Positions 1-34,790 of a stretch of 34,790 nucleotides of DNA are shown here, piece by piece. The position numbers were made by a program, and so were the translations under genes. Source of the DNA: Candidatus Eiseniibacteriota bacterium (GTDB lineage Bacteria > Eisenbacteria > RBG-16-71-46 > CAIMUX01 > WJJG01). Below the pieces are notes generated by a model. That model saw nothing but the letters and a program-made list of their open reading frames with translations, had not been told where the DNA came from and searched no databases. Location of the stretch: the NCBI GenBank assembly GCA_014729815.1, contig WJJG01000412.1:1-34790 (forward strand), written 5' to 3'. How positions within the stretch are numbered: the first letter of the stretch is position 1; each line of letters starts with the position of its first letter.

Positions 1-1
1 C

Positions 2-862
2 TGCGACCTGCTCTCGGAGGACGCCCTGCAGCGGCTGCGCAACAAGCTGGCGCTGCGCGATGCGGAGTTGGACCGGTGGCGCGCCATCACGCACCGCATG
101 TTCGTCCCCTTCCACAACGGGCAGATCATCAGCCAGTTCGAGGGCTACGAAGAACTGGAGGAGTTCGACTGGCAGGGGTACCGCCGGAAGTACGAGAACA
201 TTCAGCGCCTCGACCGGATTCTCGAGGCCGAGGGCGATACCCCCAACCGATATAAGCTCTCGAAACAGGCCGACGTCCTCATGCTGCTGTATCTGTTCTC
301 CGCCGACGAGCTGACCGAGTTGTTTGAGGGGCTCGGCTACGAGTTCTCACCCGAGGCCATTCCGCGCAACATCGACTACTATCTCGATCGTACCTCGCAC
401 GGCTCCACCCTCAGCTGGGTCGTGCACGCCTGGGTCCTGGCGCGGCGCGCCCGCGATCGTTCCTGGGCTCTCTTCGACCAGGCCCTGCGCAGCGACGTGG
501 CCGACATCCAGGGCGGCACGACACCCGAGGGAATCCACCTGGGCGCCATGGCCGGGGTCGTGGATCAGATTCAGCGCGGCTACACGGGGATCGTCACACG
601 CAACAACATCCTATGGTTCGAGCCCTGTCTGCCGGATGAGCTTTCCGAGCTGCGTCTACGTTTGCGCTACCGTGGCTACGCACTGGAGGTCACCGTGACC
701 CGCGAGATCCTGCGGATCCGCGCTTTGCGTACGCGCGGCCATCCGATCCGGATCGGATACCGCGACGAGGTGGTCGAGTTCACGGATCGGGAAGTGCGCG
801 AGTTCCGAATGCGCACCTCTCCCTCACCGGAACCGCCCGGGCTGCGAGAACTCCAAGGCTGA
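2..862 (+). CDS. Glycoside hydrolase family 65-type glycoside phosphorylase, C-terminal portion (5' end lies outside window); possibly trehalose/kojibiose/maltose phosphorylase-like
   Basis: Frame is open from nt 2 with no stop before 862; the track ORF 68..862 is its TTG-initiated subset. The C-terminal catalytic/beta-sandwich region looks GH65-like (PEGIHLGAMAG..., ILWFEPCLPDEL). Family call is from pattern memory, not alignment. Confidence 0.5.
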   Translation, partial: CDLLSEDALQRLRNKLALRDAELDRWRAITHRMFVPFHNGQIISQFEGYEELEEFDWQGYRRKYENIQRLDRILEAEGDTPNRYKLSKQADVLMLLYLFSADELTELFEGLGYEFSPEAIPRNIDYYLDRTSHGSTLSWVVHAWVLARRARDRSWALFDQALRSDVADIQGGTTPEGIHLGAMAGVVDQIQRGYTGIVTRNNILWFEPCLPDELSELRLRLRYRGYALEVTVTREILRIRALRTRGHPIRIGYRDEVVEFTDREVREFRMRTSPSPEPPGLRELQG

Positions 863-893
863 TGTCCGCGCTCACCGAAAGGAGGCCTTTCGC

Positions 894-1886
894 ATGTCAC
901 GTGTCGCCATCAACGGCATGGGTCGTATTGGGCGAGCGACCCTGAAGATCGTTCTCGAAGAACCACACCTCGAACTGGTGGCGGTCAACGATCTCCTGCC
1001 CGTGGACAGCATCGCCTATCTCCTGAAATACGACTCGGTCTACGGTCGCTATGCCAAACCGGTCGTCGCGCAGGAGGAGGAGCTCCGGATTGGGGACGAG
1101 CGGGTGCGAGTCCTCGGTGAGGAGGATCCCGCCCATCTGCCTTGGAAGGATCTGGATGTCGACCTCGTCTTCGAGTGCACGGGCGTCTTTCGACGCCGCC
1201 CGGGCATGGCCAAGCATCTGAGTGCTGGGGCGCGGCGCGTGATCCTCTCCGCGCCGGAGAAGAGCGGCGAGGTGCCGATGGTTGTTCACGGCGTCTCTCA
1301 GCCCGAAGGGGATCCGGAGATGATCTCCTGCGCTAGCTGCACTACCAACTGCATCGCCCCCGTCGCCGAGGTGCTGCAGCGCCGGGTGGGGATCCAGAAG
1401 GCGCTCATGACGACCATCCACGCCTACACCTCCAGCCAGACGATCGTCGACGGCCCGCGCCGCAAATGGCGTCGGGGACGCGCGGGAGCGATCAACTTCG
1501 TACCCACCTCCACCGGCGCCGCGAAGGCCACCACCCGGGTCCTACCGGAGCTCGCGGAGCGCTTCGACGGCGTGGCCGTGCGCGGGCCCACGCCCGTCGG
1601 CTCTCTGGCCGACATGGTCTTCCTCACCCGGCAACCCGTGAAGGAAGACGCCATCAACGAGATCTTCCGCGAGGAGGCCCAGAGCGAGCGCTACCGCGGC
1701 ATCCTCGGCGTGACCGACGACCCGATCGTCTCCAGCGACATCATTCAGGACGATCGGGCCTCGGTGGTCGATCTCACCCTGACACAGGTCGTCGATGGCG
1801 ATCTGCTGAAGCTCATGAGCTGGTACGACAACGAGTGGGGGTATAGCGCCCAGATGGTGCGCGAAGCCGTGCGCATGACACGCTGA
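894..1886 (+). CDS. gap: Glyceraldehyde-3-phosphate dehydrogenase, type I
   Basis: N-terminal Rossmann motif INGMGRIGR; catalytic SCTTNC motif; C-terminal WYDNEWGYS. AAGGAGG lies 7 nt upstream of ATG 894. 330 aa. Confidence 0.9.
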   Translation: MSRVAINGMGRIGRATLKIVLEEPHLELVAVNDLLPVDSIAYLLKYDSVYGRYAKPVVAQEEELRIGDERVRVLGEEDPAHLPWKDLDVDLVFECTGVFRRRPGMAKHLSAGARRVILSAPEKSGEVPMVVHGVSQPEGDPEMISCASCTTNCIAPVAEVLQRRVGIQKALMTTIHAYTSSQTIVDGPRRKWRRGRAGAINFVPTSTGAAKATTRVLPELAERFDGVAVRGPTPVGSLADMVFLTRQPVKEDAINEIFREEAQSERYRGILGVTDDPIVSSDIIQDDRASVVDLTLTQVVDGDLLKLMSWYDNEWGYSAQMVREAVRMTR

Positions 1887-1971
1887 CCTGGCGGGCGGCC
1901 GTGGCGCGCCGCGGGCTCCAGCAGATGCGCCCCAGCAGCAGGCGCGCACGGACCCGCATGCCTGCATCGAT

Positions 1972-2003
1972 GGAGGGGGAAGCCGTCCTTCGACTCCCCC
2001 CTC
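1972..2003. terminator. GC-rich imperfect hairpin (GGAGGGGGA / TCCCCCCTC) between convergent gap and BON-protein genes; possible bidirectional terminator
   Basis: Inverted repeat with one bulge and a ~14-nt loop. It lies 86 nt downstream of the gap stop and ~70 nt downstream of the minus-strand BON gene stop. No clear U-tract. Confidence 0.25.
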
Positions 2004-2074
2004 TCGCTTGCGCATCGGCGCGTGCAGGCTTCCGAGCCGGTTCGATCACCGCACCCTCCCCGACCGCACGGCAC

Positions 2075-3604
2075 CTAGTCGATCACCAGGTCGTTGTCGA
2101 CCCACACGGCCCCGCCTTCATAGGCGTTCTCCGTAGCGGCCAGGCGTTCGGCCCAGCTATCTACGGTGCCCGTCAGGGTCACAAAGCCGTCATCGACAGC
2201 AACCGCGATCTCCTCCTCGTTGACGTAGGGACTCCACCACAGCTCGCTCTCCACATCATCGCGAATCTCGGCATCCGACTCGAACGTGTAGAAGGGCGCG
2301 TAGTCGTACCAGTCCGCATCGTAGAAGTAGTAGTCGAACACATATGGATCGTAGACCAGGGCGTAGTCGGTCGCCTGGACGTCCAGATTGTTGTGGATGT
2401 CTTCCACACCGCGCGCGCGGGAGGCGATGTCCTGCGCCCGCCCCTTCTCGAAGTAGGTATCCACCGCGCCCGAGAGGTAGACATCCCTGTCGGCGACCGC
2501 GACCCCGATCTGGTAGCCCTCGACGTAGGGATCCCGCTGCAGGGCGCGGCGGATCGCACGCCCTACCTGGTCGTCGGTACGCTCCTCTGCGCGCACGCGC
2601 AGCCTATTCTCCACACCCAGGACACCAGTCGTGCGTCGCGCGACCTGTTCGGCCGCCTGCTTGGCCTTCACCGTAGCCACCTGCCCGCGCAGCCTCACCC
2701 AAGCACCCTCCACGTCCGGCTCGACATTGTACGACGCCACGCGCGGGTCGTAGAGCAGTGCGTCCTGCACCGCCGCCTCGATCTCGTCATCGGTCTTGAT
2801 GACCGTCGAGGGCCGACGTTGGGTTTCGTGCCGCAGCAGCGGGTTGACAGTCAGCTCCTCGGAATCGACCGCCGTCACACCCGCAACGCGCGCATCGAGG
2901 ATCGCCTCGCTCCGCTCCGCGGCGCTGCCCACGGTACCGCTCAGGGTCACTTCTCCGCCGTTTACGGCTACGTCGATGCGCTCCTCTTCCACCAGCACAT
3001 CCCACGCGAGGGCGCGCTCGATCTCCTCACGAATCTCCGCATCCGCCCGCGTGGTCTGGAAGTCGACGGCGATGCCGTTGGAGATCCCGGCAACGCCGCG
3101 CACGCCGGCCACGACGCGCTCGGCCAGCTCACGCTCACGCCACGAGTCGACGGTCCCGGAGAGCGTGGCGATGTTGTCGGCCACCGTAACGTCGATCTCC
3201 CAGGACTCGGTAGCCGGATCGAAGAGCAGCGCATCCTCGGCATCGCTCTCGATCTCCCAGTCCATGCGGCTCCAAGGCGGATCGACCTCGATCCGGTTGA
3301 CGACCGCGCGAACGCCCTTGATCGTCTCGGCGATGCGCCCGGCCCGGCGCTTGGCCAGCAGGTGGTGCACGCTGCCGGTGAGCGTCGCGATGCCGTCGTG
3401 GGTGCGCACGTCGATGTCGTTGAGAGGCACGGCCCGATCGAAGGCCAGTTCATCCTCCACGGCATCGGTGATCGACTGATCGGTCATCGTCGGCGTCGCC
3501 GCCGCCGCCGCCAGCGTCACCCCCATCATCGCTAGCAGTGCGCAGACACTGGCGCGCCTTGCTACTCGCCAAACTGTGCATCCGATTCCACGATCGGCTT
3601 CCAT
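2075..3604 (-). CDS. Secreted multi-BON-domain protein (OsmY-like; ~5 BON repeats), 509 aa
   Basis: Track ORF 2075..3778 trimmed to ATG 3604, which is preceded by AGAGGAGGAAATC. An N-terminal hydrophobic signal-like segment follows (ALLAMMGVTLAAAAA). There are repeated ~70-aa units of the BON pattern (I.V.V..G.VTLSG.V.S...R..A). Confidence 0.75.
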   Translation of the reverse strand: MEADRGIGCTVWRVARRASVCALLAMMGVTLAAAAATPTMTDQSITDAVEDELAFDRAVPLNDIDVRTHDGIATLTGSVHHLLAKRRAGRIAETIKGVRAVVNRIEVDPPWSRMDWEIESDAEDALLFDPATESWEIDVTVADNIATLSGTVDSWRERELAERVVAGVRGVAGISNGIAVDFQTTRADAEIREEIERALAWDVLVEEERIDVAVNGGEVTLSGTVGSAAERSEAILDARVAGVTAVDSEELTVNPLLRHETQRRPSTVIKTDDEIEAAVQDALLYDPRVASYNVEPDVEGAWVRLRGQVATVKAKQAAEQVARRTTGVLGVENRLRVRAEERTDDQVGRAIRRALQRDPYVEGYQIGVAVADRDVYLSGAVDTYFEKGRAQDIASRARGVEDIHNNLDVQATDYALVYDPYVFDYYFYDADWYDYAPFYTFESDAEIRDDVESELWWSPYVNEEEIAVAVDDGFVTLTGTVDSWAERLAATENAYEGGAVWVDNDLVID

Positions 3605-3992
3605 GATTTCCTCCTCTGATTGAGGCGGTCCCTCGCCGGATGTTTCGGCGACGGGCCGCGTAGGGTGGACTGCCTTCCCCTGCGCCGCGCAAGATAGCCC
3701 GCCTCCCAATGTCGCACCATGGGGCCGCCCTGGCGTCCGTAGGTGGACCCCTGCGCCATGCCCGCCTCCGGTCAACATCGGGCCGGCATGGGGGGGCGTC
3801 CCAGGCGGTGTTGCGGAATCACCTCAGGAGTCGAAGGGCCGCTGCCCGGTAGGGTGGTGTGACTACGCCTGCTAGCGTTCCGCTGCGCAGGCCACCGTCC
3901 CCGCTCCCGTCAGGCGTGGACCGAGCCGCCATGTGAGCGGGGCCGCGACGCCGTGCATCTTGGAGAGGCCCATCGAACCGCAAGGAGAGCAG

Positions 3993-4388
3993 ATGAGCGA
4001 ATACCACGAGCCGCTCGAGGCGCTCCCGGAAGGCGTCCGCGATGTTCACCGTGCCTTGCGCTCCCTGATCGAGGAGCTCGAAGCGGTGGACTGGTACCAT
4101 CAGCGCGCGGCCGCGACTGAGGACGCGGAACTGCAACGCATTGTCGAGCACAACCGTGATGAGGAGATCGAGCACGCCTGCATGGCCCTCGAATGGCTGC
4201 GGCGCAGAATGCCGGGCTGGGATGCGGAGCTACGAACCTATCTCTTCACCAGCGGCGACATCACCTCCGTCGAAGAGAGCGGCGGAGCCGGGGAGTCGGA
4301 TCCGCCGTCGGAACGGCAACAGGAGCCCGCGCGTCGATCCTCTGCCGGGGATCTCGGCCTGGGCAATCTGAGAGAGGAGGCGCGATGA
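3993..4388 (+). CDS. Encapsulated ferritin-like protein (EncFtn) cargo with C-terminal encapsulin-targeting peptide
   Basis: Core LIEELEAVDWYHQR...HNRDEEIEHACMALEWLRRRMP matches the EncFtn di-iron fold motif (E..H). The C-terminus [13 protein letters not shown] resembles family-1 cargo-loading peptides (D.GIGSL). AAGGAGAG lies upstream of ATG 3993. The stop TGA overlaps the shell-gene start (ATGATGA). Confidence 0.8.
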   Translation: MSEYHEPLEALPEGVRDVHRALRSLIEELEAVDWYHQRAAATEDAELQRIVEHNRDEEIEHACMALEWLRRRMPGWDAELRTYLFTSGDITSVEESGGAGESDPPSERQQEPARRSSAGDLGLGNLREEAR

Positions 4389-5185
4389 TGAATCTTCTGA
4401 AGCGAGCCCTGGCCCCCGTCTCGGACGCCGCCTGGGACGAGATCGACGAGGAGGCCCGCCGGGTCCTCGCGAGCAGCCTGACGGCGCGGCGCATCATGGA
4501 CGTCACGGGCCCCCACGGCCCCGCGTACGCCGCCGTCGGATTGGGCCGTATCACGACCTCCACGGAGGGGGCATCTGATCCTGTGGCGTACGGGATCCGT
4601 CGCGTGCTGCCGCTGATCGAGTTGCGGGCCAGCTTCGAGCTCGATCGCTGGGAGCTGGACAATGCCGAGCGCGGTGCCGCCGACATCGAGCTCGATCCAC
4701 TCACCGAGGCCGCACGGGAGCTCGCCCAGTTCGAAGAGCGTCTGGTCTATCACGGACTCCAGGAGGCCGGCATCGAGGGCCTTCGCGACGCTGCCGAGCA
4801 GGACCCGATTCCCCTCGGCACCGAGGGCGGCGACTATCCGAAGTCGATCGCCCGGGCGCTCGTATCGCTGCGCGAGGCGAGCATTGGTGGACCCTACGCA
4901 CTGGTCCTCGGATCGGAACCCTTTACCGCCCTCTCGGCCGCCTGCCAGGGCTGTCTTCCACGGCAGCAGATCGCACAGCTTCTCGAAGGGCCGGTGCTCC
5001 TGAGTCCGGTGATCGAAGGCGGATTCCTGCTCAGCACGCGTGGTGGGGACTTCGAGATCACGCTCGGGCAGGATGCCTCGATCGGCTGGCAGTCCCACGG
5101 GGAGGAGCGGATGAAGCTCTTCCTGATGGAGTCGCTGACCTTCCGCGTTCTCGAGCCGCGCGCCGTCGTCCCGCTCGAGGGCTAG
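4385..5185 (+). CDS. Family 1 encapsulin nanocompartment shell protein (HK97-fold, linocin M18-like)
   Basis: [21 protein letters not shown]..., [32 protein letters not shown] and [14 protein letters not shown] closely follow the conserved blocks of Thermotoga-type encapsulins. GAGAGGAGG lies 6 nt upstream. Track ORF 4193..5185 trimmed to ATG 4385. Confidence 0.85.
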
Positions 5186-5351
5186 TCGGAGGCGGCGCGC
5201 GCGGATCCGCGGGCCAATCGGCTGGTCCCGGAAGGCGGATCGCGGTGAGCCGACCGTGCCGGGAAGTCGGCGTGTGCCGGCTCGTCGTCTTGCCGCGTCG
5301 AGGCACCGGCCAGGCGCGCCGTTACATGCTCCCATCCAAGGAGGGGATCCG

Positions 5352-7430
5352 ATGCAGCAGTCCGCGCACTCGGACGCAGCCAAGCACTCGGACGAATCCG
5401 AGCGCGCCGATCGAAGCGATCCCCACGCCGACGACAAGCATCATCAAGACGACGAGCATCCCGCCCACCATGAACGGATGGCCGCCGACTTCCAGCGCCG
5501 CTTTTTCGCGTCCCTCCTGCTGACCCTCCCGATCGCCACGCTCTCCCCCATGCTCCAGTCCCTCTTCGGATTCGCGCCCCTGGCAGGGCTACCGGGGCAA
5601 CGCTACATCCTCTTCGCGCTCTCCGCGGCAGTCTACGTCTACGGCGGCTGGCCCTTTCTGACCGGCCTGATCGGTGAGCTGCGCGCCCGCCAGCCGGGCA
5701 TGATGACCCTCATCGGCTTGGCGGTCACTATAGCCTTCACCTACTCCTCCCTGGTCACCTTCGGACTCCGCGGCAAGGTCTTCTTCTGGGAGTTGGCCAG
5801 CCTGATCGATCTGATGCTCCTCGGCCACTGGATCGAGATGCGCTCGGTCATGGGCGCTTCCCGAGCCCTCGAGGAGCTGGCGGAGTTGCTTCCCAAGAAA
5901 GCCCATCGCCTGCGGGACGATGACGCCACCGAAGAGGTCCCGGTCTCCGAGTTGCGCTCGGGCGATCGAGTCCTGGTGCGGCCGGGAGAGAAGATCCCCG
6001 TCGACGGACAGATCCGCGAAGGCCACTCATCGATCAACGAGGCCGTGCTGACCGGCGAGTCGGAACCGGTCGAGAAGGCCGAGGGGGATCGAGTCATCGG
6101 TGGCGCGCTCAACGGGGAGGGCTCCTTGACCGTCGAGGTCACCGAGACCGGCGACGACTCGTTCCTGGGTCAGGTCATGGAACTCGTCGAGAAGGCGCAA
6201 CACAGCAAGTCTCGCTCGCAGAACCTCGCCGACCGCGCGGCACGCTGGTTGACGCTGATCGCGCTATCCGCCGGTGCGGTGACCTTGTCCGCCTGGCTGG
6301 CATTCTCGGCACGCGAGTTCATCTTTGCGCTCGAGCGCACGGTGACCGTCATGGTCATCACCTGCCCGCACGCCCTGGGACTCGCCGTGCCTCTGGTCGT
6401 CGCCGTCTCGACGGGCATCGCCGCGCGCCGCGGGCTCTACATCCGCAATCGACGAGCCTTCGAGGGCGCCTACCGCGCGAGCACGGTCGTCTTCGACAAG
6501 ACGGGCACCCTCACTCTGGGCCGCTTCGCAGTCGCAGACGTCGTGCCGCTCGATTCCGAGGCGCGGGCGGACGAGTTGTTACACCTGGCTGCCGCCGTCG
6601 AAGCGCATTCGGAGCATCCGATCGCTCGTGCGATCGTCGCCGCCGCCGAGGAGACCACGGATGTCAAGGGTGCGGCCTCGCAAAAGGCCACGGAGTTCGA
6701 GGCCATCCCGGGAAAGGGAGCCCGCGGACAGGTTGGAGATCGAGAGGTCATGCTCGTCAGCCCGAAGCATGCGCGCGAGAAGGAGATCTCCTTCGATGCG
6801 CAGCGCGTCGAAGAGCTGACCGAGCAAGGACGCACGGCCGTCCTGGTCCTGGCCGATCGCCGCGCAATCGGCGTCATCGCGCTCGCGGACCAGATCCGCC
6901 CCCAAGCCCGGGCGGCGCTGCAGGCGCTCCGGGAGTCCGGGCGGGATGTGATGATGGTCACAGGGGACTCCGAGCGTGTGGCGCGCGCCGTGGCGCGGGA
7001 GCTGGATCTGGACGGCTACTTCGCCGAGGTTCTGCCGGATGAGAAGGCCAAGAAGATCGAGGAGCTGCAGGGGCAGAAGCGCTTCATCGTCATGGTTGGC
7101 GACGGGGTCAACGACGCTCCCGCGCTGGCTCAGGCCGACCTGGGCGTCGCCATCGGCGCGGGCACCGACGTGGCCGTCGAGAGTGGGGATATCGTGCTGG
7201 TCAACAGCGATCCGGAAGATGTGGCAACCGCGTTGCGGCTCTCGGGCGCCACGCGCCGCAAGCTGGTGCAGAACCTCGTCTGGGCCACCGGCTACAATGT
7301 GTTCGCCATCCCTCTGGCCGCGGGGGTCCTCTTCTGGGCCGGGATCCTGCTCAGTCCCGCAGCCGGTGCCGTCTTGATGTCGCTCTCCACAGTGATCGTC
7401 GCGGTCAACGCCCGCTTTCTGAAGCTGTGA
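5352..7430 (+). CDS. copB: Heavy-metal P-type ATPase, P1B-3/CopB-like (CPH motif, His-rich N-terminus)
   Basis: DKTGT phosphorylation motif; TGES actuator motif; GDGVNDAP hinge. TM6 carries CPH rather than CPC. The N-terminus is His/Asp-rich ([35 protein letters not shown]) with no CxxC metal-binding domain. AAGGAGGGG lies 5 nt upstream of ATG 5352. Confidence 0.8.
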
Positions 7431-7463
7431 AGCTACAAGCCAGACGGACGCCGCCCCCGCCGG

Positions 7464-7781
7464 TCAATCCCAGGGCTCCTCCTGGGGGCGAGCGCTGCCG
7501 CCCACAGAGAGCTTCAGTTCCTCGACGCCCCGCGGATCTCCTGCTAGATGATAGATCTGATCGCGCACGTGGACATCGGCCACGATCGCATGCCGCTCCT
7601 GGGTGATGGCTTCGTGGAACTCGAGCCGCACCTGTTCGGCGCCGATGTTTTCATCCTCGAGAGCTACGAGCGCCTCTTCGGTCACGGGCAGGCCATTGCC
7701 GTCGAGCACCTCGAAGCCGGCCAAGCGCGCCGTGGTTACCAGCTCGGTGAACTCCATCTGCATCTCCTCCTGCTCGTTCAT
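7464..7781 (-). CDS. Small acidic hypothetical protein (~95-105 aa)
   Basis: ORF 7464..7790 (GTG) has in-frame ATGs at 7781 and 7757. The 7757 ATG has GGAGGAG 6 nt upstream, so the true start is ambiguous. No recognisable motif. Divergent from apgM. Confidence 0.35.
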   Translation of the reverse strand: MNEQEEMQMEFTELVTTARLAGFEVLDGNGLPVTEEALVALEDENIGAEQVRLEFHEAITQERHAIVADVHVRDQIYHLAGDPRGVEELKLSVGGSARPQEEPWD

Positions 7782-8003
7782 CTCTCGCACAGACTATCGT
7801 GCGCCGCCCCGTCCACTACCATCGGGCGGGCACGAGGAAGACGTTCCGTTCAACCCCCTTTGCACCTCGTGGTTGATCCGAGATCGAAGCCGGTGATTCC
7901 CCGGTACCTTGCCGGCGGCCCCGGCGCCACCCTGCCGGGCGGATCCGCTCTCGAGCGGCTCGCTCCCAGCCTGAGCCCCTCTGGGCGCATACGATTTCGG
8001 GGG

Positions 8004-9221
8004 ATGCCGATGGATGCCCAGCACCAACTGCTCCAACGCCTGCAGAAGCCGAGCGACCGGAAGATCGTCCTGGTCGTCGCCGATGGCCTAGGGGGTCTGC
8101 CCCAGATCCCCGACGGGCCGACCGAGCTGGAGGCCGCGGCCACACCACACCTGGATCTGCTCGCCGCGGGCGGGGTTTGCGGGCTGCATTGGCCGGTCCT
8201 ACCGGGCATCACCGCCGGCAGCGGCCCCGGACACTTGGCGCTCTTCGGCTACGATCCTCTCGTCTATGAGATCGGTCGCGGTGTCCTCTCGGCGCTCGGA
8301 GTCGCCTTCGATCTCCACTCGGGCGACGTGGCTGCTCGCGGCAACTTCTGCACGCTGGACGATCGAGGCCGCGTGACCGACCGCCGGGCGGGACGGATCG
8401 CGACCGCCGAAGCGGCGCGCCTCGTCGAGAAGCTGCGGCGGATCGAGCTGCCCGATGCCCGGCTCTTTCTCGAGCCGGTGCGCGAGCACCGTTTCGTCCT
8501 GGTTCTGCGGGGCGAGCGGCTGGATCCCGGCGTCGGAGACACGGACCCGCAGCAGACCGGAATCGAGCCCCACGCTCCCAAGCCGCTGCGCTCCGACGCT
8601 CGGACAACGGCACGGCTCGTCGAGCGCTTTCTGGGGCAGGCGCATGAGCTGCTTTCCGAAGAGCGGCCCGCCAATGGCGTGCTGCTGCGCGGATTCTCCC
8701 AGCGCCCCGACTGGCCCACACTGGGCGAGCTGCACGGCGTACGCGCCTGCGCGCTGCCCACCTACCCGATGTACCGAGGTCTGGCTCGGCTGCTGGGCAT
8801 GGAGGTCGGGGTGGATTCGGATGCCGATCTCACCGGTCAGATCACCGCGCTGGAGGAGAACTGGGAGCGCTTCGACTTCTTCTTCCTGCATCACAAGGAG
8901 CCAGACAGCCGGGGCGAAGACGGCAACTTCGTCAGCAAGGTCTCGGCGATCGAGCGACTCGATGGTGCCATGCCGCGCATTCAGGCTCTTCAGCCCGACG
9001 TCCTGTTGGTCACGGGGGACCACAGCACACCCAGTCGCCTCCGGAGCCACAGCTGGCATCCGGTGCCGGTGCTTCTGGCCAGCCGCACCGCTCGTCCCGA
9101 CACCGCTCAGCGCTTCGGCGAGAGCGCCTGCCGCGCGGGTGGCCTGGGCCTGCTGCCGGGCAAGCAGCTCATGGCGCTGGCGCTGGCCCACGCCGAGCGA
9201 CTCGAGAAGTTCGGCGCCTAG
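8004..9221 (+). CDS. apgM: 2,3-bisphosphoglycerate-independent phosphoglycerate mutase, archaeal type (ApgM family)
   Basis: N-terminus KIVLVVADGLGG...ELEAAATPHLDLLAA; the C-terminal LLVTGDHSTP metal-binding motif is typical of the ApgM/alkaline-phosphatase superfamily mutase. Track ORF 7548..9221 trimmed to in-frame ATG 8004 (a second ATG is at 8010). Confidence 0.7.
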   Translation: MPMDAQHQLLQRLQKPSDRKIVLVVADGLGGLPQIPDGPTELEAAATPHLDLLAAGGVCGLHWPVLPGITAGSGPGHLALFGYDPLVYEIGRGVLSALGVAFDLHSGDVAARGNFCTLDDRGRVTDRRAGRIATAEAARLVEKLRRIELPDARLFLEPVREHRFVLVLRGERLDPGVGDTDPQQTGIEPHAPKPLRSDARTTARLVERFLGQAHELLSEERPANGVLLRGFSQRPDWPTLGELHGVRACALPTYPMYRGLARLLGMEVGVDSDADLTGQITALEENWERFDFFFLHHKEPDSRGEDGNFVSKVSAIERLDGAMPRIQALQPDVLLVTGDHSTPSRLRSHSWHPVPVLLASRTARPDTAQRFGESACRAGGLGLLPGKQLMALALAHAERLEKFGA

Positions 9222-9988
9222 CTCGCCGTATACCCGCCATCGATCACCAGCTCGCTGCCGGTGACGAACTTCGCTTCATCGCTCGCCAGGTACAGGATCC
9301 CGTAGGCGACATCCTCGGGCTCCCCGACGTGCCCGATCGGATGTCGCTGGCTCACCTGCTCGCGGAACGCGTCCGGCTCCTCTCCCGACTTCTTGGCGAA
9401 GTCCCGGACCATCGGCGTCCAGATGAACCCCGGATGGACCGAATTGACCCGGATCCGATCGCCGGCGTACAGCAGCGCGTCCGTCTTGGTCATCAGGCGC
9501 ACCGCGCCCTTGGATGCATGATACGAGGGCACGTCGGGCGCGCTGACGATGCCGTAGATCGAGGAGAGATTGATGATGCTCCCGCCTCCCGCCGCGCGCA
9601 TGTGCGGGATCGCATGCTTCGTGCAGAGGAAGACGCCCAGCGTGTTGATCCTCTGCACCGCTTCCCACTCTTCCTGCGTCAGCCGGTCGGTGGGCTTGTT
9701 GGCGCCGGAGATGCCGGCGTTGTTCACGAGGACATCCAGGTGGCCAAAGCGATCGACCACCTCTGCGAAGGTCCCCATCACCCCAGACTCATCAGAGACG
9801 TCGAGCGTCCAGAACTCGGCTTCCCCGTCCTGCGCGCGGATCTCCTCGGTGACCTGCCGGCCCTCCTCCTCGGCCACATCGGTGACCGCCACCTGGGCCC
9901 CCTGAGCCGCCAGATGCAGGCAGGCCGATTTGCCGATGCCCTTCGCACCGCCGGTCACGATAGCAACCTTGCCTTTGACTCGATCCAT
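9218..9988 (-). CDS. Short-chain dehydrogenase/reductase (classical SDR)
   Basis: TGGAKGIGK glycine motif; NNAG; catalytic YHASK (Y..K). GGGAGG lies upstream. Start taken at the second ATG (9988), which gives SD spacing ~8; the ATG at 9994 is also possible. The stop overlaps the apgM stop as CTAG. Confidence 0.75.
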   Translation of the reverse strand: MDRVKGKVAIVTGGAKGIGKSACLHLAAQGAQVAVTDVAEEEGRQVTEEIRAQDGEAEFWTLDVSDESGVMGTFAEVVDRFGHLDVLVNNAGISGANKPTDRLTQEEWEAVQRINTLGVFLCTKHAIPHMRAAGGGSIINLSSIYGIVSAPDVPSYHASKGAVRLMTKTDALLYAGDRIRVNSVHPGFIWTPMVRDFAKKSGEEPDAFREQVSQRHPIGHVGEPEDVAYGILYLASDEAKFVTGSELVIDGGYTAS

Positions 9989-10073
9989 AGCCATATCCTC
10001 CCTGGCGGCGACATCGATGCACCGCCCGGATCCCCTGACGCCGTCGCTGCGAGCGAAGGAACGGAGGCCTTCC

Positions 10074-10499
10074 CTACGCGGCCGGAGCGACCAGATAGGC
10101 GGCAACCACCGCGATCGCCAAGGCCACGATCAGGGCCCAGAAGAATGCGCCGAACAGCGCCACGCGGGCCACTTCCCGCGTCTGGGCGGGCGGTTGATCC
10201 GACTCCGCCTCCCGCGTCGTCGGCGGGCGGCGAGTCGGCGGCGCCAGGGCCAGCAACAGCAGTGCCAGGCCCACCCCCACGGCCAGCGCCGGCCACCAGT
10301 GCGCGTACCACGGCCCCGGTCCGACCGGAGCCAGCCAGACGGCGCCCGCCCAGGCCACGAGCAGAATCGTGACGAAGGCGAAGATCGCCGACGGCCAGGC
10401 GTCGCCCCGAGCCGGATGACGCCAGCCCACCATGCTCACCAGAACGACACTCAAGACCACCCCAATGATGATCGCGAAGACGAGATCCATCAGGAACAC
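10074..10499 (-). CDS. Hypothetical small membrane protein (~4 predicted TM segments), Pro/Arg-rich loop
   Basis: Strongly hydrophobic segments. A GTG start at 10499 has AGGAGG 5 nt upstream. Confidence 0.45.
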   Translation of the reverse strand: MFLMDLVFAIIIGVVLSVVLVSMVGWRHPARGDAWPSAIFAFVTILLVAWAGAVWLAPVGPGPWYAHWWPALAVGVGLALLLLALAPPTRRPPTTREAESDQPPAQTREVARVALFGAFFWALIVALAIAVVAAYLVAPAA

Positions 10500-10642
10500 G
10501 CTTGCCTCCTTCTACCTACGCGCCCTGGTCGCTGCGCACGCACTGGCGGGTCACGGTCGCCTCGCGCTCCTGCTCGAGATCCGTACGCTTGCAAGCGCGC
10601 GCATTCGCAGGCCATGCCGAACCCGTCGCGGCCACGGCGGCG

Positions 10643-11173
10643 CTACCCTACCTGCGCGGACGTCAGCGCCGCGATGATGGCCCGGCAGAAGGCGGGCAGA
10701 TCCCCAGGATGGCGCGACGTGATCAGGTGTCCATCCTGTACGACCTCCGCATCGACCCACTCCGCACCGGCGTGCACCAGATCGGCCCGGATCGAGAAGA
10801 AGCTCGTCACCCGGCGGCCCTCAAGAATGTCGGCCGAGGCCAGCATCCAGCCGGCATGGCAGATCGCGGCGATCGGCTTGCCGGCCGTGTGCATGCGCTG
10901 CACGAACTCGATCATCTCCGGCACGCGGCGCATGTGATCCGGCGCGTAGCCGCCCGGAATGACCAAGGCGTCGAAATCGTCGGAGCTGGTCTCGCGGATC
11001 GCCCGCTGCGATTCGACCGTTGTGCCCTGTTTGCCCCGCCACTTCCCTTCCTCGGGACCGATGACGGTCACCTCGGCACCCGCCTCCTGCAGGCGCAATC
11101 GCGGATACCAGAGCTCCAGATCCTCGAACTGCGGAGCCACGAAGATGGCGATCCGCCTCCCGCTGAGCTGCAT
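10643..11173 (-). CDS. DJ-1/PfpI family protein (YhbO/PfpI-like general stress protein)
   Basis: RIAIF...EDLEL...ALVIPGG and IAAICHAGWML, carrying the nucleophile-elbow Cys. 176 aa is the typical length. Confidence 0.8.
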   Translation of the reverse strand: MQLSGRRIAIFVAPQFEDLELWYPRLRLQEAGAEVTVIGPEEGKWRGKQGTTVESQRAIRETSSDDFDALVIPGGYAPDHMRRVPEMIEFVQRMHTAGKPIAAICHAGWMLASADILEGRRVTSFFSIRADLVHAGAEWVDAEVVQDGHLITSRHPGDLPAFCRAIIAALTSAQVG

Positions 11174-11434
11174 GGCTGCCTCCCGGAATCATTTGGGGTA
11201 AGCGTGCATTCGTCTGCAGCCAGGGTGCCTTCGGGTTGCCGGCCCGGATACCGGGGATCCCGCCAATCGGTCCTAGGGCGCTTCGACGTTTGCGGACGGG
11301 CGTCGCGCCCACCATGCAGCTCTCGGGAGAACCCCCATCCTCCTGCCCGGAGAGCACCGGGCAGGCGCAACTGCAGCCACCGGATGACGGGGCGGCTCGC
11401 GGTATGGTATGCACGCCAGCAAGGAGGTACACCG

Positions 11435-12940
11435 ATGCACAAGCGACCCCGCGTCCTCGGTGGGACGGGACGGACTCCGCTCCACCGCGTCGGACGCATG
11501 CTGCTTCTGATCACCCTCGGCCTGGCCCTAACGGCGATTCCCGCCCGGGGACAGCCCGACCCCGCGTCAACGGACGAGATCAGCGACGCCACCCTCACAG
11601 CGGCGGTTCGCCAGCGACTGGCCAACGACTACGGCGTGTTGGCCGGAGAGATCGACGTCTCCACGACATCGGGCATCGTCACCCTGGCCGGTGCGGTGGA
11701 TCATATTCTGGCTCGCCAGCGAGCTGTCGAGCTCACCGGCACGCTGCGCGGTGTGCGGGGGGTGATCGACCGGTTGCGCGTCGAGCCGGTCTCCCGTACC
11801 GACGAGGAGATCCGCACTGACGTGGAAGTCGCCCTGCGGCTCAATCCTGCGGTCTCCTTCGACGATCTCGAGGTCGAGGTCCAGAGCGCGGTCGTTACGC
11901 TGCGTGGTGAGCTCGAATCGCTTGCGATGCAGCAGGCCGCCGCGCGGGCGGTCTACGGCGTGCGGGGCGTGCGCGACCTGATCGATCGGACCTCGCTCGA
12001 GGCGATCGCGCCGCGCAGCGATGCCGAGCTACGCGATGAGATCCAACAGCGCCTGCGTGCCGACGCCCGCGTGCGTGCCGATCGCATCACGGTCGCGGTT
12101 CGCGATCGCAACGTCACCCTGCGTGGTGTCGTCGGCTGCCCGGCCGAGCGGCAGGCTGCTGCCCGCGCCGCGGCTGTCCTGGGCGTGCGCCAGATCGATG
12201 CCGATTCACTGGTCGCGGACTGGGAGCGCTGCCAACTGCTGCGGGCCGATCTCCAGGAACGCATCGTCGAGCTCGGCGATCGAGAGATCGCCGAAGCGGT
12301 GCGGCTCGCTCTGGAGCTCGACCCACGAGTCGATCCAGTGGGCATCCAGGTCGAGGTCTCCGACCACGTCGCCACGCTCACCGGCAGCGTGGCGACGATG
12401 GGCGCCGCCGAGGCCGCCGAGGAGGACGCCCGGCACACCACCGGCGTTTGGTCGGTGCGCAGCCATCTGCTGGTGCGCCCCGAAAGCGTGCCTCCCGATG
12501 GCCGTCTGGAGGCCGAGATTCACGCGGCCCTGCAGCGCAATCCGTATGTCGCCGCCGACTCGATCAGCGTGGTGGTCAACAGCGGGCGCACCTATCTCTT
12601 CGGAGCCGTCGACAACGCCTTCACCGAAGCGGAGATTCTGCGCGTGGTCGGCGAAGTGCCCGGCGTGATCGTGGTTTCGAATAATCTGACGCTGGGCCGC
12701 GATGCCCGTCAGAAGTCGGATCGACAGCTCCGGCACGATGTGCGCAACGAGATCTGGTGGACCCCAATGGTCGATGCCGACGAGGTGATTGTCGAGGTGC
12801 GTGACGGTATCGTCACGCTGCTCGGGGATGTGGATTCGGCCACAGAGCGGCGCGAGGCGGCTGCGGCGACCCGGCGCGCGGGCGCCCGGGTAGTGATCAA
12901 TCGCCTGAAGATCAACGGCGAGATCGTGCTCCCGGGATAG
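11435..12940 (+). CDS. Secreted multi-BON-domain protein (paralog of 2075..3604), 501 aa
   Basis: Track ORF 10502..12940 trimmed to ATG 11435, which has AAGGAGG 7 nt upstream. N-terminal hydrophobic segment LLLITLGLALTAIPA. Five BON-like repeats. The C-terminal block DVRNEIWWTPMVDADEVIVEVRDGIVTLLGDVDS parallels DVESELWWSPYVNEEEIAVAVDDGFVTLTGTVDS of the other copy. Confidence 0.75.
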   Translation: MHKRPRVLGGTGRTPLHRVGRMLLLITLGLALTAIPARGQPDPASTDEISDATLTAAVRQRLANDYGVLAGEIDVSTTSGIVTLAGAVDHILARQRAVELTGTLRGVRGVIDRLRVEPVSRTDEEIRTDVEVALRLNPAVSFDDLEVEVQSAVVTLRGELESLAMQQAAARAVYGVRGVRDLIDRTSLEAIAPRSDAELRDEIQQRLRADARVRADRITVAVRDRNVTLRGVVGCPAERQAAARAAAVLGVRQIDADSLVADWERCQLLRADLQERIVELGDREIAEAVRLALELDPRVDPVGIQVEVSDHVATLTGSVATMGAAEAAEEDARHTTGVWSVRSHLLVRPESVPPDGRLEAEIHAALQRNPYVAADSISVVVNSGRTYLFGAVDNAFTEAEILRVVGEVPGVIVVSNNLTLGRDARQKSDRQLRHDVRNEIWWTPMVDADEVIVEVRDGIVTLLGDVDSATERREAAAATRRAGARVVINRLKINGEIVLPG

Positions 12941-13130
12941 CCGTTCCGCGCTCGATGCGGCCGCGCCTCGAAAGAACGCCGCAGCAGGACGTTGCAGCGC
13001 GGCGGGTTCCCCTGCAAAACGGTCCGCCGCGCTGCGAGCCTCCTGCCGGGCGCTGCGTCGCGACGAAGTGGGTGGGATCGACGCCGATCCGCCGCTCGGG
13101 AGCCCTGCATAGGGCGCAAGAAGCCTGTAC

Positions 13131-13574
13131 CTACTGCACGGGAATCCTCTCGCGACTGGTTTGAGGCGACTTGGGCAGCTCGAGATGCAGTACGCCGTCA
13201 CGGAGCTGCGCCTTCGCTTCCTGTGCATCGACCGCCGCCGGGAGCACGACCTCGCGCTCGTAGTGATGGAAGAAGTGACGCTCCTCCTGTGGCGCGCGGC
13301 GATCATCGCGTTGCTGCGCCGCCCGCTCGGCCTCGATGCGCAGCAGCTCCCGATCGAGGGTGACGAGAACCTCCTCCTTACGGAACCCGGGGAGTTCCGC
13401 CTCGACGTAGACGGCTTCGTCATCCTCGTGGACGTCTACCGGATACGACTCCTCTCCCCGGCGCAGCCGATCCGCATCCCACCAGCGGTCGATCGGATGG
13501 CGGCTGCGCCTTCCCGGGGCCATCGGCATATCGTCCCAGTCGCGCATCCTGCGGCGACGACGGATGGGCAGCAT
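13131..13574 (-). CDS. Hsp20/alpha-crystallin family small heat-shock protein
   Basis: Alpha-crystallin domain blocks (VDVHEDDEAVYVEAELPGFRKEEV...VLHLELPK) with an Arg-rich N-terminus. AAGGGAGG lies upstream of ATG 13574. Confidence 0.8.
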   Translation of the reverse strand: MLPIRRRRRMRDWDDMPMAPGRRSRHPIDRWWDADRLRRGEESYPVDVHEDDEAVYVEAELPGFRKEEVLVTLDRELLRIEAERAAQQRDDRRAPQEERHFFHHYEREVVLPAAVDAQEAKAQLRDGVLHLELPKSPQTSRERIPVQ

Positions 13575-13596
13575 TGGAACCTCCCTTCTGCGACGG

Positions 13597-13647
13597 CAGC
13601 CGCGCGCACCAGCAGCGCGCGGCTGCTATTCCGCGTAGCGGAATAGC
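13597..13647 (-). promoter_or_regulatory. Two adjacent perfect hairpins at the baeRF-like/Hsp20 junction; possible attenuator, processing or stability element
   Basis: GCAGCCGCGCGC-accagca-GCGCGCGGCTGC at 13597-13627 (12-bp stem). GCTATTCCGC-gta-GCGGAATAGC at 13625-13647 (10-bp stem), which encodes the last 7 codons plus stop of the upstream gene. No U-tract; the Hsp20 SD begins about 10 nt after the stems. Confidence 0.4.
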
Positions 13648-14831
13648 GCGGCGGCCACCGCGTCCTGTGGCAGAGTCTCGGCGTCCTGCAGATGGACGCG
13701 TCCGCCCCCGTTGAGGACCCGTACGGCCGCCCAGTTGAGCAGTTCCTCATGACCGGCCTGCCTGTGAAGCCGCACCTCCCGCGGCGGTTCATTCGGCGTC
13801 AGCCTCGGCGCCCAGCGCCGCGCATCCGGGGCCACGAAGAGGGCCTCGATCCGGTGCGCGGTCGCCGCCGCAGCGATCTCCGTGAGCAGCGTCGAGGCGG
13901 CTCTGGTCCCGACGTGGCGTCGCAGCCGATCCAGATCGGCGCGCCGCTGCAGTTCGATCTCCGCCTCCACGTGCGGCCAGACGGCATCGCGCAATTCGTG
14001 GGGGGTCCTGCGGCGCGGGTCGGTCGACAGCTCCGCATCCAGCAGGTGCGCGTAGTGGTTAGCCTGCCGGTAGAGAGGCAGCAGGTATTCGGTGCCGGCC
14101 AGAACGAGAGGATCCTGTCCGTGCGCGTGTAGCCAAGGCGCCAGCACGTTGTCGAGCTGCTGGAAGAACTGAAGCAGATCCTTCTTCTGCAGGCTGTCGT
14201 CCACTCCTCCGCCGCCATGACCGTGGTAGATGGCCGCGCGCCTCTGACCCCTTTGGCTTTGGGGCGTACCGGTATGGAACTGCAGATGACGTTCATCCTC
14301 CGATCGCTGCGGTAGCTCCTCGATCGAATGCGGCAGATCCGGTACGTCAATCTTCTCAGCGGACAGACGCGAGGCGCGGATTACGCGGACGCCGGGCGGC
14401 TCTAGGGCCAGGATGTGAAGCCGTTCCGCCGCCGCTTCGGCGGCCGGTAGGAGCGGCAGGATCCGGAATCGCCGGTCGACAAAGACCTCCTCCGGCGCAT
14501 CCCCGGGAAAGTCCGCCACGTAGACGTCACCGCGCCGCGCGAAGATGCCTACCGCGCCACCCGTGCCATCGCTGCCTCGCCCGCTCACCAGATCGAGCCC
14601 GCGATGCGGCAGCTCCTGCACGGGCGAGAGGATCTCCTCGGCCCCGCTGACATCCACTTCGAATTCGAGCAGCCTGCGGGCTGCCGAACGCACGTGATTG
14701 GCGAAGCGGGTTCCCGCCGTCTGAGCGGCATCTGCGGTTCCGGTTGGCATATAGATCGATACACAGGCTTCGCCCTCATGCCGCAGGAGCTGCTTCCAGT
14801 TCCCCTCGCTGCCCAAGCTCAATCGTTGCAA
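13626..14831 (-). CDS. Hypothetical protein with eRF1/Pelota-like central domain (bacterial eRF1-like, baeRF-type); function unknown
   Basis: The central region (RLHILALEPPGVRVIRA ... TPQSQRGQRRAAIYHGHGGG ... LQFFQQLDNVLAPWL...PLVLAGTEYLLPLY) parallels the eRF1 M-domain layout. A Gln-containing loop sits where GGQ would be. Assignment is by eye only. Confidence 0.4.
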   Translation of the reverse strand: MQRLSLGSEGNWKQLLRHEGEACVSIYMPTGTADAAQTAGTRFANHVRSAARRLLEFEVDVSGAEEILSPVQELPHRGLDLVSGRGSDGTGGAVGIFARRGDVYVADFPGDAPEEVFVDRRFRILPLLPAAEAAAERLHILALEPPGVRVIRASRLSAEKIDVPDLPHSIEELPQRSEDERHLQFHTGTPQSQRGQRRAAIYHGHGGGGVDDSLQKKDLLQFFQQLDNVLAPWLHAHGQDPLVLAGTEYLLPLYRQANHYAHLLDAELSTDPRRRTPHELRDAVWPHVEAEIELQRRADLDRLRRHVGTRAASTLLTEIAAAATAHRIEALFVAPDARRWAPRLTPNEPPREVRLHRQAGHEELLNWAAVRVLNGGGRVHLQDAETLPQDAVAAALFRYAE

Positions 14832-15020
14832 GCTGTATTCTCCCCTTCTCCAGCGTTCTCAGATCTTGCGGGATCGACTGCCGGTGACACCCGTCCCTCA
14901 CCGGACCCGCTCCGGCCCTCAGATACAGCAACCAGATAGCGCGATTCGTGGGGGCGGGGAATCGGCAGTCAGCGGTTTTCGGATTGGCCGCTTGCCCCAT
15001 CATCGCCTGGGGGGGAACCC

Positions 15021-16808
15021 CTAGGACGCTTGTGCGGGCCATAAGAGGATGCAGCGGACGAGTGTGCCCGTGTCCTCTGCGCGCCGCACGCTCACCATCG
15101 CGCCGAGCAGACGTGCCCGATAGCGCATGTTGCGCAGCCCGATGCCGTCTGATACGACATCATCGTCCTCGGAGAATCCTACGCCATCGTCGCGGATCTC
15201 CAAAGCAAGACGATCATGGGTCACCTCGAGAGAGATCCCGATCCGCTCGGGCCGCGCATGGCGGACGGCATTGGTCACCGCTTCCTGCGCGATCCGGTAG
15301 AGGTGCTCGGCGGTCGCGGCCGGCAGAGGGTGGAGCTCTCCGGTGAGTTGGAAGGCGCAGCGCATGCCGAAGATCTCCTCGGTTCGCTCAGCGAGCGCTT
15401 TGAGTCCTGACGCCAATTCCCCATCCGGACCGTGGCCAATCGGCGCCAAGTGATGCGAAAGCCCGCGCGCCGTGTCGAGAGCCTCGCGACTCAGACGCAC
15501 GATCTCCTCGGCCTGCTTCCCCAGTCGCTCGTCGCGTTCGGCGGCCTCCGCGGCAAGGCCCTCCGACAGAAGGGCCAGCCCGCTCAACGTCTGCCCCAGG
15601 GAATCGTGGAGCTCCGCCGAAAGCCGTCGCCGCTCGCTTTCGGCGGCCTCGAGTACCGCGCGCTCCATCTGCCGCTGCTCGGTCAAATCCCTCACGAGCC
15701 GCAGCCGCGCCTCCGCGATGCCCGGCGGCGCAGAGAAGTGCGACGCGCGCACCTGCACCCACAGCAGCTCCCCGCTCCGCTTGCGCAGCGCGCAATCACA
15801 GGCTCGGGACAGTTCCGCCGCTCGCCAGTCGCTGCAGTCCGCGATCTCTGCCCACTGTGGATCGAAGAGCTGCCGCTCGGGCATCTCCAGGAGCTCCTCC
15901 ACGCTGTACCCGAGCAACTCCGCCATACGCCGATTGGCGAAGATCGTCGCTCCCCCGGCATCCACGATCCAGATCCCCTCGCTGGTCGTCTCGACGATCT
16001 CCCGAAATTGGGCTTCGCGTTTCGCCAGCGCCCGTTCGGTTGCCAGACGGCGCGTGACGTCCATCGAAACCGCCACCACGCGAGTCGATCCGGCCCGCGT
16101 CAACGGCGCCAGACTCATCAGGTGATAGCGCCCCGAGCGCGATCGCACCAGCGTGTCGACCGGGTTTCCCCGCCGCGCCTCGGCGATCTCCTCGCGCAAC
16201 GCGGCCCCGTCCGCGGCGAACTCCGTCAGCGATCGACCCCGAAGCGCCCGCGGTCGCAGCGTCTCATCCTCCAGGGAGCGTCCTCGCGCAACCAGCACCC
16301 GTCCCTGCTCGTCCAGGTACCAGAACGTGACCGCCAGGCGTCCCGCGGCCAGGCGCAGCAGCCTGCTCAGTCGGCGACTGCGGCGCCGCGCCGCCAAGAA
16401 GCCGGATAGATCGCGAAGCAGGAGGCAGACCATATCGGCTTGTGGCACGTCGATCGGCGCGCCGGTGAACTGGACGTATCTGCTCGCTGGTCCCCGCAGC
16501 CCCATTCGCCACCGCGCGGGGCGGCGCGCGGCATGCTCGAGGAGGGAGCCCAGACGCGACCGGCGCCCCCTCGCGACCAGTTCCCGCAGATCGCGCCCGC
16601 GTAGATCGGTCACGCGCCGTCCCAGCACCTCCTCGACCGCAGGATTGGCGTCGACGATTTGGCCGTCCGTGCGCACGATCAGCGCGGGTTCCGCCAATCC
16701 CGCGAAGAAGTCCCGGCGGAGTTTGTGCGCCCCCTGGCTGGTGTGGGACCCTTCGCGCTCCCGACTCCGGTCCCCGGCCTCGCCGTGCTGAGAATCTCGT
16801 TCTGGCAT
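15021..16808 (-). CDS. Cytoplasmic sensor histidine kinase, multi-PAS, HisKA_3 type (partner of NarL/LuxR regulators)
   Basis: No TM segments. PAS-like repeats (e.g. TSEGIWIVDAGGATIFANRRMAELLGYS). H-box ELHDSLGQTLSGL. C-terminal HATPase (IRDDGVGF...GIGLRNMRYRARLLG). Start ATG 16808 is chosen within track ORF 15021..16883 but has a weak SD, so the start is uncertain. Confidence 0.75.
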   Translation of the reverse strand: MPERDSQHGEAGDRSREREGSHTSQGAHKLRRDFFAGLAEPALIVRTDGQIVDANPAVEEVLGRRVTDLRGRDLRELVARGRRSRLGSLLEHAARRPARWRMGLRGPASRYVQFTGAPIDVPQADMVCLLLRDLSGFLAARRRSRRLSRLLRLAAGRLAVTFWYLDEQGRVLVARGRSLEDETLRPRALRGRSLTEFAADGAALREEIAEARRGNPVDTLVRSRSGRYHLMSLAPLTRAGSTRVVAVSMDVTRRLATERALAKREAQFREIVETTSEGIWIVDAGGATIFANRRMAELLGYSVEELLEMPERQLFDPQWAEIADCSDWRAAELSRACDCALRKRSGELLWVQVRASHFSAPPGIAEARLRLVRDLTEQRQMERAVLEAAESERRRLSAELHDSLGQTLSGLALLSEGLAAEAAERDERLGKQAEEIVRLSREALDTARGLSHHLAPIGHGPDGELASGLKALAERTEEIFGMRCAFQLTGELHPLPAATAEHLYRIAQEAVTNAVRHARPERIGISLEVTHDRLALEIRDDGVGFSEDDDVVSDGIGLRNMRYRARLLGAMVSVRRAEDTGTLVRCILLWPAQAS

Positions 16809-16883
16809 CGGTCCTTCCCGTGACGCAGGCGTCTGGCAATGTCGCTGCAGCCGCATTCTGGGATCCAATCCCCATACGCGCAA

Positions 16884-16916
16884 GCCCGCTTCCTGCCGGT
16901 ACGGCAGCAGCGGGCC
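16884..16916 (-). terminator. Hairpin downstream of dodecin (GCCCGC..CTGCCG-gta-CGGCAG..GCGGGC); candidate terminator separating SOR-dodecin from the kinase gene
   Basis: Nested inverted repeat with one internal bulge, 47 nt after the dodecin stop. On the minus strand it is followed by TTGCGCGTATGGGGATTGG. Confidence 0.3.
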
Positions 16917-16962
16917 GGCTCAGAGCGCCTCTGTGGGAGCCGCCAACGCCTCGTGGACTCCC

Positions 16963-17166
16963 CTACGAGGAGACCACAAAGGTCACCTTCATCGTGACCC
17001 GGTAGGCCGTGATCTTCCCTTCCTGGATCTGGACATCTTGGTCCTTGATCCATGCACTCTGCACGTTGCTCAGGGTCTCCCCGGTTCTGGCGATGCCCTC
17101 GCGGATGGCATCCTCGAACCCCTTCTCGGATTGCGCCGTCACTTCGATGACCTTGGCAATCGACAC
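16963..17166 (-). CDS. Dodecin (small flavin-binding/storage protein)
   Basis: 67 aa. MSIAKVIEVTAQSEKGFEDAIREGIARTGETLSNVQSAWIKDQ matches dodecin family conservation. GTG start with AAGGAGG 7 nt upstream. Confidence 0.7.
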   Translation of the reverse strand: MSIAKVIEVTAQSEKGFEDAIREGIARTGETLSNVQSAWIKDQDVQIQEGKITAYRVTMKVTFVVSS

Positions 17167-17227
17167 TCTTGGCCTCCTTTCGCACTTCGGCAGCGCTGTG
17201 ATCCTGCACGCCGCCCCGACACGGCAT

Positions 17228-17626
17228 CTACTTGTTGACGGTGATCTTCTTCGTGTTCTCCCACAGGCCGTGGATGTTGCAGTAGCTGGCTGCGAGCAGC
17301 GTTCCGCTCTGCTCGGCCTTCATCTGCACCACCGCCTCGTGGTGGGCATACACACCACTGGAGTCCGGTCCATCCGGCGCCGCCCCATGCGCGGCGAACT
17401 CGGCGCGGGCGACCTGGATCGGGAACTTCGTCCCGTCGGGATGGAAGTGCACGTCCACCCAACGGATGTGATGGGCGGTCTCGTTGGGATGCGCCACCTC
17501 CTTCCCCAAGGTGATGCGCACGTCGAAGATCTCGCCCGCCTTGACTTCCTCGGGCGCATCGATCACCGGCACATGCTTCTCCGACTTCCAGTCGGCACTC
17601 TGAAACCGCTCTCCAAACTCGCTCAT
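17228..17626 (-). CDS. sor: Superoxide reductase, 1Fe (neelaredoxin/desulfoferrodoxin centre-II type)
   Basis: EKHVPV motif; His ligands (H..H in IRWVDVHFH); C-terminal CNIHGLWE with Cys and His ligands. Track ORF trimmed to ATG 17626, which has AGAAGGAGG 5 nt upstream. 132 aa. Confidence 0.8.
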   Translation of the reverse strand: MSEFGERFQSADWKSEKHVPVIDAPEEVKAGEIFDVRITLGKEVAHPNETAHHIRWVDVHFHPDGTKFPIQVARAEFAAHGAAPDGPDSSGVYAHHEAVVQMKAEQSGTLLAASYCNIHGLWENTKKITVNK

Positions 17627-17901
17627 GGGATCCTCCTTCTCTACACGACCGGCGTCATGCGCACACGACTCGCTTGCGACTCGTCCCGGTGCGCGAGCCC
17701 GTCGCGCGGACGACACGCACTCTACGACCGCGGCGAAGAGAGAAACATCCGGATGCGGATGATCTGCGCCTGGGGCGTGCCACTAGACAAAGGCAGGGAC
17801 AGGAGGATGTGTGAGGCCGATCAATCGGCGCGGTGGGCGAAGCGCATGGCGTGCAGAGTACTGTCGCAAGGCCCGCATGCCCCGGCGAAGTGGGGGGCGC
17901 G

Positions 17902-18549
17902 CTAGCGCGACTCCATCCAACCCACGGCGTGACGAATCAGTTCCGTGCTGTTCTTCAGCCCGAACTTCAGCTTGATGTTCTCGCGATACGTCTCGATGGT
18001 CTTCATGCTCAGATTGAGCGCTTGCGCGATGCTCCGCGTCGTCTCGCCGCGGCCGATCAGCTCGAAGACCTCCAGTTCGCGATCCGAAAGGGCTTCGATC
18101 GGGGAGGAGCCTACCTCGGCCTTGGTGTTCACCATACGATTCAGCACGCGTTCCGACATCCGTTCGCTGAGATAGACCTTGCCGTCCAGAACACGCCGAA
18201 TCGCTTCGACCACCCGGGCCGAGCTCTCCGACTTGGCGATGTAGCCGCGCGCGCCGGCGTGAAGGCAGCGCTCGGCGTAGAGCGATTCGTCGTGCATCGA
18301 GCAGACCAGGATCGGCAGCTCCTCATCCAATGCGCGGATCTGCTTGACCAGTTCCAAGCCGCCTACGTCCGGCAGTGAGATATCGACGACGACCAGGTCG
18401 GGTCGTTCCTTGTCGATCGCCTCGAGCGCCGATCCCGCATCCGGCAGCGCCCAGGCGACCTCCAGGTCCATTTCGCGGTTGATCATCTGAGAGAGGCCTT
18501 GCCGCACGATCGGATGATCGTCGACCAGCATGATCCTTGCTTTGGCCAT
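17902..18549 (-). CDS. Two-component response regulator, NarL/FixJ (LuxR-type HTH) family
   Basis: Receiver domain MAKARIMLVDDHPIVRQGL...DLVVVDISLPD. C-terminal LuxR HTH (ELEVFELIGRGETTRSIAQALNLSMKTIETYR). Trimmed from track ORF 17902..18906. Confidence 0.85.
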   Translation of the reverse strand: MAKARIMLVDDHPIVRQGLSQMINREMDLEVAWALPDAGSALEAIDKERPDLVVVDISLPDVGGLELVKQIRALDEELPILVCSMHDESLYAERCLHAGARGYIAKSESSARVVEAIRRVLDGKVYLSERMSERVLNRMVNTKAEVGSSPIEALSDRELEVFELIGRGETTRSIAQALNLSMKTIETYRENIKLKFGLKNSTELIRHAVGWMESR

Positions 18550-18750
18550 GGGAATAGACTCCTCATGTCGCGCGCTTGCGCGTCCGCGACCCGCCCCGGG
18601 CGAGGAAGCCCGAGTCCGTTCGGCGCTGCGTTCCTCACTGCGTCCGGCGGCAGTATACACGACCCCCGACGCCACTTCACTGGTCAGGCGCACGGCCCGG
18701 GGAGGCCCGCCCTCAGGAACGCAGAGGCGCCCGCTTGGAATCCCGGCCTG

Positions 18751-18770
18751 GTTGTTTTCCCCAGGATATG
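18751..18770. promoter_or_regulatory. AT-rich motif TGTTTTCCCCAGGATATGAT in the RR/S2P divergent intergenic region; a near-copy occurs at 32285-32303
   Basis: The conserved core TGTTTTCC(CC)AGGATAT is unusually AT-rich for this ~70% GC sequence. Both copies sit in divergent promoter regions. Confidence 0.3.
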
Positions 18771-18956
18771 ATGGGTGCCTCCCCGTTTGCCGAGAAGCAG
18801 CTCGGCCGGATGGGCGCGGCCTCCGCGCCGCTCTAAAGTGATCCGCGGCTGCCCGGCGCCCGGAGCGGAGTCGCACGGGACAGGCGCATGGAGCGTAGGC
18901 GCACATGCTCGGTGCCTGGGGCGGTGACGGTTCCGAGCGCCCGTAGGGAGGCTGTC

Positions 18957-20120
18957 ATGTTTCAGAAGCGGATCGAACTGCTGCAGCTCTTCGGCTTTCG
19001 TGTCTACGTCGATGTCAGTTGGCTGATCATCGCTGCACTGGTGACCTGGTCTCTGGCTTCCGGCGTGTTCCCGCAGAGCTATCCCGAGCTGCGTCCGCTC
19101 ACCTACTGGATCATGGGCCTGATCGGGGCGCTGATGCTGTTCCTTTCGATCGTCGTGCACGAGTTCAGTCATTCCCTCGTGGCGCGCAGGTCCGGGCTAC
19201 CCATGAAGAGCATCACGCTCTTCCTCTTCGGGGGTGTCGCAGAGATGGAAGCGCAGCCCAAGAGCCCGGGAGCGGAGTTCTCCATGGCCGTCGCCGGCCC
19301 CATCGCCAGCATCCTCCTCGGCGGCCTCTTCCTCGCGCTGAGCGCCTGGGGACTCGCCCAATCCTGGCCGACTCCCCTGCGCGGCATCCTGAGCTACCTG
19401 GGAGTGATCAATCTCGTCTTGGCCGGCTTCAATCTGCTGCCGGCCTTCCCGCTCGATGGAGGGCGCATCCTGCGTTCGCTGCTTTGGCATTGGAAGCACG
19501 ATCTCTTGGCGGCCACGCAGATCGCCGCGCGCGTGGGTCGCGTCTTCGGCTGGCTGTTGGTCGCCATCGGCGCCCTGAACATCTTCCGCGGCGGACTGGT
19601 GGGAGGCCTATGGCTGATCCTGATCGGCCTCTTCCTGCGAAGCATCGCCCAGCGCGCCTATCAGGAGATGCGCCTGCGCTTTGCCCTGCGTGACGAAGCG
19701 CTGCAGCGCTTCATCGACGACGACGCTGCCGCGCTCTCGCCCGATCTACCCGTCGACGAATTCGTCGAGGAGTATCTCTACCGCCGCCGCGGCCGAACCT
19801 TTGCGATCGTCGCGGACGGCAAGCTGAAGGGATGCGTGGGGCCCGCGCAGGTGCGCCGCATCCCCAAACGCAACTGGGCGCGCAAGACGATCGGGCAGCT
19901 CTCGCGCCGCTGTCCGCCGAAGCGGCGCATCGGCGTGGATGAGAGCGCCGCCGACGCCTTCGACAAGATGCGTCGCCAGCGGCTGCGCAGTCTCTTCGTC
20001 GTCGATGGCGAGCGGCTTCTCGGTACCGTGCGACTCGAATCGCTCTTGCGCTTCGTCAGCGCCAAGCTCGACCTCGAATCCCCCGCCGGGGACGAGGGTT
20101 CCCGCTCACCCGGCCCGTAG
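18957..20120 (+). CDS. Site-2 protease family (M50) zinc metalloprotease with C-terminal CBS-domain pair
   Basis: HEFSHSL (HExxH) in a TM helix; LDGG motif (AFPLDGGRIL); C-terminal CBS-like repeats. GGGAGG lies 6 nt upstream of ATG 18957. Confidence 0.8.
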   Translation: MFQKRIELLQLFGFRVYVDVSWLIIAALVTWSLASGVFPQSYPELRPLTYWIMGLIGALMLFLSIVVHEFSHSLVARRSGLPMKSITLFLFGGVAEMEAQPKSPGAEFSMAVAGPIASILLGGLFLALSAWGLAQSWPTPLRGILSYLGVINLVLAGFNLLPAFPLDGGRILRSLLWHWKHDLLAATQIAARVGRVFGWLLVAIGALNIFRGGLVGGLWLILIGLFLRSIAQRAYQEMRLRFALRDEALQRFIDDDAAALSPDLPVDEFVEEYLYRRRGRTFAIVADGKLKGCVGPAQVRRIPKRNWARKTIGQLSRRCPPKRRIGVDESAADAFDKMRRQRLRSLFVVDGERLLGTVRLESLLRFVSAKLDLESPAGDEGSRSPGP

Positions 20121-20147
20121 GCCGCGTCGCCTGGCCATGATGCCGTC

Positions 20148-21539
20148 CTAGTCCTTCCCCACCCGACCCGCCGCGTCGCGCAGGATTTCGGTGAAGGTCG
20201 GATAGACGTAGACATGCTGCTGCAGATTCGCCACCGTCCACTGAGAGGCCACCGCCGCAGCGGCGAGTTGCACGATCTCGGCCGCCCGCGGGCAGCAGAG
20301 CTGCGCGCCGAGCAGGCGCAACGTGCCGGCTTCGGCCACCAGCCGCGCCAGTCCTCGTGGCTTGTGCTCGACCGCTCCGCGGGCCGTGCGCGCCAGATCG
20401 GCCTCCCCGACCTGCACGTCGAGCCCCGCGGCCCGCGCCGCCTCGGCGGTCCAGCCCACGGCTCCGATCTCCGGGTCCGTGAAGACCGCCCGCGGAACGG
20501 CAATCTCGGCCACGGGGGGGCGCGGCGGATCGTCGAAGATGTCTCCCGCCGCGATGGCCGCGCGGTAGTTCGCCACCGGGGTGGCCATCGGTGGCCCAAC
20601 CACGTCGCCGGCAGCCCAGATCCCCTGGGCCGTGGTGCGCATGCGCGCATCCACACGGATGAAGCCGGCTTCGTCCGTATCCACCCCGGCCTCCGCGAGG
20701 CCCAGGTCGCGGCTGTTCGGCGTGACCCCGGCGGTCACCACCAGCCGTTCGGCGGTGATCTCGCGGGTCGCTTCGGACCCCTCGATCGAGACCCGGACCT
20801 CTCCCGCGTCCCCGGAGACATGGGTGACGCGACTGCGCAGATGCAAGGCGATCCCTTCCCCCTCCTCGAACGCCTCGCCGAGCGCGGCGCCGATCCGGGC
20901 ATCCTGATCGGGCAGGAGCCGATCCGCGATCTCTACGATTGCGACCTCGGCCCCCAGTCGCCGCAGCGATTGACCGAGCTCACAGGCGATGTAGCCTCCG
21001 CCGATGAAGACCAGGGACCTCGGTAGCGCCCGCAGGGACAGGCCCTCCTCGGTGCCGAGCATCTCGCTGGTCAGATGCGGCGTCTCGGCCAATCCCGAAA
21101 TCGCGGGAATCAGCGGTGAAGCACCCGTGGCGATCAGGATGCGCGTCGCATCGATCTCCTGCGAGCCGATCGCGATGCGCCCGCGGCCGACCAGGCGGCC
21201 GCGCCCGCTGAGCAGCTCGATTCGGCCGGATCGCTCGACGCTGCGCACGTGCGCCGCCCGGCTCCGTCGGACCAGATCGTCCTTCTCCTCGACCAGGCGC
21301 TGCATGGGCGGAGGAGCCGGATCGTGTCCGCCGAAGCGCGCGGCGTGACGCCGCGCGTGCGCATAGCGCCGCGCCTCGGAGATCAGCCGCTTCGACGGCA
21401 TGCAGCCGCGGTTCGGGCAGACGCCGCCCGGTTGCCGCTCTTCGATGATCAGGGTTCGGGCGCCCCGCTCCTGGGCGATCCCCGCAGCCGTGAAGGCGGC
21501 GGGCCCCCCTCCCAGAATCGCCAGATCGTAGGATTGCAT
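20148..21539 (-). CDS. FAD-dependent pyridine nucleotide-disulfide oxidoreductase, class I (dihydrolipoamide dehydrogenase/mercuric reductase-like; no NmerA domain, no C-terminal Cys pair)
   Basis: DLAILGGGPAAF FAD motif; redox-active GGVCPNRGCMPSK; second Rossmann fold FIGGGYIACE; C-terminal interface domain. Trimmed to ATG 21539, which has GGGAGGAG 7 nt upstream. Confidence 0.75.
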   Translation of the reverse strand: MQSYDLAILGGGPAAFTAAGIAQERGARTLIIEERQPGGVCPNRGCMPSKRLISEARRYAHARRHAARFGGHDPAPPPMQRLVEEKDDLVRRSRAAHVRSVERSGRIELLSGRGRLVGRGRIAIGSQEIDATRILIATGASPLIPAISGLAETPHLTSEMLGTEEGLSLRALPRSLVFIGGGYIACELGQSLRRLGAEVAIVEIADRLLPDQDARIGAALGEAFEEGEGIALHLRSRVTHVSGDAGEVRVSIEGSEATREITAERLVVTAGVTPNSRDLGLAEAGVDTDEAGFIRVDARMRTTAQGIWAAGDVVGPPMATPVANYRAAIAAGDIFDDPPRPPVAEIAVPRAVFTDPEIGAVGWTAEAARAAGLDVQVGEADLARTARGAVEHKPRGLARLVAEAGTLRLLGAQLCCPRAAEIVQLAAAAVASQWTVANLQQHVYVYPTFTEILRDAAGRVGKD

Positions 21540-21845
21540 GACGGACTCCTCCCATCGCCCCCTGGGCGGCCTCTCGACTCGCGCCCAGCGTAGCACGCAT
21601 CGTACGCACGGCATCGCAGCCATGCATCGTCCGACACCGCCCGCACCACGCCCATCCGGAGGATCTCCTCGCTGCGGCGGCGAGCGTACCCAGTCTCGCA
21701 TGGGGATCGCCCCGAGGCGGGATTGCGTCGGCGCCCCGTGCCCACGACGACGACCGGGGCCTAGAGTGGGCGCGAAGATCAGCGTCCGCTCCGCTGGCCC
21801 GCCGGGGCATGGAGCGGGAACCCGGTACGGGAGGAGAGAGAAGCG

Positions 21846-22088
21846 ATGATCGGCATCATCCGCAAGGGCAACCAGATCCTCAGAGTCGGCGTCGACCAGC
21901 AGCGCTGCGATTCGAGCGGCGTCTGCGTCGTGGAGCTTCCTCAGGTCTTCCGATTCCAGGAAGGGAGCAAGAAGGCCACCGTGAGCATGGCCGAAATCCC
22001 CGCCCGACTCGAGCAACAGTGCTGGGAGGTCGCACGCAAGTGTCCGACTCGCGCAATCTCGATCACCTGCTGCGAGAACGACTCGTGA
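21846..22088 (+). CDS. Small ferredoxin (single-cluster, CxxGxC...CP type)
   Basis: 80 aa. VDQQRCDSSGVCV ... ARKCPTRAI resembles 7-8 kDa [3Fe-4S]/[4Fe-4S] ferredoxins. GGGAGGAGAG lies upstream. Divergent from the disulfide oxidoreductase. Confidence 0.55.
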   Translation: MIGIIRKGNQILRVGVDQQRCDSSGVCVVELPQVFRFQEGSKKATVSMAEIPARLEQQCWEVARKCPTRAISITCCENDS

Positions 22089-22104
22089 GCCAAGGGAGGC
22101 AGTC

Positions 22105-22866
22105 ATGCTGCGCAACGTCAATCCGCTGATCGGCTACACGCTGCAGGCCGAGGACGGTCCGCTCGGGAAGGTCGACGACCTGCTCTTCACAGACGCCGAC
22201 TGGATTCTGCGCTATCTCGTCGTCGACACCGGCGACTGGCTGGTCGAGCGCAAGATCATCATCCCCTGTGGCATGCTCGGCCAGCCGCGCTGGGAGGCGA
22301 AGGTCTTCCCTGTGGCGCTCACCAAGCAACAAGTGCAGGATAGCCCGCCGCTCGACGCCGACGCCCCGGTCTCGCGCCAGCACGAGAACCGCCTGCTCAA
22401 CTACCTCTCGATACATCCCTACTGGACCGGAGAGGCCATGGGCGGCGGCTTCCCGGCCGGGCGCCGGGAGGACCAGGGCCCGCTTGGCGAGATCCAGCCC
22501 GAGCGCGAGCCCTCGGAGTCGGAGTGCCCCGGCGGGAATCTACGAAGCTGCGACGAGGTCAGCGGCTATCGCATGGGGGCGCGCGATGGAGACATCGGCC
22601 ACCTCGACGATTTCCTGATCGATGACTATAGCTGGACGATCCGCTACCTGATCGTGGCCACGCGCAACTGGTTGCCCGGACGCAAGGTCCTCATCGCGCC
22701 GTCCTGGGTCTCGGAGATCGAATGGGACAGCGGTCGGGTGCGGGTCGATCTTACGCGCGAAAGCATCCAGGAGAGCCCCGAATACGATCCCGACGAGGTG
22801 GTGACGCGCGACTACGAGGAGCGCCTCTTCGCGCACCATCGCCGCCCGCCCTATTGGAACGACTAG
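22105..22866 (+). CDS. Tandem PRC-barrel domain protein
   Basis: Two repeats of the PRC-barrel signature (L.GY.L...DG.LGKVDDLLFTDADW.LRYLVVDTG and GYRMGARDGDIGHLDDFLIDDYSWTIRYLIVAT). GGGAGG lies upstream. Confidence 0.6.
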   Translation: MLRNVNPLIGYTLQAEDGPLGKVDDLLFTDADWILRYLVVDTGDWLVERKIIIPCGMLGQPRWEAKVFPVALTKQQVQDSPPLDADAPVSRQHENRLLNYLSIHPYWTGEAMGGGFPAGRREDQGPLGEIQPEREPSESECPGGNLRSCDEVSGYRMGARDGDIGHLDDFLIDDYSWTIRYLIVATRNWLPGRKVLIAPSWVSEIEWDSGRVRVDLTRESIQESPEYDPDEVVTRDYEERLFAHHRRPPYWND

Positions 22867-22908
22867 GGCCTTCGCGCCGCCGGAGGGCCGATCGAAAGGA
22901 GATGCAGC

Positions 22909-23556
22909 GTGCGTTCAGAAGCCGGCATCACCCGACTGCTTTGCACATCACTCATCCTCGCGCTTCTCGGTCTCCCCGTCGCAGCGCGCGCCGCGGATGA
23001 GGAAGCTTCGGCGCCTGCCGCGCAGGAGACCTCCAAGACCGAGGTCACATCTCCGTACGCCCCGCAGCGTGCGTTGCGCCGCGGCATGATGCGGCCGCAG
23101 ATGATGCGTTCGGGCATGATGGGTCGCAGCGGCATGATGCCCTCCTACTGGGACGCGGAACCGGGCCAGGACGCCAGCCAGGGAGCAAGCCTGTTGGGCG
23201 GTGGGATGCTCGGATCGGGCCTGATGGCCTGTCCCCTCTTCGGGCATCACATGCAGCTCATCGACCGTCTTTGGGAATTGGATCTCTCGCGAAAGCAGCG
23301 CGACCGCATCGTGGAGATCTACGTGGACGTGCGCAAGCGCGTCTGGCCCATGCAGGCCGACGTTCAGGTCCGGCTGCTCGAAGCGCGCGAACTGCTCCTA
23401 ACCGCCGATCCCCCCACCGAGCGGATCGAGGCGAAGCTGGCGGAGGTCTGCGACCAACGCACTGCCGTGACCATGCTCTGGGTGCACGCGCTGATCGACG
23501 CCCGGAAGGTCCTGACCCCCGAGCAGGAGGACCACTTCCTCGATCCGAGCTGGTAG
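22909..23556 (+). CDS. Periplasmic Spy/CpxP/ZraP-like (LTxxQ-type) protein with Met-rich segment; possible metal-stress chaperone or metal-binding protein
   Basis: GTG start with AAGGAG upstream. Signal peptide LLCTSLILALLGLPVAARA. Met-rich run GMMRPQMMRSGMMGRSGMMPSYW. The helical C-terminus ends with VLTPEQEDHF, an LTxxQ-like motif. Confidence 0.5.
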   Translation: MRSEAGITRLLCTSLILALLGLPVAARAADEEASAPAAQETSKTEVTSPYAPQRALRRGMMRPQMMRSGMMGRSGMMPSYWDAEPGQDASQGASLLGGGMLGSGLMACPLFGHHMQLIDRLWELDLSRKQRDRIVEIYVDVRKRVWPMQADVQVRLLEARELLLTADPPTERIEAKLAEVCDQRTAVTMLWVHALIDARKVLTPEQEDHFLDPSW

Positions 23557-23648
23557 CGGCTCCCCCGCATCGCGCCGCGCCGCTCGACGCTCCACGAGAA
23601 CCCGAGCTGGCGGCCGGCCGACCCCGGGTCCGCTGCGGGGCGCCGGCA

Positions 23649-24482
23649 TCACTCCGCGCGCCGGCCGGCATCCGGCTGTTGGCCGGCGGCATCCACGCCC
23701 GGGTTCTCGCGATGGCGCTCTTCCCGCTCCTGGCGAGCCAGGTGTCGCTGCTGGTCATCCACGGCGCTCTGATGCGCCTGATCGCCGCTGGCTCCCCGGC
23801 TGCGCTTCTCGAGCTCCTGGATGCGCTCGGCCCGCCCGTAGACGATCAGCCGATCCCCCTTCCGCAGGCGCGCCTCGTCGGTCGGTGCGCCGACGTAGCC
23901 CCCATCGTCGCGGTAGATGCCGAGCACGGCCAGACCTTCGCGATGCAGCCGACACTCGCGCAGCCGGCGCCCGTCGAGCCAGCTCCCCTTCTGGACGTTC
24001 AGCTCGGTGACCATGTAGTCACCGGCGAGCTTGAGCATGCTGGCGAAGTCGTGCACCTCGAGCTGCGTCCAGCGATCCATCGCCCGCGCCACCGCTCGAT
24101 CCAGCACCCGCGCGGTCAGTCGATTGTGCGTCAGCAGCCAGAGCAGCAGCACCCCGCCGACCAGCCCCCCCAAGCGGCGCAGACCCTCGGGATGCTCGGT
24201 CGTGCCGACGAAGGAAAGGATGACCGAGATCACGATCGTGATCAGCCCCGCGCTGCGGAGAATCATCAGCAGCATGACGATCCGGCGCCGTACCGGGTGG
24301 CGCGTGATCGTTTCGGCCTCATGGGTCGTGAATCCGGTGCCGGTGAAGGCCGAGCGGGCTTGGAAACGCGCCACATCCCGCGAAAGGCCGGTCAGCGCGA
24401 GGGCGGTCGTCGCCAGTCGGGTGATGATCAGCGAGAGACCCAGCACTGTGAGCAGCGCCATCAGTCCGATGATTCCGACCAT
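23649..24482 (-). CDS. Membrane protein with C-terminal TrkA-C (RCK_C) domain; putative ion channel/transporter regulatory subunit
   Basis: N-terminal TM helices with a TGTGF segment. C-terminal EGLAVLGIYRDDGGYVGAPTDEARLRKGDRLIVYG is typical of RCK_C. The low-complexity C-tail is uncertain. Confidence 0.5.
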   Translation of the reverse strand: MVGIIGLMALLTVLGLSLIITRLATTALALTGLSRDVARFQARSAFTGTGFTTHEAETITRHPVRRRIVMLLMILRSAGLITIVISVILSFVGTTEHPEGLRRLGGLVGGVLLLWLLTHNRLTARVLDRAVARAMDRWTQLEVHDFASMLKLAGDYMVTELNVQKGSWLDGRRLRECRLHREGLAVLGIYRDDGGYVGAPTDEARLRKGDRLIVYGRAERIQELEKRSRGASGDQAHQSAVDDQQRHLARQEREERHRENPGVDAAGQQPDAGRRAE

Positions 24483-24544
24483 GCAGTCCCCCCCGGGTAG
24501 TGGACAGACCCGCGCGACACGATCCCGCGACGCGCCCTCAGCGA

Positions 24545-24561
24545 GCGATCCTAGGGATCGC
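24545..24561. promoter_or_regulatory. Inverted repeat GCGATCC-tag-GGATCGC (7-3-7) about 65 bp upstream of the TrkA-C membrane gene, in the region divergent from ligD-PE
   Basis: Perfect 7-bp arms. Flanked by the direct repeat CGCGAC x2. Confidence 0.3.
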
Positions 24562-24919
24562 CGGGCTGCGTCTCATCCCGGTGTCGCCGGGGCGGCCTCT
24601 GGGGTCAAGCAGGATATCGGTCCGGGTGAATGTCCTACGTCCGAAGCACAGCCAGCGCAAGCGTCGCCTTGGCCGTGCATTGCGCACTCGGTGTCCACAC
24701 CGTCCCATCGGCGGCGCCAGGCCGCGTGCTTGACGAAGAGCCGGGCGATCTCCACTGTCCGGGGCAAGACAGGCGCGCGGGGCCCAGCCCGCCGGCGGCG
24801 TGAATCCCGAACGCGGGTCGAAGCCCGCCCGCTTGGCGACACCGGTCCGCGTGACGAGATGTGCGCGAAGTGGTGCCGCGCCCGGGAGGCGCACTCCGCA
24901 TGCACTGAAGGAGACGACC

Positions 24920-25549
24920 ATGCCCGGCGACCGCCTGAAGGAATACCGCCGCAAGCGCGACTTTCGCCGCACCCCCGAACCGGGCAAGCGCGGCAAGCGT
25001 CGCGGCAAAGGTCCTTTCTTCGTCATTCAGGAACATGACGCGCGCCAGCGTCACTTCGACTTCCGCTTGCAGGTCGGCGATGCGCTCAAGTCGTGGGCGG
25101 TGCCCAAGGGACCCTCGACCGATCCGCGCGAGAAGCGTCTCGCCGTGCAGGTCGAGGATCATCCGCTCGACTATGCCGACTTCGAGGGCGTGATCCCCGA
25201 AGGCGAGTACGGCGCGGGCAGCGTGATCGTTTGGGATCACGGCCCCTATCGCAACGAGAACCGCGACCGAGACGGAAAACAGATCTCGCTCGAGCAAGCG
25301 CTGCGTCGCGGGCGGATCGAGCTATGGCTCGATGGCCAGAAGCTGCAGGGCGGGTACGCGCTGGTTCGCACGCGCATGGGCGGAAAGAAGAAGAACTGGC
25401 TGCTGATCAAGATGAAGGACGAGAAGGCGGATGCGCGTCGCAGTCCGGTCAGCTCCCAGCCGAAGAGCGTGCTGAGCGATCGCACCGTCAAGCAGGTCGC
25501 GCGTGATGCGCGCCGCCAAACGGACGGCGAGGACTCCGGTGAAGATTGA
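24920..25549 (+). CDS. LigD-type 3'-phosphoesterase (PE) domain protein, stand-alone
   Basis: GKGPFFVIQEHDARQRHFDFRL ... SWAVPKGPS ... DHGPY are the conserved PE-domain blocks. AAGGAG lies 6 nt upstream of ATG 24920. Trimmed from track ORF 24800..25549. Confidence 0.75.
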   Translation: MPGDRLKEYRRKRDFRRTPEPGKRGKRRGKGPFFVIQEHDARQRHFDFRLQVGDALKSWAVPKGPSTDPREKRLAVQVEDHPLDYADFEGVIPEGEYGAGSVIVWDHGPYRNENRDRDGKQISLEQALRRGRIELWLDGQKLQGGYALVRTRMGGKKKNWLLIKMKDEKADARRSPVSSQPKSVLSDRTVKQVARDARRQTDGEDSGED

Positions 25550-26552
25550 TCTGCACGAGGAACTCCCGGCTGCCGAGCGCGAGCTCCTGCGCCAACGCCG
25601 CCAACCGCGCTGGACGTCGCCGATGCTGGCCGTGTTGACGGACAAGCGCTTTGCCGATGCCGAATGGAGCTACGAGCGCAAGCTCGATGGCGTCCGCTGC
25701 CTCGTGTTCCGTCGCGGCAAACAGGTGCGTCTCGTTTCGCGCAACCGCAAGTCGATGAATCGCACCTATCCGGAGCTCGTCGAGGAGATCGGTCGCCAGC
25801 CGATCGATCACTTCATCGCCGATGGTGAGATCGTGGCCTTCGCAGGCAACCGCACCAGCTTCCAGCGCCTCCAGCAGCGCATCGGCATCCGCGATCCCCA
25901 AGAGGCGCGCCGCCGTGGCGTGGCCGTCTATCTCTATCTCTTCGATCTGCTGCACCTCGGCGACTACGACACGACCCGCCTTCCGCAACACCGCCGCAAG
26001 GCGCTGCTGCGCAAGGCGCTGCGCTACTCGAACCGCTTGCGCTACACGCCGCATAGGCGTCACACGGGGCTCGACTACTATCGCGAGAGCTGCCGGAAGG
26101 GACGGGAAGGGGTGATCGTCAAACGGCGCGATGCACCCTATCGGCACGGCCGCTCGACCGATTGGTTGAAGTTCAAGTGCGTCAACCAGCAGGAATTCGT
26201 CATCGGCGGCTACACCGAACCGGAGGGGCAACGGATCGGGTTCGGAGCGCTGCATGTCGGGTTCTATGCGGACGGCAAGCTACGCTACGCGGGCAAGGTG
26301 GGCACCGGATACGACCGCCAGACGCTGCGCGATCTTTCGCGCCGACTGGGACGCATCGAGCGCCACAGTTCGCCCTTTGCGGATGGCGACGAGATCGCCG
26401 CCGGCCAGACGCATTGGGTGTCCCCCAAACTCGTCGCCGAGATCGGCTTCACCGAATGGACCGCGGAACATCGCCTGCGCCACCCTCGGTTCCTGGGGCT
26501 GCGCGAGGACAAGGCGCCGCGGAAGGTCCGGCGGGAGACGCCGGGGGGCTAG
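25539..26552 (+). CDS. ATP-dependent DNA ligase, LigD ligase-domain type, stand-alone
   Basis: PMLAVLT...WSYERKLDGVRCL (KxDG adenylation motif), GEIVA..., EGVIVKRRDAPY, and an OB-fold C-terminus. The start is either GTG 25539 (GAGGA 6 nt upstream; overlaps the PE stop by 11 nt) or ATG 25503. Confidence 0.7.
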   Translation: MKIDLHEELPAAERELLRQRRQPRWTSPMLAVLTDKRFADAEWSYERKLDGVRCLVFRRGKQVRLVSRNRKSMNRTYPELVEEIGRQPIDHFIADGEIVAFAGNRTSFQRLQQRIGIRDPQEARRRGVAVYLYLFDLLHLGDYDTTRLPQHRRKALLRKALRYSNRLRYTPHRRHTGLDYYRESCRKGREGVIVKRRDAPYRHGRSTDWLKFKCVNQQEFVIGGYTEPEGQRIGFGALHVGFYADGKLRYAGKVGTGYDRQTLRDLSRRLGRIERHSSPFADGDEIAAGQTHWVSPKLVAEIGFTEWTAEHRLRHPRFLGLREDKAPRKVRRETPGG

Positions 26553-26554
26553 GC

Positions 26555-27466
26555 ATGGGTCGCCGGAGATTCGGCCGCCACACGGTGGATACCTCGCGTG
26601 AGGAGAAGACGCTCTTCCCCGAGGCGGACCTCACCAAGGGTGACCTGATCGACTATTTCACGCGTGTCTTCGGGAGCATGAAGCCCCACCTCGCCGATCG
26701 CCCCTTGAGCCTCCGCCGCTATCCGGATGGGATCCGCAGCGAGGGCTTCTTCCAGAAGCAGGTGCCCGACTACTTTCCGAGCTGGATCCGTTCGACACGG
26801 GTGCGGAAAGAGGGGGGGCACCAGGACTTGGTGATCGCCGATCGTCAGGCCACCCTGGCCTACCTCGCCAACCAGGCCTGCATCACCCTCCATGGCTGGC
26901 TCAGCCGCGCCGACCGGCCCGATCATCCCGACCAACTCGTCATCGATCTGGACCCTGCGGGTCGCGACTTCGGCGCCGTGCGCCAGGCGGCACTGCGCTG
27001 CCGAACGCTCTTCGAGGAGCTCGCGGTCCCCAGCTTCGTCAAGTCGAGCGGCTCGCGGGGACTGCACGTCACGGTGCCCCTCGATCGCCGGGCGACGTTC
27101 GACGAAGCGCGGTCCTTCGCGCAGCGCTTCGCCGGCGTGCTCGCCGCCCGGTTTCCCAAGGAACTGACCACCGAGCAGCGCAAGCAGAAACGCGCCGGGC
27201 GCATCTACCTCGATGTGGGACGCAACGCCTACGGGCAGACCGTCGTCGTGCCCTACTCGACGCGCGCGCGGCCCGGCGCCCCGGTGGCCGTGCCCCTGCG
27301 GTGGGACGAGGTCGCCAGCCGCCGCCTCTCGCCCCGGCGCTACACCGTGCGCAACCTCTTCCGCCGCCTGGCGCAGATCGAGGACCCCTGGCAGGGGTTC
27401 GCGCGTTCCCGCATCTTGATCCGGGCCGCCCAGCGGCGATTGGAGCGGCTGGAGGATTCGACGTAG
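26555..27466 (+). CDS. LigD polymerase/primase (archaeo-eukaryotic primase-like) domain protein, stand-alone
   Basis: The ATG lies 3 nt after the ligase stop. Conserved blocks: VIDLDP, SGSRGLHV, YLD..RN. 303 aa. The track ORF 26162..27466 N-terminal extension overlaps the ligase gene and is rejected. Confidence 0.75.
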   Translation: MGRRRFGRHTVDTSREEKTLFPEADLTKGDLIDYFTRVFGSMKPHLADRPLSLRRYPDGIRSEGFFQKQVPDYFPSWIRSTRVRKEGGHQDLVIADRQATLAYLANQACITLHGWLSRADRPDHPDQLVIDLDPAGRDFGAVRQAALRCRTLFEELAVPSFVKSSGSRGLHVTVPLDRRATFDEARSFAQRFAGVLAARFPKELTTEQRKQKRAGRIYLDVGRNAYGQTVVVPYSTRARPGAPVAVPLRWDEVASRRLSPRRYTVRNLFRRLAQIEDPWQGFARSRILIRAAQRRLERLEDST

Positions 27467-27472
27467 GCGCCT

Positions 27473-27493
27473 CCATCGGGACTCGCCCGATGG
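27473..27493. terminator. Perfect hairpin CCATCGGG-actcg-CCCGATGG, 7 nt after the ligD-pol stop
   Basis: 8-bp GC-rich stem with a 5-nt loop. No U-tract. Confidence 0.3.
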
Positions 27494-27632
27494 ACGAACC
27501 GGCGCTGCACCCCTTTCCCGCTCGGTGCGCTTGCGCGAGGGTCACCCATGTGCTTCTTGCGCAAAGCGGAAACACGGCCTCGCAAACGGAGGTACCAGAC
27601 CCGCGGGATTCCATCTGGACCTGGAGGAGGAG

Positions 27633-27923
27633 ATGACGCAAGATAGAGATGCGTATCGGAAGAAGCGTGAGGCAGAGCTCGAGCAGCTCGAGGCCGAATT
27701 GCAGCGGCTGCAGGGCAAAGCCAAGGAGGCGGAGGCCGAGGCACGCATCGGCTTCCAGCAACAAGCCTACGAACTGCAAGAGAAGCGCGATCAGGTGCGC
27801 GAGAGGCTGCGCGAGCTGAGCGAGGCCGGTACGGATGCCTGGGACAAGACCCGGGAGGGCCTCGAGGAGGCGCTGACGGATCTCCGTACGGCGCTCGAAG
27901 TTGCGTCCACTCGCTTCAAGTAG
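27633..27923 (+). CDS. Small coiled-coil hypothetical protein (~96 aa), highly charged
   Basis: Trimmed to ATG 27633 (GGAGGAGGAG adjacent). Heptad-like EAELEQLEAELQRLQGKAKEAEAEARI sequence. No assignable family. Confidence 0.4.
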   Translation: MTQDRDAYRKKREAELEQLEAELQRLQGKAKEAEAEARIGFQQQAYELQEKRDQVRERLRELSEAGTDAWDKTREGLEEALTDLRTALEVASTRFK

Positions 27924-27984
27924 GATCTTCAGGGGCCCCTCCCGGTCGCCGCCCGATGCCGGCGTAGATGGGGAGGCGGATGTC

Positions 27985-29511
27985 ATGCGATTGATCGTTG
28001 TCTCCAATCGATTGCCGATCCGCTTGGTCCGTGAGGACCGCGGCTGGACATCGCAGCCGGCGAGCGGGGGCCTGGTGACCGCGCTTTCGCCGGTGCTGCG
28101 CAACCGCGGCGGGATCTGGATCGGCTGGCCCGGGGTCGCCGGCGATTTCGACGAAGGCGAGATCCTGGGGCCTGCCAGCCGCGAGGCGGGACACCGGCTG
28201 CATCCGGTGCGTCTCAGTGAGGTCGAGCTCAAGAGCTTCTACCACGGCTTCACGAATCAGATCATCTGGCCGCTCTTCCACGATCTGTTCACGCGCTGCA
28301 ACTTCAGCTCCGACTTCTGGCGCACCTATCTGAAGATCAACGCACGCTTCGCCGACGCCATCATCCAGCACCATCAGCCCGACGACTACGTCTGGGTCCA
28401 GGACTACCATCTGATGCAGGTCGGGCATCTCTTGCGCCGCAGAGGCCACGGGCGCTATCGCACCGGCTTCTTCCTGCACATCCCCTTCCCCCCCCCGGAC
28501 GTCTTCGTCAAGCTGCCCTGGCGCTCACAGATCCTGCGCGGTCTGCTCGACTACGATTTGGTCGGCTTCCAGACGATTCGCGACCGTCGCAACTTCGTGC
28601 ATTGCCTGCGCCACCTGGTGCGGGAGGCCAAGGTGCAGGGCCGCGGACCCGTGATCTCGGTGCGCTATGGAGACCGCATGCTGCGGCTGGGCTGCTTCCC
28701 GATCGGGATCGGCTTCGACGAGTTCTCCGAGGTGGCCAAGCGGCCCGAGACGGCCGAACGCGTGGCTGCCCTGCGCGAGGCGCACGGCACGAGCCAGCTG
28801 ATGCTCAGCGTCGACCGCCTCGACTATACGAAGGGTATCCCCGAACGGCTGGAGGGGTTCCGCCGCGCGCTGGCCCGCTACCCCTCGCTCCACGAGAAGA
28901 TCACGCTGATTCAGCAGGTCGTTCCCAGCCGCGACTCGGTGCCCGAATACCAGCGGCTACAGACTGACATCGAGACGCTGATCGCCAAGATCAACGGTCA
29001 GTTCACGCGTCCGGGCTGGATCCCGGTGCACTACCTGTATCGCTCGATGCCGCGCGAGGAGCTCGTCGCCCACTACCGCGCGGCCGACATCGGGCTGATC
29101 ACGCCGCTCAAGGACGGCATGAACTTGGTCGCCAAGGAGTTCTGCGCCTGCGACGTGGATCGCTCCGGGGCCCTGATCCTCAGTGAGTTCGCCGGAGCGG
29201 CCATTCAGCTCCGGACCGGGGCGCTGCTCGTCAATCCCTACGACTACGAAGGTGTGGCCGAGGCGATCCGGCGCGCCTTCCTGATGCCCCCCGAGGAGCG
29301 ACGCATGCGCATGCACAAGCTGCGCACCAGCGTGCGCAAGACCGATATCGCCTGGTGGGCCGATTCGTTCATGGAGGCCGCCTTCGCCCGCACCCTCCAC
29401 GACTTTCCCCACGACGAGCGGGATCTCACCGAAGATTTTCCCCGACAGCATCAGCATGCCGCGGCCGGCCGCCGCGACCCGTCCGGCAGGCGCGCGGGCG
29501 CGGGCGCCTAG
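27985..29511 (+). CDS. otsA: Alpha,alpha-trehalose-phosphate synthase (GT20), no fused phosphatase domain
   Basis: RLIVVSNRLP, GGLVTAL, WVQDYHLM, HIPFP and FFLHIPFPPPDVF, LVNPYD are canonical OtsA blocks. GGGAGG lies 8 nt upstream of ATG 27985. 508 aa. Confidence 0.85.
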   Translation: MRLIVVSNRLPIRLVREDRGWTSQPASGGLVTALSPVLRNRGGIWIGWPGVAGDFDEGEILGPASREAGHRLHPVRLSEVELKSFYHGFTNQIIWPLFHDLFTRCNFSSDFWRTYLKINARFADAIIQHHQPDDYVWVQDYHLMQVGHLLRRRGHGRYRTGFFLHIPFPPPDVFVKLPWRSQILRGLLDYDLVGFQTIRDRRNFVHCLRHLVREAKVQGRGPVISVRYGDRMLRLGCFPIGIGFDEFSEVAKRPETAERVAALREAHGTSQLMLSVDRLDYTKGIPERLEGFRRALARYPSLHEKITLIQQVVPSRDSVPEYQRLQTDIETLIAKINGQFTRPGWIPVHYLYRSMPREELVAHYRAADIGLITPLKDGMNLVAKEFCACDVDRSGALILSEFAGAAIQLRTGALLVNPYDYEGVAEAIRRAFLMPPEERRMRMHKLRTSVRKTDIAWWADSFMEAAFARTLHDFPHDERDLTEDFPRQHQHAAAGRRDPSGRRAGAGA

Positions 29512-30755
29512 GACGCGCCCAACTCGATCCGTTCACGATCGCCGTCGCGCAGCGCCAGCATCAGCGACAGGTATTCCTGGAGGTGGCGTGTGAGCAGGAA
29601 GTTCTCGCGCACGAACTCCCGTGCCCGCCGCCCCATCTCGGCCATGATGTCCCGGTGGTGGAGCAAGTAGCGGATGCGCAGCGCGGTGCCCTCGGGGGTG
29701 CGCACCCGGAAGCCGGTCTGGTGATTGACGACCTGCAGGCGGATGCCCCCCGTGTCGCCCCCGATCACCGGCTTGGCCTTCCACAGCGCTTCGGTCACCG
29801 TCAGCCCGAACCCCTCGCGCAGGGACTTCTGCAGCACGATATCCGCCGCGCGCTGGAAGGCGTTGATCGTGCGATGCGCGTCGGGGGGTAGGTCGATCAC
29901 ATGGATGTCCGGGTCGCCCTCGGAAGCCTCACGCACTTCGGCCAGCACGGCCTGACCCTCGGGATCGTCGCTTGCGCCGCCCCCTACGAGCGCCAGCTGG
30001 ACCGGGATCATCGTGCGGGCGAGACGAAACGCGGCGATCACGCCCAAGGGATCCTTGAAGCGATCGAAGCGCGAAACCTGCACCAGCAACGGCAGCTCGG
30101 GATCGAGTCCGAAACGGCTGAAGATGGCAGCAACCTCGGTCTCGGGCAGGTCGGTGTTCTTCTCGCTGAGCGGATCGATGCTCGGGGGAATCAGATACTG
30201 CGGATGGTCGAGGATCTGCGCGAACTCGGGCAGTGAGAAGATGCTCGCATCGTAGCTGCGCACGAAGCCACGCAGAAACTTCCAGACCGGACGATAGGGA
30301 TGACTCAGGTCGATGTGGCAGCGCCAGACCCAATGCCCCCTGCGTCCCGAGCAGTGCTGCAGGAGCGCCGCCGGTTGCGGGTCGTGGATGATGACGAAGT
30401 CGGCATCCTCGAGTGTTCCGCGCAGCTTCTCCGCATTGGCCGCCACCGTATCCTGATAGGCGCTCAGCAGCCGCTCCGGCATCCCCACCGGTGTTCCCTG
30501 CAGACCATTGTGGAACGACTTCGTGCAGGCGAAGAAGTCCGGATTGCCCTCGAGCACCTCCCAGCGCACGTTCAGATCGAGCGCCTCCTTCAGCGGCAGC
30601 AGCTTGTGGAGGATCTCGGCCACTCCGCCGCCCTCGCGCGTCGAGTTGACGTGCACGATGGTCGCCCCACGCAAGGGCGCGGCGAGCTGCTCGAGATGCG
30701 AGATCACGTGCTCGCCGGCCACCCGCGCGTACTGCTCCAGCAGCTCTCGCCTCAC
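29508..30755 (-). CDS. GT4-family retaining glycosyltransferase, TreT-like (trehalose glycosyltransferring synthase / fungal trehalose phosphorylase-like)
   Basis: Trimmed to GTG 30755, which has GAGGAGGG 7 nt upstream. N-terminal IVHVNSTREGGGVAEIL...LNVRWEVLEGNPDFFACTKSFHNGLQG resembles the TreT N-domain. C-terminal GT-B block VLQKSLREGFGLTVTEALWKAKPVI. The start overlaps the upstream gene's stop (GTGA). Confidence 0.6.
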   Translation of the reverse strand: MRRELLEQYARVAGEHVISHLEQLAAPLRGATIVHVNSTREGGGVAEILHKLLPLKEALDLNVRWEVLEGNPDFFACTKSFHNGLQGTPVGMPERLLSAYQDTVAANAEKLRGTLEDADFVIIHDPQPAALLQHCSGRRGHWVWRCHIDLSHPYRPVWKFLRGFVRSYDASIFSLPEFAQILDHPQYLIPPSIDPLSEKNTDLPETEVAAIFSRFGLDPELPLLVQVSRFDRFKDPLGVIAAFRLARTMIPVQLALVGGGASDDPEGQAVLAEVREASEGDPDIHVIDLPPDAHRTINAFQRAADIVLQKSLREGFGLTVTEALWKAKPVIGGDTGGIRLQVVNHQTGFRVRTPEGTALRIRYLLHHRDIMAEMGRRAREFVRENFLLTRHLQEYLSLMLALRDGDRERIELGAS

Positions 30756-31444
30756 AATTGGCCCTCCTCGAAGAAGTCGGTCAGCAGCTCGGAGAGCTCG
30801 CCCCGCAGTTGGCGAATGGACGCGAAGTAGGGATCGATGGCCACGATGCGCTCGCGCAGCTCGGCGTAGCGGTCGCCCAGATCGGCAAGCCACTGACTGA
30901 AGTCGTCCGTATGGTCCGGCGTGCGTCGCTGCGCATCGATGAAATGATAGAAGATGCTGCCCGAGGACATGCGCGGCACGACCTCGGCGAGTTGGCGCGG
31001 CTCCTCGACCATCGCCCCGGTGTCGAAGACGATCGTCTGGGCCTGGATGAAGTAGAAATGCCGCGGGGCCTGCACCCAGCCGGCCGATTCGCTTTCGTCG
31101 AGGCGCGCCTCGACGACATCGACCAGCTCCTGACGCAGATCCTCCAGGTCGGGGAAGTCGGCGGGATTGATCACGCTCAGACGCTCGGCGAGCGTGTTGT
31201 CCTGCAGATCATGATGCGTCCAGGATGCGAAGTCGTTGTTGTACTCGGGCTCATCGAAGGTCGGTCGCAGGAAGCGGCCCCAGAAGTGGTAGTAGATGCT
31301 ACCGATCCGAACGTAGCGCAGCCCCTCGGCCAGTTCCCGCAGATTCTGGGCACTGCGGCCGCTGGCCTGCGCGATCAGCGCGCAGTCGCGCACCTGGAAG
31401 TGAGGCGCCTGCCGCGTCCCCTCCCCGCTGGATCGAGCTGTCAT
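30752..31444 (-). CDS. Conserved hypothetical protein with internal tandem repeat (GSIYYHFW...DFASW / GSIFYHFID...DFSQW); function unknown
   Basis: Trimmed to ATG 31444, which has GGGAGG 5 nt upstream; the track ORF extends to 31738. The two-repeat architecture is visible in the sequence. Translationally coupled to the TreT-like gene. Confidence 0.5.
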   Translation of the reverse strand: MTARSSGEGTRQAPHFQVRDCALIAQASGRSAQNLRELAEGLRYVRIGSIYYHFWGRFLRPTFDEPEYNNDFASWTHHDLQDNTLAERLSVINPADFPDLEDLRQELVDVVEARLDESESAGWVQAPRHFYFIQAQTIVFDTGAMVEEPRQLAEVVPRMSSGSIFYHFIDAQRRTPDHTDDFSQWLADLGDRYAELRERIVAIDPYFASIRQLRGELSELLTDFFEEGQL

Positions 31445-32237
31445 GCCGCCTCCCGGAGTCCGCTGCCCAGAGATGCAAAGCCCCACTGATAGCACATGCG
31501 GCCGGCTGCGCCAAACCCTTCCGGGCCGCCATGGGGCCCCCTTGCGCCGCCGAGCCGAAGAGCGCCTTGATCCCACCCCAGCTCGGCGCGACGGCCGGAG
31601 AGGGACACTCCGAGAAGTAGGTCCCCACGCCGATCGATCGGCACTCGGGCCAGACAACGTTAACGTCTTGCCAGCCTGTCGGGTAGCCGACGCCCGGGGC
31701 GATGTTCGTCCAGGGATGGCCGGGACCGCCATCCCCATCGAAGAGAGTCAGCCAGAGGCAGGAGCAGTTGCTGAAGTTGGCCCAGTAACCGATCGTGAAC
31801 TCCCCATCGACCGCCGTGCCGGTCGCGACCTCGAGACGGTCCCATTCGGGCCAGGCCGGCACGTCGGTGACCGGCACACCGGTTCGCAGATCGAGGACCT
31901 CATCGGGCGGGCTGGTCACGCCGCCCTGCCAGACGTAGACATCCATCCAGTAGTCGACGAAGAGCCCTGTCTGGCTGAAGTCGAAGGCGCCGCACTCGAC
32001 GGTCCCGCAGCCCAGGTCGAAGGCCTCGCCCCAGGCGCCGTAGTAGGGCGGCACGCAGGCCGAGAAGGCCCAGCAGGAGCCGTTCTCGAAGCTCCCGTCA
32101 TGGTGTACGTGGAAGGTACCCGGGCAGTCGCGCTCCGCCCCCCCGCCGCCTTGCGCGAGCCCGAACGCTGCGCAACCCAGACAGAGCCCGAGAAGCCACG
32201 GCCGCGCACGAGATAGGCCCTCGATCCCGTACCGCAT
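31299..32237 (-). CDS. Secreted Cys/Trp-rich hypothetical protein; C-terminal ~50 codons overlap the downstream gene and look low-complexity (3' end uncertain)
   Basis: GGGGGAG lies 5 nt upstream of ATG 32237. Signal-like N-terminus LLGLCLGCAAFGLA. Many Cys, Trp and Gly (CPGTF..., CGTVECGAFDF, NCSCLW). No family recognised. Confidence 0.4.
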   Translation of the reverse strand: MRYGIEGLSRARPWLLGLCLGCAAFGLAQGGGGAERDCPGTFHVHHDGSFENGSCWAFSACVPPYYGAWGEAFDLGCGTVECGAFDFSQTGLFVDYWMDVYVWQGGVTSPPDEVLDLRTGVPVTDVPAWPEWDRLEVATGTAVDGEFTIGYWANFSNCSCLWLTLFDGDGGPGHPWTNIAPGVGYPTGWQDVNVVWPECRSIGVGTYFSECPSPAVAPSWGGIKALFGSAAQGGPMAARKGLAQPAACAISGALHLWAADSGRRHDSSIQRGGDAAGASLPGARLRADRAGQRPQCPESAGTGRGAALRSDR

Positions 32238-32540
32238 CGCATCTCCCCCACAGCCGCAGATCCCACCCTGACCTCTCAGCGCGCTGTTTTCCAGGATATC
32301 AGGTTTGCCCGCGGCCGGGGAAGGCCGTGCGCACGCTCCTTGTGCGTGGCCGCTGCCCGTTCGCCGTCGCGCTGCGCGTCTGCGGGGGCCACGCCGCGCG
32401 GTGCCGCACGTGGTGCTGCGCTACGATCCTGCGCGCGAGACCGCACCCATGCGCGTCCCTGAGAGCGGCCAACTTTCCCTGGCCAGACCGCAACCGCACC
32501 ACTAGAATCGTCGCGTTGAGAAGCGCGCGAGGAGTCCGGT

Positions 32541-34220
32541 ATGGCCCATCAGTTCATCTTCACCATGCAGGGCGTCGGCAAGGTGCACCCCCCCGACAAG
32601 GTCGTCCTGCGTGATATCTGGCTCTCCTTCCTGCCGGGCGCCAAGATCGGCGTACTCGGCGCCAACGGCTCCGGCAAGACCAGCCTGCTGCGGATCATGG
32701 CCGGCGAGGACACCGAGCACCTCGGCGAGGCCGTTCCCGCCAAGGGCATTCGCAGCGGCTACGTCCAGCAGGAGCCGCAGCTCGATCCGCAGAAGGACGT
32801 GCGCGGCAATATCGAGGAGGGGCTCTCCGAGATCCGCGAGCTCCTCGAACGCTTCGAGGCGATCAGCGCGCGCTTCGCCGAACCGATGGAGCCGGAGGAG
32901 ATGGAGCAGCTCCTCGAAGAGCAGGGCGAGGTGCAGGAGCGCATCGAGCATGCCGACGGCTGGAATCTGGATCGGCGCATCACCATCGCCATGGATGCCC
33001 TGCGCTGTCCGCCCGGAGATGCCGATGTCACGACGCTCTCGGGTGGCGAGCGGCGCCGTGTGGCGCTCTGCCGAACGCTGCTGCAGCAGCCCGACCTGCT
33101 GCTGCTCGATGAGCCCACAAACCATCTGGATGCCGAGTCGGTCGCCTGGCTCGAGCGGCATCTGCAGGAGTTCCCCGGCACGATCGTGGCGGTGACCCAC
33201 GACCGCTACTTCCTGGACAACGCCGCCGGCTGGATCCTCGAGCTCGATCGCGGTCACGGCATCCCCTGGGAGGGCAACTACACCTCCTGGCTCGAGCAGA
33301 AGCAGGAGCGGCTGCGCCACGCCGAGAAGGCCGAGGCGCGCAGGCAGCGCACGTTGGCCCGCGAGCTCGAGTGGGTGCGCATGAACCCGAAGGCGCGGCA
33401 GGCCAAGAGCAAGGCCCGCCTGGCAGCCTACGAGGAGCTGCTCAATCAGGATCTCGAGGAGCGCGAGGCCACCGCCGAGATCGTCATCCCCCCGGGGCCG
33501 CGCCTCGGGAACGTCGTGGTCGAGGCCCGGGATCTCATGAAGGCCTACGGCGACCGGGTGCTCTTCGAAGGCATGAACTTCAATCTGCCCCGCGGCGGGA
33601 TCGTCGGCGTGATCGGCCCCAACGGCGCCGGGAAGACGACCCTCTTCCGCCTGATCGTCGGCGAGGAGCAGCCCGACGCCGGGGAGCTCGTGATCGGCGA
33701 AACGGTCGAGATGGCCTACGTGGATCAGAACCGCGACGCCCTCGATCCGGAGAAGACCATCTGGCACGAGATCACCGGCGGCGAGGAGATGATTCTGGTC
33801 GGCAAGCGGGAGCTCAACTCGCGGCGCTATGTGGGGAGCTTCGCCTTCAAGGGCGCCGATCAGCAGAAGAAGGTCGGCGGGCTCTCGGGCGGCGAGCGCA
33901 ACCGGGTGCATCTCGCCAAGCTGCTTCGCTCGGGGGGCAATCTGCTGCTGCTCGACGAGCCAACCAACGATCTGGACGTCGACACGCTGCGGGCGCTGGA
34001 GCAGGCGCTGCTCGATTTCGCCGGTTGTGCGGTGGTGATCAGCCACGATCGCTGGTTCCTCGATCGCATCGCCACCCACATCCTGGCCTTCGAGAGCGAC
34101 AGCCGGGTCTTCTGGTTCGAGGGCAACTACCAGGCGTACGAAGCGGATCGGCGCCGGCGGTTGGGAGCCGAAGCCGATCAGCCGCATCGGATCCGGTACA
34201 AGAAGCTGGTGCGGGGATAG
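32541..34220 (+). CDS. ettA: ABC-F family ATPase, energy-dependent translational throttle protein EttA
   Basis: N-terminus [55 protein letters not shown] is near-identical in pattern to EttA. Two ABC cassettes (Walker A GANGSGKT / GPNGAGKT, signature LSGGERRRV / LSGGERNRV). 559 aa. GAGGAG lies 6 nt upstream. Confidence 0.85.
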
Positions 34221-34285
34221 AACCTGGGAAGATCGTCGACCGTGCTCGGCTTGGCACCTGTGCGCTTCGACGTCACATTCTGAGA

Positions 34286-34790
34286 TCAGCCCTCGAATCG
34301 TCCCGCATCTTCGATCGTCACGCCGCTCTCGTCCAGGAGTCCGTCCGCCTGGCTGGCACGGCCCTTGACCAGCACCCAGAAGGGTTCGCTCTTGCTGGAG
34401 ATCCCACCCGGAATCCGGCTGCCGATCTCACGTATGAATGCCGAGCGCGTCGCCGCCAGGCATGCGGCTCCGGTTCCGAGCGTGTGTGGTCCGGCCATGA
34501 TCGTGACCAGTCTGTCCGCATGCCGCGGGTGCGGGCCGCGCACGATGATGCCGTAGTCCTCGACCTGAATCAGCCCCTGGGGCCCGCGCGTGTCCCGTTT
34601 GTCGCATGGGAAGAGATCGGTCTTCCCCGCGAGATCCCGGTAGAGGCCCGCCTCCCAGTTTCCATCAGTGGGCTCCCCCGGCAGCGGCTCCAGGCGCCAG
34701 CGCGGTTGCGTGCCCTGCTGCAGTAGCGGGAGCATGCGGCCCGTCACCCAGTTCGACTTCCGCGATCCGATCAGGTAGAGGCTCGCGGGC
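34286..34790 (-). CDS. Hypothetical protein, C-terminal part only (reading frame continues past window end; true start outside window)
   Basis: The frame stays open from the track GTG 34747 up to 34789. No motif recognised. Confidence 0.3.
   Translation of the reverse strand, partial: PASLYLIGSRKSNWVTGRMLPLLQQGTQPRWRLEPLPGEPTDGNWEAGLYRDLAGKTDLFPCDKRDTRGPQGLIQVEDYGIIVRGPHPRHADRLVTIMAGPHTLGTGAACLAATRSAFIREIGSRIPGGISSKSEPFWVLVKGRASQADGLLDESGVTIEDAGRFEG

Follow-up and report, generated by a model that had tools for sequence, protein, structure and literature searches.

The window analysed here is the whole of a 34,790-nt contig from a Candidatus Eisenbacteria metagenome-assembled genome (MAG). 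On its minus strand, the gene for a 401-aa protein is followed by the gene for a 147-aa small heat-shock protein, with a spacer of 51 nt (13575-13625) between the two and two perfect hairpins at the junction (Table 1). The 147-aa product matched Pfam PF00011 over aa 47-146 (2.1e-17, 63.5 bits against a cut-off of 20.8), and this match, together with the motifs listed in Table 1, bears out the same-strand tandem with Hsp20 that had been proposed in a first-pass annotation. Matches to the NCBIfam Hsp14/Hsp20/Hsp18 models (1e-14 to 4e-19) were all under the model cut-offs. The protein is a genuine Hsp20.

Table 1. Genes, protein segments and RNA elements at the 401-aa/Hsp20 locus (positions in the window)
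Feature	Position	Strand	Details
OsmY-like protein, six BON domains	10502..12940	+	PF04972, 6.5e-69, 6 stretches, first at aa 361; convergent with Hsp20
Perfect 12-bp GC stem, 18-nt loop	12994..13035	.	Between the convergent Hsp20 and BON genes
Small heat-shock protein, 147 aa	13131..13574	-	Alpha-crystallin domain, AELPG motif, C-terminal I-P-V (...RIPVQ)
Shine-Dalgarno GGGAGG of Hsp20	13580..13585	-	5 nt before the ATG, 10 nt after hairpin 2; outside both hairpins
Hairpin 2	13596..13626	-	Perfect 12-bp stem, all G/C plus one A, 7-nt loop; arms 13596-13607/13615-13626
Hairpin 1	13625..13647	-	Perfect 10-bp stem, 3-nt loop; arms 13625-13634/13638-13647; inverted-repeat scan
Balon-family (baeRF family 3/7) protein, 401 aa	13626..14831	-	Three-domain aeRF1-like fold; TTG start; ORF list, Pfam, NCBIfam, AF2, Foldseek
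[quoted passage not shown]
M-domain loop at the eRF1 GGQ-loop position, aa 177-209	14205..14303	-	No GGQ; family-conserved LQFHT and HGHG (HGHG at 14214-14225)
N-domain loop, aa 29-41, PTGTADAAQTAGT	14709..14747	-	Aligns with the Balon THREHPANDQDP loop, presumed HP motif; degenerate
Purine-rich Shine-Dalgarno GGAGAAGGGGAG	14840..14851	-	8 nt upstream of the TTG of the 401-aa ORF; read from sequence
PAS-PAS-HisKA_3 histidine kinase	15021..16883	-	Pfam; directly upstream of the 401-aa gene, same strand
NarL/LuxR-type response regulator	17902..18906	-	Response_reg + GerE; Pfam

The family of the 401-aa protein was assigned from profile and structure comparisons. It passed the gathering thresholds of Pfam baeRF families 7, 3, 6, 11 and 8, with 1.8e-32 and 112.9 bits for baeRF_family7 (cut-off 27.2) and 1.4e-31 and 110.6 bits for baeRF_family3 (cut-off 31.5). 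Balon of Psychrobacter urativorans is also baeRF_family3 in Pfam, with a score close to that of the 401-aa protein. The AlphaFold (AF2) model had a pLDDT of 87.6 and a pTM of 0.82, and a Foldseek search with it returned Balon structures at ranks 1-5 and 7 (E 9e-20 to 5e-12, TM 0.59-0.73), the top matches being Balon 8rd8/8rdv/8rdw and Msmeg1130/Rv2629, while aRF1, eRF1 and Pelota ranked below them (TM 0.2-0.43). Pfam and Foldseek thus agree with the earlier proposal of a baeRF-type protein of the eRF1/Pelota fold. The block order read from the sequence, a strand pair, a Gln-containing loop and a helical block, also agrees with the model, which has strands at 138-143 and 147-153 (HILALE/VRVIRA), a disordered loop at 177-208 (TPQSQRGQRR..HGHGGG), a helix at 210-236, a strand at 242-246 (PLVLA) and a helix at 250-257.

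Sequence comparisons showed how distant the relation to characterised Balon proteins is. The NCBIfam model NF052287 (AOC03_06830-family RHF, Balon) matched aa 13-399 to model positions 2-361 of 361 at 6.7e-17. The score of 62 bits lies below the equivalog cut-off of 330, and nine close relatives scored 87-177 bits; therefore no characterised Balon clade contains the 401-aa protein, which these profile scores place in a sister subfamily of the equivalog and not among its members. By phmmer the protein reached 8rd8_B at 0.0016, and a family profile reached 8rd8_B at 4e-42 and the MSMEG_1130 Balon at 3.7e-9. The Balon family has been defined by iterative HMMER searches from P. urativorans Balon, with at least 300 aa and three domains (PMC10901736); homology to Balon was detectable over the full length of the 401-aa protein, which places it, at this size, inside that definition. 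Its closest relative among 1.8 billion representatives was 38% identical, and its subfamily numbers about 3,300 representative clusters at E<=1e-10. These results show that the protein belongs, as a divergent member, to the Balon / baeRF-1 family of aeRF1-like proteins in bacteria, a family that has already been described.

The contig also carries BON/OsmY proteins, trehalose synthesis, LigD, superoxide reductase and encapsulin genes; the 35 kb as a whole are an island of stress and dormancy genes. The true start of the OsmY-like ORF is probably well downstream of 10502. The histidine kinase and the response regulator in Table 1 may be regulators of the locus. A DosR-like box (GGGAC-N4-GTCAC, 14884-14897) lies upstream of the 401-aa gene, and with 4 matches against 2.75 expected it was not significant. 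The scanned ORFs of the 34.8-kb contig yielded no RaiA/HPF (S30AE) protein.

Hsp20, OsmY, RaiA and HdeD are commonly found among the neighbours of Balon genes (PMC10901736; also the preprint), and the preprint reported co-occurrence with RaiA/HPF in the same genome. The pairing had at first been taken as one not described before; as it has already been published, the locus is no new system. Its conservation was surveyed at homologue loci found with a 10-sequence alignment. Hsp20 lay within 4-5 kb of the homologue at 4 of 166 loci, 80 metagenome loci included. At the first 83 loci, from the genome scan, it was present at two cyanobacterial loci only, upstream and non-adjacent. No Hsp20 was found among the two nearest neighbours on each side at 31 non-cyanobacterial loci, where the commonest neighbour families had 3-5 ORFs each (Usp 3). 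A single locus, L155, had the same gene order, with Hsp20 following the baeRF gene after a 16-nt spacer, and no hairpin and no structure at all was seen at its junction. The baeRF gene of another locus (L087) is accompanied by P-type ATPase, BON, HSP20 and Usp genes, and that of a third (L002) lies near RaiA-like, DUF308 and PRC genes. Among the nearest relatives, Hsp20 pairing is sporadic, and the idea of a conserved Hsp20 neighbour does not hold.

Two perfect hairpins without a U-tract, with the Hsp20 Shine-Dalgarno behind them, had been described by the first-pass annotation and were recovered by the inverted-repeat scan; the span of hairpin 2 had been given as 13597-13627 and is off by one. 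Hairpin 1 takes in the 3'-terminal codons (L-F-R-Y-A-E) together with the TAG stop: CTA-TTC-CGC, the loop TAC, and GCG-GAA-TAG, which in the right arm is exactly reverse-complementary to CTA-TTC-CGC. Both CTA (3.9% of Leu codons) and GAA (23% of Glu codons) are rare, and their use argues for selection on the palindrome. The C-terminal AE tail is missing in 81% of the relatives of the protein. The predicted energy is -14.9 kcal/mol for hairpin 1 and -27.8 kcal/mol at 37 C (-12.4 at 75 C) for hairpin 2. Because the two share 2 nt, at most about 9+12 or 10+10 bp could form at once. The tail after the hairpins is CGUCGCAGAAGG, without a U-tract.

The junction hairpins are non-random. The window held 2 perfect hairpins of at least 12 bp against 0.06 in dinucleotide shuffles, and 5 scan entries of at least 10 bp, in which the same stem is counted at two loop sizes, against 0.89 in shuffles. 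The 60-mer 13650-13591 (-39.0 kcal/mol) was the lowest of the sampled contig 60-mers (mean -20.0, 1st percentile -32.4). Other gene ends of the contig carry similar elements. The stem between the convergent Hsp20 and BON genes, likely a bidirectional transcript-end structure, was the only similar 12-bp stem in a GCAGC...GCTGC scan of the contig, and the dodecin/kinase junction has another U-less GC gene-end hairpin (-36.9 kcal/mol). Moreover, top-2% structure was found at the stop codon in 24% of 79 homologue loci. No match to the junction was returned by an exact-match scan of metagenome contigs, and no relative close enough for hairpin covariation was found, the best protein identity being 38%. 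A REP-like repeat or a shared operator was considered and rejected, as neither palindrome has a second copy in the contig, even when 3 mismatches are allowed.

Taken with the other gene ends of the contig, the hairpins would be RNA-level transcript-end structures, and since hairpin 2 ends as little as 10 nt before the Hsp20 Shine-Dalgarno, a leaky terminator/attenuator and/or a barrier to 3'-exonucleases or processing appears most likely. Such elements would uncouple the amounts of the mRNAs for the 401-aa protein and Hsp20. It counts against this reading that U-less hairpins are not established terminators and that the fold of the 111-nt junction has a z of only -2.2 against shuffles.

A complete terminator would also explain the position of the hairpins. 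In that case the Balon-like transcript would end at the junction, Hsp20 would be transcribed from a promoter in the 3' end of the upstream coding sequence, and the two genes would be neighbours and not an operon. Their location right at the stop codon is that of the structures at the other contig gene ends and the homologue loci mentioned above, and the closest relatives mostly have unrelated genes next. However, the missing U-tract speaks against complete termination, and a scan of 12500-15500 for intrinsic terminators (GC stem plus U-tract) found 0. Nor was any sigma-70-like promoter found in the same interval, although the sigma-70 model may not fit the promoters of this phylum, and hairpin 2 leaves 21 nt only before the Hsp20 ATG. 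The 16-nt spacer of L155, with the same gene order, is typical of an operon. We therefore regard separate transcription of the two genes as rather unlikely.

The palindromes could instead work as DNA elements, namely as operators that bind a dimeric heat-shock or stress repressor (CIRCE/HAIR-like) and overlap an Hsp20 promoter. As inverted repeats both are perfect (10-N3-10 and 12-N7-12), their centres lie 62 and 37 nt upstream of the Hsp20 ATG, and the rare codons of hairpin 1 keep the symmetry. However, neither palindrome recurs in the 35-kb island with up to 3 mismatches allowed, promoter-like hexamers are absent, a near-pure G/C 12-mer arm is atypical of an operator, and a similar GC stem stands in the convergent terminator position. 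An operator function is thus improbable.

The motifs of the 401-aa protein bear on its activity, for which a release-factor-like or rescue-like role had been suggested. A catalytic factor of this kind would be an aeRF1- or Vms1-like peptidyl-tRNA hydrolase or a Pelota-like splitting factor. The aeRF1/Pelota fold fits such a role, three Gln residues lie in the loop at the GGQ position, the family-conserved HGHG of this loop has no assigned role, and the divergence of the decoding-centre and EF-Tu loops might point to a changed function. However, neither GGQ nor NIKS was found in the 401-aa sequence, there is no GxxQ, and in an alignment of 171 relatives no Gln is conserved in the loop at the GGQ position, the Gln residues being specific to the 401-aa protein. 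What is conserved in the loop is H203 (89%), G204 (96%), H205 (56%, with Q in 35%) and G206 (88%); AF2 pLDDT falls below 50 at aa 177-186 and 201-208. The best structural and sequence matches are non-catalytic Balon proteins (PMC10901736), and Balon itself is without NIKS and GGQ and binds the A site independently of mRNA (PMC10901736, Helena-Bueno et al., Nature 2024). The baeRF-1 families have been predicted to be non-catalytic translation blockers, with the Gln-less ones inactive (Burroughs and Aravind 2019, PMC6514570). Because GGQ and NIKS are both missing, the 401-aa protein probably blocks the A site without catalysis instead of serving in release or rescue, and we consider a catalytic role very improbable.

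By homology, then, the 401-aa protein would enter the ribosomal A site under stress, with the N domain at the decoding centre, the M-domain loop at the peptidyl-transferase centre and the C domain towards EF-Tu. Having neither NIKS nor a catalytic GGQ, it would hold ribosomes in hibernation and release no peptides. Both products would probably be induced together, so that the 401-aa protein preserves ribosomes and the Hsp20 holdase holds unfolding proteins. On balance, we favour this reading as a whole, a Balon-like hibernation factor in tandem with Hsp20 with the hairpins as transcript-end or attenuator elements, as the probable one. Against it weigh the distance of the protein from its relatives and from the Balon equivalog, its changed decoding-centre and EF-Tu loops, the lack of a RaiA/HPF gene among the scanned ORFs and the rarity of the Hsp20 pairing in the closest relatives.

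The presumed contact loops of the protein have diverged from those of its relatives. In PMC10901736, Balon is described as reaching the decoding centre (A1492/A1913) with an extended loop of its N domain, the HP motif, and EF-Tu with a beta-hairpin insertion in its C-terminal domain. From the alignment, the PTGTADAAQTAGT loop is presumably the counterpart of the HP motif. It is similar in length to the Balon loop and lacks the His and Pro of Balon THREHP, as well as the H, G, Q-D-P and K of the family consensus PTHRxGPExQDPIRLKN (H 48%, G 71%, Q 74%, K44 87%). The C-domain insert aligns to 8rd8_B without gaps and was modelled at pLDDT 89-96. In its WG motif, where W340 (96%) and G341 (99%) are conserved, the 401-aa protein has Ala and a one-residue insertion seen in none of the 171 relatives. 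As judged by alignment, the protein is an outlier within its own family (no more than 38% identity, a degenerate decoding-centre loop and an altered WG).

Because the decoding-loop residues and WG are lost and the HGHG loop is kept, the protein could be a neofunctionalised Balon paralogue that works with Hsp20, for example by parking ribosomes in another state or linking stalled nascent chains to the holdase, with the twin palindromes as a translation-coupled device. A ribosome that reaches the TAG in hairpin 1 and terminates there would open this hairpin together with the 5' arm of hairpin 2, and Hsp20 expression would be tied to ongoing translation of the hibernation factor. We think this combination a long shot. 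An RNA thermometer or riboswitch-like gate on Hsp20 translation, the structured switch first imagined here, has in its favour that the junction structure immediately precedes the Hsp20 Shine-Dalgarno. It is scarcely credible: the junction had no Rfam match at the gathering threshold and chance-level matches alone at E<=5, hairpin 2 holds at 75 C, the Shine-Dalgarno and AUG lie outside the hairpins, which end 10 nt before the Shine-Dalgarno, predicted Shine-Dalgarno pairing is 0.44-0.48 and flat from 25 to 65 C, and L155 has the same gene order without the structure. The junction hairpins are not a temperature-sensing switch.

For the preferred reading, the main value lies in annotation. A protein listed as 'hypothetical' in a Candidatus Eisenbacteria MAG becomes a Balon-family (baeRF-1) putative ribosome hibernation factor, its contig becomes recognisable as a dormancy and stress island, and the locus adds to the published Balon-Hsp20/OsmY neighbourhood one further case, from a phylum that has hardly been studied. 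For specialists, it points to a subfamily with conserved HGHG where eRF1 has GGQ and with no characterised member, and to a 401-aa outlier with altered predicted ribosome and EF-Tu contact loops. Neither point alters the general picture.

Small heat-shock genes are classic targets of RNA thermometers such as ROSE, fourU and the cyanobacterial hsp17 UTR. The junction shares with these 5'UTR elements the position 5' of the Hsp20 start and differs from them in stems that are far too stable. Intercistronic stem-loops are also known to set differential mRNA levels in operons, e.g. the REP hairpins in malEFG and the puf operon hairpins of Rhodobacter. The junction hairpins resemble these elements in being very stable, U-tract-less and placed between same-strand cistrons immediately 3' of the upstream stop; unlike REP hairpins, they are not a repeated element.

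With aeRF1/eRF1 and Pelota/Dom34 the 401-aa protein shares the N-M-C domain order and the RNase-H-like M domain, and the YVRKVAE...GLVLAGSADFK of eRF1 corresponds to its LQFFQQLD...PLVLAG helix-strand block. Unlike them, it is bacterial and stands alongside RF1/RF2. It has in common with the baeRF-1 clade (PMC6514570; PF18845/PF18849) the two-strand insert in the Pelota-like domain and the missing catalytic Gln; the HPF/RaiA linkage stressed in PMC6514570, on the other hand, was not seen at this locus.

DosS/DosR is a two-component system of the same type as the HisKA_3 kinase and NarL-type regulator. The mycobacterial Msmeg1130/Rv2629 (PDB 8V9J/8V9K/8V9L; NF052288, NF052289) have the same fold as the 401-aa protein (Foldseek E 1e-16 to 5e-12) and a comparable setting, as they belong to hypoxia or dormancy regulons and the 401-aa gene adjoins this kinase and regulator. 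Their sequence relation to it is weaker (0.0087 to NF052288), and mycobacterial Balon homologues have larger C-domain insertions (PMC10901736 supplement).

Balon of P. urativorans (PDB 8RD8/8RDV/8RDW, NF052287) differs from the 401-aa protein, with which it shares ~20-23% identity, in an M-domain loop shorter by ~10 residues and without HGHG, and in its THREHP and WG. In addition, no RaiA gene was seen on the contig of the 401-aa protein. The two are alike in the aeRF1-like three-domain fold (Foldseek E 9e-20, TM 0.65-0.73, ~400 aligned columns), in baeRF_family3 membership without NIKS/GGQ, in a C-domain insert of equal length and a C-terminal ..RY motif, and in a stress-cluster setting with Hsp20 and OsmY/BON neighbours.

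The window is an entire contig (34,790 bp) from a Candidatus Eisenbacteria metagenome-assembled genome, and its 401-aa ORF product is identical to NCBI 'hypothetical protein GF330_14915'. This protein matched Pfam baeRF_family7 (1.8e-32) and family3 (1.4e-31), plus families 6, 11 and 8. The best NCBIfam model was 'AOC03_06830 family ribosome hibernation factor' (full length, 6.7e-17); its namesake, AOC03_06830, is the hibernation factor Balon of Psychrobacter urativorans ribosomes. On that equivalog model the protein scored 62 bits, far under the 330-bit cut-off. P. urativorans Balon itself, reconstructed from printed alignments, belongs to baeRF_family3 with a similar score. A single-sequence PDB search reached Balon chain 8rd8_B at 0.0016, and a profile built from 28 relatives improved this to 4e-42 and also matched M. 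smegmatis Balon (MSMEG_1130, 8v9j_z; 3.7e-9). The AlphaFold2 model built on the alignment of these relatives was confident (pLDDT 87.6, pTM 0.82). Foldseek, run against the PDB, ranked Balon structures first (8rd8_B at 9e-20, TM 0.65-0.73, ~400 columns) and mycobacterial Balon next (Msmeg1130; Rv2629 at rank 7); aRF1 4af1 was sixth, and eRF1 and Pelota were lower with much weaker TM-scores. The first-pass annotation, which had recognised an eRF1 M-domain pattern, was right about the family, and its observation was accurate. Among 4,667 representative clusters matched at E<=0.001 (3,292 at 1e-10), the best relative shared 38% identity, and the protein is a lone outlier; its whole subfamily scored 87-177 bits on the Balon model. 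The protein is therefore homologous to Balon and falls in a sister subfamily without a characterised member.

The following gene on the same strand encodes a true small heat-shock protein, with a PF00011 match of 2e-17, an AELPG motif and a C-terminal I-P-V. The spacer between the two ORFs is 51 nt, and purine-rich Shine-Dalgarno (SD) sequences precede both. When genes were called naively by GC3, an antisense ORF overlapping Hsp20, with high third-position G+C (0.81), took the place of the true Hsp20 ORF; it was rejected as an artefact of G+C-rich sequence.

Both perfect stem-loops reported at this junction were recovered by an inverted-repeat scan, although the second lies one base from the position first assigned. 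Hairpin 1 has a 10-bp stem and 3-nt loop, hairpin 2 a 12-bp stem and 7-nt loop. Because they have two bases in common, both cannot be full length simultaneously; the MFE fold contains both, one slightly shortened. The junction hairpins exceed chance expectation: perfect hairpins with a stem of at least 12 bp number two in the contig versus 0.06 in dinucleotide shuffles (67% G+C), and the 60-mer at 13650-13591 (-39.0 kcal/mol) is the minimum of all those sampled on both strands (mean -20.0, 1st percentile -32.4 kcal/mol). The other hairpin of the two counted (CGTCGCCACGC..GCGTGGCGACG) lies within BON-domain coding sequence and encodes ..VATLTGSVAT...

In hairpin 1, reverse-complementing CTA-TTC-CGC (Leu-Phe-Arg) gives exactly the right arm, GCG-GAA-TAG (Ala-Glu-stop). 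In the contig's genes CTA accounts for 3.9% of Leu codons and GAA for 23% of Glu codons, and 81% of 171 relatives terminate directly at the conserved F-R-Y. For these reasons, the palindrome seems to have given rise to the two-residue tail and stop codon, and not the reverse.

The junction hairpins resemble other gene-end structures of the contig: the GC stem after Hsp20 and the hairpin at the dodecin / kinase junction, both described below, and several more gene ends whose fold stability ranks in the top 1-2%. In 24% of homologue loci, a top-2% structure lies at the stop codon. The favoured interpretation is a U-less transcript-end structure between two cistrons, which would act as a leaky terminator and/or nuclease barrier and would uncouple the levels of the two mRNAs. 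The hairpins may instead be a full terminator, with Hsp20 expressed from an internal promoter. No U-tract follows them, and a consensus scan of 12500-15500 gave no terminator and no sigma-70 promoter; almost no promoter room is left after the hairpins, which makes the leaky terminator or nuclease barrier probable. The palindromes may also be DNA-level operators; neither recurs elsewhere in the contig, which argues against a REP-like element or shared operator. An RNA thermometer or switch, as first proposed, is unsupported, because no Rfam family reached the gathering threshold in the whole contig (junction matches were chance-level only), the stems end 10 nt ahead of the Hsp20 SD, predicted SD pairing probability stays at 0.44-0.48 throughout 25 to 65 C, and hairpin 2 still has a predicted -12.4 kcal/mol at 75 C (-27.8 at 37 C).

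Two further structures were noted. Where the Hsp20 and BON genes converge, there is a perfect GC stem with an 18-nt loop (GCAGCGCGGCGG / CCGCCGCGCTGC). Its arms share both their first and last bases with those of hairpin 2 (GCAGC...GCTGC), and it probably marks transcript ends in both directions, again with no U-tract. The same-strand dodecin / PAS histidine kinase junction is filled by a strong but imperfect hairpin (GCCCGCUGCUGCCG..CGGCAGGAAGCGGGC), whose 60-mer at -36.9 kcal/mol ranks in the contig's top 0.1%; it is the second same-strand intergenic hairpin of the locus.

The pairing with Hsp20 had been taken as undescribed. However, the Balon report (PMC10901736) already names Hsp20 as a common neighbour, together with OsmC/OsmY, HdeD, RaiA, MarC/EmrB and RtcB. 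The first interpretation, a novel pairing controlled by an RNA switch, is unsupported. Conservation of the pair among the closest relatives was sporadic: Hsp20 occurred within the 4-5 kb flanks of 4 of 166 homologue loci (3 around the homologues P0003 and P0006, 80 genomic, 4 around further homologues and 79 different loci from metagenomes). In 31 non-cyanobacterial loci, Hsp20 was absent from the four closest ORFs (two per side), and no family occupied more than 5 of the 117 neighbouring ORFs (Usp, three). In a single metagenome locus, L155, baeRF is likewise followed by Hsp20, across a 16-nt spacer with AAGGAGG and no hairpin. Locus L087 carries consecutive genes for baeRF, P-type ATPase, STAS, BON, HSP20 and Usp, echoing the window's gene content. 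These results indicate that the association is at the level of a stress island and not a fixed two-gene module; the hairpins belong to no conserved design. The L155 Hsp20 frame (L155:1639-2090) is broken by an in-frame TAG ~28 codons past the ATG and the alpha-crystallin domain carries on in another ORF, reflecting sequencing error, pseudogene or recoding. At L002:2265-2615 and neighbours, the relative P0006 clusters with RaiA-like S30AE, DUF308 (HdeD-like), PRC-barrel and a NarL-type regulator, gene kinds as in the window and in published Balon neighbourhoods.

The contig, from 68 to 34747, is a stress / dormancy island, and apart from the gene pair it reads like one for dormancy and desiccation. 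In the 812-aa BON ORF, a signal-peptide-like segment begins around MHKRPRVLGG... and the true start is probably ~1 kb downstream, leaving a region whose coding status is uncertain and which several alternative ORFs overlap. Stop codons of the 29 called genes were 21 TAG, 8 TGA and 0 TAA, whereas the TGA trinucleotide is 2.5 times as frequent in the contig (732 vs 291 TAG). TGA is the usual dominant stop in 67% G+C bacteria, and TAG dominance is unusual.

Genes and structural features of the contig
Feature	Position	Strand	Source
GH65 phosphorylase fragment (trehalose metabolism)	68-862
Six-BON-domain protein, OsmY-like	2075-3778	minus	domain search
Encapsulin	4193-5185
P-type ATPase	5256-7430
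Six-BON-domain protein, OsmY-like, 812-aa ORF	10502-12940	plus	domain search
First 360 residues of that ORF, no domain match	10502-11560
Perfect 12-bp hairpin in BON gene	12367-12397
Perfect 12-bp GC stem	12994-13035
Hsp20 gene, 147 aa	13574-13131	minus	ORF call
Antisense ORF, 161 aa (rejected)	13161-13646	plus
Hairpin 2	13596-13626		inverted-repeat scan
Hairpin 1	13625-13647		inverted-repeat scan
401-aa protein gene	TTG start 14831 to TAG 13626	minus	ORF call
F-H-G-H-G motif, aa 203-206	14214-14225
PAS-HisKA_3 kinase and NarL-type regulator	just upstream of 401-aa protein gene	same strand
Imperfect hairpin	16883-16942
Dodecin	16963-17166	minus
Desulfoferrodoxin	17228-17716	minus
LigD, split, three-gene set	24800-27466
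OtsA (trehalose metabolism)	27901-29511
TreT (trehalose metabolism)	29508-30893	minus
ABC-F ATPase	32541-34220
M50-CBS protease	within contig
PRC-barrel protein	within contig

In PMC10901736, Balon and its mycobacterial homologues are described as alike in lacking NIKS and GGQ and in having an extended N-domain loop (HP motif) touching the decoding centre, a lasso-like M-domain loop together with a bL27 trap, and a C-domain beta-hairpin insertion contacting EF-Tu. Neither NIKS nor GGQ is present in the 401-aa protein. The Gln residues of the loop TPQSQRGQRR, to which the first-pass annotation had drawn attention, are not conserved in the 171 relatives; conserved in the same M-domain loop are LQFHT and H-G-H-G (H203 89%, G204 96%, G206 88%). 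The F-H-G-H-G motif, strongly conserved in the subfamily, lies at the loop tip, the GGQ position of eRF1. P. urativorans Balon, in contrast, is without HGHG and its loop is ~10 residues shorter. The C-domain insert of the 401-aa protein aligns gap-free to that of Balon. The loop PTGTADAAQTAGT, aligned to Balon's THREHPANDQDP, no longer carries the H, G and Q-D-P of the family, nor an 87%-conserved Lys. At the base of the C-domain hairpin, WG (W 96%, G 99% in relatives) is W-A-P, with an insertion that no relative has. The altered N-domain loop and W-A-P for WG distinguish the protein from its own family. We infer a hibernation function from homology, in line with the prediction made in 2019 (PMC6514570) that baeRF-1 proteins lacking the Gln block translation without catalysis. 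The protein is a new, divergent representative of the known Balon/baeRF-1 proteins, and its type of context is likewise known.

Follow-up and report, generated by a model that had tools for sequence, protein, structure and literature searches.

The locus described here is, in a reading to which we give about an even chance, the regulatory core of a dormancy or stress island in the genome of an uncultured member of Eisenbacteria, where a two-component system (TCS) is proposed to control hibernation genes. Comparison with related loci showed a conserved unit in which the gene of a NarL-type response regulator (RR) and that of an M50-CBS protease are transcribed divergently, RR being followed by the genes of a Balon-like aeRF1 ribosome-hibernation-factor homologue and Hsp20. 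The four genes of interest encode RR, a superoxide reductase (SOR), a dodecin-like protein and a sensor kinase (HK). Rather than a conserved oxygen-sensing module, the last three are best taken as a lineage-specific block that separates the conserved stress regulator from the hibernation and heat-shock genes by which it is normally followed.

Gene content of the locus

The window, meaning the whole stretch of DNA that was analysed, is an entire 34.8 kb contig (WJJG01000412.1) from a Candidatus Eisenbacteria MAG with a genome GC of 67%. The following features were considered, with the basis of each assignment in brackets:

18957..20120, plus strand: M50 site-2-type metalloprotease with CBS domain, divergent from RR, conserved neighbour (Pfam, synteny)
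17902..18549, minus strand: RR of the NarL/FixJ family (NarL/GerE), REC and GerE HTH, 215 aa (Pfam, PDB matches, orthologues)
17627..17901, minus strand: RR-SOR spacer, 275 nt (hairpin and repeat)
17228..17626, minus strand: class II (1Fe, neelaredoxin-type) SOR, 132 aa (Pfam, NCBIfam, PDB alignment)
16963..17166, minus strand: dodecin-fold protein, 67 aa, GTG start, uncharacterised subfamily (Pfam PF07311, PDB profile alignment)
16884..16916, minus strand: strong nested hairpin 3′ of the dodecin gene, no U-tract (folding)
15021..16808, minus strand: HK, soluble HisKA_3 kinase with three PAS domains (Pfam, AF2 model, sequence and structure neighbours)
15012..15021, no strand assigned: candidate operator GGGGAACCCC (motif scan)
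13626..14831, minus strand: bacterial aeRF1-like protein (baeRF families 7/3) of the Balon-type ribosome hibernation factor family (Pfam, synteny with L166 and L169-171, PMC10901736)
13131..13574, minus strand: Hsp20 small heat-shock protein, conserved after the Balon-like gene (Pfam, L169-171 synteny)

On this contig RR, SOR, dodecin and HK do run in series in one direction; whether their juxtaposition is due to chance is another matter, and the comparative data show that the gene order is not conserved. An ORF check found all four genes where the initial annotation had placed them on the minus strand, and the family assignments (Pfam), the soluble multi-PAS kinase and the redox or oxidative-stress theme of that annotation all stood, while its self-contained module, its split TCS and flavin buffering were not supported. 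Each gene indeed has its own SD, of the GGAGG type before SOR and dodecin and weaker before RR and HK.

RR matched Response_reg (1.1e-28) and GerE (4.2e-17), and counting positions in the translation placed the acidic pocket at D10/D11, the phospho-acceptor at D56, and S84 and K105. Its full-length PDB matches include EvgA, VraR, DevR/DosR (3c3w, 8.6e-24) and NarL, and no second RR is encoded in the contig. SOR is a single Desulfoferrodox domain (1.6e-33) that passes the NCBIfam model TIGR00332 (104 bits, cutoff 61.9) and aligns with the Archaeoglobus 1Fe-SOR (4bff, 8e-44), keeping EKHVPV, HPN-T-HHI and CNIHGLW. The closest relatives are just 60-66% identical, and the named ones among them belong to groups whose annotation is of the anaerobe type (Omnitrophota, Aminicenantes, Planctomycetota, Desulfobacterales and others), in agreement with the initial remark that SOR is unusual outside strict anaerobes and microaerophiles; besides the contig's own protein, no Eisenbacteria were among them.

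HK matched PAS_4/PAS/PAS_9, HisKA_3 (1e-13) and HATPase_c (1e-11), giving PAS1 (38-133), PAS2 (158-250), PAS3 (275-374), a HisKA_3 DHp domain with H401, and HATPase_c; the NCBI start, at 16856, makes it 16 codons longer. The N-terminus is hydrophilic, and the AF2 model, which lacks any membrane segment, consists of three PAS domains, DHp and CA. VraS, DosT, DevS and DesK are the nearest matches of the catalytic domain. A flavin or heme cofactor, as initially suggested for the PAS domains, could not be assigned: inspection of their sequences found no LOV NCRFLQ motif, and the structural neighbours are generic multi-PAS sensors. PAS3 has three Cys (Cys325, Cys337, Cys339), the first in a low-confidence loop of the model.

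The dodecin-fold protein matched PF07311 (2.8e-23), but scored under both NCBIfam dodecin equivalog cutoffs (46 vs 75 bits; 37 vs 100). It shares its fold family and length, and also the conserved KV.F strand at the C-terminus, with the flavin dodecins of H. salinarum, T. thermophilus and M. tuberculosis (Rv1498A) and with the Rv0379-type 'calcium dodecin' (3onr). In a profile alignment with solved flavin dodecins, however, Ser37 (Gly in most relatives) takes the position of the stacking Trp, and Arg56, as in 3onr, that of the Gln; because the flavin-stacking Trp and the Gln are both replaced, the buffering role first given to the protein is unproven. The subfamily signature is [GS]-A-W39 ... 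Y-R56-V. Trp39, two residues downstream of Ser37, is found in 80/80 of the closest metagenome relatives and sets the protein apart from flavin dodecins and 3onr, and position 56 in the same 80 is Arg in 73, Lys in 6 and Gln in 1.

Conserved surroundings of the response regulator

RR orthologues of 59-65% identity occupy similar stress islands. At the two closest loci (64-65%) the order is M50-CBS, divergent from RR, then the Balon-like aeRF1 gene and Hsp20, with no gene between RR and the Balon-like gene. Locus L170 has M50-CBS (61%), RR (65%), a 280-nt gap, baeRF (35%) and Hsp20 (45%, the identity found at the matching position in L169-171), and an Eisenbacteria MAG (L166) has unk141, SDR and M50-CBS (51%) divergent from RR (64%), which is followed by baeRF. 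Since the window has these same flanks, SOR-dodecin-HK is a 3.1 kb lineage-specific block lying between them. The block, which may reflect gain here or loss elsewhere, showed neither flanking repeats nor traces of mobile elements. Among other related islands, which have many genes in common with the window, L172 carries GAPDH divergent from RR and a convergent encapsulin-EncFtn pair, and L176 carries DJ-1, BON, SOR (60%), Hsp20 and M50-CBS (50%) divergent from RR, a Fer4_15 ferredoxin and GH65; SOR thus recurs with this RR family, at a position other than that in the window.

The initial annotation had read the four genes as a self-contained module, a claim for which unconserved gene order had been named beforehand as refuting, and the RR-SOR-dodecin-HK order was absent from 85 SOR loci, 80 dodecin loci and 8 independent loci of RR relatives. 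None of the 80 closest dodecin loci has SOR nearby, and one of the 85 SOR loci has a dodecin, of a different subfamily, within 8 kb. Nor does the picture of a TCS split by SOR and dodecin fit the nearest orthologous RRs, which lack an adjacent kinase and are directly followed by Balon-like aeRF1 and Hsp20; a SOR-dodecin-HK block between a conserved regulator and a conserved downstream operon is the better description. The baeRF protein itself scored 62 bits against the Balon model NF052287, far under the cutoff of 330.

Spacers, candidate operator and competing explanations

The gaps between the four genes measure 275 nt (RR-SOR), 61 nt (SOR-dodecin) and 154 nt (dodecin-HK), and the M50-RR spacer 407 nt. 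The RR-SOR spacer, which has no Rfam match, contains a terminator-like hairpin, CATCCGCATCCGGATG and TTTCTCTCTT (17761-17746 on the minus strand), with a U-rich tail to about 17736; as one such match was found and 1.8 were expected in shuffles, it is insignificant on its own. Between 39 and 58 nt before the SOR start, at 17684-17665, lies a ACGAGTCGCAAGCGAGTCGT repeat. Folding reproduced the initially described hairpin at 16884-16916, with a stem of 8+6 bp; it may act as a partial terminator or as a 3′-end stabiliser, and the whole dodecin-HK region shows no unusual degree of structure (z = -1.39).

The candidate operator, GGGG-W2-4-CCCC, has its single exact site in the window at 15012..15021 (minus strand TAG-GGGTTCCCC-CCCAGG; also written GGGGTTCCCC), abutting the HK stop codon and preceding the start of the Balon-like gene by 181-190 nt. 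Exact copies also lie upstream of baeRF in L170, of Hsp20 and between M50 and RR in L176, and of HK-RR in L174, making 5 sites at four independent loci. The RR-neighbour intergenic DNA in which they fall amounts to about 5.8 kb; unrelated high-GC loci, 514 kb in total, gave a background of 1.56 per 100 kb. The motif was defined post hoc; with its three discovery sites removed, 2 further sites of the predicted class give p of roughly 0.004-0.02. The window's M50-RR, RR-SOR and dodecin-HK spacers contain no exact copy, the RR-SOR spacer none with up to 1 mismatch, and generic motif searches found nothing above chance. That RR controls SOR and the dodecin-like gene is plausible, but as SOR has no operator copy upstream, nothing supports it directly.

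The four genes could be merely chance neighbours in a stress island, with SOR-dodecin an independent bicistronic unit under its own promoter and another regulator or sigma factor, the TCS controlling only the hibernation and Hsp20 genes or distant targets, and the sandwich devoid of regulatory meaning. The hairpin with U-tail after RR, the strong hairpin after dodecin, the missing operator copy and the unconserved order all favour this, as do the neighbours of SOR in other genomes (rubrerythrin, AhpC, ferritin and Rrf2, or Sod_Cu and ferredoxin genes) and a density of NarL-type RRs near SOR (9 in 967 kb) similar to that near dodecin (3 in 425 kb). Yet SOR in the L176 island has a 1-mismatch motif upstream, and two Kiritimatiellia MAGs (L084, L078) have a NarL-type RR and a multi-PAS HisKA_3 kinase co-directional and directly upstream of a class II SOR, and on balance we consider chance unlikely. 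Much less probable is a single operon, as implied earlier, transcribed from a promoter in the M50-RR spacer with the hairpins as mere attenuators and the effectors autoregulated with the TCS. It would fit the shared direction and individual SDs, hairpins that are not canonical strong intrinsic terminators (a 6-bp stem in one, no U-tract in the other) and the failure to detect a sigma-70-like promoter inside the block, or indeed anywhere in the region; for an operon, however, spacers of 275 and 154 nt are long, the first hairpin has a T-rich tail that is unusual at this GC content, and in relatives RR is monocistronic or in an RR-baeRF unit.

The pairing of HK with RR can also be doubted. HK, SOR and the dodecin-like gene might have arrived together as a sensing cassette of their own, or HK might signal to an RR encoded elsewhere, while RR kept the distal kinase of its orphan orthologues. 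In most related loci (L166, L167, L169-171, L172 and L176) RR has no adjacent kinase; the kinase with which it usually works is therefore encoded at some other place, and HK may not be its partner here. No HK relative above 41% identity was found in 1.84 billion representatives (best full-length match 34%, partial 41%), and RR has many orthologues at 59-65%; the two therefore differ in evolutionary history. On the other side, HisKA_3 kinases pair with NarL-type regulators, the contig offers no other RR, and in L174 an RR 60% identical to ours follows a PAS-HisKA_3 kinase in a canonical operon, that kinase being 30% identical to HK over the C-terminal 345 residues. An HK that is not the partner of RR seems improbable to us.

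Known systems and proposed regulation

HK and RR resemble the oxygen-sensing NreB-NreC pair of Staphylococcus, in which a cytoplasmic PAS-HisKA_3 kinase with a Cys-rich PAS acts on a NarL-type regulator, but the one PAS of NreB holds a [4Fe-4S] cluster with four Cys, PAS3 of HK has only three, and the NreBC targets are nitrate-respiration genes. The two Kiritimatiellia loci differ from the window in order (RR ... HK, then SOR, instead of a sandwich), in their membrane-bound (dCache-HAMP) or hybrid kinases, and in lacking dodecin, the Balon-like gene and Hsp20. In Fusobacterium nucleatum, ModRS lies within the msrAB2-ccdA-eTrx cluster, and is likewise a TCS clustered with antioxidant effector genes, in a host without classical aerobic defences; its effectors are Msr and thioredoxin, its gene order differs, and F. 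nucleatum has no SOR (PMC12288474). The stress operons reported by Helena-Bueno et al. 2024 (PMC10901736) place an aeRF1-like gene beside Hsp20, as in the window, though the window's match to the Balon model is weak; a NarL-type RR gene and candidate operator preceding the pair are not among the neighbours named in the portions of that paper drawn on here.

There is also a likeness to the DosS/DosT-DosR (DevSR) dormancy regulon of M. tuberculosis, which likewise joins a NarL-type regulator to a soluble HisKA_3 kinase; the HK catalytic domain matches DosT (3zxq, 2e-11) and DevS (3zxo), and RR matches DevR as given above. The DosS/DosT sensors have tandem GAF-heme and HK three PAS domains, the candidate operator is unlike the DosR box, and the window belongs to another phylum. 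To our knowledge, SOR and dodecin are not members of the DosR regulon. The island parallels that regulon in Hsp20 (HspX), the Balon homologue (Rv2629), the CBS protein (Hrp1), ferredoxin, P-type ATPase and trehalose enzymes, a correspondence drawn in part from PMC10901736. That paper locates Balon homologues in stress operons with Hsp20 and reports that Rv2629 is induced by hypoxia.

The most likely reading is a dormancy island of the DosR kind, in which the kinase and the antioxidant genes were acquired locally. HK would be the cognate sensor of RR, reading an intracellular redox or O2-related cue through one PAS domain and phosphorylating Asp56. Phosphorylated RR would bind a GGGG-W(2-3)-CCCC palindrome upstream of the Balon-like/Hsp20 operon and turn on hibernation and protection genes, and might use weaker sites elsewhere in the island. 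SOR and the dodecin-like gene would be transcribed as a short unit of their own, bounded by the two hairpins, and would contribute superoxide removal under the same conditions.

The four-gene locus and its products

The minus-strand series listed in the initial annotation (a response regulator, a superoxide reductase, a dodecin and a histidine kinase) is present at the coordinates given there, and is treated here together with the genes that flank it:

13131-13574, minus strand: Hsp20 chaperone gene
13626-14831, minus strand: aeRF1-like gene (baeRF type, Balon-like)
15021-16808, minus strand: HisKA_3 kinase with three PAS domains (HK)
16963-17166, minus strand: dodecin-like gene
17228-17626, minus strand: superoxide reductase (SOR)
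17902-18549, minus strand: NarL-type response regulator (RR)
18957-20120, plus strand: M50 protease with CBS domain (M50-CBS), divergent from RR

The spacers measure 275 nt (RR-SOR), 61 nt (SOR-dodecin) and 154 nt (dodecin-HK), in a window of about 67% GC. The window is a complete 34,790-bp contig of a MAG labelled Candidatus Eisenbacteria bacterium, and under that label SOR, HK and RR each have a database match at 100% identity; an exact-sequence look-up of SOR in a contig index gave no entry. The hairpin described after the dodecin gene was recovered in the dodecin-HK spacer as a strong stem without a U-tract, and the RR-SOR spacer has a 6-bp hairpin with TTTCTCTCTT behind it (17761-17746), a consensus match that shows no excess over shuffles. 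A sigma-70 consensus scan, with a consensus that may not suit the promoters of this phylum, reported no promoters in the region, and the search for riboswitches and other RNA families, such as an FMN element beside the dodecin gene, gave no match at gathering score or at E <= 1.

The domain content of RR (Response_reg and GerE in Pfam) agrees with its initial assignment. Its translation contains a receiver with the acidic pocket D10 and D11, the phospho-acceptor D56, S84 and K105, ahead of the C-terminal GerE helix-turn-helix, and its first 140 residues align with 3cz5. The assignment of the second gene to the 1Fe superoxide reductases was also borne out. The protein has 132 aa, with the Desulfoferrodox domain PF01880 (residues 11-124) as its sole domain and no N-terminal desulforedoxin domain; it scored 104 bits against TIGR00332 (cutoff 61.9) and 41 bits against the 2Fe dfx_rbo model (cutoff 147). 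The iron-ligand motifs EKHVPV, HPNETAHHIRW and CNIHGLW, comprising four His and one Cys, match those of the A. fulgidus 1Fe-SOR 4bff column for column (8e-44). By these sequence criteria it is an entirely typical class II (1Fe) superoxide reductase, or neelaredoxin, with predicted activity. The window lacks a rubredoxin gene; close to SOR it encodes a Fer4_15 ferredoxin (21846-22088) together with an FAD disulfide reductase, and small Fer4_15 ferredoxins could serve as candidate electron donors to SOR.

HK is, as described, a soluble kinase with multiple PAS domains: its N-terminus is hydrophilic, and Pfam reports PAS folds, HisKA_3 and HATPase_c. The AlphaFold model (mean pLDDT 77) places PAS domains at residues 38-133, 158-250 and 275-374, after which come the HisKA_3 helical hairpin, carrying His401, and the ATPase domain. 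The kinase boxes are LHDSLGQ (H401), EAVTNAVRHA, DDGVGF and GIGLRNM, with little or no variation at H401, N513, D540, G542 and G544. The closest relatives among 1.84 billion cluster representatives were 34% identical over the full length and 41% identical over part of it. The suggestion that the kinase senses through flavin or heme gained no support from sequence, a PDB search or the AlphaFold model with Foldseek, which returned only generic multi-PAS neighbours of the NifL, LOV-HK, PpsR, FixL and MmoS types (target TM 0.70 with tandem-PAS FixL), and inspection of the three PAS sequences revealed no LOV NCRFLQ motif. The third PAS domain contains three cysteines, which the model would place in a low-confidence segment replacing the F-alpha helix (Cys325) and on the next strand (Cys337 and Cys339); the cysteine-containing part as a whole is modelled with low confidence. 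They recall NreB, an example of the Fe-S or thiol-switch PAS kinases, but are one ligand short of it.

The initial reading of the remaining protein as a flavin-buffering dodecin held for the family, and the alignments gave no support for the canonical flavin site. Membership of PF07311 is clear (2.8e-23, 82 bits, cutoff 22.5), and a profile of its subfamily matches PDB dodecins at 1e-11 to 1e-6, while scores fall below the NCBIfam cutoffs for both DodecBact (46.2 bits, cutoff 75) and dodecin_Halo (37.4, cutoff 100). In characterised dodecins a symmetry-related Trp pair sandwiches the isoalloxazine rings of two flavins (PMC7414021). In single-sequence and profile alignments, gap-free over this stretch, that Trp (LDWFE/LRWFE in 6ri3, 9bwn, 2vxa and 3oqt) stands opposite Ser37, with the invariant Trp39 of this protein two residues past it. 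The flavin site of dodecins sits between subunits, and the Gln of H[WF]QV touches the flavin; here this Gln stands opposite Arg56 (YRV), as in 3onr/Rv0379 (YRI). The literature names 3onr, that is Rv0379 with the same Tyr-Arg, a calcium dodecin. The subfamily is tight: among the best 80 of 299 confirmed metagenomic relatives from one scan all have [GSAE]-[AV]-W39 and nearly all Y/F-R56. Since Trp39 is invariant and lies only two residues along the same stretch, some aromatic ligand is possible, judging from the alignments. As some relatives adjoin BON, DJ-1, Hsp20, M50-CBS or NarL-type regulator genes, a role of this subfamily in stress appears likely. The Trp39/Arg56 subfamily, which is abundant in soil metagenomes and seen repeatedly in islands of this kind, may have a non-flavin ligand. 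Across the window gene and loci L086-L165, members share the invariant W39, Arg or Lys at position 56 and scores below the NCBIfam dodecin cutoffs.

Gene order around the regulator and its relatives

The initial annotation suggested that RR-SOR-dodecin-HK is a self-contained module. None of the loci compared (85 with SOR, 80 with dodecin and 8 independent ones with RR relatives) shows this order, and the comparison points elsewhere, to the genes on both sides of it. RR relatives are 59-65% identical to the window protein. In one group of loci (L169-171) a divergent M50-CBS gene (61%) and RR (65%) are followed, after a 280-nt gap, by the aeRF1-like gene (35%) and Hsp20 (45%). In L166, an Eisenbacteria MAG, an SDR gene and a homologue of an uncharacterised 141-aa protein of the window precede M50-CBS (51%), which diverges from RR (64%), itself followed by the aeRF1-like gene. 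Both settings have the same genes as the window flanks, in the same order and orientation, with the RR-aeRF1 interval empty of genes. Because they share the flanks and do not have the block, the 3.1 kb comprising SOR, dodecin and HK (17626-15021) is a lineage-specific block within a conserved M50-CBS <> RR -> Balon-like -> Hsp20 unit, as read from gene order. That two independent relatives are without the block tentatively favours gain here over loss elsewhere. A search for direct repeats or mobile-element scars flanking the block found none.

The aeRF1-like protein matches baeRF_family7/3 at 1e-32 and scores 62 bits against NF052287, far under its cutoff of 330. Balon genes are reported to lie typically in stress operons, often beside Hsp20, and hypoxia is reported to activate the M. 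tuberculosis homologue Rv2629 (PMC10901736). The gene neighbours listed in its passages on these operons include no regulator. Linkage of a NarL-type regulator with Hsp20, an aeRF1-like factor and a CBS protein recurs across the window, L166, L169-171 and L176. The succession of the regulator and then the Balon-like gene 13626-14831 (-) and Hsp20 13131-13574 (-) is kept in L166 and L169-171.

Other relatives of RR have different neighbours. In L176 the regulator faces a string of M50-CBS, Hsp20, SOR (60% identical), BON and DJ-1 genes, with a Fer4_15 ferredoxin and GH65 on its other side; in L172 it adjoins GAPDH and encapsulin/EncFtn; and in L174 and L177 it lies behind a canonical PAS-HisKA_3 kinase. 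Across these differing contexts, SOR comes back in the islands around this RR family but changes place, with recurrence demonstrated in one sister island; a kinase is usually not adjacent to the regulator; and the dodecin-like gene is outside the conserved island gene set.

Loci selected for the other genes were also examined. The SOR set comprised the 80 closest loci (one genome per species) and five look-up loci, 967 kb in total, and only one of the 85 (L057) has a dodecin-family gene within 8 kb of SOR, 3 kb off and of the Rv0379-like subfamily. Conversely, no SOR lies near the dodecin gene in the 80 closest metagenomic dodecin loci (425 kb), and the literature collection searched contained no paper linking dodecin with SOR. 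A general enrichment of NarL-type two-component systems near SOR was considered and dropped (0.93 per 100 kb vs 0.71 near dodecins). In two Kiritimatiellia MAGs (L084:2170-8396 and L078:1159-8290) a class II SOR is directly preceded, on the same strand, by genes for a NarL-type RR, an additional receiver and a multi-PAS HisKA_3 kinase, and this is an independent instance of a two-component system adjoining SOR. Fer4_15 ferredoxins occur near SORs of the window protein's class II clade in L003 (1297-1895), L004 (8640-8828) and L176 (7731-7931), besides the one at 21846-22088 in the window.

A candidate operator and the surrounding stress island

Inspection of aligned spacers suggested the palindrome GGGG-W(2-4)-CCCC, which was then used in a regular-expression scan. 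The window contains exactly one, GGGGTTCCCC, at 15012-15021, where it abuts the stop codon of HK and precedes the aeRF1-like gene by 181-190 nt. Copies elsewhere lie at L170:1987, in the RR-aeRF1 spacer of the L169-171 group, at L174:5679, upstream of an HK-RR operon, and at two intergenic positions of L176 (5324 and 6785), one ahead of Hsp20 and one within the M50<>RR spacer. The extended sequences, from spacers of four independent loci, approach CTCGGGGTT(T)CCCCGAG / CTCGGGGTTTCCCCGAG. The background density was 1.56 per 100 kb in 514 kb of unrelated high-GC loci, vs five sites in about 5.8 kb of RR-neighbour spacers. Three of the five had prompted the pattern, which leaves the other two as the actual test, at roughly p = 0.004-0.02. 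These statistics are no more than suggestive of a shared operator. Allowing one mismatch, the window's RR-SOR, dodecin-HK and M50<>RR spacers contain no copy, and one-mismatch copies lie in its DJ-1<>BON and reductase<>ferredoxin spacers. If real, the palindrome stayed with the hibernation operon, and the inserted genes are without it.

Unbiased motif searches of the window and orthologous spacers gave nothing above shuffled controls, best-match motif scans of orthologous M50<>RR and RR-baeRF spacers showed no excess over shuffles, and MAFFT alignments of these two spacers revealed no extended conservation. Palindromes and k-mers common to the window's intergenic regions (exact or with one mismatch) amounted to GC-rich noise. 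CCCCAGGNNATGATGGG has two exact intergenic copies, at 14996-15012 (-) upstream of the aeRF1-like gene and at 18759-18775 (+) in the M50<>RR spacer; it was dropped as a motif because 15/17 matches are equally frequent in shuffles (6 in the real spacers vs 1-23). CAGGATAT, found upstream of three plus-strand genes, was set aside as well, and may be a -10-like element.

Nearly every gene of the contig fits a theme of stress, dormancy or desiccation. Besides the features listed next, the island encodes a GH65 phosphorylase, GAPDH, a P-type ATPase, DJ-1/PfpI, Hsp20, the aeRF1-like protein, the M50 protease with a CBS domain, an FAD disulfide reductase, the Fer4_15 ferredoxin, a PRC-barrel protein and an ABC-F protein.

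2075-3778, minus strand, and 11516-12940, plus strand: two OsmY-like proteins with six BON domains each
3993-5185, plus strand: encapsulated ferritin (TIGR04535, 151 bits, above cutoff), immediately followed by a Linocin_M18 encapsulin
24800-27466, plus strand: three separate, consecutive LigD-type genes for a 3'-phosphoesterase, an ATP-dependent ligase and a primase-polymerase
27901-31738 and 68-862: concentrated trehalose metabolism (OtsA, TreT, DUF5752 and GH65 phosphorylase)

The upstream extension of the second BON ORF (from 10502) is probably non-coding, and the encapsulin ORF (4193-5185) probably starts downstream of its first start codon. The ferritin-encapsulin pair would be an iron-sequestering nanocompartment operon; such a pair also adjoins the RR orthologue in L172, and GH65 with a trehalose phosphatase adjoins that in L176. 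The split LigD genes look like an NHEJ-type repair set within a dormancy island, and the ORFs scanned included no recognisable Ku gene. Upstream of OtsA lies an unannotated ORF (27634-27900, plus strand), rich in Glu, Ala, Lys and Arg and coiled-coil-like when its DNA is read by eye. Two near-perfect palindromes were observed, AGCGATCCTAGGGATCGCC at 24544-24562 in the TrkA_C<>LigD spacer and TCCATCGGGACTCGCCCGATGGA at 27472-27494 just after the primase-polymerase gene; the latter, which lacks a U-tract, may form a terminator stem.

A working model, its alternatives and its implications

In the picture that we propose, and to which we give roughly even credence, the soluble PAS kinase would detect a redox or oxygen-linked cue and phosphorylate RR at Asp56. 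Through the palindrome, phosphorylated RR would switch on the hibernation factor, the chaperone and perhaps further island genes. SOR and the dodecin-like protein would form a short unit between the two hairpins, expressed under the same conditions by read-through or from an uncharacterised promoter.

That the neighbours are functionally unrelated seems to us somewhat unlikely; in its favour, the full gene order recurred in none of the loci compared, and against it stands the return of SOR in L176. This overlaps with the idea that HK is not the partner of RR, which we hold to be improbable; RR stands without a kinase beside it in most related loci, and the pairing is argued for by class match (HisKA_3 with NarL) and proximity. 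Transcription of the four co-directional genes as one operon is the least probable of these alternatives, and very unlikely in our estimate, given the long 275- and 154-nt spacers and the T-rich tail after the hairpin behind RR.

The proposed PAS kinase-RR system would act in the manner of mycobacterial DosRS and other NarL/HisKA_3 redox systems. It differs in that the DosRS sensors are GAF-heme kinases, whereas HK has three PAS domains and no GAF domain, and in its candidate operator, and it therefore stands outside the DosRS family in the strict sense. Clusters of two-component genes with antioxidant effectors, as seen here, are already known, as in ModRS of F. nucleatum (PMC12288474); the specific RR-SOR-dodecin-HK arrangement is new but idiosyncratic. 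A bolder proposal, unlikely as it stands, is a DosR-like hibernation regulon beyond Actinobacteria. A NarL-type RR family of Eisenbacteria and neighbouring uncultured lineages, acting at GGGG-W(2-3)-CCCC, would induce a Balon-type factor, Hsp20 and M50-CBS, and a captured triple-PAS kinase, SOR and non-canonical dodecin would here couple oxygen or superoxide exposure to translational shutdown.

What is known of SOR, PAS kinases and NarL regulators themselves is unchanged, and the main value of the locus lies in the association of RR with Balon and Hsp20 and in the non-canonical dodecin subfamily rather than in a 'split two-component system'. The label 'flavin buffer' is risky for a large environmental dodecin subfamily without the canonical residues at the aligned positions. 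The locus illustrates how a stress island is assembled, with a sensor and antioxidant genes placed between the regulator and the operon it targets, which bears on the reading of 'split' two-component systems in MAGs. If RR controls the Balon-like/Hsp20 operon, it would provide a first handle on the control of Balon-family hibernation in uncultured soil and sediment phyla, and the DosR paradigm would reach past the actinobacteria.
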